Notes under the pieces: generated by a model | Databases searched by the model: none | Seen by the model: only the letters and a program-made list of their open reading frames with translations | What the model was told of the DNA's origin: nothing | Shown here: positions 1 to 64,000 of the stretch, one piece after another | How positions within the stretch are numbered: position 1 is the first letter of the stretch | Layout: each line of letters starts with the position of its first letter | Program-made: the position numbers and the translations under genes | Assembly: GCA_020536535.1 (NCBI GenBank) | Contig: JAHLWZ010000694.1 | Span: 1 to 64,000 of the forward strand | Reading direction: 5' to 3' | DNA length: 64,000 bases | Source: Pelomyxa schiedti | Taxonomy: Eukaryota > Protista > Evosea

Positions 1-113
1 TTGTGCTGCCGGCCGAATTGGTAGGTTTACGTTTGGTTCCTGCTGCTATGGGTTTAGTTGTTGCTGTGTTTTGATTTTCGGGGCTCGTTCTGTTGTTATC
101 TGTTGCAGGAGAG
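1..113. repeat. Exact inverted copy of 787-899 at the window edge
   Basis: 1-113 (ttgtgctgccggccgaattg...tgttgcaggagag) is the reverse complement of 787-899; it may extend left of the window. Confidence 0.9.
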
Positions 114-1426
114 TTCGAATTGAGAAATTACAGACTGTTGACTGATAAAGTGCTTCTGATAGAAGATTACACAGTTGTTCAGAAGCTAGGAAATGCTCCT
201 CGCGTGGATTATCCCAGAGATCTCACCTTCAATTTCCTCTCTGACCAAAAGGTGGATGAAATACTTATAAATTGTTGCTATAACATCCTGGGTATGTCTT
301 TTCTTTCTTTTGGGTACAAACAACTTTGTTCCAACTTTTCTTCCGAAAAGACTTCATTGGAGTAATCCTAAAGTGGGACAACTCAGACCAAATTTATCAA
401 GTATCCACACCTGGTCACAAGAAGACTTATGCACTGCGTATTGGCAAGAGCCTTCTAAATCACACCCTAGAAGCGGGCACTGTAGTTGCAGTTAAACACG
501 CCACAATTATAGGCAGTGAGGCCAACGATAAGTTGCGCATAAGTACACCATCAATGTGCATTGAGGCCACGGCACCACCCTCTTTCATTTTCGTAAACCC
601 AGAAATGGAGGAAGCCACAAAACTGCGCCAGTGGTACATACAGACTGAGAATAGGCAGAAACTGCATGAGGAAACATTAGCTTCATCCGGCACATGTGAA
701 GAGTTAACGGAGCATATTATCCAACAAGCTCCCCCTGCCACCACTTTCTCATCAGGGAGTAGCATCGTAATTCCTATCAATTCAAGCTCTCCTGCAACAG
801 ATAACAACAGAACGAGCCCCGAAAATCAAAACACAGCAACAACTAAACCCATAGCAGCAGGAACCAAACGTAAACCTACCAATTCGGCCGGCAGCACAAG
901 CGTATCCACCACCAATTCCAGTAGAACTCTTCCCGCCAAGGGCGAGCATCCCGAACCACCGCAACCAAAGAGAGCAAGGGCAGACAAGCATCTTAAACAC
1001 GGCGAAGAGAGTGATAGGCTCAATCTGCAGGCTCACCCCAATCACACCAGCGAGGTGAACAACAACAACAAAAACTGCACCACAGAACAAGACAACAGCG
1101 CCAAAGCCCACCATCACTCCAAACAGTATCACCACCACAGAAAACAATCACAGGCGGCAGTAAGACCCAGAAACCAAAATGCAGGGCCTTTGAACACACA
1201 TTCCTCCAATCCAATTGTGAAATGCATCAAGCCGGACTACACAGAAGGCCACAGAGAAGCCAATGACGATTCCACTCGCATGGTCACCAAATCCAATCCC
1301 AATCCCAAAGGCAATGATTCCGGCTCATCCGGCACCCACAAACCAAAACAGGGACACAAGGCTGCAAGAGCTCACGATCACAAATCGACTCACCAGACAG
1401 GCTCCACACACCATCAACGCAGCTGA
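114..1426 (+). CDS. RPA70/RPA1-like OB-fold protein (5'-truncated) with long low-complexity tail
   Basis: Exon ~114-291 (LLIEDYTVVQKL...LTFNFLSDQ...YNIL) and ORF 326-1426 (GTVVAVKHATI...FIFVNPEMEEATKLRQWY) resemble the RPA70 DBD-A end and DBD-B (VLAIKGARV...NPDIPEAYKLRGWF). The N-terminus is replaced by the inverted segment. Confidence 0.6.
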
Positions 1427-1449
1427 AGACTCTAATACATCGTCCTGTG

Positions 1450-3446
1450 AAGGAGGAGTCACAAGAACCCTTCCAAGTCGACCTTGAAGTTGCACAATAA
1501 AGCCAACTTTGGTTCTTTTGCATCAAATGCAGTAACAATGTGTTGTAAAAGAGCCTGGGGGAAGCCCTTTGTTGTTCCACTGATTCTTTCTTTGTTGTTC
1601 TCCCTTGTGACACAAAACAATCAATTTTCGGTCCGGTAATTTCCATTTTTTTTTTAATATTACCGGCTGCAAACACGGTGGAAAGATCTCGGGCGAGGGT
1701 CTTCTGTAGTACTAACGCCTGTTTATTCATTCCTGCACTGGCTGTATGTCTTCTTATTTTTACTGCAACACTCAAACTACGCAACACATATTTTTGTCCA
1801 GTGTTTGTAGTGATGCCGCATATCATTGTGCAAAATAAATAACAATATTAATTCATTCACCAAATGCAATTAGCACAACACATCCAACAACAAGATGACG
1901 GTTCTGATAAAGTGCGATGATGCCTCGTGTGAAAAGTTTGACCTGCCATGCATGCCTTAAGAATGTCACATAAAGAAATGTGAGAATATCCTCAAATTCA
2001 ACACAATGCCGCTCTGAGTGATCAGCCTCTGACAATAGAGAGCTCTTCAGTTTTTGACAAGCGAAGCACCCAATGGCGATAAGATAGTACTCTAGTTGTA
2101 ACAAGATACCTCTGTATGATGATCACTCCACTTTTCTGTGCTTTTAACACATGCTGTTCCTATTACAGAATTCTCTTCCAAACGAATCTTTACATCCTCT
2201 CCCTTTCTCGCGGTTTTTCCCACGAAGATGTTTCAGGGTTTGTCAAAATCAATTCATTGTTGGAACCCTCAACACCTATCTAGATTGGAGAGTTTTCACT
2301 TGTGAGGCATGAACCAGCAGGTTTTTGATTTCCTGTGGCCACTTACCAGAGTGATAAATATCACGGTAAGCATAGCATACATTAAGTTGGTACCTTCCCT
2401 CAAATCCTGGTAGATCAGTGCACTTCGGCAGTAAACCTCCTTTGCACCAGAGTGTGACGAAACACAGAATATTCCACAGTCGAGCTTGTTTTCCCGAGGA
2501 TAATCTCTGGGGGATATGTGATGAGTGCACTGAACAAGTAGGTACCTTTGAGACAGAACACTTTCTTAAGTATATGTGCACTTCAGGAATCCCCTTTGGC
2601 AGTTGATTAATGCAAGACCGTTGGAGCAGAAATGCAACCTCTTGGCTGAAACTTTTGCGGGAATTTGCAGCACTTCTTTTCATCTATCTGTCACATCAAG
2701 GTTTCTTTGAAATTGAAAATAAGTTGGCCATTACTCAAGTGTTATTTAGTCTATGGACATGCAAAGTTGAGGGTTCAGGAGAACACAGAATTGCCTCTGA
2801 AGGTAGTTAAATAAATGCTGCTTCTTTCTCAATTTCACTAAAATCTACCCACAAGATTGTGGGAATGCTACCCTTGTCACCCATCAAGGAGAACACAAGA
2901 ATAGAAAGGGAAAAAAGGTTAAGGGATTTCTTATTAGATTTTACTCCTTTGTTATGTTGGTGGTTTGTGTAGTTGTAGGCTAAGTCAGAAGACCTTCCAC
3001 GAACTAATCAACGTTCCGTTCTCACAAGATAGAAAAAGCCCAGGAGCTCATTACATAGAACCTGGGGTTGAGACTCACGCTTGTGGGATGCGAATGTAAG
3101 CTTACCACCCTACAGCCTCGATACATTCCGAAGATGAGGCAAGTAGAGGGCGGAAGTAAACCGAATTTTACCGGAAACAAATTTTTCCTTTGTCGAAAAA
3201 ACAATAACACAATTGCAAAAATAGAGAAAAGGCTTTTGAAAACAAACAAAAATTAAAACACAAACCACAAAAAAACCCACGAACGACTACAGGCCGGGAA
3301 CAGCAACCTACGAGCGCGACCGGTTTCGGGAGGCTGCACGAAGGCGATTTCGAGAAGGAGAGAGCGGTTGTGAGTGCGATTGTGCGAGCGCTTCTCCAAT
3401 AGTAAAAACCAGCGTCAACACGGGCACTCTCGTTCTTGGTGTTCAT
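1450..3446 (-). CDS. Multi-exon hypothetical protein
   Basis: ATG at 3446 (MNTKNESARVDAGFYYW...) and a chain of minus-strand ORF fragments separated by intron-like segments down to ~1450. No domain recognised; 3' end approximate. Confidence 0.4.
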
Positions 3447-3612
3447 GGTTTTTTGTTCTGTTTTGTTTGTTTAGTTTGTATTTAAATTAGAGCGTTTTGT
3501 GCCTTATGTGCAGTTGCTTGGTTCGTTCCAAAGTCATTGATTTGTGCCCCTCACATTATACACAGAGCTTCATGGTCTACATAATGGATCCAGTACACCT
3601 ACTGCGTACAAC

Positions 3613-4367
3613 GAATTGATTAATTTCCGGCAGCAGAGTTTAGAGAAATTTGATGTGCTACAGGATGGGGGAGCAGGAATTTCGTTGGGAGCCAGAGGGA
3701 GGGAATTGGGGGTGATAGTTTGGCCTCCATTTTCTTCTCTCTCAACCCTAGCACCTTCCTGCTCCTTTTCCCCGCCACACCAGTGCAACAGGATGGGGGG
3801 AGTGACACTGTGGGGTGTTGGGTTTGGGGACCTGATGAGGGGGGTGAAAGCTTGGCCCCTCTTCTTCTCCCTATATATCCCATATCTCCACTGCAACCCC
3901 ACTCCCTTTTCCCCGCCACTGTTCTCTAATATTCTGGCTCTGCCCTCAATTAATCAGTCCAGAGAGATATTGGGAATATATTTGCCATCCATTCTCTAGA
4001 GAATGCCCCGCTTTTGAATTGATTGATTTCCGGCAGCAGAGTTTAGAGAAATTTGATGTGCTACAGGATGGGGGAGCAGGAATTTCGTTGGGAGCCAGAG
4101 GGAGGGAATTGGGGGTGATAGTTTGGCCTCCATTTTCTTCTCTCTCNNNNNNNNNNNNNNNNNNNNNNNNNNNNNNNNNNNNNNNNNNNNNNNNNNNNNN
4201 NNNNNNNNNNNNNNNNNNNNNNNNNNNNNNNNNNNNNNNNNNNNNNGGGGGGTGAAAGCTTGGCCCCTCTTCTTCTCCCTATATATCCCATATCTCCACT
4301 GCAACCCCACTCCCTTTTCCCCGCCACTGTTCTCTAATATTCTGGCTCTGCCCTCAATTAATCAGTC
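3613..4367. repeat. Two ~350-bp direct repeats (3613-3959, 4016-4367) with TG...CA inverted termini; MITE/LTR-like
   Basis: Near-identical copies separated by a 56-bp spacer. Copy 1 has TGATTAATT (3617-3625) and AATTAATCA (3948-3956). Copy 2 contains a 100-N gap and one visible substitution (gattaatt versus gattgatt). Confidence 0.75.
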
Positions 4368-4535
4368 AAGCGTAACAATGGCACGGCCACTGATCAAGGA
4401 GTACTTACTATTCCCCCACCATGTGACGCAAAACACACCCCGTAACAATAAGAAGGTACGTTACTCTCCTTCCTTACAACCACAACGGTTGTACTTCGAA
4501 AGGTTTTTTTGGTTTTTGTTTCTGTGTGGTTGATT

Positions 4536-7500
4536 CTAGGTGTTTGAGTGGTTATTTTGTGTGGAGCCTGTCTGGTAAGTCAATTTGTGATCGTGAGCTC
4601 TTGCAGCCTTGTGTCCCTGTCTTGGTTTGTGGGTGCCGGATGAGACAGAATCATTGCCTGTGGGATTGGGATTGGATTCGGTGATCACGCAAATGGAATC
4701 GTCATTGGCTTTGCTGTGGCCTTTTGGATTGGAGGAGTTTGTGTGCAAAGGGCTAGACATACTTGCTGCCATTTTGCATGTCTGGGTTGTTGTTGCCTTG
4801 TGTCCCTGTTTTGAATCGGAGCTGGAACAGTTGGAATTACCAATGAGTTTGTCCAATTCTTGAAGTGTTCGGCGGAGGCTTAAGCATGAGAGTGCCACCG
4901 ACTCTTCTGAGAGCTGTGGATGCTGGGACCACAGCTCCACACATGGCGTAAAATCTTGCACGCATCCAAGAGGAAGTTCTCCCGATCCTCCAATGATTTT
5001 GTATCCATTACATAATTCCTTGAGTACGGAGAGCAACTTACTGGCACATTTAAAGGCACTGAGAGTGTGCTGGAGAACAAATGGGTGCGGAATGCTGTCC
5101 CTCTTATAGTTGCCGGTGCTCAGCCACTCGTAAGTGTGGCGCAGAAGGCTCAGAGAGAGCGCAGTCACCTAATGCAGGGAGTGAGTAAGTAACGCTTCCA
5201 ATTCTTGGGTTATTGTTACCTCCTCGATGTCTGATTTACTTTCATACACCTTTTCCCAGTTGAGAGATGACACAATCTTAACGAGTGCTTGCGAACAAAA
5301 TAGTAGAACAGAGCTGGAAAAATCAAGCAGATCCCCTATTTGCCTGGCTACACCGGCCTAAAGGTGTTTCCTATTTTTAATTCCCATGTGTTGAAAGAAT
5401 ACTACATACACATATATTGTTCGAAATGTGGTTCCTTGCGGTTCGCCACTTTACGAGGCAGCTGAACAGCTGACCCCAGACTTGTGCAGCAGCAATGAAA
5501 TCTTGCTCCGGAAATTTGGGGCTGCATTTCAATAATCGAAAAGGTACAATGAGAATGTTCACTATAACTGTGCTCAGCCACTTTTCGTCAACAACCTTCT
5601 CAAAGTAGATGTCCTTGCGTTTTGAAACCTGGTATTCGATGTGGAATGCAAAACAGCTCCAGAAAGTGATTTCAAGCGAGAGTAAACTCGGAGAAAACGT
5701 GAGGCTTTTGCCAACTTCAGTGAATTTGTCTAGCAATAGCTGGAACCACTGAACACTGGCCCTCTCCCGATCCAGATGACAGAAAACTTGCTGAAAACTT
5801 TGAATGTGTAGTTTATGTTCAACACTGCTCAGGCGGGGCACACAGTCAAGCAGCAGGAGACAGATACTCAGCATAATTGGGCCCCTCTCACCTTCGATTC
5901 CGGGGATTTTGCACACGTGTAACTGCGGTTTACCAGCAAGTGAGTGAGGAAATGTTTCCAAAAAGGTCTGGATGTAGAGGTATAAGAGTTTTGTGAAATC
6001 GTCTCGATGACGGTTGCTTATGTCCCCGATTACTGGGAAGGATGGTCTCTTTGTATCCACTGATAGTAAATGAAAGATGTGCCCTCTAAGCCGGTTAACA
6101 AAATGGCATTGTAGTCTTATATCTCCTTCACTCACTGCATTCCCGATCCGGTTAAGAATCGACCTCCAATTCTTTCAAAAGGCGTTACTTCATTTCGTTC
6201 ATGATGAATTAATAGTCTTACAAATAGAAGGGAATCTCCACTGCTGATGTCAAAAGAGCACTGGCATAATCCAAGTTCAAGGACTTCCATAAAACTTGTG
6301 AAGAGATCAGCAAACTCCTAATACACGTAAGTTCGGAGGTCAGCATGAACTGGGGTCCCACCATGGGGTCCACAGAACCCAGAGGGGGCACATAACCATG
6401 CAATGCTTGATCATGGTCGAACTTTGGAAATATGGGCAGGCTATCCTGGGAGAGCAGATAACCGCAGTCTTGCATAAGGTGCCGGAACACTTCACCATCC
6501 ATTGGTTCTGTACGAGTACAGAGAGCCTTCAAGAAGTGACAAACTACATCCCGGCAACAGTGGGTGAGCGCGTAAGAACCAAGAGCCTAAGAAACATGGT
6601 TACTGATGTATTCCCCTTATCCTGATATTAATCATACCCGACAAAGGTGCTCCCAGGTCTGGAAGCACTCTACCAGCACCGCCGTGTTTGTTTCACTGGA
6701 GGCTCCCCGAGATAATGGCGTCATCAGACTTTCTACTTGCACAGGAATGCCGTTCTTCTGTCCATACACGGTGACCTGCACAGATCATCAGAAGGTGAAA
6801 GATTTAAATTGGCTGACAAACCAAGTTACACCATGCTCTGTAAGTTGTGACCCGAATGCTGGGGTCCAGGTGAGAAAAAGATTCCTCTGCAAAAGTTATG
6901 AATTTTACTGCCACATCTGTATCGACGAGAGACTGTCCTAGAAGGCGAACATAATGCCCCCAGACCTGAAGCAGGGCAATGAGAGCGCCGTTGTCAGATG
7001 TGGAAATGGCCTTTTGCCACCTATTGGCGAACAAGTTCCAAAGGCTCCCGTTGGAAGCACAGTCTTGTAGATCATGTAACAAGCCACTCGACAGTGGCAA
7101 AGGGGTCTGAGGAAAAATTTCTGACAGCGATTTCATAATTTCTTCTGCCTTTTGTGATATAATTATATCATCTGATAGTATGCCCAAATAAACAGTACGG
7201 CCCCACACTGAACTGCACGAAGAGGATGACGAGGGCTGGAGCAGCTTCAGAATAGCATCGATGGCCTCCAGAACCAGTTCAGTCAAGTCATCTATGGGAA
7301 ACAACTCAGAGACCTACGTGCGTATTTGGGTAAGAAGGGTCGGACCGCAATCACCTACGATGATTGCAAACACTTACCAAGTTTAACAGTTCCAGAGGTT
7401 GTTCAAGTTCTTTTGGTGGTTTATGTAGAGACTGAACGCACCACAAAGCCCGCTGCGTAATGCGCACTGAGACGGTCTTGTTTTCACGTAATACTAGAAG

Positions 7501-7872
7501 TAACAGATCGTAGATTGTTTTCCAGTCCAAGTGAGTGAAGCCTGAGGCTGTCAGATCCTTGCCTGCCAAATACACCAACGTCGTGATTGCGTCGAACGCA
7601 GTCTCCTCCAGGCCTGCGGAGATTGACTTCGACAATGTTTTTTCCTTTGTGTGTGCGAAGATGTACTCCTCAATGTCTTCGACCACGCAAGCCAAGCAAC
7701 ACTCAACAAGGTGCCCGCAGTGGTCTACATTGTCGTTTTCCAGTAGGTGACTGATTCTGTGATAGAAACCACTTCTCTCCACCCCACCGTCAGCACAGCG
7801 GAGATTCATCAGGAGATCTCCCAGGTTTGCCGTAGATCTTGCTTCGGCAGGAGGAGTGCCGGCTCCAATCAT
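4536..7872 (-). CDS. RIF1: Telomere-associated / replication-timing protein RIF1-like (HEAT-like N-terminal domain)
   Basis: ITQRALWCV, LVLEAIDAILKLLQ...VWGRTVY and LQVWGHYVRLLGQSL...FITFAEESFSHLDPSIRVTTYRAWCNLV match Rif1_N motifs (LWPLFVKLLG...EELGFRS...AFIAWKSL). Multi-exon. Confidence 0.7.
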
Positions 7873-7968
7873 CGCTGAGCCCGGGACTTTTTTTTTACCT
7901 TTCTATTTTTTCGATCTGAGAAACCTGAGTTCTGTTTGATCAAAAAGAAACCGGCCTAGGGTCATTCA

Positions 7969-10472
7969 ATGGCCGACAGAGGCTGCAGCAGCTCGACAAA
8001 CTCCCCTGAAAACACGGGGGAAACGGAACCAGCTAGTCGCAAGAGGCCTCCTGGGATCATTCGGTCCTGCTGTTCCTCGAAGAAGCCACGGGCGGCTGTA
8101 GAGCACCAACAAAACTACCAAAGCCAACAAGAACGGGAGCAACTGCAACCACAGCAACAATTTCAATCGCAATTGCAACAACCATCACATCAGGAGCAAC
8201 TGCAACCACCGCCACAGCAGTACGCAGAATTGTCAGTGCCATCCCTTTTGTCATTTGCATCTCTCTTGTTAGAGCAGGTTAAAAAAAGAAATTGAATTTG
8301 CAAGGGTCCAGTGATGCCCAGAGTGAAGTTGGAAGTTTCGAGATATTCTGACACATTCCCAGTGCTCTGGCTCATGGGCAACTCTCTGCTACTTGGTCAA
8401 TGCGAGGACCTGCTTGTGTGGTTCATTCCACTTTGATAGAGATATATTCCGTGAGTTTTTGTTATCCTGTTTCTTTATTTTCTTACGTATCATCATTTTT
8501 TGGGAAAAGACCTCTTTTGTCCCTAATCTAATGTTACAGGAACAGAAACCTCATTTGGTGCCTTGTCTTCATGTAACCTTGTGTGGGATAAATATGGTGG
8601 CATTGCAGGTCATCATTTTACTATTTTCCGCAGAACCCTCTCAGATCAACCTTGGGAGAAGGACCCCCATCCAAAGGGCTATTGCAGAGCCATGATACGG
8701 TACATCCTGCTTCCTCTCTCACACTCACTCTAATTGTCACCAAATCCAGGTGCGAGAAGAGGCGTCTTCTTGTTGGTGATCATATGTTAATGCCAGGTCA
8801 GGAACACTTTTTGAATTCCAATACAGAGATTACAGCTGGAAATCACGGTACAGCCATTTACAAAATCTTTTACTTCTGAGTCACTCATGGCTCAAACAGT
8901 TTTCAATTTTATAAACAATATGGAAAAACCAAGAAAGACATTCGTGATAAACAAAGGCTATAAGGAGGAACAGCTTATAACCGTTAAAAACCAATTATCT
9001 AGGTCGATTTCTATTACTATTTTCCTGTTCCTTTTTTTCTTTTCATATTCTCTTTGCACTGCACAGGGGTGAATACGGGGAGCTACACGAAGGTTGGGCC
9101 GATTTTACCTCCAACCCCTATGAATCATGTCCGGTGGCTGTGAAGGTCTCCTTTCTTCCCCAACTTTTGTTACCAACTCTGTTCAGGTAATAGATCTCAA
9201 ACCGGATCTAAAAACTAGGGGCATAGACCATATCCTGCGAGAGTTTAAGCTGCATGAGATGTATCTAGTGGCCCTTAAAACCTAACTAAGACTAACCTTG
9301 CTTCCCAGGTTGTTACACGATAATATACCAAAATTCCATGGAGCACACATATCCAAGAGGCAAGTGCACTTATACCTGGTTATGCAGCTGTATGCCCCAT
9401 CTCTTTGGATGTTTCACCTTTTTTGCCTCAATGTACATTACCTTGCAAATAAATTTTAAAAAACCAAGGATTTCCGGCACAACACTAGAACAGCTTGTCT
9501 CTAACATGGTGGATGTTCACACAAAAGGGCTCTCTGAGAGTCAAATCAAAGTAATATTCAAGCAGCTGTTCAAGGCTCTTGAATACATCCATGAACGGGG
9601 GATCACCCACCGTGATTTAAAGGTTTTGTGCAGCAGCTAATATTATTTCTAAAATCAAAGTTCTAGCCCTCGAATGTCATGGTGACCAAGGAACCTGTGT
9701 ACTCCGGCGATCTTATGTACCACACATTCCTTATCGATTTTGGAATCTCTGCCGAAACTGATAAAATGAAGTCACGATGCGGGGCACTCTCATACAGAGG
9801 TGTGTTACAGGTGGCTGTGGTCCTCCCTGATTGACTACACATTCAGCCCCAGAAATGCTGGAAGTTGGCGAGAAGTACAGCTCTCAGATAGACATTTGGG
9901 CCAGTGGTGCCACAATTTATTTCTGGTGACTATTCTTTTTTATTTTATTTGGTTCTGCCTTAACATATCAACAGTTTCTTTGGAGAACCCCCCTATATCG
10001 GTGATGCTGATAGGAGTAAGGGCCCCACTTTTCCCAGTGGGGGCCACTGTTCACCACAAGGTAAATACCCCTTTGCTTCAAACACTTCCAAAGAGTTTCA
10101 GAAATGTTTCCTGGTCTTCTCACCATTCTCTCACCAGCCCAAGCACTCATACGGAAACTTCTGGCCTATGAACCAAATGCAAGACCCAGCTCCCCCGAAG
10201 TATTGCTTGACCCTTGGTTCACAATGCCTGAAATGGAACACGTTGCACAACATCAGCCGTTATCGGCTCTAAATCACCCCATTCAGACAGTCCAGCCCCT
10301 CCCAACCAACCTGGATATGGCCCACAACAACCTTCCCAATCCACAGAAACCTCGGGCGCCTTCTTCAGCTCCACTTGAACGAAATCTCACAGGCATACAA
10401 CGTATCATTCAGCAGCAAGCTATGTTTCAATTGGAACCTCAAAAGTCCAATTCCTTGGAAGGGTCACTGTGA
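7969..10472 (+). CDS. FHA-domain Ser/Thr kinase (CHK2/CAMK-like)
   Basis: Q-rich N-terminus; FHA-like SCNLVWDKYGGIAGHHFTIF...EITAGNH|VFNFIN; kinase motifs LSRGEYGEL, VAVK, HERGITHRDLK|PSNVM, LIDFG, APE, DIWASG, EVLLDPWF. Confidence 0.8.
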
Positions 10473-10628
10473 CCAAAAAACAAATTTTTGACAGAAAAAA
10501 CCCAAATTTGTCTATTCTTTGGGAAAAAAAATCAACTATCGGAAATTCACATTGCAAGTTGTGAATTGGATGAGATTGGCCTGGTGTGTGGTACCTTTAT
10601 GTGGAGGGAAGTGAATGGGAGGAACAAA

Positions 10629-12747
10629 TTAGCAGTCCCACATGGAAGCATCTGGTGATCTGGTCATCCTCTCCCTAGCACGAATGCGACATGGGCAAGA
10701 CACTTGGTGTTCATGGTTGAACCTCCCACACCATATGTGCTTGGACAAAGTGGTAAGGTCGAAGCGGGTGTCAGGGTTCAGATCCAACAAATGGGTGACA
10801 AGGTCCTTAACTGGGAAAAAAGGTTTAGAAACCAAAACGCGGAAGAACTAGCTTCCACGGGGAGAATAACCCTACCATCAAGAGAGAGGGGAATGTCATC
10901 TCGCCATGTGTAATGCCCAGAACCTGGGAATATCGGGTAAGAAATCGGTCACTACAACGATAGAAGAACATACGAATCAATTGCTCTGTATGGCTGTCAT
11001 CTTTCCCGTTGAAAGGGAAGCGCCCGGTCAGCCTTCATTTGGTTTTTAGATGTTATGTTAGATGTTTGCGTTGTTTGTTGGTTTTGAGTTTAGTGTGTTG
11101 TATTGTAGCTGTATTTTTTTTTGTTGAGACGTACATTACAAACAAAAGTACTCCGAGCGACCTAGGGAACTGTGAAATGAATAAAGGCACTTTGGGTGTA
11201 TTACCACATGTCACACTTTATGCCGTATCCATTGAGGCCCTCGCCAACGCTTAATACCTCGGGCGCGACATAATTGGGTGTGCCCACTAGTGTCCGTGCC
11301 GCCATGCTTGTGCTGTCTGGCCAAAATACGTTAACTGTACAATCTCAAAAACCCTTTTTACAAACTGAGAACCCTTGCAAATGCAAAATCCTGAGAGCAA
11401 AAGTTTGGTTGATTAGCGAGGAGAGTTTAAATGAAGGGGATGGCTTACTGCAATCTTAATATCTGGAGCTTCATTTCTGGGGTCAGTTAGAGGGTCATTT
11501 TCCATCACAAGAATATTCTCTGGCTGGGGGCGAAAAAAAAAAGTAAATGGCCTTGTTGTCTACAGTAAACGAAGAACCTTCAGATCCCTGAAAGAAAGTG
11601 AGCGGAAAATCTTTTCAAGGCTTTTGGGGGCTTAATACCGATGCATAACGCGGTTGATGTGCAGGCCATATAAACCGTCAACGATTTGTGATAAGAAATG
11701 AAAAGATTGAATTTCGGACAAATGGTCCCGCTGTTATTTGTTTTGTTTGTTATTACTCGTTTTCACCATCAGAAGGATATCAAGTTACCTTCTGTATGTA
11801 CTCTAATAAGTCACCACCACGGGCCCTTTTTGAGTTTATATTAAGAAGTGGGAAAAGAGGTTGGTGAGTGCTCACATTTCAAAGACCACTCCAACGACAG
11901 TTGGTGACGAAAAATAATCCTTAACTGACACCACATGCTCATTCTTATAGACAACGGGAATGCCGACCTCCCTGTTGATCTGTATAGGTTGAACCTCCGA
12001 TGCCTTAAACACTTTGATTGCATTCCACTCCCATCTCTCGCGTGAAAACGCCTCATAAACAGTTGCCGAGGCCCCTTGGCCAAGTCTTCTATCAGTGAGT
12101 TCATACTTTTGGAAAATTGCATGCTAATGGCATTTTCAGGACAGAAAAAATAAATAAAGTGATTACACACATCTGGTGGAAATCCAAGCCTCTCTGGGGC
12201 TGGTGGACCCAATTGGAACTTAAAGTAAACTTCTACAGTTCAGTAAGAGGAAGAAGAGTAACTTTACAAAAAAGGAAAAGATATATACTTCGCAAAATCC
12301 CGCTAGCGTCCAGGTAAAGTGGTATTCCTATTTCAAATCCAGAATTCAATGGAGCCAACGTGTGGTGAATAGCTCTCCCGCGCACTTCTGTGCCACAGGA
12401 ACTAAAGGAGGTTAGAGAGAGGGACCGCGAGTGGGGTACCTCAAATCTACGAGAAAGGTCTCCCCAAGCCCTCGCTTAACATATATCACGGCGTGCTTAT
12501 CGTTTACGAGGGGAAAATCTAGAACTATGTTGCAAGAAGCATCTTTTCCGATAGAAAACATCTTGATCTCGTCTGGTTGCTCTCGTATTACAAAATACGG
12601 TGGGAAATTGGGTGGCGGGTCGATCTGCACGACGTGCAGTCGGGCCCAAAACGCTGTAAAAACAGGTTAGATCTGACGCCAATCATACACGGTGGTTGGT
12701 GGCTGTAATCGTGCGGACATACGTTTCGGTACCGGTACCGCGGCCAT
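10629..12747 (-). CDS. FHA-domain Ser/Thr kinase (CHK2/CAMK-like), second copy
   Basis: FHA: FSIGKDASCNIVLDFPLVNDKHAVIY...FLVDLR. Kinase: KYELTDRRLGQGASATVY, AIKVF, GGDLLEYI, VMHR|DLK|PENILV, VGTPNYVAPEVL, YGIKCDMW, LLDLNPDTRF. Confidence 0.82.
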
Positions 12748-13722
12748 ATCTCCTCCAAGATTTATGAGCTTGTTTGGTTTTTCTGAAAAATTTCCGGAGC
12801 AGCTGATCTCAGAGCGTAAATACGTATTATGGGCCCTGTTCCTGGGGCAGGATCTTGACAGCAAGCCCCACTTCGAGAAATCTACCAGCACCAACTCAGT
12901 CCTACCGCCTGTGGAGTAAAATAATGACACTTCAGCAAGTGAAATGAACGATGAGCCGGTTCACAATCCACTGAATGGGGAGGCATGCGAATAGAAATCT
13001 CACTGAGGGAAGTTCATAGCCAGTTCTTATTGATTGCAGGAAGTGCGAGCAGAAGGGTGTTTCATGGCCAAATCCCCACTTTAAGGAGTCTTCAGCACCT
13101 TCTGTTCACGGGTATAGTATTTTTTGGGGGGGTCACAAAACCGGAGGCAAACGCCAGGCAATAGCAGGATAGGTCAAGTCCCTCTCATTATGAAGCATTC
13201 CGCGCCTCACAACCAACTCGTGAGTGATTCCCTTCAGCGTCAGCGAAATCCCAATCACAAACATACTTTCGGAGCACTACACGCCAGTTCTCGATACCGA
13301 ACCAGCCGTCCCATAAGTGCCTCGAGGCCCCTGGTCTGGCATCTCCCCGTCAGCCTCTCGCACTGCCCCACGACTTTGTCTTCCTCGGTCGTTTTTTGTG
13401 CCGGGTTTTTGCTAATTGGGCCTCGTTGAGCAGGACGAGTGCTCACCTCGGGGGCGACGCGGAGATCGTTGTATAAGATGCGAGACACAGCGCGGCCATT
13501 CAAAATAATGCAATTACACGTCGAAGAGGTTTTCGTGTAATGGATACTCAAGTTGCCAATGACTTGTTCCGATACTCCTCTCCCTCGTTCATGCCTGTGT
13601 GTGTGTATGTTTGTAGGGCAGCCGCAAGTGCGCAGTCCTCCAGAGCACCGACGGCTTTTTTGGATAATCAAGATCCGAAGGACAAAAAATAAACAAGGTG
13701 TGAAGTAGGTTGCGGAGGGGCG

Positions 13723-16700
13723 ATGACGGACGCGACGTCGGGAGCGAAGAAAGAAAAAATCGTACTCCCGGCTGGGGGTCTGTGGTCTGCATTGTCGTCC
13801 AAGCCGCACCACCCACAGCCGTCGCTGCAAACTATTGCGCGCACCCAAGACCAAACCCATGGCCAGACCCATAATCACACTCACACCCACACCCACAACC
13901 ACAACCAAGCCAACGCCCCTGCTTCCTCACGACCAATTGCGCTGGCTGATTCGCACGCGCCGCCCATAATCGAACCCCAGGGGGGCTCGGCGGAACTGCC
14001 CCCCACCACCACCACCACCACCACAAAACCCACGCAAAATGCCAAGCGCCTCACGTCGTTGCTCCCTCTGCTTACTTCATCTTCGTCGGCATCCACGACG
14101 AGACAACCGTCGCACCAGGAATCAGCCTCGCAGCACACGAGTGTCACAAGTGGCGTAAACAGTAAGAATGAGGCCGAGACACCCGGCAGCGCGAAACCGA
14201 CCAGCGGCGCATTGTCCGGCGCGGGGCCTGCTTCAGGCGCATCATCATCAAATTCAAATTCCACGAACAAAAGCGTGCCGGCGAAGAAGGCGGGGGCGGT
14301 TCTGCACTTGTTGTACAAGTCGGATGGCGGTATGTTTAGTTTTTTCTTGTCAGCAGCTCAGTGACCATGCCTAACTTGTGAACCCACAGCCAATTTGCGG
14401 CAGCCTGATGCCTCGAAGAAACTCGCAGAACCCACTCCACGAATTCCAAAAGACAAACCACTTCCACAGCCAAAAACTAAAGCAGCCAAAGTCAAACAAC
14501 ACCCCCCGACAAGGCCTGTCCCTGAAAATCCTTTATTACCACCACCCCCAGACCCACCAACAAGGAAAATACCTCTCACACCTGCTGTTGCCACTCTCCC
14601 TCCTCCACCGCCACCACCTCTTTCAGTTGAAGAAATGATTGAAATTTCTCTTCACCAACCAAAAGCCTCCCTTCCCCCACCAAGTACCCCTGCACCATTA
14701 AGCAGCTCGGAAAGAAGTACATCCAACCCATCACTAACACCACCACCAAAAGTACCCCCTGTAGTGATTCAGTCTCCTTGCACGCCACTTGTACCCTCCC
14801 ACCTTGTGACACCTCCCAACAGACCCAGTTTTTTCCATCCAAATCTCAACACCCCCGCATCTCTCATTGAATCACCGTTTTTCATTACCGCATCTCTCCT
14901 TGATTTTCAGCTTCTTTCTAATGAGAGCACAGCCCAGGCACTTACCCCATCCCGTCCACGACGTAGAAGGTTGCCTCCACTTTTTGCAGTCAAAAACCTA
15001 CTAAAGACTTCTCTCCTTTAGTTTGACAACTCCTCATAGTGGCTCGTCAAGGTAACAGTGCAACTGATTTAATATCAGTTTTATGTCTTACCCCTTCAAG
15101 AAGGAATACAATAATGAACAGGAGATGCTCTTTACGTAGTGACAGTAATATTCCTTTTTTTTTTTATAAAAAACCAAAATTAATATGAGGGTTGGTTTTT
15201 GTGAACGTACTTAACTTTGCATTATGTACACAGTGATTCTTCCACTTATGGTAGCCACTTTTCCCCAAAAACCTTGATTTTTCTCGATCTCACTACTCTT
15301 TTGAAACAAAATAGTTTGATGGTGACAACCCAGAAAACGTTCCCCAAGGTAACGACATCAAAATGTTCTTTTTTTTCCTAATTTTCCTCCCAAATTATCA
15401 GTAAACATTCCACCCCCTCAGGTATATATTGAAATCTGCTTCTATTTTACAAATTTCACGTTTCTAGTCAGACAAAAAAGGAATAGAATCCCCGGCTCTT
15501 CTTCAATCCGTTCCCACTCCACACACGATCAATCAAAACCCACCCTCTCTTCAAGACCCACTTCCCTTGCCTGAAACTGCAAGTCATCTACCTACAGAAA
15601 CCAATACTGTAAATGTGAAGGCAACTCTTTCAGCAATTACACCTCCACACCGAAACCTGCTCGAAAAGAAAACTTGTAAATCACCGGCTTCCCTCAATCT
15701 CACTTCATCTGAAGCTCCCTCTCCTCCTCATCCAAAGCGTACAAAATGTTCTATTGAAGCGCCCCACAATATTTGTACTATTGACCCACCACAAGTGGAA
15801 GAAAATCGGCAAGAAACAGTCAACACTACCTCACATACCAAAACAACATCCACAAAATCAATTCGAGTCATCAGCCAGGAGGAGAATCAACTTAGCAAAG
15901 CACCACCTTCCAAGTTAGCCAAAATTCAAAATACTCTCCCGCACACTGTAGTTTCTGAAACTCCACCGAAGGTCAAACCTCCTCTGGAGGCAAGCCATGA
16001 CACAGAAAAAGTTTCCACTATTCCAGCTCAAACACCTCCAGTGCAACCACCGCCACTACCACCACAAGAACCTACAACAGTAATACTTCCACCATCAACT
16101 ATCTTATCCACCGAAACTCCACACGCCCATCATCAAACCAAGCCTCAAGCTAGTCAACCAGTGATACATCCCAGGGACAAAATGAGGAAAGGCCCTTTTG
16201 ACCAAATTGATGACTCTCCAATTTCACCACCACTTACACCAGAACAGTTTCATGAAAGAATATACAGTTTCGGAAATGTACGTCACTTCTGAAGCACTTA
16301 ATGGAACTAACTCCCCAAAAGAGACTTAAATTGCAAATCTCAGCAACTTGCAGTTCTCTGCCAGATACTACATACCTTCAGGAATCCCGTGTGTTTTCCT
16401 ATTTACTATTAGGAAATACTAACACGAAACAATTCAAGTTCGGTCCATCTCAGAGAAATGGTGTCAGATGATATACATGCAGTGTGTAACTGACACCATA
16501 CCTGATGACGCACCCCTCTCTTCTCTGCTGGAGGCATCTTTAAATGAGAAAGAAAATGAAACACGCGTACAAGAGCAACAAAAGTATGTTTCTTTGTGAC
16601 ACTCAACTCTCATGTTATCCTAGATTGCTTGCGGAGTTGAAACAGTGGCAAGAAATTGTTTCCATTCTGGATTTGAGCCACAAGGTCGATCCATCGTTAT

Positions 16701-17199
16701 TTAAATATCTGCAGGGAGTCCCTGAAACAGCATCATCAAGCTCACCAACGATTCCTGTAACATCACCCAAGCTCCTACCAACCCTAAAACCGCCGGAACC
16801 TCTACCCAGTTCACCGGACACTACACCTTCACCTATTCCAGAAGGAATCAAGAATTTCCTGGAAGGTCCCTCCCCACTGGAAAAGTGCTCCGCTTATGTA
16901 TGTTCCCCAAAACCCGCAATTTCCCCCCGATACTTACAAATAACCCACAACAGATTGACCAACAACTGACCAGGGTTCACCATTACGCTGAGGAGCTGAG
17001 TGAGGTAAGGAAAGGCCTCGACGCAATGGCGCAGCATGCACCACACAACAGTGGTACTGGTCTCAGTGCCAATATCAAACCAATGTCAATACCATCACTC
17101 TCCCTGCTGGAATCACTCTCTGCTACTGCACTCGACCTGGAGCAGTTGCAGCTCAGTGACGTAGCACCAAATAAAAGTAACTCAAAAACCCACCTCTGA
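13723..17199 (+). CDS. Large Pro/Ser/Thr-rich hypothetical protein with a helical C-terminus (possibly two genes)
   Basis: Consecutive plus-strand ORFs 13723-14364, 14395-15021, 15567-16292, 16544-16969 and 16885-17199, linked by intron-like segments. The C-terminus is amphipathic (LLAELKQWQEIV, IDQQLTRVHHYAEEL); only a faint resemblance to kinetochore Dsn1/Mis13. Confidence 0.5.
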
Positions 17200-17353
17200 G
17201 ATCCAAATGCCTCCTCCCCTGTACAAACTAGCAAAAAACAAAAAGCGACAACACTGGCATCTCATGCCTGAAAAGAAATTCTGATGTGTCATAACCGCCT
17301 ACGCATAAAAACCGAAGATCAAACACAAAAAACAAATAAAAAAAAAACAAGAA

Positions 17354-18300
17354 ATGCCAGTGTGCCAAGCGTGTTGTAACCAGGCACACACATGTGACGT
17401 GGGGAGATGCAATAGGTGCGGATCTCATACACCGTCTGGTATGTGCAGGCTGTGTTCTGGGTGCAGTATGAATCTGGGCCAGTGTATGTACTGCGGGAAA
17501 CAGGTGGCACCACCGGTTGCAGTCACACCGCCAGGACCTCCGCTTCCTGTTGTTTTGCCTCCTCCCCCAAGGATGATGGGTGCTGTCGCCCCGCCAATTC
17601 ATCTACCTCCTATGATGGGAATGGTAAGCCCTCGTATTTCACTCGTAAGACTGTGTCTAACACAACCCCAAAAAAACAAACAAAAAAAACCGAACTCAAT
17701 AGCCACCGATCAGAAGGGACCCTCTCCCACCACCGCTCCCACCTGATCCCTTCACTCAGAACAGAGAATGGGCAACAATTTTCCAAGCTGCTGGTTTCTC
17801 AGAACCCCAACTTCAGTTCCCGCCTGTTCGTTTGGCTATACTTCGACAAGTTCACAGAAATTCCTCACCTCCAGAGCATATGCCTTCCATATCTTCAATC
17901 CCAGGAAAGATGTCCCTACTCTAAGCGCCGGCTATTAACTGTGAAACAGATAAGGCTTTCCTCATTACCGATCTTGGAAACCTACGAACGCGAATTGACA
18001 GGAACCTTGCAAAATTGCGCTGTCATTCAGGTCACAGTTTGTCTGCCAAATCACCAGCCCAATTGACACACGAAAATCCGGGCTATTCCTCTGGGTATGA
18101 AAGCCAACATAAAACAATCTTTTGTAAAACAACAAAGGTTCCGCTGTGACCTCTGCTCTGTTACATATCCGGCTACCAAGAAGTCCATGCATTGCAGCAT
18201 TTGCCAGTAATCTCCCACATCTGACATAACACACCCCTAACTGGAATGCCAAAGGTTCGACATGTGTGACAAATGTGGCCTTGCTCGTATGGAGGGATAA
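17354..18300 (+). CDS. Multi-zinc-finger protein: N-terminal CRIPT-like Cys cluster, poly-Pro, C-terminal C1/DC1-like finger
   Basis: N-terminus CQAC...CNRC...LCSGCSMNLGQCMYCGKQV. Spliced C-terminus LRCHSGHSL...GYSSG|FRCDLC...SMHCSICQ|FDMCDKC, stop at 18298-18300. Confidence 0.6.
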
Positions 18301-18388
18301 AACCAAATGCTAAGAAAAGGACACTTTTTGTGAATATTTATTCCCTTGATTTACCCATAAAAACAAAACAAGTCGTTCTTGTGAATCC

Positions 18389-21300
18389 TCAGGCAAGGTA
18401 TACTTGTATAACACTCTCAATTTTTGCGCGGCACATGGGACACTCTGTGAGAGTCACACTGCACTTGAGGCAGCATGCTATGTGTTTGCAGGGGAAAAAC
18501 AGAACTTCCCTTTGATTGGCCAAGCATACAACACACTCGTTGCTGAAGGAACTTGTGTTTATGGCGGCTGTAGCTGCGGCGGCTGCGGAGGAGGCCACGG
18601 ATGACAGAGTGGGAGCAGAACTTGCTGTAGTGGCAGTTTTACTTTTTTCTGTGATGACCACAGTACCTGCACTTTTGTGTTTGGTCTGTTAACGGACCGG
18701 GAATTGTTAATGACGAGGCGAGTTACCTGCCATCCACATTTAGCATATCACCGTCCGATATTTCTTCCATAAGGCCTGGAACCCCCACCACGGCGGGGAT
18801 TCCAAGTTCTCGGGCGGTAATTGCTCCGTGTGAAAGTATACCTCCGTTGGCAACAACAACCGCAGCGGCCTTTTTGGTTTAGAAAAGAATGGGAGAGAAC
18901 GAACTACCTTTAAGAACAACGGTGTCCAAGCAGGGTCCGTTGTAGAGCAAACAAGGATGTGGCCCACAGGAAGTTTGCTCATTCCCTCGTAAGGTGAGAG
19001 CACAACACACGCAGGAGCAGAGGCGAAACCAATGCTTGCTGCTAATCCCGAGAGCTGCTTCAGTGCTGTTGGTTCCTTTGAATCGGCTATCGCAGGTCCT
19101 GGGAATTCACTTACTAAAGTAGAGGCAAGAAAGTAATAGAGGCACACCTAGTACTTCAGGGAGTGGGCGTTTGGCGGAAGAAGGAATCCGAAATGCCGTA
19201 TTGCCAATGAACAACTCTGGTGCAACCATATTTTCAAAGTGTTGTACTTGCAGTTTGTTGTGCTCAATGGAGGCACGAAGTCGAGGAATTTCTACTCCAG
19301 TCTCTCTTGCATTGGTTAGCCTTTATTTAAATAGTGGTGGATGTAAAGTAAAGGAAGATACAAAGAATTAAAGACTTCTTCTAAGGAGAGGTAGAAGAGA
19401 TCTCCTTGGTTCTCAATAACACCCTTGGCAAAAAGGAGCTGTGCCATTCGAACGAGATATTTCCTTAGTTAATTTAGAGCTCGTTATGGCCGCTTGTCGT
19501 CAACCTGCAAAGGGCAATGTACAAAACCACTAGACACTTAGAATTTTCACGCCATCGTGTCATTTCCTGAAATCGTGCAAGAACCTTCCTAAATGATTTA
19601 GAGTGGATTAATTACTTGTTGGATTACGTCAAAAGCGGTCGAAGAAGAAAGGACTGAGATTTTAGTGCAGCCTGTTCTGCGGTTTGCCGCATCTGAATGA
19701 GTTGGGTAATGCGCTGCGAGGCTTTATCTTCTTCTCCTCTTGTTAAAGTTTGCTAATTGGTAATGAGTGTGATTTGCCTCAAAGAACATCAAACACCTAC
19801 AGCTATTGAAGAAACAAGTCTAACAACAATTTCCGGTGCTTCACACCATCTGGGGCAGGCCACCTCCAATTCTCTCTCCCCTCGGAAACCATATTGCCTT
19901 ATGAATTTCCTTAGTTCAGTCATAAACCGGGTCCCATTCAAGTCTGTTTCCCAGGTAGGTGGCAAAGGGTTCTGTAAATGGTGAGCTGATATATTGTATT
20001 TATTCTCTTTACTTGATTGATCATATGCATTACGTCAAGATCTTGTGATGCTGTTTGTGCAAGGGAATAAAGGTCCTGGTTTTGTTCTGCTGTCCATACT
20101 CCTCCAAGGCTTGCAAGTAGCACTTAACTTGTTTTATTTCTTCACTTGCTTTCTTGGATAATACCTGTTATTGTCTTGGGATCTCGAAACACTTCACCAA
20201 GAATGGATGTGTATACCGAGACGTGAACTGTTAAGTTCATGTACCTATAGAATGCCCGTAACAATTTGGGGAGACAAAATCTGACTCACATTACTCCAAT
20301 GGAAACGAAGTTGTCAATCATTTCTTGTAATTGCTGGGCAGCCTGTTCAAGTGACAATGCTTCACCATTGAAATTATTGTATTTATCAAGAAGGGTTTCC
20401 TTTGCATCTGTGACCATTTGCTCAACACCCAAAACAAAACTACTGGAAGACCACATCATGGATAGGACTGTCCAGAAGCCTTGCATACGCTTAAGATACC
20501 CTACGGCAGGGTAGGAAGCGAGCTTTGCAACATTATCTGGAATGTTGAACTGGAAAACTGTCATTTTGAATTGAGCTCTTTGCAGGAATGCACACAATTT
20601 TGCATGTATCAGCCCATGATGCACCAACAAACTTCTCAGACATCTCATGAGTAACATTTACATTCTGAAAAGTTCTCCCCCATTTGATAGCATAAAATCC
20701 CCGATCCTAATCGACTGAGACGAAAGGGTCAAAGCAAACAAGAAAATTACCGCGTTGTAGGAAACACCACTAGCAGTACAAAGTTCCAACATACTTGTGT
20801 CGATTATTTGTTTGAAGGTTGTCCAAGTCAGAGGTGTTAGTGCATAGCCCATACTCTCCCGAGTGTTAGCACACGAGAAGATGTCCCTAAAACAATGAGC
20901 TTTGAAGTGGAAAGTACAGCACACGGTTGAGAGGAAACTGGTTTCATGGCAGCTCTAGTCACAGGCCTTGATTGCAAGAACCACAATGTAGAGCCGTCCC
21001 ATGCCCACTCGATGTCCTGGGGGGAATGAAGACGTTTCTCAAGTAACACTGACTGAGAAAGAAGTTGTTGCCAACCAGCTTCTGGCATCAAGGCCGTATG
21101 CTCAGTTGATGCCTGATAATATTAAACCCGTGCATTGTCAATTGAAGTATTACCCCACAATGGGATTTTAATTCCAAAGATTGCTTATCAAAAGAGAACT
21201 GTAATGGGTAATTATGTTAATATGAATAAAAAGAGCTTCTTTGTTACCTGTGAAGGAAGCACTGTTCCAGATACAACAGCATCCCCAAGTCCTTGTGCAC

Positions 21301-22590
21301 AGTTGACCACAATGTCGGGACTGCCATTGACAGGATTAACTGTGAAAAGAACCTTGTTTTATGTTAAAAAGCATTACAGGACAGTAAGTCCATACTCCAG
21401 AGCACACAGGGTGTACCATGCACTGAACAATAACTGCAAATTTCACGTCTTTTGAGCTAGCACCTTCTCCTAGTGCTAATCGATAAAGGGATGACCTTTC
21501 ATTGCTATGTGGAATGGAGATTAGAAAGAGTGAAAGATATCTGTAGTTACCTAGCCGAATCCCAGCACTTAATAATATTCTCACGTAGATTCTCAGGGTT
21601 AACATTGAGGATGGTATCGTGCATACCAGCAAATGCATGCTGTTTGGAGTCTTCTTCGACACCTGATGAGCGAACTGCAACAAGTGGAAGAGTTTCTGCG
21701 GCTGCGGGAGAAATCTCTGCTCCAGGCTTGGTGTGAGTAAATCTAGCAGGGTTACTTAATCGCATATCGACGTGATACGCAACTTGTGTGTAAGCCATTT
21801 TTCCAGCAGTAGTGTGGTTTGCGTTTCGATCTCATGAGAGAGCTCTTCAGGCCAACAAGAAGCCACATTATGAACATGAGATGACCTTGGAGGGGTCCCA
21901 CTATGTTGAACTGAGAAACGGTGACTTCACAAATACAAAACATCGTGGCGAAATTACGTGAGCTGGATGTTGTGGTGGCCAGTTGTGACACAGAACTAAA
22001 GCTTGCGCTCGTGGGGGGCGGAGCCGCCGCTGAAGTTGCAACAGTGGTTTGCGTCAGTGCAGGCTCACTTGCAGGAGAACTAGAGCTTGTTGCCATGGTA
22101 ATTGGCATTGTGAGGGCAGATTCAGTCAAAGCCGGGTGTTTGGCTTTAAACAAGTCGTATGCTGGGCATGTGATAACGTAACCTAGAATTAAAAAAAACC
22201 CATTAATATCAACGAAAACCTAATACCTACGAGTAGGGAAAAAAGAGGAGAGAGAGAAAGAAAAAAAAAAAACAAGGCACCAGGAGGCACTGTCAACCCG
22301 GCGTCAATCAACAACGACAAAGATGCCGCTTTTCCGCCAACCAATTGCACATCTCCGGAGGCATGCAAACCAACACAATAAGGTGATGTCCTCACAGCGG
22401 ATCTTGCCTGTCCGGATAAGTTCGTTGTCGTGGTAGTTGTCATCTTCGTCGTTTTGATCGGCGTTTTCCTTCTCTGAAGAGTGATTGAATTCCATTCAAG
22501 ATCGTGAACCTCTGGCTTCGAAGGCTGCCATTCACGCCCCGAGATTAGTGATACCGTCTTGGGGGTGAAATAAGATGGTTTGGAACTCAT
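18389..22590 (-). CDS. PEP-utilising dikinase (rifampin phosphotransferase / PEP synthase-like) fused to a C-terminal C3HC4 RING finger
   Basis: ATP-grasp motifs VGGKAASL, VAVRSSGVEED...FAGMHDTILNV, AVIVQCMV, GLGDAVVSG and PQDIEWAW...LQSRPVT; central RPH-like region (CANTRESMGYALTPL, FIRQYGFRG...PRW); phospho-His domain TDPAWTPLF...GGILSHGAITARELGIPAVVG; then RING CVVC...FFPCKHIACCLKCSVTLTECPMCR. Confidence 0.85.
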
Positions 22591-23147
22591 GTTTGAGAAA
22601 GGAGACGAGCAGGGGACTGAGAACCTTAACAATCCACCCTATTGGCACGTGATCCAACACTTGAGGACACATAAAAACGGTCTTATACAGTTCACACAAC
22701 ACTTCCGGGAAAGACGGTTATTTCCAAAACCCAACAACGAGGCCGCCGGAATTTTCCATTGCGCTCGCTGCCTTGTAGGGAAGGAGACATGTAGATATAT
22801 AGATTGCGCTGATAGCCATCATGGCCGTATAAGGAGATCCAGCTTGACCCGGGTAAGATGTTTGATGCCGAAGTGTTCGTTACGCAGAAATCAGGTTCTT
22901 TATGTGCAAGACAAAATGTCTCTTCAGAACTACAAAAAGACCCATCGATGACAGAATTAAGCAGGTCCCAGAAGTCGCAAATAAAGAACTAAAAAAAAAC
23001 AAGAAGCGAGCTCGCTATTAAAGACCTGCTCGAGGTACAAAACTAGTACCCACAAACAAAACCATAAATACTTATCAAAACCGTTGGCCTCCGCCTTATA
23101 TTACTAGTTCAGGCCTGTTATTCTTATTATTGAGTTATTGAGAGGAA

Positions 23148-24863
23148 TGAGTTTAAATCAGTCAGTATCACTACAGGTACCGTAATACTACTTCTATAGT
23201 ACTTACTGCTCTCTCTAACTTCTTTTTTTTCTCTTTTTTTTTTTTTCTTTCATCCCATTGTTGTGTTGTCCGTTCATGAACAGGCAAACCAGCAGTCTGG
23301 TTATTTCTTTGTTCCTCAAGGCGGCGATTCCGCGTCTCCAACACTACAACAAGCCACCCAAGGGGGTGAACTAGCTCAACCCCAATGCTTTTTGGACTTG
23401 GTGCGACTTGCCGAGATTCTAAGCTGGAAGCAACGCCAGTATCCGCAAGAACAACAACTTCAAAACCAACAACTTCAAAACCAACAATTCTATCAACCTC
23501 CACCAACACACCAACCTGCTCCCCAAATACCGGACTTCTGCCAACAAGTACCAACGATACTCGGGATAGGTCAGTACTGGGACTCTGTGGCAGATGCGTT
23601 ACAAACCTCCCAGAACGTGCCAAATCCGATAGTTCCTGAGGGTCCCTCTACACCGCTTCAGAATCAGCAACCAGAACAACAACTGCTGGCGTTGATAGCA
23701 CAACAGCGGGAACAGCAGTTCCGACTTCAAGGACAACTGGCATTGTTCGCAGGATTGCAGTCCTTGGTTGACCACACACAGAGAAACCGCCCTCTAAACC
23801 AGCCTCGCCCAAGGCTTGTACCAGATTTAAGTCTCGAGAAAAATCTATACACTTGGCCACAGCCCCAAGTAAAGACGGACTTTCCCTCGAGCCTCATGCC
23901 CCCACCTGGGTCTCTGCCTCGTGGAGTCCCTTCACTGTGCACTTCACCCCCACCCCCACAAACACCCCCATCACCACTGCCGCCGTCTACACCTTCCAGG
24001 ATACCGCCATTGCAACTTGATCCTTTCACAATCGACCCCACAGTAAGACCTAAGTCCAACAACGAGGCAGTAAAAGGAAAAGCCGAGATTTTCCTCTCCT
24101 CCGACAAGATTTTTAGGCACAAGAAGTTCCAGGTATGGTTTACCCAAATGTGGTCCTCCACTAAGGGAAAAAAAAGATGGTGATCAAGATTGACAAGGCA
24201 CTTAAAAACTCTCTGATGCTTAGCAATGATGACATTTTTATTGCTGGTCTGAATGCTAGAGTATGCAGAGAGAAATCCGAAGAAGGTAGTTCAGTGAGTA
24301 CTTTCAGTTCTTTAGCCTAACATCCTGTCATAGAAGTAGAAAGCTGCATGCAATGCTCCCCAACTCGAAAACTACTAGTCCTCAATGTGTCACCCCGCTC
24401 ACCCTTTTACCCCGGAATGATGTATAAGACAAATCCCAATGCCGATATGGAGGAGTTTATTTTTGATGAGTGCCATTCTAACTGCTCCAGTTCCAGGTTC
24501 CTTTTTCCCTGCTCTCATATCCTATCTTCTAACTTGGAGCAGAGACCATTTGCACACGGCACTGAGAATTGTTGTGGAACTTCACCCTACTCTCATATTG
24601 CATTCTTCCCCTTTCGTTTTGCAGTCCCGCGCTTCCCAAAGCTCAAGTACGAATGACTTGAAAGTCCCTCAAAAAAATCAAGCTAACCTAATCCTCTAAG
24701 GGAAAAGTGCCTCTCCCAAGGCCTCGCGCACTCCGCGCACGCCCAAGCTTTCTCCAATAGACTACGCCAACCTTAATGACTCACCAATATGCAAGCCAAC
24801 TAAAGTTCGCCGAACTGCAAACGCACCCCCAGTGCAAGCAATTCCCATTCATCCAAGGGAATA
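23148..24863 (+). CDS. CudA-like transcription factor with Q/P-rich N-terminus
   Basis: IFRHKKFQ, ESCMQC and EFIFDECHSNCSSSR|DHLHTALRIVVEL...SSPFVLQSR resemble the amoebozoan CudA DNA-binding region. Start and end approximate. Confidence 0.6.
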
Positions 24864-25044
24864 ATTCAGGAAGGGCACAAGGGGATTAGACACCAGCATT
24901 ATTTATCAGCCACCATAGGAATTTGGAACTTACTCCACCACCATGTACTAGTTGAGATATCTATTTAAGGAGGAAAAACGAAACAAAATTTTGTTCATTT
25001 TGGTAAAATAGTTTTTTTTCTCTACCCGAGACTCTCTGGCTTCT

Positions 25045-27788
25045 TTAGGAATTGTTGGTGTTTGTTGTTGGGGTGGCGGTAACAGAAGGCTCTGCTATGG
25101 GTTGAGCAGGCACAGGGACTTGTGTGGCAGAAGTTACATCGGAGGTGGAAACAGTTGGGGCCGGTGTGGGAGTGGGAGTAGTACTTGTAGGCAATGGAAG
25201 AGGGGAGGGATTGGAGGGAGTTGAAGTGGTTGTTGGAACAGCAGGGGTGGTGTCGGCGTGGGCGGCGGTAGAGGGAGGGGTGGCAGGTGTGAGTATGGAC
25301 GGGGACGTGGTGCTGGAAACCATAGCCAAAACGGCATCTTCTAGCTCCTTCCATAGCCTGCTGATGGCCTCAGTGTCCTCCGTGTTTTGTTGTCTGTGAA
25401 GCTGGAAAAATGATTATATAGGCGAAATTGCTTATCTTGTGGTATTGTGGTGTGAACAAATAAGCCATACTTCATTGCGTATTCTGTAGACATTTCTCCT
25501 GGCATCCGAGCTAACAGATGCCACATCTTCAAGAAGAGAATCTGGCAAGTAGTTTAGTTTATTTTTTTTGTTGAGGGACTTGTAACCTGTTTCATAGGGA
25601 ACAGAAAGGTGAGGGAGAAGCATCGCCGGCATTTTGGCCAGCCAACATTCAGCGTCTAGACAGGACATTGTGCTGTGCCTCCATTTTGACCACATTCCAA
25701 CAACACCAAATTGACTTCGTTGGGCTGGTTCAGAAAGAGGTGACAATGGACTGAGAACGAGAGTGACTGGCTGAACACCACATTGAAAAAAATGACCTAA
25801 CTCCAGAAAATGGAGAAAATACCTGCACTTCTAGAGCACCTACCACAGGCAGTGTATTGAAAAAGTTTACTGTCGCTTCCACAGTTTCCTGTAAGAGTGT
25901 CAAGGAATGATGTTATTCCACACACCACTACCCTAGTTTCTCCTGGGAAACCGACTACCAGGGCTGCCCTGACTAAAACTGATCTTTCTAACAATAGAGT
26001 GAGACATTTTCGTATCATCTATGCTATCATCAAATGTAGAGGGAGACATGAGGAAAGCCACCTCTACTGTTGTGTGTTTGCTCATATTGCTCAAAACTGT
26101 TTGTTCACAGCTTTCAACTCCAATGAAAACAAGTCGGCATCCTGATTTTTGCATCAAATCAGCGATTTCTTCGTCTTGAACTGTATCTGCTCTATTTCAA
26201 GTCAGATACCTCAGTTATTGCACATCCTTGCATTCTCACCCCTCACCCCCTCCCTTATCATATGAAAATATGCCTGATAAATGCCTTCCAAACAACATGG
26301 AGGTCACGTTTAATAAGTTCAGTCAAAAATTCCTTTGCCACAGTACGGTTTATAAGAAGATTATCATTGGTAAAGAGTATCTGGAGTGAATGAATAAGAG
26401 TGTGAGGTTAAATGAACTAGGTACTCGTCGGAAACCATCTTTCCAAGGTGGGACACTACTAATCGTACGAAAAATGGAATCAGCACTGCATCGCGTTACA
26501 TGAGGGGCAACTGCAGCGTAGTCGCAAAATGAACACCTAAGTGGTGTGAAAACAAGCCTGCTATGCACATTGCCAATCAATGGCATACTTAAATGGGCAC
26601 CCTTGTCCAACTTGAACAGGGTACCAGGGTATTGGATATGCTGGTACAGGTATTGCTGACCAATCTACTTCACAATCATTCGGCTCTTCTTCCTCAACTG
26701 GAGCAAATGAGACAACAGGTTCTTGTTAAAGAAGGAAAGTGCACTTGAAGTGAGAGTGAAATTTCCAATATCTGTGCTATACCAAGCTACATTGGGAATT
26801 CCCATCCATGAAGCATCCCCCTTAAGTTTTGACAATTTGTGAATAAAGCAAGAGAGGGAAAAAAAAAAAAAAATACCTTGAGCAAGCTATTGATCAATTT
26901 TATTGCAGATTTTTCACCATAAAGACTCACAATGAGATAGTCTACAGAAGACTGGAAAGACTGTGGACAAAAAAGAGGGGTGCCATTAATTCTCAAATCC
27001 CCAGTTTCTTTCTGCTTCAAAAAAAGCTTATAGGCCCTCAATATTCCGTGAAAATTGAGAGGGATAAGTTTGATGGATACTTAAAAACACGCATCCCCCC
27101 AGCAATGACAATAATGCCAGGATTCACTGATTTTGCGTGTGCAGCAATTCTCTCTGTGAACCACCTTTTGGATGTAAAAAAAAAAAAAAAAACAAGATGT
27201 GTCCACACCATGTTGAAGTAAGTGTTGTGCTTATAAGCAGTAGTTTTGATGCAGCCACCTTCTCCTCAAACCTGGCTCGTGTGGCACGGCAGTAGGAGAA
27301 CTCCACAGAAGCAGGAATTCCACAGTGTGTTTGTACTTGCTGCGCAATTCGGGCAGCACCAAGCATAAGGTGGGCATGCTTTCTCCCAAAGTTAACAAGG
27401 GCTTGTGCTGCTGCTGCGTTCTGCTTTTCTTTAAGCAAGCAAAAAAAAGGGGAAGGGAGTTGTGTTCCGTCCAAGAGGCGAAAAAAAAGAGAGACATTGT
27501 GTGTGGTATGGTTTAAGTCTCACATTCGCTTACTTTGCCGTTTGTGAAGTACTCACACAGGAACGGAATGCTAGCATTGTAGCGGTCCTCAACGAGCAAA
27601 GGGTTCTCTATTACAAGAGGGTTCTCTGGTAGCAGTTACTCGGTGAGCAACAACAACAACTAGCAAAGTAGATCCTTTAATTATAACATAATATAATGTT
27701 CTCCCAGCACCCATCCCTGTTGGCATTAGTTCCCTGCCACTTTGACAACATACCAGCTATTTCGGGTGCCCCGATAACCAGTGCCATC
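25045..27788 (-). CDS. B12-binding-domain radical SAM protein (class B methyltransferase-like)
   Basis: Cobalamin-binding-type segment PGIIVIAGG...VDYLIV..YGEKS...GIPNVAWY; spliced CxxxCxxC motif VQVGQGCPFK|CSFCDY; TNDNLL; MQKSGCRLVFIGVES; LVVGFPGET. Thr/Pro-rich tail. Confidence 0.8.
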
Positions 27789-27963
27789 GTCACTTGAACC
27801 GACAGAAAACCAGAATGGATTTTTGATGACCTTTTTTTCCCGAAGGTTCTTTTTGGTGTTGGCGGAAACGGGTTCCGTTTCAGTATTTCCTCTGGTAACA
27901 ATGAGGCTGGGGTTCAGGAACCTCCTAAAGGTAACTTCTAACTCCTGGTCAAAGTCCAGCAGT

Positions 27964-29621
27964 CTAGAAATGAGAGTAGAATTCAAGAGGGTGAAGGTCA
28001 TGTGTGGGATGTGAGTGTGTGACTATTGAGCGGCGCAGCTGGGTGCATAGGTCACATTTCCCTGAGAAAGTTTGGGCTGGTGGTGCAGTGGAATTTGTTT
28101 GGGTTGTTGTTGCTGTGGTGGTGGTTGTTGTTGTTGCTGCTGCTGTTGGTGTGCTTGTTGTTGTGGTGTTTTGTTGTGGTCTTGTGACTTCTGGGTGGAA
28201 TTCTTGGATGTAGGAGAATAGTGACCGGACACCACCGGTGTAGAGGGCATTGATCACGGGGTACTTTAGAGGCGATAAGGGCTTCCCCATGTCTTCCACA
28301 TCAATTCCGAAACCTGGAATACTTCCTGGTGAGGGAAAGTGAGACTTTTCCAGGGCTATTACCACTGCATAGTCCTGGTATGTATTTTCCATACAGGTCC
28401 TTTTCGGATGAGCATTATCGCCATAAAAATGGGTTATTGAAGGTCATACCACATGAAAGTGAGTAACGTTTGACAGGTTTCTATTTAACTGAATGCTATC
28501 TCACAGAAAGAAGAATATTTACCTTGCACACGAACCAGGGTTATCTTCAAAAATCCGTTCTAGGGTCTTTTGTTTTGACAATGGTCTAAAACCTGTTACC
28601 CACAAAATTTCTTTACATAAAAGGTAAACCTTAGGGTCTCTATGGCTCTCCCTCCTGGATGCAACCAATATTTCTCGGATATGTCACTTAGGTAATTGGA
28701 GTGTAATTGTTGCCAGTCTTCCAATGGATACAGGCGATTTACATCTCGCGATGCTAGGTCCTAATTCAAATAAATGCCTGCACCGTATTGTAGATAAAGC
28801 ACACTGCACGAAAGTCTTGAACCCAAGGCATAACATCTGTGAGTAATTAATAACATCGTTGGGGTGCGGTTGATGGCAATACCCATCCCCACATCGTCAC
28901 AAGCCGTCAACACGCCCTGAACCTTGGAAAATGGAATGGCCTAACAACAAAAAAAAGCATTACGAACAAAACGTGTAAAAATTGGAGTGAGGAAGCAGTA
29001 CCTCATTGTGAAAGGGAGAAATTGACACTAACAGTGTCCTCAGCCCTCGATCATACAACTTTCTAAGTGTTTCAACTATTACAGTAAACCAATATAAAAG
29101 TTTACAAACTAAAGAAACCTGCAGAATGTCCATCTCTGAACCAACTTGAATTCGTCTCCACATAGTCAATGGACATGCCTTCCTCGTTAGCAGCCTCTAG
29201 GACACCACACAACCCTTCAATATTTAGCATGGGTTCTCCACCACCTAAGTGTCTCTAAGATTAAACAAACAATGAAAGATCCGCAAAAATGGCAAATACC
29301 AATGTGGACAGAATAGCAGTGCAGTGCTTGTATCTGAAAGTGCTGTTATTACTCTGAAACAATAAAGAGTGACATGCCCTTTGAAACATCAACTTTGCTT
29401 GAGCCTTTGTAATGTAGTCACGTGCCCTTGTTGGAGAACAGTTGTACAGACAATGTTTGCATCTGAACCCACATTGTGAAAAACAAATAGGTGTAAAAAA
29501 TAATGGAGGCACCTGCTGGTGCAGTGATAGTTTGTAATCAACCCTTTTCATTGTGTTGAGTTGCAATGAAAATGTTCCTTGTAAAAGTAATACCCCCACT
29601 CATCAAAGACGTGACATTCAT
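27964..29621 (-). CDS. Radical SAM protein (bacterial/archaeal type, C-terminal CDLC motif)
   Basis: Spliced start MNVTSLMSG|GLITNYHCTSR|CKHCLYNCSP (CxxxCxxC); HLGGGEPML; YVETNSSW; LLVSISPFHNE; C-terminal KCDLCTQLR...LHPLEFYSHF*. Confidence 0.85.
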
Positions 29622-29694
29622 TTTTCAAGTGTTCCACTTCCCCAACAAAATTGACACGAATTCGAAGAAGAAAAGGAAGATGAATCTTTTGGTA

Positions 29695-32600
29695 TCAAGA
29701 TGAGTTTGAGAGAGGGCACAAGAGCTCGAGTAGTGACTGTACATTGTGGGCGAACGTGCCATTGAAGCATAGTACTCGCTGCCAGTGGTTGTTGTTGTTG
29801 CTGCTGTTGTTGTTTGAGCTGTTGGTGTTGTGTGTGGGTGACCGTGATCGCGACCGAGATTGTGGCTGCGATTGTGGGTGTGAGTGTGATGCGGGTGGAG
29901 GTGTGATTGACTTGGCTGGTGCTTTTGATTCTGTTGTGNNNNNNNNNNNNNNNNNNNNNNNNNNNNNNNNNNNNNNNNNNNNNNNNNNNNNNNNNNNNNN
30001 NNNNNNNNNNNNNNNNNNNNNNNNNNNNNNNNNNNNNNGCTGTTGGTGTTGTGTGTGGGTGACCGTGATCGCGACCGAGATTGTGGCTGCGATTGTGGGT
30101 GTGAGTGTGATGCGGGTGGAGGTGTGATTGACTTGGCTGGTGCTTTTGATTCTGTTGTGTGGGTTTCTGGTGTAAGTTCCTTGAGGTTGTGGAACAGGTG
30201 CCCATGTACCTAGTTATGGGTTGGGTTTTTAGTAAAGTTTTTTTTTTTTTTTTTTTTTTCTTGTGTTGAGGTTGAGTGAGAAAGAGGTATTTACCTTTGC
30301 ACCACTGAGGGGAGATGATGAAAACTTGGATTGCAGTTCAGAATTGACAACCACAACATTGCCAATTTCACTGATGAGGATTGACTTCCATCCTTTGCAC
30401 GCGTTGTTGCTGTTGATTTCAAGCCCCCCTGTGGCGGCACTTCCGCGGCTAGTAGGATGCGACCGCTGCGTAACCCCACTGTGATTATGGGATGATGATG
30501 TGGAAGTGGTTGTTGTGTTGGAAGTTCTGCTTTCAAAAGACCTCAATGCGGATGTTAATACAAGGTCTTTGTTGACAAATGGAGGGGGCTCTTGGCTTAA
30601 AGAGTTAGCAATTCTGGCCAGGATTATCGCCTTTTATTGGTTTGATTAGCAGTGACCAATTAATTGCGAACCGGCGTGGCGGAATATGTACCTTCTTTGG
30701 TCCTGCTTCGCAATTCCATTTCGAACAGCTGAATGCAAATCCTGGTAGCATTTTACTCATTTGGCTGTAAATTCTTTTTTCCATAAGCACATCCTTCTAC
30801 ATACACATAATGTGAGCACCCCCATACAAAAAAGGATAAGAAAGTACTTTTTTCCAAGGAAGAACGCTTGCAGGAACACACCAGGGTAGAAAAATTCCAT
30901 ATCTTGCCAGATCCTGATAGATATTTATCTTTCTTTCTCTACTTACTTTGTCATACCTCAAGAAAGAGTGGGGGTGGCTTGGGTTGATTTCCTGGTTCAT
31001 ATATCAGGGGGAAAACTAGCTTGCATCCTTGCTCTGATACTTCAATAGTTATCTTTTGAGCATGTTAACGCCATGATAGTGAGGAATCGCGAACCTCGAG
31101 TGTTTTTGTGATGAGAATAAGCCAAGCTTTACTTGGTCCACTGGGATATATACACCACCATTTAAATGGTAGTTCCGTGAATCGAGGCTACAGTTGACCT
31201 TGGTTAAAAAAAAAACAAACAAATCTGGCTATACCTGTATTAATGCATGGGGAGTAGCATGAAGTGTATGAAAGGAGATAATTCTGGTAGCTTTATTAAA
31301 GGCAATTTCGGAAATGCCATCCGTCTGCCATTTTGATTTTTCCTATTCCCATAAATAATGCCATTTATAATTCCATACTCACTACCTTGTCCCACCAGCC
31401 AACATGAAAGTCTCGAACCAAAACATGAGGGGGCAAGAGATATGAGACTTTTAAGGTAGCGGAGTCAGTTAGATTATCACCTTTCTCTGCAATCAGCGGT
31501 ATATAAGTGTGACGTGATATGGAAAGTGACTGGGGTGTGACTATCTGTTTTGTAAGTGCCTCGAAGTTGTGATGTTAGCTACCAGGTCTTAGAGTCCAAT
31601 TATTTAACTTCTTGGCTCTTGGGGGAAATCCTAGGATTTCATAATATAGGACACCTCCCTTTTGGAGAAATTATTCCTTGAAAGAGATGAAGAATCCACA
31701 CGATGGTAATGAACTCAGATGTGGGTGGAGTAATGACGTCAAATGATGTGTGTAGTAGACGAATGACTGTACTTGTAAGTGCCAAGCTTTCAGGTACCTT
31801 GGCACAAGTATGTACATTACTAAACTCGATTTCTCCTAACGTTCCAACAGTACTGTGGATGCCTCAAAACCGAGAAAGAACTGGGAAAAATTAACTACCT
31901 GTAATTCTTGGCAAAATTGACCCAGATTCCAATTACATACGATTTTGTGGAATAGGACACCTGAAAATGCTGGCCTTTGTCACAGTACATATCAGAATAC
32001 TGGAAGTAATTCAGATTGGACTAAAGAAAGAACTTGGACCTGGAGAACTTTGGCAGTAGCATCATCTATACAAGAAAGGGAGTGTTCTCGCAAAGTATGC
32101 GTAACAAAAGGTAACCTCTCTTTCATCTCAGGGTGGTAAAACTGCAAAATTCTACCCTCAGCAATCACCTTGTAGCTTCTTTATTGTGAAGTCATAATAG
32201 GAAAAAGATAAGCTGGCAGCTTACATCCTCTGCTTGTTCAGCAAGTTCCAATACCCGTCGTAAATCTTCATTTCCTTCCTCCAGCCACAAGCTCATGAAA
32301 GTATTTATATCTGACTCGGCCATTGGATTGATTTGATTCCTACCGGTGTTTCTGTACTGTTCCCATTCATATTGTTCGGCTTGCATGATAAGGTGCCGAG
32401 CATGTTCCTGCAGTGCAGGAGTCTCCCAATCCGCAATCTCAGCATCCTCCGGAATTAATTTGTCCTTCTGTTTTCCCTCTAAACCATAGATACAAGAAGA
32501 GTGAAAAATGACCTCGTCCTCATCAATTGCAGCGGTATGAACCCGCGTTGGGCTCGCAGAACTTTTTCGTCTTTCCCCTTCACGTGTCCTATCTGGCCTC

Positions 32601-33017
32601 ACCCCTATTTGTTTGGTTTGTGTACAACAAAAAGTGAGATATCCAGAGATACACAAACAAACAGAAATAACGGAACCACCCCACAGTGCTCGGCAGTTCC
32701 ATCCCATAACCCCTCCCCAAACAAGCAACAGGGGGCATTTAACAACATCAAACCCAACGCTGCCAATTGGGGAGGCCCCACGCACCTCCCACACGGCCTG
32801 TTGGGCTAGGACTGCGCCGTCCGCCGCCGCCACTGGCTGTCGATCTCGTGCCTACGGCTGCGGTCGTAGCCGTCGCGCTCCTGGAGGCTTGCTTATGGGC
32901 CGATGCCGCACTGTGGTTGGTTCTGGTCGCTGCCGACGTGGCTGCCGTGGTTGCAGGAGTGCCTGATGCTGATGCTCGTGCTCGTGGATTGGTCGATGCT
33001 GCACGGTCCGTACTCAT
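29695..33017 (-). CDS. DNAI7: Axonemal dynein intermediate chain 7 / CASC1 / IC97-like protein
   Basis: EWEQY...NPMAESDINTFMSLWLEE (CASC1 N-terminus), YVIGIWVNFAKN, RIISFHTLHATPHALIQ, and EKRIYSQMSKMLPGFAFSCSKWN (cf. QMALLSSAFAFSWSKWN). Spans an N gap. Confidence 0.7.
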
Positions 33018-33203
33018 GGGAGGTTGGCGCTGAACTGAACGAAAACGAAGTGCTGGGAAGTTGATGGTCCGCGGAATGTTTGTTTCGCCGATCACCAAGG
33101 CGAGGTGGTGGTAGAAAAAATTGTACCTATTTCTATTACACTCTTTAATACAGAAGGCCTCGATGTTGCAGTCCGAGATATGCAAACTTTCTTGTAATGT
33201 TTC

Positions 33204-34454
33204 TTACAATATGAAAGAGCCATTGTACTGCAAAGAGTGAAGGACTTCCCCCTTGAGGCCAAACTCAACAACAATGTGCTGGGAGGGCATTTCAATGACC
33301 TGCAGTCTTTGCTGGTTTGGCTCTATGAGTGCAAGAAGGCCACTACCACAAAGGACACCACCTGTGTTCCTGGAGTATCCAGTGTGGCACATGAGGGGGA
33401 GTACTTTGGTGTTGCTGAGGTCCCAGAGTTCCAAGCAGGTACTTTTTTCCACCAAGAACAGGGAGGAACTCACTTGGTAAATGCCATTTCTGGGATCAAA
33501 ATACTGGTAATCTGAATAGAGTCTGTTGGCCTGGCCATTTGAATCCACAATCGCAACAAACCACCCAATTTCCCAACTTGCGTTATTTGTATGAGCAAGC
33601 ACAATGTACACCTTCTGCCGCATACTGTTCTGCATGACTATAAGGTTTTGGACTACACAGTCCCGAGAGTTGAGCGAGTCATCGAGCGCTGTTGTTGTGA
33701 CAACATGCAGGCTTTTTGTTTCGAAGCTCTTGGCAACATCGATCACCACAATTGACCTTACCGTGGTGTTTGGGCTGCGAACTGCAATTGCCGCCTCAGA
33801 CGAGATCACTTGATTGAAGCAAACCAGTTCCCCGCGATAGCCGGGGAGTTGCACAGTGAATACTGGGCATTCAGGGTACTCCGTCGTCAGCTTCGTGATG
33901 GCGACAGCCTTGTTGACGCCCTCGAGTTTTACAGCCCACATAGCATTTGCACAGTATCTGCCAATTGTCACGTTAGGTAGCACACCTCCTCGCTTCACGA
34001 CGCTTTTCTTCCCACTGCAGGTATCCACCACCACCAGCGACACCTGGCCGTCATTATCGTCGTCATGAGTTATAAACCTTCCTTGGTCAATCCACTTCAC
34101 ACTGTTCTGCGCCACTTGCATGTCACCCATAAGCCCAAGCAACGCCGACACGCCGAACATGAACGTGACCGTGTATTTCCACAGCGAACTCGGCTCCGCG
34201 GCGCTCCCCCGAGCCACATCTGCCTCCACCACGACCACCCTCTTGGTGCCCTCGCCCCAGTCCTCCCACAATTGCTTCACCGCGTGGGGCCCCAGCGCGC
34301 GAGCGGGTGAGCCGGCCCCGCACCGGGGCGAAACCACGGCCAGCGCCAGCGACGAGTGTCGTGCACGTGCGGTCACCCCACCGCTTGCGTACGCCACGAT
34401 GTCAGTAAACCAGTCGGGCTTCGTAGCTTTCATCACAAATCCTGCCGTAGTCAT
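33204..34454 (-). CDS. Intronless hypothetical protein of a probable lineage-expanded family (beta-rich)
   Basis: Uninterrupted 416-aa ORF. N-terminal ARARHSSLALAVVSPRCGAGSPARAL...QLWEDW leader, followed by a beta-strand-rich region. Confidence 0.7.
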   Translation of the reverse strand: MTTAGFVMKATKPDWFTDIVAYASGGVTARARHSSLALAVVSPRCGAGSPARALGPHAVKQLWEDWGEGTKRVVVVEADVARGSAAEPSSLWKYTVTFMFGVSALLGLMGDMQVAQNSVKWIDQGRFITHDDDNDGQVSLVVVDTCSGKKSVVKRGGVLPNVTIGRYCANAMWAVKLEGVNKAVAITKLTTEYPECPVFTVQLPGYRGELVCFNQVISSEAAIAVRSPNTTVRSIVVIDVAKSFETKSLHVVTTTALDDSLNSRDCVVQNLIVMQNSMRQKVYIVLAHTNNASWEIGWFVAIVDSNGQANRLYSDYQYFDPRNGIYQVSSSLFLVEKSTCLELWDLSNTKVLPLMCHTGYSRNTGGVLCGSGLLALIEPNQQRLQVIEMPSQHIVVEFGLKGEVLHSLQYNGSFIL

Positions 34455-34619
34455 GTCAGTTTTTTTTTTTTTTGAGTTGGGCGGTTTCCAGTTCCAAGCA
34501 AATTGGTGGTTTGGAATTCCACCTTACTTCTACAAATGAGATAGAAGAGACAAGAAAAATGGAGTAAAAACAATATTGTTGTTTATTACAGTAATCAACA
34601 CAAAGAAAAGAGGGAGAGT

Positions 34620-36970
34620 TTAGCAGCCCTCGGCGACGTGTACCAGCTCAGATACCGTCGCCTCGTGCGCGGGAGACACAGCGACAATGACTCCTTTGTC
34701 TGGTTCGCGAGCTTCTGCTATCTCTGGCTCGGTGAAAACTTCCATGAATGAGTCCATGAACTTGGGCCCATAGACCCAGTGGATGTCCTTCGCGCCAGTG
34801 AAGCCATTGAAGCTGTAAGAGCGTCAGAAGTTTAACAAAAAGCAACGCTGGAACAAACCTGCTATGAGCCGCCGTAGTGTAAGCACCCATGTTCTCAAAG
34901 TAAAGGTAGTCTCCAATTCCCAGTTCCGGCAACATGGCCTCCTTGGTAATGCAATCAAGGCTGTCGCAAGTAGGCCCAAAGATCATCGTAGGATAAAGCT
35001 TTGTGTTGTCAATACCAGGCCTCGGGAGGACTTTAGGTTCAGGGTGCTGGTGATCAAAGAAAATGCAGTTGAATGACTGGTAAACCCCATCTGAAATGTA
35101 GTAGATGAAACGGGCAGGCGCCCCAGTAACGTCACGAACAACTCTGCGGGCAAAGATATTGCACGCAAGGGTATGTGACTTCATAGCAAAATAGCGGCCA
35201 GGCTCTGCCATAAACTCGGTACCAGCAGGGAAACGCTCGAGAACTGGAATCAGTACTTGAGCAATCTGTGAAAGTGTAGGCGTGTCGTGATCAGTCCCTT
35301 GGAAGCCTCCACCAATGTCTAGCACTTTCATTTCGATACCAAGTTCAGCAGCCCACTAATGCGGAATTAGAAAAACGGAACAAAAGGAACTTTCAACAAA
35401 CCTTGAACACTTGCAACGCGTCAGAAGCGGATTGAGCAAACGCATTAGGATCCCCACATCCGGATCCAACATGGAAGCTCACCTGATTAAAGAGTGTCAA
35501 GAGACTGGGCAGGCAAGAGTCAGAAACAAAAATATATTTTGTTTCGGGAAATTGGAGATATTCGGCTATATTTTTTTGACAAAAAAAAAGATAGCAAAAA
35601 AATAAACCTGTGAAGGGAGAGAGAAGATATTTTTTTATAAGGAGGCTGTAGTTATTTCCAACTGAGAATAATTGATTCAAACGGAGAATATTTTGGGGAG
35701 AAATGTAGGTATTATGATATGAAGGATCAATTGGACTACAGCCATCAAAAAAAATATCGGTAAGGAACAATGAAGTGATTATGTGAGCTTTACACCCATC
35801 GATTTGAAGGATATAAGGTCCACTACATACCAACCAAATAATAACCACCCTCGGTATGAGAGTAAGGATATTATAAGGAGAGGAAAGACGCACCCCTTTG
35901 GTCCAGGCACAGCACAGCCCCAATCTACAAAAAAAAGGCGGGAGAACATTGATATATGGGAGAAAGTAGGCACAACAGCAATAAGCCGAGGGAGTAAACA
36001 GAATATGTTAGGGGGCTGTACTGTGTCCAGAGCCAAAGGGGCCAGCTAGTACACCAAGTAACCCATCATCACAAATAAAGTGATAATGGATAGGGAATGG
36101 ATCATACCCCAATCAGATTGAGATCCAACTCAACAGCCAACCTTGTAAGGGGTAAGAAGAACAATAAGCGTGCAACAGAAACTCACTTCAGAAGAGCGGG
36201 CACATCTTTCATAGAGGCTCCAAACTTCACACTGAAGCGGCACAGTGAGTGGGAATCATCAGTGATGATACGTAAAATCAACTCGGCATCAGGATACAAG
36301 CGAGCAATTTTGCGCATCTCATCGGCGTTGTCAAATGTCATCCTTTTCACCTCGACTTCGCGAGCATGCATGATCTGCGACTCCATTTTGCACGGATTTG
36401 CAAACACAATTCTTCGTGTGCTAACACCCATTCCCAGAATAGAATCAATCTCGTTCTTGCTAGCGCAATCAAATCCGGTGCCCAGCCTGGCCAAGGTATG
36501 GAGAACCCCGGGGTTTGGATTGCACTTCACAGCTGAAGGACAAAGTTAAAATAATAAAAGTAGGACAAGTCGAATACCGTAGTACGGAACTACCATCGGC
36601 AAAGTCGCGCGCCACTGGCGATATTTTTCAACGATCGTCTCCAAGTTGACGACGTAAAAAGGATTGCGGTGTTCGGCGTAAGCGGATTCGACTTTGCGTN
36701 NNNNNNNNNNNNNNNNNNNNNNNNNNNNNNNNNNNNNNNNNNNNNNNNNNNNNNNNNNNNNNNNNNNNNNNNNNNNNNNNNNNNNNNNNNNNNNNNNNNG
36801 TAGTACGGAACTACCATCGGCAAAGTCGCGCGCCACTGGCGATATTTTTCAACGATCGTCTCCAAGTTGACGACGTAAAAAGGATTGCGGTGTTCGGCGT
36901 AAGCGGATTCGACTTTGCGTGTGATGATTGTCTCGGTGCTATCGTGCGATTCGGCAGAAGAGAGTGACAT
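34620..36970 (-). CDS. ODC: Ornithine decarboxylase (fold III PLP enzyme)
   Basis: PFYVVNL...W...LPMVVPYY|AVKCNP, GFDCASKNEI, IVFANPCK, MTFDN, FSVKFGA, VSFHVGSG, LDIGGGF, AEPGRYF, DGVYQSFNC, FGPTCDSLD, FENMGAYT, FNGF. The 5' exon is duplicated across an N gap. Confidence 0.95.
35483..36107 (-). other. Unusually long (625 nt) ODC intron containing two long stem-loops
   Basis: GT at 36107-36106 after LIG and AG before VSFHVGS. Inverted arms at 35893-35921/36012-36041 and 35644-35665/35727-35743. Confidence 0.8.
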
Positions 36971-37388
36971 CTTTCTTTCGGTTTCGGTTGGTGTGTTGCA
37001 ACGATTAACGGAGTGCTGTGCTCTTGAGCTTGACGGTACGAAAGCGACTTGCTTGTGTGTCTTGTCTTTTAGGTTGTAGTGGTTGTAGTTGGCTTTGTTT
37101 TGTTAAAGATGAAGGGTTGTTGCGGCTTGTCTTGCGGGTACGAACTTTTCTTTTGTTGTTTTTTTATTTGTCACAGATCAACGTCAAACGGTTTATAAAT
37201 GCCAACAAGGCAGGTAAATTAATTGCTTCTAGAAGGCTTAGAAGTCTCCGATCTGCGAAAAATGACAGTGAGCAACTGCCGCCTTACCTAAAAGAAACGC
37301 ACCAAGAAAAGTTGATTATCATCTTGTTGCCTTCTTGGAACTACTTTCACGGTGATGACCGGTGACCGTTTTTAGACTAGGAGACTTT

Positions 37389-39914
37389 CTAGTCCTCGTG
37401 GCGGCGTTTGTGCTTTGATGATTCGTGGTCGCGCTTGTGCTTGTGTTTGTGATTGTGATTGTGCTTGTGTTTGTGACTATGCTTGTGCTTATGATGATGA
37501 GGGTGGTGTTTGTGCTTGGGTGTGGTTGATTTGCTTGGTTTGGTTTTCTGGGTGTGTTTCGTCTTGGTTGGGGGAGAGCGGGATGCCGGCTTAGCTTTGT
37601 AACTGCTGTCAGAGGAGAACTCTGATTTGCTGCTGTCACTGTCACCGCCGGGATCAGACGCGCTTGGTGATTTCTTTTTGGGCGTCGTGTCTTTCTTCTT
37701 CCCTGGTTTGGTGGCTTTCCCTTTCTTCGATCGGCATTTGGAGGAAGCTGTGCCAAAGTCAGAGTCTGAGGAAGATTCCGAGGATGACGAGGATGAGGAT
37801 GAGGAGTGACTTGAGGGTTTCTTGATTTTTGAGGATGGGCAGAACAATTCCTCAGGAGGGCAGACAGGTAGCTTGGCTTTGTCTTCGGTACTTATGGCTT
37901 CCATTTTAAAGTCACTCATAAACACAGAGCCAAGAGGGATCCAGTCAAACGCAGTTGTCTTTACATAGTATTCACATGGGCCATCGCATCCTTTGTATTT
38001 CTCATACCATTGAACCAGAACTTCGTCAGAATGGCCTTGCGTGGCTTTGCAATCTGGCAATACAGCTTCGTTGGGTGCTGAGGCAGTTTCTACTTTAATT
38101 GTTGGCTTCGAATCTTCAGTACTAGGTCTAGGTTTTTTTTCTGCTGGGGCAGTGTAGAATCGCACTACAGAAGCAAGCCAATACTTTTCTGCTGAACCTG
38201 GAGCGGGGTGACAAGCTATAGCACCTCCAATGGTTATAGTGCACGTGTGCCTTCTTTTGCGGATGGTAACACTCTGGCTTTGGTCAGTCTTACGCTTTGC
38301 TCCTGGAGAGGTGGAACTGGTCTGTGTTGTTTCAATGGTTTCACATGTGGTTTCACTTGGATTCGTTCCAGTAGGAGGCTTTGTTTCGACTTGATTTGGT
38401 GCAGGAGGCGGGTCTGGGGGAGCGGAAACAGTCTCAACTTCGGGGGAGCCTTGGCTTTCTGAACCAGCATCTTTACTGTCACTGGGGGAATTGACGGCAG
38501 ACTGCGGGGATAAAGCTGCGCTCCCTGATTTTCCCTCTAGGAAAATTCAAAATGTGAGAATTAGTCTGCATGAAAAAATCGTCTTGGTACTTTTGTAATG
38601 AGACTGTATCAGGAAGTGGGCAACAGATGTGAATCCCATAACACTCAATTGGGAGGGAAAAATAGGGCCTAGCATTTTAATCAGTATATTATATTCTAAC
38701 AACTTTTTCAATATTTTGGATGCAATCATTCACCTGTAGGACGCAAGTGGTTTTTATTCCGACAAATACTGCAGTTGCATATATTGCGGCATGGGGGACA
38801 CAACCATTTTGGATCCTGGAGTGCTTCCCACAGATTTTCACCGTACCGGTGCCATAAACAAGCGCCACAGAATTGTCCTCTGGTGCTCTGCCTCTGTTTT
38901 TGAGATTGTGTTACAAGTTACTGCACGCAGTACCGGGGTGCAGGAAGAACAGCGTGTTTTCTTGCAGATAGTTTTTTGCCTGCACTGGTGGCAAGTTGTT
39001 CCTCGGAGATACTTCTTAGACAATAAACCCTAACAAGTTTGGAAGATACCATGTACAGGATCATGTTGTCTGCCTTCTTTCTTAGAATCGTTAAAAGGGA
39101 CAGTAGCTTTTCCCAAGGAAGTCTGGTACGTTTGGGTAAGTACAGTGAAATACGTGGAACGTGGATATAGTACAAGATGCCGGTCTGTGTAACTCTCTGC
39201 AAGACTGTCCCTGGGTATTTCTTCCTTTTCGTCACTATCAGTGTCCTTGCCACTGTAATCACTATCTGAATGTTTGCTTGCTGTGCTTGCTGACCTTAGG
39301 GGATAAGTCCTCATGGGGCCTGATGCACGGCGCTATAAGGGATTGAAAACAAATTCCAGTTAGTGAGTTAAATGGAAAGAAGCAGCCTAATAATAGGGGA
39401 AGGGAGATAGGTGACACAAAAATCAATAAGTAGTTTGTAATCAAAAATAAAAGAAGAAACCCCTTTTTTTGGTTTTTTTTTTCCCCCTAACCTGTGTTCT
39501 TGGTGCTCTCGGTTTTGCCCCGCGCAGTGCTGCAGTTGGCACCAAATTGGCGCCGCCATTTCCAAACAACTCTTTCATCACAGCCCTGTTTCGTTGAATG
39601 TTGGACTCACGGCGCTTGGATATCTCTGCATCACTCACGTCCGAGGACGACGAGGACGAGGCTGATGAGGAGGAGGAGGAGGAGGAGGAAGAAGACGACG
39701 AGGGTGACGATGCTTTTTTGTCGTCATCCGTACTGGTTTCGTCAACGCGTGGTGATTTTGCTTTGGCTTTGACAGGAACTTGTGGGATGACGTCCGTGTG
39801 CTCGCTTGGCGGGATCTCGACGTCAGCGTGTTCCGTTGCAATAGGGCCCACCTCTTCCGCTTTGACACGAACAGTATCGCCCAGTTCTGGCTCCTTTTTG
39901 ACCTTAGTTCCCAT
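37389..39914 (-). CDS. CDCA7: CDCA7-like zf-4CXXC_R1 protein with a C-terminal BAH-like fragment and K/H/S-rich tail
   Basis: [18 protein letters not shown]; YDPVHG...[18 protein letters not shown]; [40 protein letters not shown]...PTG. Confidence 0.82.
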
Positions 39915-40177
39915 CGCCAAGCGCTGGTTATTGCGAAGAAGCAAAAAGGGAAAAAAAAAAACCAAGGCGCCAGATCCTAGTTTCCGCGAAGAAAGCCACC
40001 CGGAGTGGCTTGGCTATGGAACGGAATCGTAGATCTCAAGGGCTGGCCTAATTGGACCGTAGCCACTGGCAGCGCAGAGTGGCAGCACCAGAGAGTGATG
40101 TCCCTCAAAACGAGTTGTGCCTGAACGAAATCGGGTCGTTTCTCGAAAGGGAACAAAAAATAAGCCCGAAGTGGTGA

Positions 40178-43100
40178 ATGTCGTCCCGCAGGAAAAAAGC
40201 AACGAGCCAACCACAGACCAACGCAACGCCCCCGTCCACGCCGTCCCATAATGTTGCCGTGGCACCCGGCTCGCCTTCAGTCGGTTCCACGCCAGGCGGC
40301 TCCCCCGAACATCAGCACCAGCAGCAGCAACAGCAACAGCAACATCAAAATCAAAATACAAACCAAACTCACATGCAACAACAACAGCAACCCAATTCCA
40401 CTGCCAACACAAGCAACACTCTGTTGGGGAGCAATAACAACAGCAACCAATCTCCGAATCTCATGTCGCAACCGTCACCGCAAATGCAACTGCTGCAGGG
40501 GCCTGCGCTGCAGCAACAAAACGCACCGCCGTTATCGCAGGCGATAGTTGCGTCTACGTCAATACCGATGCAATCAATTCCGACAATGTCGTTTGGTTTA
40601 AGCAGCACCCCTACTGAGGGTTCAGATTTGTGGTCGCAGTATATCGGCTATCTTGACCATGAAATTTCTAGTGCTGTGTTGGACCCATCTTCGAGGTTTG
40701 TTTCTATTTGAAAAAAAAAAAAAATTTGGTTTGTTAAATATATCCGGTAGATTATGTGACAGTATTGACTGGGAAACCGGGAAAAAGCGATCAAACTGCC
40801 GCCACAAAGTTTGCTACTTTGCACACAGCTGGGATATGTTGCAGCCACCACGGGCCAGTGTTGATGTGCATGCAAGAGAATATGGTTCTATTCCAATTTC
40901 ATTTTACTTGAAGTTGCAGAATAGAGAACCCAAAATCCGTACTACATTGGCGTACTGTTATCCAACCAAGTGAGCTAACTTCTTGTGCTTTCTCATCTCA
41001 CATAAATAGATATACTGCTCACCTCATAGAGGCAGCTAAAAAAGGAGTAGCACCCACCTATCCTCATAGTAGCGTTTGTAAAATTTGGGCTACACATAGA
41101 GGAAAGTGTCACAAATGGTCCAATTGTGTTTGGGTGCATTTACCATTCGAGCTGATCGACCAATTCCGACATAGTGCAAATTGCTTATTCGGCCGTAATT
41201 GTGTTCTTTTACCCAACTGCAAATATGTACATCCTCCAAATAGCCCTAGTGCTCCTCCAGATGTGCAGTGCTTTGGTGGTAGCGAGCTTGTAACTGTAGT
41301 AGAGACGGATTCAAACAACAATCAGACAAGAAGAGAAGTACCTATGAACACTATAATGAAGACGCTTCACACAGAACAAGCCGTTGTGCGAAAACAGGAG
41401 TTATATCTCTGCCCCAATATGTCATTTTGTGACGACTGGCATAACTGTCTTTATGTTCATATTCACCCAGATAGAAGACGTGAAATATTCGGCTTACCTA
41501 TTCCTCAACCGCTCTCATCTCCAAATGTCTGGAATGTACAAACTAAAACGCAATCTAAACACAACGCACCACCTCTTCAATCACAACCACAATCCCAAGT
41601 CCAGCTTCAATCACAAACTCAGCCTCAAGTACAATCTCAGACTCAAATGCAACTGCAGACTTCACCTCAACTTCAACCCCAGTCACAATCGATTCAGCAG
41701 TATCAACAAATTCCGCTCTTGAATAAAGGTCCTTCACAACCAACCCAACCCCAACCACAGACACAGCCCCAATCCCCAGTTCAACCCCCTCAAACCCCAC
41801 CACAAAATCCAATACAAACTCCCTCTCAAGTTCCACCTCAGATTTCTAATCAAAATCAGGCCCAGTCTCAATTACCACATATGGTTATGTTCATGCAAAC
41901 ACAGCCTCATCTAATTCCACCTCTTTCCCCTCAACATGTGAATAATCTTCACATTGACTCCCAAATGCACAATCACCAACACGTTTCACCAACCTTGCGA
42001 ATGCAACTGACACCCCCCCTTTCCTCTCTTCTACTGGCACCGCAGCTCCACATGCTTCAACAATCCGCTACTTCTTCCTCTCAACAAACTGCAGTGCCAC
42101 TCACAAATCAGCCTTCAAATCATTTACCGCTATCTCAGGCGCAAGCCCCTATATTGATGATGTCAAACCAGCTTCAAATGCAAGGAAGGGTTACTAACCA
42201 AGCAAGACCGTTGGCCCCTCCATCACAGCTCCAGCAGGCCACACAGCAAGTACAATCTCAGTCACAAGCAGGATCCCAATCACAATCCCGTTCGCCCCAA
42301 CTGCAGGCACAGCAGTCACCACGATCACAGCCACAGCAGCCACATATTCAGCTGCAGCATTACCAGCACCCCCAGCAGACTCAATCCTCTTCTAGTCCAC
42401 CACAACCATCTCCACAACTCCCTCAGCCACATTCTCCATCCCCCCCTACTCTGTTTCATCCGATTGCTCAATATCCCACGTCGCATTTAGGGAAACTTGA
42501 ATCACCACCAAACACACCAACATCGCCAAAGCGCACAGATCTTCGAAGCATGCTTAGTCTCCCTGACTGGGAGGGGGAATACAAAGATAACTTCGAAACC
42601 AAAACTGAACTTCTTGAAAGTAAGTTGCTGGTGCCTTTCGTTCCTTCATCCAACCGTTACCGAAGACAGCTTCAAGAAATGGTTAAGGTAAACTCCCACT
42701 ACACAACCAAGACGTTCCTCACCACTATTTAGAGGGGAATCTATTCATCTCTAGGTGCCGAAAATCAACGTATCCTCTGGCATCCTTCTTTTGAAATAGA
42801 GCGGGATGAAAACTTTAAGGTTTATCTTGGTATAAGAGAAGAAGATAGCACAGAGGTTGCATTGAAGGTTGATGATCTTAGAGCAGTATTTGAGAATAAT
42901 ATTTCCCTCTCAGTATTTCCCACCACAACCTGTTGATTATCCCGCTTCTGAACAAATGTTTACCGCGGAAGTGAAGGAGTTCCTGCTCCGGCACTCGCTA
43001 TCTGGTGTTCGACATCACTATTCATTTATTCAAAATACAACTGTTCTCGATGCACCTGGATTCAGAGTCAAAGTTGCTCAAAGAGCCCTTGTTCTGGAAT

Positions 43101-44561
43101 TAATGGAAGGGTCACTTATAGGTCAACCCTTCTTTACAGCCTGTACTCATATTAACTAGATGTTGTTGATATGTGGAAACAAGACAAGTTATTTGGTACA
43201 CCACTTCATTTGCAAAGTGTACGATATATTATTGGCTCTGTATTGACTACGTTACGGGAATTGTGGCAGGAACTTTTTTCCACTCCTAATTATCATTTAT
43301 GCTCGAACAACTACTGCATCCATCGCGATATTAAGTATTGACCTCTTTATATCTCTCGTTCTCACAACCTCAATTTAGGCCCGCAAATATTTTTGTTGAT
43401 GTAAACAGAAAAATTAAGCTGATAGATTTCCGGTCTTCTCGAGTTTCTATGAGTGACTTGGTACTCCTCTACTGTTATCTACCTGTGTAACATGATTGCA
43501 GAACGTTGGAAGAACATCCTCTGTCTCTCCCACGTTGACAAAAATTTATGCAAGTCCGGAATCCATTGATGCTTCGAGTGCATCAAGTGATTTATTCTCT
43601 GTTGGCTTAATATTGTATTACCTCCTCACTGGTGAGGAAGATTGGGGATCTTCTGGGGACGCAGCTACCAAAGAAGATTCCTCTGTACAGAAATTCAGTA
43701 AATTACCTGGATGTTGCATTTCCAAGTGTGTTACGGATTTTTTTTTTTTTTTTAAATACGTTAATACCCCATCTCCAGGTGGCCTCAGAAAGCATATGCC
43801 GCACATCATCTGATTTGTAACCTTGTCCAGAAGATTCCTGACGAGAGGGCGAACTATGCATCTTTGAAAAACCAGGCATTTGGTCATATACTGAGTCATC
43901 CGTTTTTTTGGTCTGATGAGCGGGTTAGTTCTTTTTTCTTCGGTTTTCCCTCCTTTGTTACCTAACCTAACGTTCTTAGTCTTTAGCCTTTCTTGTGCTA
44001 CTGGGAAATTGTAAAACGGACTTCTTTGATACTGCTGTGGCTGTAGTCCTGTATTTTTCCTTCTCTCTTCTTTTTAACTGACTTTTACAACCAAACAAGA
44101 ATCAAAGATGCCAACAGTGAAAACTGGCTTGACGCAATAAAAAATAAAGAGATTCATGCCTATGCACACAAGTGGGCAACACAATCTACAACCAAAGCAA
44201 AAGCTCGGCTATCGCATTCTTCGTCACTTCTCGTTGTCATACGGAAATTATATCAGAATTCTGCACTTTTGGAACAACCACTAGTGCATGTTTTGACATC
44301 GAATTATAACTATTTCCTAATGCAGTTTCCATCTCTTGTGGTAAGCCAGCGTTCTTTCCCTTCCTCCCTCACTCCCACCCGAAAAATCCCAGCCCAGTTC
44401 GTCCCCACTAAATCACAATTCCAACATATTCACAGGTGACCCTATGGGAACACTGCCACAAGAACAGTTTTGGTCCGCACTGCGACAATGTAGTATCTCC
44501 ACTCCTCAACATGCCCTATGCACCATCCTTAGACATTGGTGCGGAGCACGAGTGGTTCTAA
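40178..44561 (+). CDS. RNase L/IRE1-family kinase-KEN protein with four N-terminal CCCH zinc fingers and a Q/P-rich region
   Basis: Four CCCH motifs at ~40755-41465. Kinase: VYLGIREEDSTEVALK, LVLELMEG, CIHRDIK|PANIFV, KLIDFR, YASPE, SDLFSVG. KEN: HILSHPFFWSDER|SLAFLVLLGN...WL...SLLVVIRKLYQN...YFLMQFPSLV|VTLW. Confidence 0.8.
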
Positions 44562-44671
44562 TTTTAAATAACAAAACAAAATTCTGTGGCACTTTTCGTT
44601 TTACCCACTTTGTTGTTCAACAAGTTTTTACATTTAAAAAACAAAAATAAGAAAAAAATTGATTTACGCCG

Positions 44672-47600
44672 ATGCAGCCGGGAGTGGGGGAGGAAACCGA
44701 GGAAGAAGAACATGGGCACCCGCAGCAACAGAACCACGTTGGAGGCCAGATTATGGGAGAGGTTCAGTCGCTCAATGCACTTGTAGAACTCCTCTCGCAC
44801 GTGTTTACAGACGACGCTGCGCTCGCACCTGTAGGGCCGCCCGCAGACGTCACCCCTGGTGGTGGCGACGGCGGCGGCGGCGACCAAGGCATTATGGGAC
44901 TCGACCACGATGACCAGCACCAGCACCAGCACGGCCACGACGTGCCGGGCGGGGACCAACCTGGCAACGAGGAGCACGAGCACGAGCCCCAGGGCGACGA
45001 GGACGAATGGGAGTGGCAGGAGGATTGGTACGACCCCGAGGACTGGGCCGTGACAGTGCACGGCGGCGGCGATGCAGCCGAGCAAGGACATGATGAGGAT
45101 GACGACGAGGAAGAGGAAGTGGAGGAGGAAGTGGAAGAGGAAGAGGAGGAGGAAGTGGAAGAAGAAGAAGAGGAAGAAGAAGTGGAAGAAGAAGTGGAAG
45201 TGGAGGAGGAAGAGGAAGAAGAAGACGGGGAGGAAGAGGAAGACGAGGAGGAAGAGGAAGAGGGTGAGGAGGAGGAGGAGGATGATGATGATGATGACGA
45301 CGACGATGATGACGACGACGACGACGACGATGATGATGATGAAGAGGAAGAAGAAGAAGATGAGGGGGAGGATGGGCTCCAGGGTGGTGATGGTGGTAAT
45401 GAGGCTGTGCAACACAGTGACCAAGGGAGTAGCCACGATGGCAGTGACACTGGTGGCGGTGCTACTGCTACTGCCAATGCTCACGCTAATGAGCACTTGT
45501 TTGATGGACTAGTTGTGGAAGGGGACCCTAACGGGTCTGTCATCAGGTGCTTGTGCAGGCTGAAAAACGTGCCTGACCTGTCTTTGATTACATCACTGCA
45601 TCTGCGATTCACTGTCAGCGTAGAATGTAACCTTTGCCTGCCTTGGTTATTTACCTGGCTGATGGTTTTGTAATTATCAAGGTTTCCTGGACCCAATTGT
45701 CAGTGAAATGATTAACTTAGAGTCACTCTCCATTGTATATGCCAACATTGCGGCCCTGCCAAGGTCAAATTTATAACGAATTGCCCATTTACTCTCTATT
45801 TACTGATAACACAGCCTGATAGCTTTGCAGAAGCTGAGGTTATTGAACTTATCCTGTAAGAACCTTGTTGCCATTTTTTCTTTTTTATTTCTCCTTTGTT
45901 TGACATGGAGCAGCCAACATGTTGCGAAATATCAAAGGAATAAGAAACTTATCATCACTGGAAGTACTCAATCTGGACATGAACCCACTTGTTTCATTGA
46001 CACCAGCACAAGATTTAGGTCCCCATCCTTTTTTTTTCTTTTTTGCTAAGAGATACACAGAAACATTGCCGAAACTGCATACACTTTCTCTTGTTGGTAC
46101 AGGTTTTACAAATCTTTGGTCTCTGGTATGCCTTCGATCCTCAGACACCACATGATAAATCTACAGTTAAGGTGAAAAATCTAAGAAATCTGAAAAACCT
46201 GAAAAATCTTGTTGTAGAAAATAAGACAACAGAGTGGCATCGAGCTATTGCAAGTGCATTCCAGATAACTTCATGGGATCAGTTTGCTCCCCCTGGTTAA
46301 CAATCAATCCATTTAAATTGCATTTCCTTATTTCTTCCAGAGACTCAACAAATACAGTACGACCTTAGCCTTATAGGACAACCCCCTTCCAACAGCAACC
46401 CTTTACAAAACCTTCTTTTCCATCACCCCCCAAGGGATCCTGGAGACAGTGATATTCTCAAAATGCCACTGTTTGCTCGACTTGCACTGTATCACAACCC
46501 AGAAACACCTTTAAGACGAAAACTTGTCAAAATCGCCACCACTCCCGTGTGTTACAACAAGTGCTACAGACACTTTTGCATCCACTTTCTTCCTCAATTA
46601 AACCAACTTGACAGTGTGGCAATAGCAGAGGTAAGGATTCCCTTTATTCGCCTCCCTATTTCACAAACTCTTTTAAGGAGGAAAAAGCTGCCGCTAAGGT
46701 CACTGTGGCACAAAATTTCTTCAAGACCTCCTGTTTAACACTACTACAGTAATACTCTTTTTTCAATATTATTCGTCACCCTCCTCCAGATTACTACAAA
46801 GGAGACAAAATGGAACGGGAGTTCAGTCGTCCTCACAGGCCATTCGGCAAATCATTCCATCTCCAGTTCACGTTTCGACTCCATGTGCGTTGCAGGGGTT
46901 CATTAAGGAATGCTGAAGAATTTGTAGGTTGGCAGAACGAGGCATCAACAGCTTGCATGAATGTATTCAAAGATTCGAAATTAAAGACCATTTCAAGTGT
47001 GGATATGTCTCCAAGGCAATTTGAGTATGTTAAACATCTTGCTTCTCCAACATTCGAAACCTTCTCAAAGATACTCCCCAATAATTCCCCATTTCCTTGT
47101 GTATGGCACTGTGGATGGGGAAATCGTTGTTGTAAATCATCATACGGCAGCTCAGATTGGAAAAATGCCAGAAATGTACTTAGTTCCGGTTAATTCACCT
47201 CACTTTATTAAGGCTCGATGGCCAGATCCTGGCCCTTTCCTGGTTGCATCAGTGGTCAAATAAGCACAGATTCTTAGCTGGCTCAGATCAAGGGACTTTG
47301 TCTTTATATGATATCGATGCCCTCTTTGGTGTGCAGTTGCAGAACAAAACCTGTTAAATAAATCCCCGATTAAGCCGGAAAGACCACATGTGTGAGGAAT
47401 TATCCAGCGTTTGATCACCTCACATCAATTCATAGTAACTGCACGGATGACCTTTTTTTGGCAAGTGAGTTACATTTTAGCCGCATACAATCTCTGAGTG
47501 TACTCTTATAGGTGGTTATAAGACATCAATTTGTCTTTACGATATACAAACAAGCAAGCTGGTCCGGGAGTTTACCGATGTGCATAGAAAGCACATTAAT

Positions 47601-48480
47601 GTCATTAAAGTTAGCAATACCATACATAAAATTCTCTCACGTTTATTCCCTAGTTTTCGGGATCCTCTCCTTTTCTTTTTGCTACAAGGTACTTTTTCTT
47701 AAATGAAAGGGTTCTTACTCCTATAAGCTCATTTGACAAGTCTATTGCCTTGTGGGACTCAAGACAAGCCCCAATTGTGAGGCTCTTTTCTTTTTTCTTT
47801 TTGTTAAAAGCCAAAGGAACCGATTTTTCGAAGATACTCTTCACGTGGCAACGTTATGGTTGTATTCTCCCCTGATGACAAATATTTGCTCAGTTCCGCA
47901 GTAGATAATGTACCCCTTGCGTGCTCATGTAGTTTTCCCTTAATACAGTATAGGAGGTGACCCAGTACTTAACAGAAGATGGACGGCTCCACATGAAGTT
48001 CACTCCCAGCAAACCAACTTTCTGTTAATGTGCACAGATATAACATACAGCAACTTAACAGTGCTAAAAATTTCACTCGAGCGTACTACCTCAAATCCTC
48101 CGACTTCATAATTGGTTTGTCAAGAAGTATCACTAATCTACCCTAACCTCTGACAGTTGGATCATGCAAAGAAAGCTGTGTGAAAGTTCTTTCTTCACAG
48201 ACCGGCACACTTCTGAAGGAAGTTTGCTTCGTTGATGAAACTGAACCACTCTTTCCCTCTCTATGTGTGCCGTTTGGACCCAGTTTCAACCAATCTAACT
48301 ACATCCAGATGTACAGTCACTCAGAGGGGATCCACACAATCCCTTCCACTTTTCATCACTAATCGCCTAGTATGTAAATTCGAGCCCCTATCATTTTCCC
48401 TCACCAGATTCATAGCCAGCCCTCACTCAAGAGGCCACGAATAAGGCAAGTGAGTCTCTATTGATACAGCAATTTCCCAC
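44672..48480 (+). CDS. LRR + WD40 protein, plant DHU1-like (candidate DCAF), with a long acidic tract
   Basis: LRR exons (LQKLRLLNLS, LSSLEVLNLDMNPL, LPKLHTLSL); PVCYNKCYRHFCIHFLPQLNQLD; SPRQFEY, LVYGTVDGEIVVVNH, DHLTSIHSN, DVHRKHINVIK, SSFDKSIALWDSR, GNVMVVFSPDDKYLLSSAVDN, DGRLH, NFTRAYY. 3' end approximate. Confidence 0.75.
45090..45372 (+). repeat. GAR/GAY trinucleotide tract encoding ~90 Glu/Asp-rich residues
   Basis: Runs of gaggaa/gatgac inside ORF 44672-45673. Confidence 0.9.
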
Positions 48481-48569
48481 CCAATTTGGTGTAGTGGGTT
48501 TGTGCATAGTGCAATTTAGTTGTGTGCAAAATGTGAAAAAAAAACCTCTTCCAGTATAATTTATTTCTT

Positions 48570-51500
48570 CTATTTCACAATCTTTGTTGGCACACCAACA
48601 ATTTTCTTCTACAGGCTGTTACACAGCACATAGAAAGGGATCATTACTGAGCTGGATACAGAATCCACAGCAGACAGCACTGTAAGTGTGAAGGAAGAGA
48701 AGCAGTTTGGGTCATATGTCGCCGGTACAACTGTGTACTGCGTCGATGTAGTTCTTTGTGTTGTCTTCAACTCCAAAGTGATATACTCGGAAAATTGTTC
48801 CGTGTGGGCCACTGGTGTCACACAGTCATGTTGTGAAAACACATACAGTCCCACAAATGGAGCATTAGAGGTGTCTGGGTTCCCACTACTAGTGTTGCCA
48901 ATATTATTTGCTGCAAGCATTATTGTTATTCCCGTGGAGCAGGCGCCAATATCCAACATGTAGGCAGGGTTGTTCCTCCAGCTGGAATTGTTCATGCTCC
49001 CGCCACACAACCCAGGGCCCCATCTGCCATAAATACAAAGTTCATGCCAATCGCTGGCTTCAGTGAGAGAAAGAGGAATTTCACTGTAAACAGTGATCTA
49101 GGAGGGAAAATGAGGGGTGATATCTGATAGAAAAAGGCAGACCTTGAAGTTGGCTTCATCACCAGGGTCGTGGGTACTGCACATAATGACGTAAGGGCAC
49201 AGAGAGGGGTGTAGTGTTACACTAAGTATTCTATCTCTCACATTGACATATTTAGTTTCGTCAACCACATTGGTTGACGAAATAGAAAGTGTTTTCCTTC
49301 CTGTAGTGTCCCCCTTTGACAGTAGTTTGGCACCAATGGTGTGCCGATAGACTGAGGCTTGCCCAAATTTGCGGTAATCACCTAGGCAAATTGTTATGAG
49401 GGAGCATCTAATCTAAGAAATACCTTGGGAGAGGATAATGAATACTTGGCATGGCTGGGACACTGTAACGTGGAATTGTGGATTTTTCACCCAGGTTGGA
49501 AAATTTGTACAACCACCAGCTGTATTGCGATCCCGCTTCCACTCTGAGAAGAGCGAAGTTTCATGCCATCCCGGGGGAATAGATTTGCACAGTGATATTC
49601 GATCGCATTGAAGAACAAATTCTTCCATAGGAAGGATAAAAGAGCCAGCTCCACTAGTATTGCAAAGTGCGAGTGGTTGGTAATTATACAGCCTTAAGTT
49701 TGGATATACCTTAAGTGGGCCAGTTGACTCGGCAGGGGGCGTTTGCAGTGAGCCGTTATAGAATCATCACCCCATGGGTCTCTTAATCTCACATATTGCT
49801 TTCCATTGATTTCGTGAATACTAATAATTCCATATGCATGATTCGGAACTAGTAAATGCCCACTCATGCTTGAAGGACTTACTGAGTAGTTTGATGTCCT
49901 CACGCATCCCATCATATACTCCTTTTCGAAGTAATGGACTAGTAGATGCCAAACAGTAACAGCTTCCAGCTTTCTTCCACTTTGTTCGTCGTGCAAATTT
50001 AAATTCATGGCAACACCTCCAGTAAGATCTACTAGAGCATCGCTGTCGTGCCCATTTTCCAATGCAATGTACGAGCCACACATTTTAGCATAAGCCTTCT
50101 CCAAGAGTGCCACCCAATCGAATTTGGCAACAGTATTCCTATTGTGTCCAAATAACGGCACACCGTAGTGTCCACAAGGTATCTGGTCATCCTAGGTGGA
50201 ATTTTCAGCGTACAATATGAGAAATTGTCTTGTATTATTTGGATAATTGAAATTAGGTTCCATGTAGCATTAGAAGAAATCAAACTTGCTGAAAACCGCC
50301 ATACAACGATAATTTTCACCCAGACTCTATTACGGAAGAACTTAATAACAAATAGGCCTAAATCAGGTCTGCTCCCTGCAAATAGGGACTTTAAGCGGTC
50401 GGGCTTTCCCGCCATAAGGGAGAATGCACCCCTGTGAAAAGTAAATTCATGCATGGAGGATATTACATACAAAAGCCAGCAGTTACCAAGAGCACCTTGA
50501 ACTGGAATTTTTTAGGGTAGAAATTACTACAAGAGGAACAAACCTGGGCCATCGTCACTCGAAATTTGCAGACAGTCAGTTTGGGGTGGAGAGGGGAATT
50601 TAGAGCTTTTTCCTCTAATATCAGAGAGTCGCTGCCAAGTTACACTTGGAAATGAATGTATTTTTTCCTGGTAGTAGAAGAGAGTGAAAAGGTGAGGAAA
50701 AAACGGTTAACATACAGTCTCTAATCCAACTAAGGACTCCTCAGTGGCTGGGAATAACGGGTCCTGGAATTTCGTTTTTGTTGCGATACACTGGGAAATA
50801 ATGTCATTGAGTGCTGCAGATTGTTGTACTATTTTTGTATAGTACGTTTGCTGCTGAGGAATAGGTTTTTGGAGTAATAGTGACGTCCCACTTGGAAGGG
50901 GTGGTGTTACACATGGAAAGAAGGGTGGTGATGTAGGGGGTGGTGAAATACCAGGTGCAAAGAGAGATGGTGAGGTGGGTGGTGTAGTGCCAAATGAAAA
51001 GATGCCTGGAGAGATAGGTAGGGGTGAAGTTGGTAATGGTTGAACGGGACTTGGAGTGGTGGAAGGTGCAGTATTTAGATTAAATGATACAGGTGAAGAG
51101 CATGGTGTGAAGATGATAGGTGTATTCTGCGGGGGAGGTGATGTACCTTGACATGGAGATTGTACAGCACTTGGTGCGGACAATGTTGAATAAAGTGCTG
51201 GGGAGTTGCATACAGGTGTAGGATTTGGGGGAAATGGTGAAGTGGGGTGGTAAAGTGGGGATGCAGTACTTGGAGCTCTTTGTGTTGCTTGATTTGAGGG
51301 TGATGTACCAGGAGAGTAGGCAAACTTATCTGTATTTTGTGTTGCGGAGAAATTGTGCAGACCAGGAAAGAGTATGGGCGTTGGAACTGTAATGGGGTGA
51401 GTGGGTGGAAGTTCTGAGACTTGTGGTGGGAGAGGCAATGGCTGAGATGACAGTGGGGCCGGGAATGAATTCGCTCTCATCAATGGGCTTGCATTAGCCA

Positions 51501-51986
51501 CGGGTAGGGGAACCGGGATGGATGGAAGGCTCTATTATAAAACAGTAGATAAATAAGCGAAAGCAGGAGAACATTACCGAAACTAACCTTGCGCAAGTCC
51601 ACAGAATTGGTGGCAGAGAGCGACTGAGCTCTCCTTTTTTTGTCAATGGACTCCGCCAGAGCCAAACACCTCCTGCATAGATCCCTCACAAATGTTTTCA
51701 TATCCTCATTCGAGCTGCTCTGTTGCGGTTGAGATCCAGATCCACCGCCGTTTCCCTGTATCACTTGGTTACGTTGCTGCTGCAGCCGGCTGTTTGTGCC
51801 CAGATTTGTTGCAACTATTGCATACGGCGGAGCAGAAAGTTGTTGGGAGAGAGAAAGGAGACTTTCGCCGGTCGATACGAAACTGCTGTACGCGCGATCT
51901 AGATCGCCGGAGTTTTGGGCCACAACTGCAGCTTTGTACTGGTCAAACAACCGCTGTAGATCTTGCTGGTATTGCTGCTGGTGCAT
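48570..51986 (-). CDS. Calpain-family cysteine protease (MIT-like N-terminus, Pro-rich linker, CysPc, two calpain-III domains; CAPN7/PalB-like)
   Basis: KFQDPLFPATEESL, QGALGNCWL, WVALLEKAYAKMCGSY..LENG, ALVDLTGG, NHAYGI, RLRDPWG; domain III motifs TAGGCTNFPTWVKNPQF and CGGSMNNSSWRNNPAY. Confidence 0.88.
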
Positions 51987-52267
51987 CTTTCGTTGTCTTG
52001 CTGGTTTTGTTTTTTGGCTGTTGCGTTTCTTTCTGGAAAAAGCACTCGAGTTGAATTTTTGACATTTCCTTAACGAGGTTGTGTGCTTTGATCGATCTGT
52101 GGGTTGAAGTTACAGCTCTCTGTCCTTGTACCGTGCAGAGCCACCGGCGAGTACGAACGAGATGTGTGCAGTTTCCCAGATGCAAGAGTCAAAGATTAGG
52201 GGTACTGGCCCGGAGAGGTTTCTGTATTATCAACGAATTCGAAAACAAACTGGCAGTTATTTAAACA

Positions 52268-55200
52268 ATGTACGCCGACGAACTTGGTGACACAGCGCCG
52301 CTGGGCGTACCGTCGCGGGAACGTATGAGGACAGTGTGGAGCGCTCCCGGTGATGGGATGTTCACTCAAATATGCCCCGTATGTTTTGTTTTTTGTTTTT
52401 TGTTGTTTTTTTTTTGTGGGGGGCACTTTGTTCAATTTTGGTGTAGGTTTCGTACTTTAGCAGTTTGTTGGATGACTATTCTCTTGGTTTTGCGGCAATC
52501 AAGACCTACAAGCACATGTTTCGGTCTGCCAAATCTTATCAGAAATGGTTGTTCGTAACCCCCACCTGTCCAGTATGTTTATCCTTCCTTGGAAAATTTG
52601 GTGAAATTCAAAACCTGCCACAGGGGGAGAAACTGTTTGACTCGGTGGAATTTGAGGGCACAAGGTCTGTAGCAATTGCAACCGGGCGATCAGAGTACAG
52701 CGGCTCAGTCTTTAACACTAAAACTGCTTATGTTACAGTTGCCTCCTACAAGAAAACCCCTTCATTAAGCTTTTACAATGTTAATGGTATGCAAGTTATA
52801 ACCGCCCTCAATTGATCAAAGATAAAAAAACAGGACCTGATAGCCACAACCCAAAACCCTATCTCACTCTAGTGGGAAGAACGGAAATAGCGGGTGATTA
52901 TTCAAATCATCCTCTCACGGCCACAGTAGACGTACGATTTCGCCCAGATGACAACGTTGTTGGCATGTCAGTTGATGATGCTTGGTATTACCTGCAAGTA
53001 CGTGCCCCAGAATCTGCCGCTATTAACGGTCTGGGTTCCCCTGTCCAAGCCGACGTGAGATATAATCTTTCGGTTTCTGAGGGTGGAAACAAGTCAGCAG
53101 TCATCAATAGTTTTGACATGAATAAAAGAAACCTTGTACTTGCTGGAACTTTTGGAGTATCGCAATATGATATCGAAACCAAAACCGAGTGCCGAAGATT
53201 GTCACATTTTCTTCCCCAACAGTGCCGGTTGGTTGATACCCTCCAATTTCTAGTGATCAATCGTACAAAAGGATTTGGACAAAGTTCTCTCACTTCTGTT
53301 GTGTGAGTTGTGACAGCGTATTGCATTTTCTCGATTTTCGCGATAGAACTTCATGTGTTGGGACTTATCCTCACACTAGTGCTGTTTCATGGTTTTCATT
53401 CGAGTCTTCTCATACAAGTCTCGATTGCCTTTCCTCTGTAACAAGTGAGGGCCTGTACATCTGGGACATGAGGCAGACGCGCCCTGAGGAAATCACCAAA
53501 AGCCCATTTAGTTGCTGCGAGTTTCAAAATACTCTTTTTGCATGCCATGAGACTGGAATTCATGAATTGAACGATCCGTTCGAGTCAGTCCCACGTGATT
53601 CACCCCGACCGTTTCCCCTTGTTACAACCTTTAGTGAGCATAATCCCTGTTTCGCCTTGTTAGTTGGCAACTCTTCATATGGGAACTTCCACCTACAAAC
53701 CCCTTCAAATGATGTGCATGACTTGAAGAGTAGATTGGAAGTCTTTGGAGGATTCAAATGCGACATAGCAACAGAAGTGACTCTGGAGCAATTTGATCAG
53801 GAGTTAGACAAATATGTTCTTCGTCTCACAAAATCTTCCTCACGAGCTATTTCACTTTTCTATTTCTCCGGCCATGGTTATCAAGACCCCTCAACTTCGC
53901 AATGGTTGGAAATGCTGCCACCTCCAATGGCAACTGCACCCTCCAAGAATGACCATATTGACAGATCTATTTCCCTTCAATATATAGTGAGAAACATAGA
54001 ATCTGTTGCCTCAGTGAAACTGAGTATTGTAATAGTTGATTGCCCACGAGAAGTCCTGAGCAGTGTAAAACCTGTGCCTACAGCTACCTCACGTCTATCA
54101 TTCATAAGCCCAAAAACGATTATCCTTTATGCCTGTGCTCCAGGTATCCTACTTAAACAAAAGTTAATCTAATGTGAGCAAAAATCTAGGTGCCAAACCC
54201 AACGAACCTGAAGATCTATTTATGAATTCCTCCCTCATACGCCGCTTAATTTCTGGTACCCTTTTTTTTGTACAGGTTTTTTTTTTTTTTGCAGTCAATC
54301 TGACAATGGGTCTCCACAGTGACTGATTTGCACCCCACACTGGGCGTTATTGACGCATTCAAAATGATTATCAACCCCCCTGTAATGGAAGTTACTACCT
54401 CGCAACCTGTCAATTGCTCCATATGGTGTAATTATATGGAGTTCAAGCGGGGCTCTGACTGGTCAACACTGATGGAAACGTCATGGTTTTCAGTTAGTTG
54501 TTGCCTTGCAAAAGCATTCAAAAAGAGTTGGCTGGCAGTGCCATTTCAGTTACCGCAGTTTAAGTATCTTGAAGATGCGTTTGACAGAGTTCTACATGAC
54601 CTGCCAGCACCACGGTCCCACCACTTACTCACATTGTTGGAAGGTGAGAAAAATAAGTTAGACACTGTCCGTAATCTGCAAAAACAACTGCCTGAGTGGC
54701 TCCAGTGGTGCTCCATTGCATTTGCACGGAGGATGTGGATTTTTGTGACGCTAAGAGCAATTTCTGGCATTGATTCAATATCTATCTGCGAAGTAAACCA
54801 CACAGGAAGCACATCAGGAAAACATCAACCAGGAAGATTAGTCTTTGAAAACATGTCTGCTGTTCTTTCTTTGGATTTTGACTTCTTATTTCGCCGAGAT
54901 TCTGACTCTATCGTGTTCTCTAAAGATAAAAACATCATCTTCCAAGAGCTGGACGCCTTAATTGCCTCTGTTGTGAGAGTAACCACAGACCCTGAAGACC
55001 AAAGACGTTTAAGTACTCCTGGGCGCATCTCCACGCCAACAGCAAACCTCTTGCAGTCCTGTATGGAATATCCAAATAGCCCCTCTCCCCCCACCACCTC
55101 GAGGGCCCCTTCAGTAAGGCGTTTACCGCCAACTCCCCCTAAAACTTCCTCACCAAGGTACTCCCTTCCAATTCCGCAGAGTTCCCCCACCAATCTCTAC

Positions 55201-56837
55201 TCCAACTCTTCCTTTACTTTGAAGCATTCCATGGAGGGTGTTTGCCGTGGCGCCGGTATGCCAGCACAGTCACCCAAGGAATCATCAAAAATATCTAAAA
55301 GTACATCTGAAGTGTTATCTACTCCACCCATAGTATGTGCAGTTTTCTTCTCAACACATAAAGTATAATTTTACTCCAGATTCCGCCCGCAACAGGGTCT
55401 AGTGTAGTGGAAGTCTGTGAATGGCTTGAATCAATTGGCCTCACAGAATATATTGCAGCTTTTAAAGAAAACGCCGTAAATGGTCTTGCCTTCGCCGTTC
55501 TTAAAGAAAGTGACTTAACTCAACTGGGAGTGACCAAGATTGGCCATAAAAATCAATTGCAGTGTGCAATTACACAAGCACGTGCAACCTTACCAGCTAG
55601 TTTGATTCCCGAATGAAATAACGATGAATATAATAACTGTTAATCAGATACATGTCCTTCTCCCACTGTGGAGAGCACCCTTAGAAGGTGATTTGCCACA
55701 GCATCTCTTTTTAGTTTAACCAGCTTCAAGCCCCTCAACTGATAATGAGGCTAGTCGCATACAAGAACTGGAGGCTCAACTTCAACGCTTACAAATGGAA
55801 ACAAGTAAGCTTAATTTCTGGGAGCCTACTCATCAACACAGCTGCAAGGTGCCTGGGAGGGCCAGAACTTAATTATAAATGCTCGGCTTTTATTGTTGGG
55901 AACTCTGCATACAATCAATTTTCGTTGAACAATACCCTGAACGATGCTAAATGTATTTCAGAGGTAGCGGTTTGCTTCATTAATTCTACTAAACGGATGC
56001 AAAGTTCCTTGGCAACAAGTGCCATTTTGATGTTTCCTATCACACTGATGTAGCCACACTTGCTGATTTTGTTAATCTTCTGGAAGAATACAAGACAAAA
56101 CTGAAAATAAGCAAAAGGACCAACAAAGTACACCCCTAGGTGTTGGGTTGTCTCATACACTATTTAGAACGCAAGTATTTTTTATTTTGCTGGTCATGGA
56201 CGGCAAGTCAAAGGGCACAATTTCTTACTGATGACAAAAGAGGAATCTGCCTACACCGAACCCAATTTTGGCAAGATGAAATTCCAGGCACCGATGCTAG
56301 GAGATGTATTGGATGGTCTCAAACACCACTCTGAGTTAGTTATTGCTATTCTAGATGCCTGTCGTGAATCTGATTCCGAAGACAGAGATGAATTTAAAGT
56401 ATTCACCTCTATCTCATTGTTCGTTGTCTAAAATATTCATAGACACGTGGCTTTGGTTCTTCCAGCCAGCTTGCCAAGGAAGACTTCCCAAGTGGTTGTA
56501 TTGTGGTCTACCCAACCAGTCCAGGTATATATTCCCTAATCAACAAACTAAACAAAGAACCTAACAAATACGTGGCAGGGAAGGCTGCCCTGGATGCATG
56601 TAAGATACCTACGAAAAGGGATCACGGATTTTTCACTGGGTGTTTGCTGGATGGTTTCTGCCCTACCTCTATTTCGTGCAACTTACACACAACCCACTAG
56701 TTATCGAGAAAGCCCCACCAGGGAAGCCATTCAGTGATATAATTGATGAGACAATTACCCTTGTACAGTCATTATCCGGCGGTTCACAGACTCCTTGGTT
56801 ATCCAAGAGTGTGGGGCAGAGATTTGCCTTGTTCTAG
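52268..56837 (+). CDS. Multidomain caspase-like (peptidase C14) protein: WD40-like region, degenerate C14, SAM, intact C14
   Basis: WD-like VLHFLDFRD and GLYIWDMRQ. C14 #1: ALLVGNSSY...NDV, FYFSGHG, IVDCPR. SAM: VCEWLESIGLTEYIAAFKENAVNG...LTQLGVTKIGH. C14 #2: AFIVGNSAY...NDA, FYFAGHG, ILDACR, HGFFT, QTPW. Confidence 0.75.
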
Positions 56838-56957
56838 CCTGCAATACCCAAACTTATGTTGGCTAATACTAACGTATTGAATTTTTGGCACTAAACAAAA
56901 TTGCGCGTGGGCTAAGTACTTAACAATTTTTGTATTTAGAGTCAGACACAGTTTAGT

Positions 56958-58844
56958 TTAGAATTTGTTGTTTGGGTTCAGGTTGGGAGTAGCAGCTGAG
57001 GAGGATCTTGGTGTGGGTTGAACTTGAGGGGTAGGGGCTTGTGGTGTGGGTGCTTTGAATGGTGTTGGGGTGCTTCTTCCAGTGAGAGAGGGTGTTGTGA
57101 CGATTGGGGTGCTGTATGAGGCACGCAGTTGAGGATCAGCAATCTTTCCTAAGCGGTTCATAAGTGAGTGCCCAGCCGGAGAGAGTGCTCCAAATCGGGA
57201 ACTCGGAGTGGATGGAGTTGCCATCCGAAACGGAGAGGAAGGTCTACGTTCAAGTTAGGAGTTGAGAGCAATTGCTAGTAGGAAGGATATACTTTGTTAT
57301 CGTTTGCAGTCGAAGATTTTGTGCTCTTTTCTCGGTCAAAGCAAGAGCAATTTTTTCTCGTTGCGGGGGCTCGGGTACCTTGAACCTTGGACCTGCAGAT
57401 GTTAGTGAGGTAACAAACAATTGGATTAATACCAGGGGTTGTGTCGAGTGGTGTATCAGTTGGATCCAGTCTAAGGGGCGTTGCAGCGATTTTACCCCAG
57501 GTTGTGAGGGGTGAGTCCCCAGGGGCTGGTGAAGGTGTTGCAACAAATGAATAGCCTCCAACCTTTGGTGATTTCCCTGTTAGATCTACAAGATAAAAAT
57601 GAATATTTGCTTATCCATTCTGGATTTGATACCATCAAGATCGATCTGCCTTCCTTCCTGTTGTTTTCGGCGTCTTTCACCAAATTGTTCTTCAGACGTT
57701 GTAACCATTCCATAGACATGCTCTGTGTCACTCTGGAAAAGAAAGTTAGTGAAGCTCCTCATGAGAGAAAGAATACTTCTTCCGGCTTGGTGTGATGCAC
57801 TTTTCCAATAATTCTAGTGTTGGAATACTTTATTTCTTTCTGTGGCCCCGTCATCAATTCTTCCAGCTCCTTGGCAGTCAAAGGTTGCTAATTTGGTGTT
57901 AGACACATACTGTGGTGACGGAAGAACAAGCACGAAAACCAGCCCCCCCTCCCCAAACAACCAACTCAACCATGGCGCACCCCAGAGGGTGTGTAAAACA
58001 GCTGGTTCTTTGGTTCATATGGCCAAGTCAAAAGTTGAACACTGTCCTTCTCGGCACCTTGCAGCAACAAAGCATCATTCTGTTTCTTGGTCTCCACCAG
58101 CCACAGAGCTTTAGAACGCCTTTTCCTGGAAGCTTTTTCGGAAAGCTTTTCAAAATCCGCATTATCCTCACTGGTATACTTCGAAAGGTAAGCATCAAGA
58201 TGTAAGTTGGTGTCAGCTACAGGTTCCTCACTATCACCATCACCATCGCCATCGCCTCCCAACTCGCCCTCCAAGCTTGTTGAAAAAGATGAAGACGATG
58301 TAGCACAAGGGCCTGTGTCTTGTTCGCGAATTGGTGTTTGTTGCAACGAATGTGAAGGAGTAGTAAAACTAGGAGTTCCTGGATGAAAATGAATCAATAT
58401 ACAAGCACTAACTCCAAAAGCAAAAGGGGGAGAAAAAAAAAAATAGTATCAATAAGAATAATACTATATAAGATCACTACAATTGAAGTCAACCGAACCT
58501 GAGGAGGCTTTTCGCACTTCGCTCGCCGCCCTAAGTTTGACTTCAACGGATCTCATTTTGCCAATGTCGTCCGCTTCCACCGCCTCGAGGTACTCAAGTC
58601 CCAGAGACAATTTTGTGTTGTCGGGGAAGAAGTCTCGTTGAATGATCTTCTCCATGCCCGTGACGTAGTCGTTTTCTGTCAGCACCTTGGGCTTCTTTGG
58701 GCTCCTGCAGAAGATCTTAACTCAACCGCCACGAGAAAAACCGCAGTGTTTTACAACAAGAAGACAAACATACGGAGCAACGGGGAGAGATTCCTCCTTC
58801 AACACTAGCGCCGTGTTCGACACCGGTACCAAGTCCTGCGACAT
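56958..58844 (-). CDS. ESS2: Splicing factor ESS2/DGCR14
   Basis: VLTENDYVTGMEKIIQRDFFPD, LDAYLSKYTSEDNADFEKL, WPYEPKNQLFY, DSPLTTWG, FKVPEPPQREKIALAL, LSPAG. Confidence 0.9.
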
Positions 58845-59359
58845 TTGTGAAAAAAATTAAAAACAAATAAAGAGAACAAGAAATTTTCCCTGGTCTCTCA
58901 CGCCCACAGAAATCCTTCCAAATCCTCCCCAAACTTCGTGCACTCCCCTGCTCACACTCTTGTAAAAATCCTCCCTGTTTTTTTTGCAGTCATGGGCCTC
59001 ACGAGGACGAAAATACCCTCAAAAGCTGTGGCCTCTGACAGTACAGCACATGTTTTGTTTTTAGTGGGGTGTTTTGTTTTGTTTTTCCCACTAAGAAAAA
59101 AGAAATTTTTGAGGGCCTTTTTTTATGTACACCTCAGGTGAGTGGGGACTAAAAAAAATTGGTGGAGAGCCCCATTTTGCATCTTCCCGCTCTGTCATGT
59201 TAGGAAAAGTGAACAAGAGCTTATGGTCCTTATCCAGTGCCTTGATGTGTCTCTTTTCATTCCATTAGAGAGTGTTTGATGTTTGTCTACTACATACAGG
59301 AAACATTGCAAAGGACTTTTCACGACAGTTCTTCCATGAATCGTTATAAAAAAGTACGT

Positions 59360-59819
59360 GGAACGTGGGTTCACTCCGATGCGGGTATATGATAGCACCG
59401 CCGAACGTCAATTTGTCTCTGGGCCACTTCTGTGAATATAGCCGGTGTTTGTAGGCTCAACAACGTCGAAGGGAAGGCAGCGGCACCTTTGGCGCGGGAC
59501 TTGTCCTCTCGGAGGCATATCAACAACACCATGGCACTCGAAAATCAGGCAGTGTGCCAAGTGCTGGTCCCTGAGCGTGCGCGCACGTCGATTGTCGCCA
59601 CACGCCCTCTGCAGCATCGGAACCTTACAGCACGCGTCGACGTAGTTCAGCGCGACGCCGAGCGCGTCTGCAAGCTGGGGCCCCGTCGCCACCGTCCCTG
59701 GTCTTGAGCACAGCCTGGCCGCTCAACGTGAGCGCCGCCCGCCAAACGACGTCCACGTCCTCGCCCCCCTCGCTCGTCGGCGACCGGGGAGATGGTGGCA
59801 TTGGTGGCGACCTCGCCAT
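59360..59819 (-). CDS. Possible small hypothetical protein (GC-rich segment)
   Basis: GC-rich stretch with an ATG at 59819 preceded by an A-rich leader like neighbouring gene starts. Reading frame not resolved. Confidence 0.25.
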
Positions 59820-59948
59820 TGGGTGCCGCTGCAGCAGCTGTGGTTGTTGCCCTTCGTAACTAAGTCACTTCGTTGCGCTCGTTTTTTTTTTTTTTTTTGG
59901 GCGATCAAACATCTCCGAAATCTATTCCAGATCGAAGGTGACGCGGAG

Positions 59949-60973
59949 ATGCAGGCTGTCGTAGATCCACATGAAGGCACAATAGTTAACCATTGTTCGT
60001 TTACGTCTTTTCTCTAACATTCTTCCCTCTTCTCTCTGTTCTTCCCTCTTGTTTCCTCTTTTTTTTTTTTTTTTTTTGTGGTTGTTTTAACTAACCGACC
60101 AACGGTGGCATGCACATCATTGCTCCGCCGTGGCGCTGCAATAAACGCGATATACACATGGTTAAGTGGTCACAGGAAAGTCCAAAACGGTCGATTGTTC
60201 AAATTCGCCTTCGCAGTCCCTTCCACCAAGCACGTTATCCAGCGTTACTGCCAAGACCATGACACTCAATGCGACCAACAGCAAAACTAATGCTATCCCT
60301 GCAGTAAGCAACACTACTAGTTCTGTGCCGGCGGCATCTACCACAAAACTGAAATCATACCGGAGCAGGAGAAGGTCACTATCACGCTCTCGCTCGCGGT
60401 CTAGGTCACCAAGGTCACGTTCTCACTCTCGCTCGCACTCACGGTCACGCCCACGTGTGCCCTCACTATCACCGCCGGTAGCAGCCACAACTCCCCCAAT
60501 ACCATCTTCTCCACCGGCTACATCCCCGGCACCAGCTTCAGTTCCTTCATCACCACCCCCTACTAGAGGAAGAAGTGATTCTTCTTCATCGTCCTCTTCA
60601 TCTTCGCCATCACATAAGAAACACAAGCATAAGCACAAGCACAAACATAAAAAGGATAAGAAAGACAAAAAGGACAAGAGCAAGAAGGATAAAAAGAAGA
60701 AAAAGGAAGTACCACAAGGACCGGTTCCATATTCAACAGTATGCTCTTCCCTCTGACCTTATATAACATTCACGGAACTCATCAACCCATACCACAAAAA
60801 ATCATCAACAGTACTTGCGGACAAAGAGTGATTCTGACTCGGAAGGTACCGGAAGAAGCCTCATTTCTGGCAGAAAAATCAAACTCCACCGGCACAAGAC
60901 CAAGAAGGAGAAAGTGGCCGATGCCAACCGCGGAGACTTACTCGAGTTTCTCAATGCACTCTACCAAGACTAG
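59949..60973 (+). CDS. RS/Lys-rich conserved hypothetical nuclear protein
   Basis: RSRSRSRSP repeats and a KHKHK/KKDKK tract; spliced C-terminus RSLISGRKIKLHRHKTKKEK...NRGDLLEFLNALYQD* resembles a conserved eukaryotic motif. Start uncertain. Confidence 0.6.
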
Positions 60974-61386
60974 GTCATGCATATGCCTTTGTCCACACCA
61001 TCACTGGAACCCAACCCATAATGCCAGTTTCCACCCTTTCTCCTTCCACCTTTTAACTCCTACGCTGCCTTGTCTGTGCCTTTCCGCATCCATTTATAGT
61101 CTTTACCCTTTCGCTCCCGGCTTTTTTTTAATCTTTCCGCTGAAAAACTCAACAGTATTACAGTAAAAGAATCAAACGGGACAAACAAACCAAACAACAA
61201 GACATTAAAGCCCTGCTCTCTTACCAAAAATTAAAAAATATCAATATAAGATCCCCAAGACTGCTGCCGCACGTACACCGGCAACACGCGCGAGTCTACG
61301 ACACGTGTGCCGTCTTGAACTACGGTGTTGTTTGTTGATTTATAGTGGTGGTTCTGGCTGGAGTCAGTTAGGGAGAGAAGGAAAAA

Positions 61387-64000
61387 ATGAGTAACAACAT
61401 GTTCGCACAGACGGCGCGCGAGATCGCCGTCAAGGCCACTGTTCATGCGGACAACAATCGTGTTCCTGAGGCTGTTTATCTGTACCAATTGTCTATTACT
61501 TTCATTGACAAGGCTGTAGCATGTACCTCTCTTTGTTCATCTCCAGTCCATGTTTTTGTTCACCACACCAACGCAAATTAGGCACCCAGGATGCACAAGT
61601 GAATCAAATATTGCTTAAAACAAAAGCACAATACCGTGAGTACATCGACTCACACAACGACAAGAGTACAGCGCCCCAAGTGCAACCGGCTCCTACACCT
61701 CCAACACAAACACCACTGCTCCCAACCCCAAGCAATCCAGCACCCACGGCCCCTGCTGTAACACCAAGCGCACAACCCATTCCCACTCCCACAGCTTCAC
61801 CTCCTCTAGTACCAAGTACACATCCTCCGTCAACAGTACTACCGAGTAGCAACCCTTCGACAGCACAAACAAGTAGCAATCCTTCAATCACAACACAACC
61901 GCCCGTTAACCCAACACCAACCACGTTTGTTCCGCAGATTGCCCTTCCTTCAACACCTGCTCCTCTACCTCCAAGTACAAACAACAGCACACAGACAGCT
62001 ACTGTACCATCAACATTAAATACAAACGGTACCCCGACCTCGGGGTCTCTCACTCGCACCATTTCTATGCAACCGACTACCATGCGCTCTCGGAACCTAC
62101 CAAATCCTCCCCGAGCCCATACCCCATCCCCTCCCCCTCCTCCTGTTTCAGTTGCCCCGCGTCCTCCAACGGCTGCTCCTCCACCCCCACCATCTAGTCA
62201 GAACACTATTATCGTACCACCGCAAGTCCCTGCCAACCCAATTCCCACTGCTACAACACCAACTGGGGCTGTGACATCCCCTTCTCCCTCAAATCCGTCA
62301 GTTCTTCCCTCTCCACCCACATCGTCAAGTACAAGTCCTGTTCTAAAACGAACTCAAACTACACCAGATATTGTTCTTGGAAGTGCTACAACATCTACTC
62401 TCACTTCTAATACAAGTGGGGTTGTTGGATGTGCCGTAGGTTCACTTTCAATACCTGCTCAGCAGCATCTTTCTCATATAAAAGAAGCCCTGAACGCTCA
62501 ACGAACAATTGCCACGCTTCCCCGTGACGCCACAGAAGAACAAAGGTAAAACACCGAATCATAAAGTAAGTTTCACATTTTTTTTTCATAGAGAAACCCA
62601 CGACGGCGTAACCGCCCTTTGGAAAGCAGATGACTTTAGAAAAGCAGGAAATTCAGTGGATGCCATAAAACAGTATGAGGTTTGCATTGATCATCTGCTA
62701 CGAGCAATATCTGGTAAACAAACAAAAGAGTGTTTTGGAAATCTAAATTTAATACATTTTTGTAACGTCTCACTCAATAATGAATACTTTTTCTTTCTTC
62801 TCTTTCTTTTATTTTATTGTTTTTAGTAGGGGACTCACGAAGATTCAAAAGGAAAGTGTCTCGATTGTCACTGCAGCCCCAACTAACAGACACCGAGCCC
62901 AGAGAGCCTTTACAAATGGTTTGTATCAGTAGTGTTAATTATCATTACTTGAAGTGATTTTTACTAGTCTTCCTATTGCACCACGATAGACTTTGTTAAC
63001 GACACTGTGCAATTGCACGAACGCTTGGGAGGCGGTGGTAGCGGTGCTACTGTATATCGATGCACTTGTGGGGGTCTAACTTTCGTGGCAAAACTAATGC
63101 CAGGGGACATGATGCCGGAGGTCTTTTTCACCATCTTTTTTTCTTGCGTTAACGAAAAACAAAGATGAAAAAAGCTCTTCTGGCGGAAATTGCAGTAATG
63201 CATTCCCTAGATCACCCTAATATCGTAAAATATCTCGGGCATGACCTCAGTAAACCGGTTAATATACCGCCTTTATAAACAAAATGTAACATATTGTTTC
63301 CAGAAAGAAATTCGACTTTACATGGAATACTATACTGATACTCTTTCGGGCGTTATTAAACAACATTTCACCAAGCATCAACTTTTGCCTCCGAGACAAA
63401 TAGCCCAGTGGGGATTCCAGATTGCCAAGGGGCTCAAGTATCTCCACAGTCTCACACCACCAATAATACACCGAGGTAAGCCAAATCCTCTGGAGTCTCT
63501 TAATCATTTCTCATCCCACCCTAGATTTAAAGAGTGAAAATGTATTTTCCCCTTTTTTGTGGTCCTTCTAATCTCAGGTACAGGTATTTGTCACTCGGTA
63601 CTTTAGCCTTTTAGTAGTAAATTAAAGACGTGGAATTTGAATACTTCTTACCTTAATACTCAACAATAGAGACCCGCAGAATCAAGTACAATTTCTGAAG
63701 ATTGGTACACAAACCTACACAAAGCAACTTGATAAACTTAACCTCCGTAGGCGACTTCGATACAGCGAAAGTTATAGAAGCAGCGAAACTCGCCTATACA
63801 AAGAACACTGGAACTTTGGGGTACGACCAGTCCAACTTTTGTGTTTGCACTGAAGCCTCTCAAATGGGTTAGATACATGGCACCCGAAGTAGTCAACCCT
63901 TCTGAAAAAGGCTACTCCGACAAAGCAGATAGTATCCATTCGCTATTCCCTTTTTACCGGCTTTTTCTCCTTCATTAACGGCTTTGTCCCTTACAGTTTG
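61387..64000 (+). CDS. Protein kinase with two MIT-like domains and a Pro-rich linker (runs off window)
   Basis: MIT-like AREIAVKATVHADNNRVPEAVYLY and KADDFRKAGNSVDAIKQYEVCIDHLL; kinase LGGGGSGATVY, FVAKL, LDHPNIVKY, YLHSLTPPIIHR|DLKSEN, KIG|DFD, GTLG|YMAPE. Confidence 0.85.

What the first reader, a model, noticed from the sequence alone, without database searches (positions are those of the whole stretch)
18389..22590. Rifampin-phosphotransferase-type dikinase fused in frame to a RING E3-ligase finger
Seen: ATP-grasp, central substrate domain, then the phospho-His swivel domain (His codon 18828-18830 in GGILSHGAITARELGIP). This is the domain order of bacterial RPH-like enzymes, not classic PEP synthase. 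Removing the 55-nt GT-AG intron 18672-18726 gives VDGS|AGTVVITEK, completing the canonical swivel-domain end and reading straight into an Ala/Thr linker and a C3HC4 RING (CVVC...PCKH...CLKC...CPMCR). Inference: a laterally acquired small-molecule kinase grafted onto a eukaryotic ubiquitin-ligase module, so possibly a metabolite- or antibiotic-sensing E3, or a self-degrading detoxification enzyme. I know of no described protein with this architecture.
Basis: partly seen in the sequence, partly recalled or inferred. Interest (0 to 1): 0.85.

Follow-up and report, generated by a model that had tools for sequence, protein, structure and literature searches.

The report
Amoeba dikinase enzyme fused to RING
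The anaerobic amoeba Pelomyxa schiedti has a real, intron-rich gene that joins a bacterial-type ATP-driven small-molecule phosphorylating enzyme to a ubiquitin-ligase RING finger; I found this domain combination only in this species, and its role is untested.

Summary
Window 18389-22590 (minus strand) holds a stop-free 21-exon gene of 1094 codons. Its parts, in order, are a PPDK_N ATP-grasp, an Rph-type central domain, a phospho-His swivel domain (His codon 18830-18828), a Ser/Thr/Ala linker and a C-terminal zf-C3HC4_3 RING.

The 55-nt GT-AG intron 18726-18672 joins the swivel and RING exons in frame. The RING exon also encodes the last strand of the swivel domain. It has no ATG ahead of the RING.

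I obtained no RNA reads for the window copy. A 54%-identical paralog on contig C106 has the same layout, and a spliced transcript contig (run SRR23919877) crosses its homologous junction exactly as predicted. That paralog is already in NCBI nr as KAH3766842.1, named only "phosphoenolpyruvate synthase".

The enzyme part is not a recent transfer. It groups with RING-less homologs from the amoebae Mastigella and Echinamoeba, so the RING was added in the Pelomyxa lineage before a duplication. It falls far below the cut-offs for Rph, PigC or RedH, so the substrate is unknown.

The RING is cIAP-like, and a homodimer model passed its controls. Database and literature searches found no other dikinase-RING fusion. 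It is a new domain architecture of unknown function.

The parts
18389..22590 (-). Whole coding region: 21 exons, 3285 nt, 1094 codons plus stop; 20 GT-AG introns of 34-98 nt
   Evidence: Frame-continuous, stop-free exon chain. Colinear exon by exon with the C106 paralog and with bacterial 840-890-aa homologs.
22281..22590 (-). Exon 1: N-terminal extension of about 85 residues, then the first ATP-grasp motif (VGGKAA...VPPG)
   Evidence: Which ATG is used (22590 or the one near 22443) is not settled.
21958..22182 (-). Exon 2: ATP-grasp strand (GYVIT...) followed by a Ser/Thr/Ala-rich low-complexity insert
   Evidence: The paralog has a longer insert at the same place.
20925..21910 (-). Exons 3-8: core of the PPDK_N ATP-grasp, with motifs VAVRSSGVEED, FAGMHDTILNV, VIVQCMV, QDIEWAW and LQSRPVT
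   Evidence: Pfam PF01326; NCBIfam positions about 100-320; PDB 5HV6 and 5FBS.
21154..21198 (-). Exon 7: 45-nt phase-0 micro-exon (FSFDKQSLELKSHCG), conserved in the paralog
   Evidence: The equivalent peptide is present in the annotated paralog protein.
19148..20886 (-). Exons 9-18: central Rph-type (Rph_4th, PF27448) putative substrate-binding domain
   Evidence: NCBIfam hits at profile positions about 563-628 of Rph, PigC and PRK06241. Colinear with the paralog, whose transcript carries a precomputed PF27448 hit. The exon 18/19 junction (34-nt intron 19147-19114) is the least certain.
18727..19113 (-). Exons 19-20: phospho-His swivel (PEP-utilizers) domain up to ...NVDG
   Evidence: Pfam PF00391, E 4e-16; PDB 5FBS residues 815-858.
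18828..18830 (-). Codon of the predicted phospho-accepting histidine (His967 of the model)
18672..18726 (-). Intron 20: 55 nt, GT...AAG, phase 2, with an in-frame TAA; joins the swivel and RING exons
   Evidence: The homologous 63-nt intron of the paralog is absent from a transcript contig.
18667..18668 (-). Competing CAG acceptor 5 nt downstream; with the same donor it would shift the frame and end the protein after 9 codons, without a RING
   Evidence: Read from the sequence. Its use was not tested.
18644..18671 (-). Start of exon 21: last strand of the swivel domain ([S]AGTVVITE)
   Evidence: Matches the ...DGTAGTVEIL and ...DGTTGTVEKL C-termini of the RING-less paralogs. In the paralog protein PF00391 runs to profile position 72 of 72 across this junction.
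18536..18643 (-). Ser/Thr/Ala-rich linker of about 36 residues
   Evidence: The same kind of linker precedes C-terminal RINGs in many other genes of this genome.
18431..18535 (-). RING core, first to eighth zinc ligand (C3HC4)
   Evidence: Pfam PF13920, E 1.4e-14; all ligand columns invariant; best solved relatives are cIAP1 and cIAP2.
18389..18430 (-). 13-residue C-terminal tail (R-AKIESVIQVYLA) and TGA stop
   Evidence: Aligns to the end of the cIAP1/2 RING constructs. The tail residues form part of the modelled dimer interface.

Best explanation
This is a genuine Pelomyxa schiedti gene for one polypeptide of about 1094 residues. An Rph/PigC-superfamily dikinase (ATP-grasp, Rph-type central domain, phospho-His swivel domain) is followed by a flexible linker of about 36 residues and a cIAP-like C-terminal RING.

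Shown: the in-frame gene structure; intact catalytic and zinc-binding motifs; the same fusion in a 54%-identical paralog; splicing of the swivel exon to the RING exon in RNA of that paralog; RING-less relatives in other amoebae.

Inferred from what is known of the family (Rph, PEP synthase, PPDK): the ATP-grasp passes the beta-phosphate of ATP to His967. The swivel domain then carries it to the central domain, where a hydroxyl of an unknown small molecule is phosphorylated, giving AMP and Pi.

Inferred from IAP-type RINGs: the RING dimerises through its N-flank and C-terminal tail and recruits a ubiquitin-charged E2. The protein would then ubiquitinate itself or proteins brought near it.

My preferred reading is an enzyme whose abundance, or whose neighbours, are controlled by its own RING. 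Because the RING hangs on the mobile swivel domain, substrate or ATP turnover could influence ligase output. That last step is speculation.

Evolutionary route: a terminal 'linker + RING' exon, a module common in this genome, was captured downstream of an old amoebozoan dikinase gene in the Pelomyxa lineage. The fused gene then duplicated.
For: Gene structure:
- Stop-free 21-exon chain with GT-AG introns.
- Domain hits.
- The RING exon begins with the last strand of the swivel domain, in the same frame.
- The RING ORF has no ATG before the RING in either paralog.

Paralog:
- C106 is colinear over about 940 aa at 54% identity, including the micro-exon and a phase-2 intron at the same place.
- The two RINGs are reciprocal best matches, 64% identical in the core.
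- Transcript contig L109 from SRR23919877 lacks 7 introns; its last junction is exactly the predicted one.
- PMC10579272 names SRR23919866-77 as P. schiedti transcriptome runs.
- NCBI KAH3766842.1 (1188 aa) carries PPDK_N, PEP-utilizers and zf-C3HC4_3.

Evolution: Mastigella and Echinamoeba homologs end just after the swivel domain and form a clade with the Pelomyxa paralog.

RING:
- It aligns with cIAP1/2, MGRN1, MYLIP, BIRC7 and MUL1 through to the C-terminal tail.
- Homodimer model: score 0.41 against a best control of 0.00. That mark was reached by 21 of 30 proteins solved as pairs and 0 of 23 solved as single chains. The runs agree in at least 82% of contacts and the partner pLDDT is at least 86. 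The pass may come from memory of IAP dimers.
Against:
- A consensus-like CAG acceptor 5 nt downstream (18668-18667) could give a frameshifted, RING-less product.
- No protein matching the window copy appeared in the searches that could have returned it. How it is annotated is therefore unknown.
- No biochemical data exist for any member of this amoebozoan clade.
- The substrate cannot be inferred: the paralog scores 247-308 bits against cut-offs of 883-1350 for every named equivalog.
- The ATP-grasp is about 25 residues shorter than in bacterial homologs after the GLG...VSG motif.
- E3 activity is inferred from sequence alone.
Confidence: 0.8

Rival explanations
1. The window copy mostly makes a RING-less enzyme. 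Splicing would use the stronger CAG acceptor at 18667 with the GT donor at 18726, shifting the frame and ending the protein nine codons later. The RING exon would then be a minor or regulated isoform, with alternative 3' splice-site choice acting as an on/off switch for the RING.
For: Two AG acceptors lie 5 nt apart (AAAAG then TGCAG). CAG|G fits the general acceptor consensus better than AAG|T. No reads were available for this copy.
Against: The frameshifted product would lack the last strand of the swivel domain, which all homologs keep. AAG acceptors are used at several other well-supported junctions of this gene, for example 18870|18869, 21353|21352 and 19464|19463. The linker and RING stay open and conserved in both paralogs. 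The paralog transcript uses the in-frame junction.
Confidence: 0.08
2. The fusion is an artefact: a chimeric assembly of whole-genome-amplified DNA, or two neighbouring genes (a dikinase and a small RING protein) merged only on paper.
For: The genome was assembled from amplified single-cell DNA (PMC8887013), a method that can create chimeras. Only 55 nt separate the two parts.
Against: The same arrangement sits on another contig in a paralog that is only 54% identical. A transcript contig spans that paralog's junction. The RING ORF has no start codon of its own. The end of the swivel domain is encoded in the RING exon.
Confidence: 0.02
3. The protein is real, but the RING is not a working ubiquitin ligase. 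It would serve only as a zinc-stabilised dimerisation or docking module for the enzyme.
For: The homodimer model passes its controls. Some relatives of this enzyme family, such as PEP synthase, form oligomers (PDB 9DAE and 8A8E have 24 chains each). Function was not assayed.
Against: Beyond the zinc ligands, the positions that IAP-type RINGs use for the E2 and ubiquitin are kept in both paralogs: a hydrophobic residue after the first Cys, Pro after the seventh ligand, Arg after the eighth, and an aromatic residue near the C-terminus. The closest solved relatives are all active E3s.
Confidence: 0.1

Closest known systems
KAH3766842.1, 'phosphoenolpyruvate synthase [Pelomyxa schiedti]' (contig C106 paralog; P0271)
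   Same: Same architecture (PPDK_N, Rph_4th, PEP-utilizers, linker, zf-C3HC4_3). Same exon layout, including the micro-exon and a phase-2 intron before the RING exon. About 54% identical over about 940 aa.
   Different: 1188 aa, with much longer low-complexity inserts in the N-terminal part. Shorter linker (about 25 aa) and shorter tail. One fewer intron in the region of exons 18-19. It is deposited but described only by an automatic name.
Rifampin phosphotransferase Rph of Listeria monocytogenes (PDB 5FBS, 5HV1)
   Same: Three-domain order of ATP-grasp, central substrate domain and C-terminal swivel with the catalytic His. It is the best solved match for the swivel and ATP-grasp exons.
   Different: Rph has no RING and is a bacterial protein of 867 aa. 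The amoeba paralog reaches only 247 of the 999 bits needed for the Rph equivalog. The central domain is barely similar, so rifamycin need not be the substrate.
Prodiginine ligases PigC and RedH, and uncharacterised PRK06241-type 'PEP synthases'
   Same: Same superfamily and full-length colinearity. These models score as well as or better than Rph.
   Different: All scores are far below the cut-offs (281 of 1350; 308 of 945). None of these carries a RING.
Amoebozoan homologs: Mastigella eilhardi EP01105 (P0420, 900 aa) and Echinamoeba exundans EP01122 (P0275, 904 aa)
   Same: Closest relatives of the enzyme part (39% and 30% identical to the paralog). They share clade-specific motifs such as AFAGMHDT and TPLFLK-A-AVVVE-GG-LSH.
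   Different: Both end a few residues after the swivel domain, with no linker and no RING. Both are known from transcriptomes only.
IAP-type dimeric RING E3s (cIAP1/BIRC2, cIAP2/BIRC3, BIRC7, XIAP), and also MGRN1, MYLIP and MUL1
   Same: zf-C3HC4_3 spacing and position at the extreme C-terminus. The conserved Pro, Arg and tail aromatic are present. The modelled dimer uses the N-flank and the tail.
   Different: The partner domains differ entirely: BIR, CARD and FERM domains there, a dikinase here.

Membership tests
Rph/PigC-type three-domain dikinase superfamily (PPDK_N, Rph_4th, C-terminal PEP-utilizers) | N-terminal PPDK_N ATP-grasp with its nucleotide-binding motifs | tested here: met
   PF01326 hits on three exons. 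NCBIfam positions about 100-320. PDB 5HV6 and 5FBS. The motifs are visible in the alignments. A loop after GLG...VSG is about 25 aa shorter than in bacteria.
Rph/PigC-type three-domain dikinase superfamily (PPDK_N, Rph_4th, C-terminal PEP-utilizers) | Swivel domain with the catalytic His as the last domain of the enzyme | tested here: met
   PF00391, E 4e-16, positions 22-69 of 72. It maps to 837-882 of 898 in PRK06241.2-2 and to 815-858 of 867 in 5FBS.
Rph/PigC-type three-domain dikinase superfamily (PPDK_N, Rph_4th, C-terminal PEP-utilizers) | Central Rph_4th domain (PF27448) | tested here: inconclusive
   PF27448 gave no hit in any local Pfam scan here, not even for the full-length paralog; it may not be in the local copy. 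The evidence is indirect. The paralog transcript protein has a precomputed PF27448 hit, and the window exons are colinear with it. One exon matches Rph, PigC and PRK06241 profile positions 563-628.
Rph/PigC-type three-domain dikinase superfamily (PPDK_N, Rph_4th, C-terminal PEP-utilizers) | ATP-dependent phosphoryl transfer through phospho-His to a small-molecule hydroxyl | not testable with these tools
   This needs an enzyme assay.
Rifamycin-inactivating phosphotransferase Rph (NCBIfam NF041857 / NF000283 equivalogs) | Whole-protein score at or above the curated cut-off (999 or 1700 bits) | tested here: not met
   The paralog P0271 scores 247 and 161 bits. The window exons give only 15-37 bits each. 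The joined window protein was not scored.
Classical PEP synthase / pyruvate phosphate dikinase | Order ATP-grasp, swivel, PEP/pyruvate-binding TIM barrel (PF02896) | tested here: not met
   The swivel is the last enzyme domain. No PF02896 hit appeared in any window exon scanned or in the paralog. The genome's true PPDK is elsewhere, on contig C790.
RING-type E3 ligase, zf-C3HC4_3 (IAP-like) subclass | Eight zinc ligands with C3HC4 spacing | tested here: met
   PF13920, E 1.4e-14 against a cut-off of 27 bits. The ligand columns are invariant across 24 sequences.
RING-type E3 ligase, zf-C3HC4_3 (IAP-like) subclass | E2/ubiquitin-contact positions (hydrophobic after the first Cys, Pro after ligand 7, Arg after ligand 8) and a C-terminal tail with an aromatic residue | tested here: met
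   Pro is invariant and Arg nearly invariant. The alignment to cIAP1/2 runs to the last residues. The roles of these positions come from my knowledge of IAP and BIRC7 structures and were not tested here.
RING-type E3 ligase, zf-C3HC4_3 (IAP-like) subclass | RING homodimer | tested here: inconclusive
   The model supports a dimer: score 0.41 against a best control of 0.00. That mark was reached by 21 of 30 proteins solved as pairs and 0 of 23 solved as single chains. Contact agreement is at least 82% and partner pLDDT at least 86. The tool warns that a pass may reflect memory of solved IAP dimers.
RING-type E3 ligase, zf-C3HC4_3 (IAP-like) subclass | E2-dependent ubiquitin transfer | not testable with these tools
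   This needs an in vitro ubiquitination assay.

The most novel reading that the evidence does not exclude
The RING is tethered to the mobile phospho-His swivel domain. The catalytic cycle, or occupancy of the central domain by a small molecule (a xenobiotic, antibiotic or metabolite), could therefore gate E3 activity. That would make a ligand-sensing ubiquitin ligase built from a bacterial-type dikinase. Alternatively the pair could act on a non-protein substrate, coupling phosphorylation and ubiquitination.
Probability: 0.1. Interest if true: 0.85.

Novelty: new variant of a known kind. Interest (0 to 1): 0.55.

Why it matters
Both halves belong to well-known kinds of protein. My searches found their combination only in Pelomyxa schiedti. 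There it has been kept intact in two paralogs that have diverged to 54% identity, and at least one of them is transcribed. Retention of that kind argues that the RING does something useful for, or with, a small-molecule phosphotransferase.

The case shows how a bacterial-type enzyme long resident in amoebae was wired into the eukaryotic ubiquitin system by capturing a terminal exon. It also offers a compact test system for whether enzyme turnover or ligand binding can control a RING ligase.

It is a caution for annotation too: the deposited paralog is named 'phosphoenolpyruvate synthase', which it almost certainly is not.

Tried and rejected
- Exhaustive phmmer search with the RING exon: 9246 hits. 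None of the best 150 can be a dikinase fusion. Only 10 are 688 aa or longer, and these are Mind-bomb, IAP, LRR-RING or RING-only proteins. One hit (P0017) later proved to be the paralog's transcript fragment.
- Metagenome scan with the alignment of the two RING exons: three loci, all unrelated GC-rich RING genes with no dikinase nearby.
- Architecture search with the swivel + RING part of the paralog: 29 hits, none covering the RING.
- Bacterial genome scan with an ATP-grasp exon alignment: 80 loci, all distant. Summed tblastn scores against the window gene were at most 292 bits. No donor can be named.
- Literature searches: no paper links such a dikinase to a RING or discusses it in Archamoebae.
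- Pfam on the central-domain exons and PDB on exon 8: nothing significant.
- Possible link to the neighbouring 'radical SAM' finding: no Radical_SAM match on this contig and no Pfam hit on the ORFs I tried, so I dropped it.
- GC-AG alternative (donor at 18730, acceptor at 18667): also in frame (VDG-TVVITEK). I rejected it as less likely because the GT-AG version reproduces the conserved DG-x-A/T-G-T-V ending.
- Joined window protein: it was not searched, folded or exported. Exons were searched singly by reference, and only frame continuity was checked in a script. The paralog protein P0271 served as the stand-in for whole-protein analyses.
Full report
ORGANISM AND LOCUS
The window is contig C694 of a 52,367,397-base assembly in 5337 contigs. 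That matches the published Pelomyxa schiedti SKADARSKE genome of 52.4 Mb in 5337 scaffolds (PMC8887013). The paper reports about 7.4 introns per gene and 98.4% GT-AG introns.

THE OBSERVATION
On the minus strand an ATG lies at 22590 and a TGA stop at 18391-18389. Between them I built a chain of 21 exons with 20 GT-AG introns of 34-98 nt. The chain reads without a stop for 3285 nt, or 1094 codons.

Searched exon by exon, by reference, the pieces give:
- PPDK_N (PF01326; E 1.4e-11 and 7.7e-9);
- PEP-utilizers (PF00391; E 4e-16; positions 22-69 of 72);
- zf-C3HC4_3 (PF13920; E 1.4e-14).

NCBIfam places the exons colinearly on PRK06241-type, Rph, PigC and RedH profiles of 860-900 residues, with the swivel at the profile's C-terminal end. 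The best solved match is Listeria Rph (5FBS). The His codon at 18830-18828 falls in the stretch aligned with the catalytic His loop. Bacterial homologs of 840-890 aa align from the VGGKAA motif to ...VDG.

New details: there is a conserved 45-nt micro-exon at 21198-21154. The ATP-grasp is about 25 residues shorter than in bacteria after the GLG...VSG motif.

IS THE FUSION REAL?
Genomic arguments:
- Intron 18726-18672 is phase 2 and contains a stop.
- Removing it gives ...VDG-S-AGTVVITE..., which reproduces the conserved end of the swivel domain. RING-less paralogs in the same genome end ...DGTAGTVEIL and ...DGTTGTVEKL. The last strand of the enzyme is thus encoded in the RING exon, in the RING's frame.
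- The RING ORF has no ATG upstream of the RING, so it cannot be translated on its own.
- The acceptor is AAG. Several other well-supported acceptors of this gene are also AAG.

A paralog on contig C106 is colinear over about 940 aa at 54% identity. It has the same micro-exon and a 63-nt phase-2 intron at the same place, followed by a linker and a RING. The two RINGs are each other's best match in the genome, at 64% core identity. One fusion event therefore preceded the duplication. This also rules out an assembly chimera.

RNA evidence for the paralog:
- A hit from the exhaustive RING search, P0017, turned out to be a 406-aa protein called on a 1796-nt Logan contig of run SRR23919877.
- The contig is 100% identical to C106 over the spliced exon blocks and 99.7% over its unspliced first 587 nt. 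It lacks seven introns, and the last missing intron is exactly the predicted one, C106 18380-18318.
- PMC10579272 lists SRR23919866-77 as P. schiedti transcriptome reads.
- The same 90% cluster holds NCBI KAH3766842.1, 1188 aa, 'phosphoenolpyruvate synthase [Pelomyxa schiedti]'. It carries PPDK_N, a complete PEP-utilizers domain (to position 72 of 72) and zf-C3HC4_3.

A CAG acceptor 5 nt downstream (18668-18667) would, with the same donor, shift the frame and drop the RING. I rate that as a minor or regulated isoform at most.

WHAT THE ENZYME IS
The whole paralog protein matches PRK06241-type models, RedH, PigC and Rph over its full length, but only at 247-308 bits against cut-offs of 883-1350. 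It belongs to the superfamily and is not an ortholog of any characterised member. The name 'PEP synthase' does not fit, because there is no PEP/pyruvate TIM barrel. The nucleotide-binding and His-loop motifs are intact in both copies.

ORIGIN
The closest non-self relative of the paralog is a 900-aa protein of Mastigella eilhardi (39-42% identity). Next is a 904-aa protein of Echinamoeba exundans. Both end shortly after the swivel domain and have no RING.

I built a quick maximum-likelihood tree of 83 rows, set up as follows:
- the paralog stood in for the window gene;
- its linker and RING were cut off;
- bacterial ORFs outside 780-960 aa were left out.

In that tree Pelomyxa + Mastigella has SH-aLRT 96. 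With Echinamoeba and one metagenome protein added, support is 100.

The two RING-less, intron-poor Pelomyxa genes on C797 and C793 nest instead inside a clade of database proteins (SH-aLRT 97 and 100). The named relatives of that clade are mostly Anaerolineales and Chloroflexota.

So the genome holds two lineages of this family. One is an old amoebozoan lineage that gained the RING in Pelomyxa. The other is a separate bacterial acquisition. No bacterial donor of the old lineage can be named.

THE RING
At least eight other genes of this genome end with the same module: a Ser/Thr/Pro-rich linker, a zf-C3HC4_3 RING and a 12-13-residue tail. The whole genome has 65 six-frame matches to the RING exon at E up to 0.01. 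Capture of a terminal exon is therefore a plausible origin.

The closest solved RINGs are cIAP1, cIAP2, MGRN1, MYLIP, BIRC7, MUL1 and XIAP. The alignment runs to the C-terminal tail, with its aromatic residue.

A homodimer model scored 0.41 against a best control of 0.00. That mark was reached by 21 of 30 proteins solved as pairs and 0 of 23 solved as single chains. The runs agree in at least 82% of contacts and the partner pLDDT is at least 86. The interface uses the N-flank and the tail. The tool warns that such a pass may be memory of solved IAP dimers.

HOW IT PROBABLY WORKS
By analogy with the family, ATP would phosphorylate His967 on the swivel domain. The domain would then deliver the phosphate to a small molecule bound in the central domain. 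The RING, on a flexible linker of about 36 residues attached to that mobile domain, probably dimerises and recruits an E2, giving auto- or neighbour-ubiquitination. The substrate, the target, and any coupling between the two activities are unknown.

NOVELTY
Searches found no dikinase-RING fusion outside this species, and literature searches found no description. The paralog is already deposited under a generic name. I class the finding as a new architectural variant of known kinds. It is lineage-specific, retained in two diverged copies, and transcribed in at least one.

METHOD NOTE
The joined (spliced) protein of the window gene was not searched, folded or exported. Exons were searched singly by reference. 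Only frame continuity was checked in a script.

Noticed in passing
G000 contigs C797 (L001, L023) and C793 (L002, L024): There is a second pair of Rph-type dikinase genes, 54% identical to each other. They have few introns, and neither an intron at the swivel end nor a RING. In the tree they nest inside a clade of database proteins whose named relatives are mostly Anaerolineales and Chloroflexota. This looks like a separate and more recent bacterial acquisition.
   Followed up: partly
L023 about 1-330 (contig C797, minus strand, just downstream of the dikinase stop): About 150 nt after the stop of the RING-less C797 dikinase, on the same strand, another ORF starts with Met and carries a RING-like Cys/His motif near its N-terminus. 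It runs into a GT-repeat at the contig end. This may be coincidence, or it may be a neighbour arrangement like the one that preceded the fusion.
   Followed up: no
L021 (contig C106) 312-748: A near-identical partial copy of the paralog's last two exons sits right after a run of N. It has a few substitutions and a 1-nt deletion inside the intron. It is either an assembly or haplotype duplicate or a recent segmental copy.
   Followed up: partly
L109 1-587 (Logan contig SRR23919877_63824): The 5' part of the transcript contig is colinear with the genome, so introns are retained and the reading frame is broken. The 3' part is fully spliced. The contig appears to mix unspliced and spliced RNA.
   Followed up: partly
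G000 loci L012-L020 (contigs C821, C676, C824, C123, C931, C911, C237, C321): At least eight other genes end with the same module: a Ser/Thr/Pro-rich linker, a zf-C3HC4_3 RING and a 12-13-residue tail ending in an aromatic-rich motif. Pfam found no known domain in the ORF parts I scanned upstream of these RINGs.
   Followed up: partly
window 25022-30205 and whole contig C694: Another note of this scan places bacterial-type radical SAM genes at 25045-29621. A whole-genome search with PF04055 gave no match on C694, and five ORFs in that stretch had no Pfam hit. Exon-wise searching may have missed them.
   Followed up: partly
P0291 (JGI metagenome protein, 722 aa, named 'rifampicin phosphotransferase'): In the tree it sits on a very short branch next to the Echinamoeba exundans protein. 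It is probably an amoebozoan gene within a metagenome.
   Followed up: no
G000 contig C790 (L004): The genome's classical pyruvate phosphate dikinase is encoded here in a long open frame of about 700 codons. It is unrelated to the finding except through the shared PPDK_N domain.
   Followed up: no

Follow-up and report, generated by a model that had tools for sequence, protein, structure and literature searches.

The window, a stretch of 64,000 nt from the Pelomyxa schiedti contig JAHLWZ010000694.1, contains a gene for a protein with CCCH-like zinc fingers, a kinase domain and a KEN-like C-terminal domain (Table 1). From the sequence, we confirm that 40178-44561 (+) is one gene. A 12-exon model built by hand and script yields a predicted product of 1273 aa (1273 codons plus stop; a 3822-nt frame intact over all 12 exons), and its translation matches KAH3759314.1 (P0001) letter for letter; that protein is named in GenBank merely "Protein kinase domain [Pelomyxa schiedti]". 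The 11 introns, 38-95 nt in length, all have GT..AG ends. Words sampled from the stretch were found at 11% in two single-cell RNA runs, and all of them were found in two runs of unknown kind. The published annotation started from Augustus, and PASA/EVM together with transcript data served to refine it (PMC8887013).

Table 1. Features of the CCCH/kinase/KEN-like gene, with positions counted in the whole window
Feature	Position	Strand	Residues	Details and basis
Complete CDS, 12 exons	40178..44561	+		exact CDS limits; sequence-built model, identical to KAH3759314.1
Exons 1-6	40178-40695, 40751-40969, 41010-42687, 42733-42867, 42914-43121, 43160-43334	+
Exons 7-12	43379-43460, 43502-43725, 43779-43923, 43980-44050, 44100-44340, 44436-44561	+
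N-terminal low-complexity region	40178..40672	+	1-165	Gln 18%, Ser 16%, Pro 11%, zero Cys
CCCH-like finger 1	40755..40826	+	175-198	C-x13-C-x4-C-x3-H; pattern scan and shuffles; first spacer atypically long
CCCH-like finger 2	41077..41139	+	269-289	C-x9-C-x5-C-x3-H
CCCH-like finger 3	41182..41232	+	304-320	C-x5-C-x5-C-x3-H
CCCH-like finger 4	41410..41460	+	380-396	C-x5-C-x5-C-x3-H
Gln/Pro/Ser-rich linker, presumably disordered	41533..42582	+	421-770	350 aa, within exon 3; composition
Intron 3	42688..42732	+		45 nt, GTAAAC..TTTAG, phase 0
Gly-rich ATP loop position	42775..42831	+	820-838	alignment and column table
Protein kinase domain (Pfam extent)	42817..43881	+	834-1114	exons 4-9
HPFFW junction motif	43897..43911	+	1120-1124	ends kinase in IRE1 family
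KEN-like domain	43912..44471	+	about 1125-1244	exons 9-12, three introns
Degenerate nuclease motif R1200-K-L-Y-Q-N1205	44242..44259	+	1200-1205	family has R-N-K-x-x-H

The exon carrying the fingers and linker is joined to the kinase exons through the intron 3 junction only. Exon 3, open over its 1678 nt, runs from finger 2 to finger 4 and on through the linker into the kinase lead-in, and retention of intron 3 would bring a stop 15 codons later. Downstream of this junction the first Met comes only after the beta-3 lysine, so that the kinase exons cannot form a separate complete gene. The assignment of zinc fingers and kinase to one gene, made in a first-pass annotation of this DNA, therefore stands.

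Residues 165-420 contain 14 cysteines, of which the four CCCH patterns take up 12, and 20,000 shuffles of this segment gave on average 0.04 patterns and at most 2, never four (0/20,000). Fingers 2, 3 and 4 share the ending N-C-x-Y-V-H. Their spacing (C-x5-13-C-x4-5-C-x3-H over the four) and the aromatic residues before the His resemble those of ZAP, Nab2/ZC3H14 and tandem CCCH proteins, whereas no Pfam model reaches its threshold and the first spacer of finger 1 is unusually long for such RNA-binding proteins. Among the curated CCCH profiles of Pfam, all matches fell below cut-off: finger 2 matched Torus (E 0.013, the best) and the AtC3H23-type CCCH, finger 3 matched the ZAP-like zf-CCCH_10 (E 0.014) and the Nab2-type zf-CCCH_2 (E 0.94), and finger 1 gave zero matches. 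Language-model neighbours of the finger region in the Atlas were all CCCH clusters (0.81-0.87), which we take as a lead only.

The linker is 24% Gln, 17% Pro and 13% Ser. By hydropathy, the whole protein has neither a signal peptide nor a membrane helix (highest Kyte-Doolittle mean over a 19-residue window 1.26; N-terminus polar), and a Pfam scan of its full length found no PQQ-type luminal domain. The four CCCH motifs, the Q/P-rich segment of about 350 aa, the soluble character and the order of CCCH-like fingers, kinase and KEN-like domain, all read by the first-pass annotation from the letters, are borne out by these analyses.

The kinase domain is matched by Pfam Pkinase at E 2.7e-22 (79.9 bits against a cut-off of 31.7); single exons gave two weak Pkinase matches and nothing else in Pfam. 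The Gly-rich loop, noted earlier as missing, is indeed absent, with W821, P823 and N832 in place of the three family glycines and an insertion of 6-7 residues, and the DFG motif reads DFR (D994-F-R996, 43425-43433). Residues kept are K850, E863, H974-R975-D976, K978, N981, D994, the P-E of APE and R1103. The phosphotransfer residues are all among those retained, and judged by them the kinase may still be active. On an IRE1-kinase profile the domain ranked last among 120 kinases. Its N-lobe segment had zero matches in the PDB at E <= 10 and was folded with low confidence in the predicted model.

Past the kinase, the HPFFW junction keeps H1120, P1121 and W1124, the three positions that are near-invariant in 22 IRE1-family proteins, and the exon that carries it, searched alone against the PDB, found IRE1 as its first match. 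With phmmer, 16/16 PDB matches of the C-terminal 189 residues were IRE1 and none was RNase L (best E 0.016), the best alignment being collinear across the whole KEN; the KEN exon alone gave chance matches only. Comparison of the KEN by hhalign gave P 0.009, and a local KEN profile without the junction scored 12.8 bits, a value reached by none of 3000 shuffles (0/3000), the highest of which scored 7.0. The top three Atlas clusters combined kinase and Ribonuc_2-5A (0.98). The Pfam Ribonuc_2-5A profile itself reached 12.8-14.7 bits against a gathering cut-off of 23.3 (E 0.034-0.13), a sub-threshold match that is correctly placed (residues 1194-1242 on profile positions 64-116), and it gave no match for this gene on single exons or in a six-frame genome scan. 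Sequence, profile and model comparisons thus all point to KEN, below the Pfam threshold. Of the kinase and KEN pair proposed at first, the kinase is significant and the second member is KEN-like by phmmer, hhalign, shuffles and model; at the level of Pfam thresholds Pkinase was recovered, and zf-CCCH and Ribonuc_2-5A were not.

The nuclease site within this domain has decayed. The places of yeast Y1043, N1057 and H1061 are taken by Ser (Gln when aligned with MAFFT), K1201 and N1205, and the Arg (yeast R1056, here R1200) is the sole catalytic residue kept. No His lies 5-7 residues downstream of R1200, and the R-x4-6-H motif is absent. In that motif both H and R are essential, the KEN His is essential for RNase L activity, and HEPN domains without this motif probably bind RNA non-catalytically (PMC3710099). 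The best PDB match, 3SDJ, is an RNase-inactive Ire1 point mutant in which Asn likewise replaces the His. Across the family alignment 35 of 78 near-invariant columns are kept, and the retained residues include those that define the fold (HRD, APE, HPFFW and the F-P motif). Since the module has lost residues needed for RNA cutting, it is probably a pseudo-enzyme that binds RNA, not an antiviral nuclease of the RNase L kind; given the loss of the Tyr, Asn and His, a working RNA-cleaving sensor is not supported.

In the predicted model, the KEN region has a pLDDT of 70-87 and matches IRE1 and RNase L past the kinase. Z scores were 21.2-22.7 against IRE1, over model residues 1-474, 18.7-19.8 against RNase L, and at most 16.8 against plain kinases, which covered residues 1-326 only. 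The fold match is partly circular, because the input alignment of the confident model consisted of IRE1 proteins; an alignment-free model had a pLDDT of 37.5.

Homology was searched first with single exons and then with P0001. Among 1.84 billion cluster representatives, the KEN exon found only the protein itself. The homologue search with the finger region returned nothing and that with the kinase-KEN region returned only generic kinases, mostly bacterial; the cluster-representative searches yielded no orthologue. No paralogue was found in the P. schiedti genome, where weak matches at C620, C821 and C1141 look like chance. In a kinase-KEN tree the terminal branch has a length of 10, ten times the family median of 1, and its placement is meaningless. 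The same genome encodes a canonical IRE1 elsewhere (G000:C615), with R-N-K-x-x-H intact.

The Pelomyxa protein resembles IRE1 in having the kinase directly followed by the HPFFW junction and a collinear KEN-like domain, and IRE1 is both the only PDB family matched by its C-terminal part and its best structural match. Unlike IRE1, it has no signal peptide, luminal domain or membrane helix, no nuclease site and no Gly loop, its DFG is DFR, its branch is very long, and CCCH motifs and Gln/Pro-rich regions stand at its N-terminus. With RNase L it shares solubility and a layout of N-terminal repeats before a kinase-like domain and KEN, and its model aligns at Z 19-20. It differs from RNase L in that a Pfam scan of the whole protein found no ankyrin repeats, that RNase L gave zero sequence matches in the PDB at E <= 10, and that its KEN lacks the catalytic His, Asn and Tyr. 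The first-pass annotation had aligned the segment before the kinase by eye with RNase L rather than IRE1, an alignment left without statistical support by the zero PDB matches of the N-lobe. The preference for RNase L is not supported by the C-terminal matches or by the Z scores of 21-23 against 19-20; sequence and model both favour IRE1 over RNase L.

The non-membrane IRE-family kinases of Dictyostelium, named Irl in databases, are not known to carry CCCH fingers. Six such members, which do not appear to be membrane-bound, are described, and the likeness to this amoebozoan family, a kinase with an RNase(L)-type domain, is one of shared layout only (PMC1420674). A 2013 survey of HEPN domains lists kinase-KEN fused to CCCH, with "CCCH in some" (PMC3710099, Table 1). 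We found two natural proteins of this kind, P0130 and P0133, which like the Pelomyxa protein combine CCCH fingers, kinase and KEN in one chain. Both carry canonical fingers (PF00642, E 1e-10 to 1e-17) at the C-terminal end, after KEN, whereas the Pelomyxa fingers are N-terminal. Their KEN domains score 129-131 bits; P0133 keeps R-N-K-x-x-H, the R, N, K and H of which are kept in 22/22 family sequences compared, and P0130 has a luminal PQQ-type domain. As P0130 and P0133 form a clade of their own (96/94), the C-terminal CCCH fusion is independent of the Pelomyxa fusion. Together with the two published records, these proteins speak against an undescribed architecture. Arabidopsis IRE1C is still membrane-anchored and is not known to carry fingers. 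It resembles the Pelomyxa protein in being an IRE1-family member without the unfolded-protein-sensing domain (PMC6788458, PMC6883098).

We consider it somewhat better than an even bet (about 0.55) that this is a single-copy, lineage-specific P. schiedti gene encoding a soluble, very diverged pseudo-enzyme of the IRE1/RNase L (kinase-KEN) type. From its sequence, the protein is best read as a scaffold of IRE1-family descent that binds RNA and is not catalytic. The fingers would bind zinc and RNA, and the kinase-KEN module would no longer cut that RNA and could instead be a scaffold that binds nucleotides, associates with itself and/or binds RNA, in the way proposed for motif-less HEPN domains. 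With the low-complexity regions supplying multivalent contacts, RNA-binding fingers and a non-cutting scaffold would allow the protein to mark or gather RNAs and not degrade them.

The catalytic machinery of the kinase suggests another role, namely that the fingers and low-complexity regions bring an active atypical kinase to RNA-protein particles, where it phosphorylates RNP components, the KEN-like tail being structural. The strong Pkinase match and the retention of K850, E863, HRD, N981, D994, the APE Glu and R1103 are consistent with this, but all three ATP-loop glycines are lost, DFG has become DFR, the domain ranks last of 120 on the IRE1-kinase profile, and the N-lobe, with its low-confidence fold, has no PDB match; we regard this role as unlikely. 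The extremely long branch could also mean relaxed constraint, and combined with the loss of catalytic residues in both kinase and KEN and the lack of any orthologue or paralogue found in our searches it would fit a functionless, drifting IRE1-family duplicate, or an annotation that fuses a zinc-finger gene with a kinase gene. Such an outcome appears quite improbable in view of the intact 12-exon frame with its canonical short introns, the retained HRD, APE, HPFFW and F-P motifs, the uniting of fingers, linker and kinase lead-in within exon 3, the lack of a start codon ahead of the beta-3 lysine in the kinase exons, and the transcript-aided annotation.

Three further possibilities keep RNA cutting or its control in the picture. 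An RNase L-like effector, in which CCCH-bound RNA dimerises the pseudokinase and activates the KEN nuclease as part of a protist antiviral or RNA-surveillance system, agrees with the layout of N-terminal ligand-binding repeats, Gly-loop-less kinase and KEN lacking a membrane anchor, and with the alignment of the model to RNase L. Against it, the His of R-x4-6-H, documented as essential (PMC3710099), is replaced by Asn, the Asn after the Arg by Lys and the catalytic Tyr by Ser; ankyrin repeats and any sequence signal favouring RNase L over IRE1 are absent; and OAS1_C had no match in the genome at E <= 1, a weak test given that control genomes gave no match either and the assembly is fragmented. 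We hold it to be very improbable. A decoy or regulator of canonical IRE1, whose dead module would pair with the cytosolic part of IRE1 and tune its RNase while the fingers bring RNAs, is suggested by the intact IRE1 in the same genome and by the dimers and oligomers through which IRE1-family modules act (PDB titles 3FBV, 3SDJ). The retention of only 35 of 78 near-invariant columns speaks against such pairing, and the score of 0.08 for a predicted complex of two copies of residues 800-1273 counts neither way; the chances of this option seem slimmer still. It is also a speculative prospect, and an improbable one, that CCCH-bound RNA oligomerises the dead modules in an RNA-triggered switch, which would regulate canonical IRE1 by pairing with it or cut RNA through a rebuilt, non-canonical site and would be a protist counterpart of RNase L evolved independently from IRE1.

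The kinase-KEN module has two textbook uses, IRE1 and RNase L. The Pelomyxa protein may represent a third, soluble and with N-terminal fingers of RNA-binding type and an inactivated nuclease site, present beside an intact IRE1; it is represented by a single, unconserved gene from one genome derived from a single cell. If expressed and RNA-binding, the protein would be an example of a HEPN/KEN nuclease turned into a non-catalytic RNA-binding or regulatory module, and would add to the non-membrane IRE-family proteins recorded from Amoebozoa. Soluble IRE-family proteins in Dictyostelium and fusions of CCCH with kinase-KEN were already known.

P0001 (GenBank KAH3759314.1, 1273 aa; residue numbers refer to it) is a new, highly diverged soluble member of the IRE family, in which non-canonical CCCH motifs stand at the N-terminus and the KEN site is dead. 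Its gene lies in eukaryotic DNA with very short introns and was predicted from sequence as 12 exons on the + strand (window 40178-44561), separated by 11 introns, all GT..AG and 38-95 nt long. Eleven short introns are normal for P. schiedti, whose genes have 7.4 introns each on average, with GT-AG borders in 98% (PMC8887013). When the KEN-like exon was searched against 1.84 billion cluster representatives, P0001 was the sole match (100% identity across the exon), and a script comparison found every residue of the spliced model identical to this entry, which is titled “Protein kinase domain [Pelomyxa schiedti]” and so named as a protein kinase only. The gene noticed in the first-pass annotation is borne out, as is its layout of CCCH motifs, Gln/Pro-rich linker, kinase and KEN-like tail in one predicted protein.

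The connection to the kinase exons depends on intron 3, which follows exon 3 (see table). Retention of this intron would lead to a stop 15 codons further on, and downstream of the splice site no Met is encountered until after the beta-3 lysine; the kinase exons are therefore unable to make a complete separate gene. The published annotation was produced with Augustus and refined by PASA/EVM and transcript data (PMC8887013). Two single-cell RNA runs contain 11% of the words sampled.

Features of the kinase-KEN-like gene, its protein P0001 and the flanking open frames
Feature	Position	Strand	Content
CCCH pattern 1	residues 175-198		pattern scan
CCCH pattern 2	residues 269-289		pattern scan
CCCH pattern 3	residues 304-320		pattern scan
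CCCH pattern 4	residues 380-396		pattern scan
Exon 3	window 41010-42687	+	single 1678-nt open frame: fingers 2-4, entire linker, ~35 residues leading into kinase
Intron 3	window 42688-42732	+	45 nt, canonical, phase 0; joins exon 3 to kinase exons
Kinase, kept			K850, E863, H974-R975-D976, K978, N981, D994, P-E of APE, D1035, G1040, R1103
Kinase, lost			all three Gly-loop glycines (now W821, P823, N832); DFG glycine (now R996)
KEN, kept			H1120, P1121, W1124, F1132, W1161, L1195, L1196, R1200, F1228, P1229
KEN, lost			family D-L-L-R-x-x-R-N-K-x-x-H, now S-L-L-V-V-I-R-K-L-Y-Q-N
5' open frame	window 39441-39965	-	174 codons
3' open frame	window 44672-45673	+	333 codons

All four CCCH motifs claimed earlier are present. 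The 14 cysteines of residues 165-420 include 12 that belong to these patterns, fingers 2-4 share the ending N-C-x-[YW]-V-H, and none of 20,000 shuffles of this region contained four patterns (mean 0.04, maximum 2). In the suggested check for zf-CCCH, no curated Pfam profile scored above threshold in the finger region, the best being Torus (E 0.013), with further sub-threshold matches to zf-CCCH_10 (ZAP-like; E 0.014), AtC3H23-type (E 0.31) and Nab2-type (E 0.94) profiles. In language-model space, residues 165-420 have none but CCCH clusters as neighbours (0.81-0.87), which we treat as only a lead. The top two neighbours of this region (window 40755-41460) are giant-virus (Nucleocytoviricota) CCCH clusters at 0.87, below a trustworthy level. 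The Q/P-rich segment is likewise as described, with 24% Gln, 17% Pro and 13% Ser across residues 421-770. Consistent with the claimed lack of a signal peptide or TM helix, a 19-residue hydropathy scan found no membrane segment (highest mean 1.26), and the N-terminus is polar.

The kinase domain gave a significant match to Pfam Pkinase (E 2.7e-22, residues 834-1114). The tail after it, claimed to be a KEN domain, fell short in the Pfam check, scoring 12.8-14.7 bits against Ribonuc_2-5A (cut-off 23.3); it is nonetheless very probably a KEN homologue, as indicated by several kinds of evidence that are in part independent. The kinase ends in HPFFW, the IRE1-family junction motif, and the exon carrying it has IRE1 as its first PDB match when searched alone. 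At E <= 10, residues 1085-1273 match 16 PDB sequences, every one of them IRE1, and the top alignment (E 0.016) is collinear across the entire yeast Ire1 KEN domain. A profile built from the kinase-KEN regions of 22 IRE1-family members (alignment A1) matches residues 1129-1273 at the LLRxxRNK...YF..RFP.L block (P 0.009). A local profile restricted to KEN, from which the junction motif was left out, reaches 12.8 bits, and 3000 shuffles gave no more than 7.0. With the full-family profile, residues 911-1242 align as one piece at 67 bits, compared with 36 bits when only the kinase columns are used, and the three nearest Atlas clusters of residues 800-1273 are kinase + Ribonuc_2-5A families (0.98).

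Structure prediction agrees, with evidence that is partly circular because A2, the alignment behind the AlphaFold model of residues 800-1273, consists of IRE1 proteins: pLDDT is 70-87 in the KEN-like part (mean of the model 60.6, N-lobe poor), the top 50 Foldseek matches are all IRE1 kinase-RNase structures, and VIA-align gives Z 21.2-22.7 for IRE1, 18.7-19.8 for RNase L and at most 16.8 for plain kinases, which cover model residues 1-326 only. An alignment-free model did not fold with confidence (pLDDT 37.5).

Wherever signal exists, in the PDB as in structure comparison, IRE1 comes first, ahead of RNase L, which points to an IRE1 rather than the RNase L affinity proposed earlier. The N-lobe segment aligned by eye with RNase L had no PDB match, a Pfam scan of P0001 found no ankyrin repeats, and the suggested search for OAS genes gave no OAS1_C match in the P. 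schiedti genome, a weak test. In a tree of IRE1-family kinase-KEN regions, the position of P0001 is unreadable because its end branch is 10 changes per site long, the median being 1.

Compared with 22 family members, P0001 keeps 25 of 57 near-invariant kinase columns and 10 of 21 in the KEN part. Its kinase domain is so diverged that, of 120 kinases scored with an IRE1-kinase profile, it comes last. The Gly-rich loop is missing, as had been claimed. In the nuclease site K1201 replaces the Asn following the Arg and N1205 the essential His, while the catalytic Tyr position holds Ser in a phmmer alignment and Gln in a MAFFT alignment. No His occurs 5-7 residues past R1200, which means that P0001 lacks the HEPN R-x4-6-H motif. 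The best PDB match, 3SDJ, is titled “RNase-inactive point mutant” of Ire1, and its chain has Asn at the N1205 position, the H1061N change. R-x4-6-H is conserved in ~95% of KEN domains; by mutagenesis, RNase activity needs its His and Arg, with a contribution from the polar residue following the Arg, and HEPN domains without the motif have been proposed as non-catalytic RNA binders (PMC3710099).

The same genome encodes a canonical IRE1 (G000:C615, about 32200-36050; locus L007, about 3200-7055) with a luminal part, a single membrane helix, an unaltered Gly-rich loop and the motifs HRDLKPGN and HPFFW. Its KEN scores 49.9 and 40.1 bits, over the Pfam cut-off, with R-N-K-x-x-H intact, and it was the only gene found in a six-frame Ribonuc_2-5A scan of the genome. 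The gene under study is single-copy, and no orthologue was detectable in the sequence collections searched. Weak matches (E 0.05-4) to the KEN profile, KEN-like exon or finger region at G000:C620:5155-5259, G000:C821:71719-71871 and G000:C1141:1541-1708 are most likely due to chance; the C620 and C1141 sites contain no kinase, KEN or CCCH gene.

The architecture had been thought possibly undescribed, but it has precedents. Soluble IRE-family proteins are already known in Amoebozoa: the Dictyostelium kinome includes seven IRE-family members, each with an RNase(L) domain, of which IreA alone is membrane-bound (PMC1420674). A survey of HEPN domains lists CCCH fingers in some kinase-KEN proteins (PMC3710099). 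A sensor-less IRE1 has also been described in Arabidopsis (IRE1C). Two uncultured-eukaryote proteins join kinase, KEN and CCCH naturally, P0130 (locus L010 166-2823) with a luminal PQQ-type domain and one canonical zf-CCCH, and P0133 (locus L009 33-1964) with two, the latter starting 33 nt from the end of a contig, where it may be truncated. Their fusion is independent of that in P0001, because the two are sisters in the tree (96/94), their KEN scores lie far over the Pfam cut-off and their fingers follow the KEN, whereas the CCCH motifs of P0001 are N-terminal.

The layout, the missing membrane anchor, the lost nuclease motif and ATP-loop glycines, and the intact IRE1 elsewhere in the genome are direct observations. 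We suggest, with a probability of roughly 0.55, that P0001 is a pseudo-enzyme acting as an RNA scaffold. Its fingers would bind zinc and RNA, and the kinase-KEN module, retaining its fold while losing RNase chemistry, may serve as a scaffold that binds nucleotides, self-associates or binds RNA, with the Gln/Pro-rich regions contributing multivalent contacts. The conserved kinase residues would also suit an atypical kinase, still active and aimed at RNPs, a doubtful reading given the replaced loop and DFG glycines.

The RNA-activated nuclease of the first-pass annotation is improbable with N1205, K1201 and no R-x4-6-H. A gene that is drifting or mis-joined, a reading we hold unlikely though ahead of the nuclease, would fit the eroded sites; the open frame, intact across 12 exons with 11 canonical introns, speaks against it. 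Least probable is a decoy role through pairing with the canonical IRE1, a candidate partner encoded in the genome.

Two open frames flank the gene. The one just 3' is extremely Asp/Glu-rich, reads poly-Ser on the opposite strand, and may represent either a repeat or an acidic protein of low complexity. The 5' frame, which has a basic tail and an extended run of Ser, is probably an exon of a neighbouring gene.
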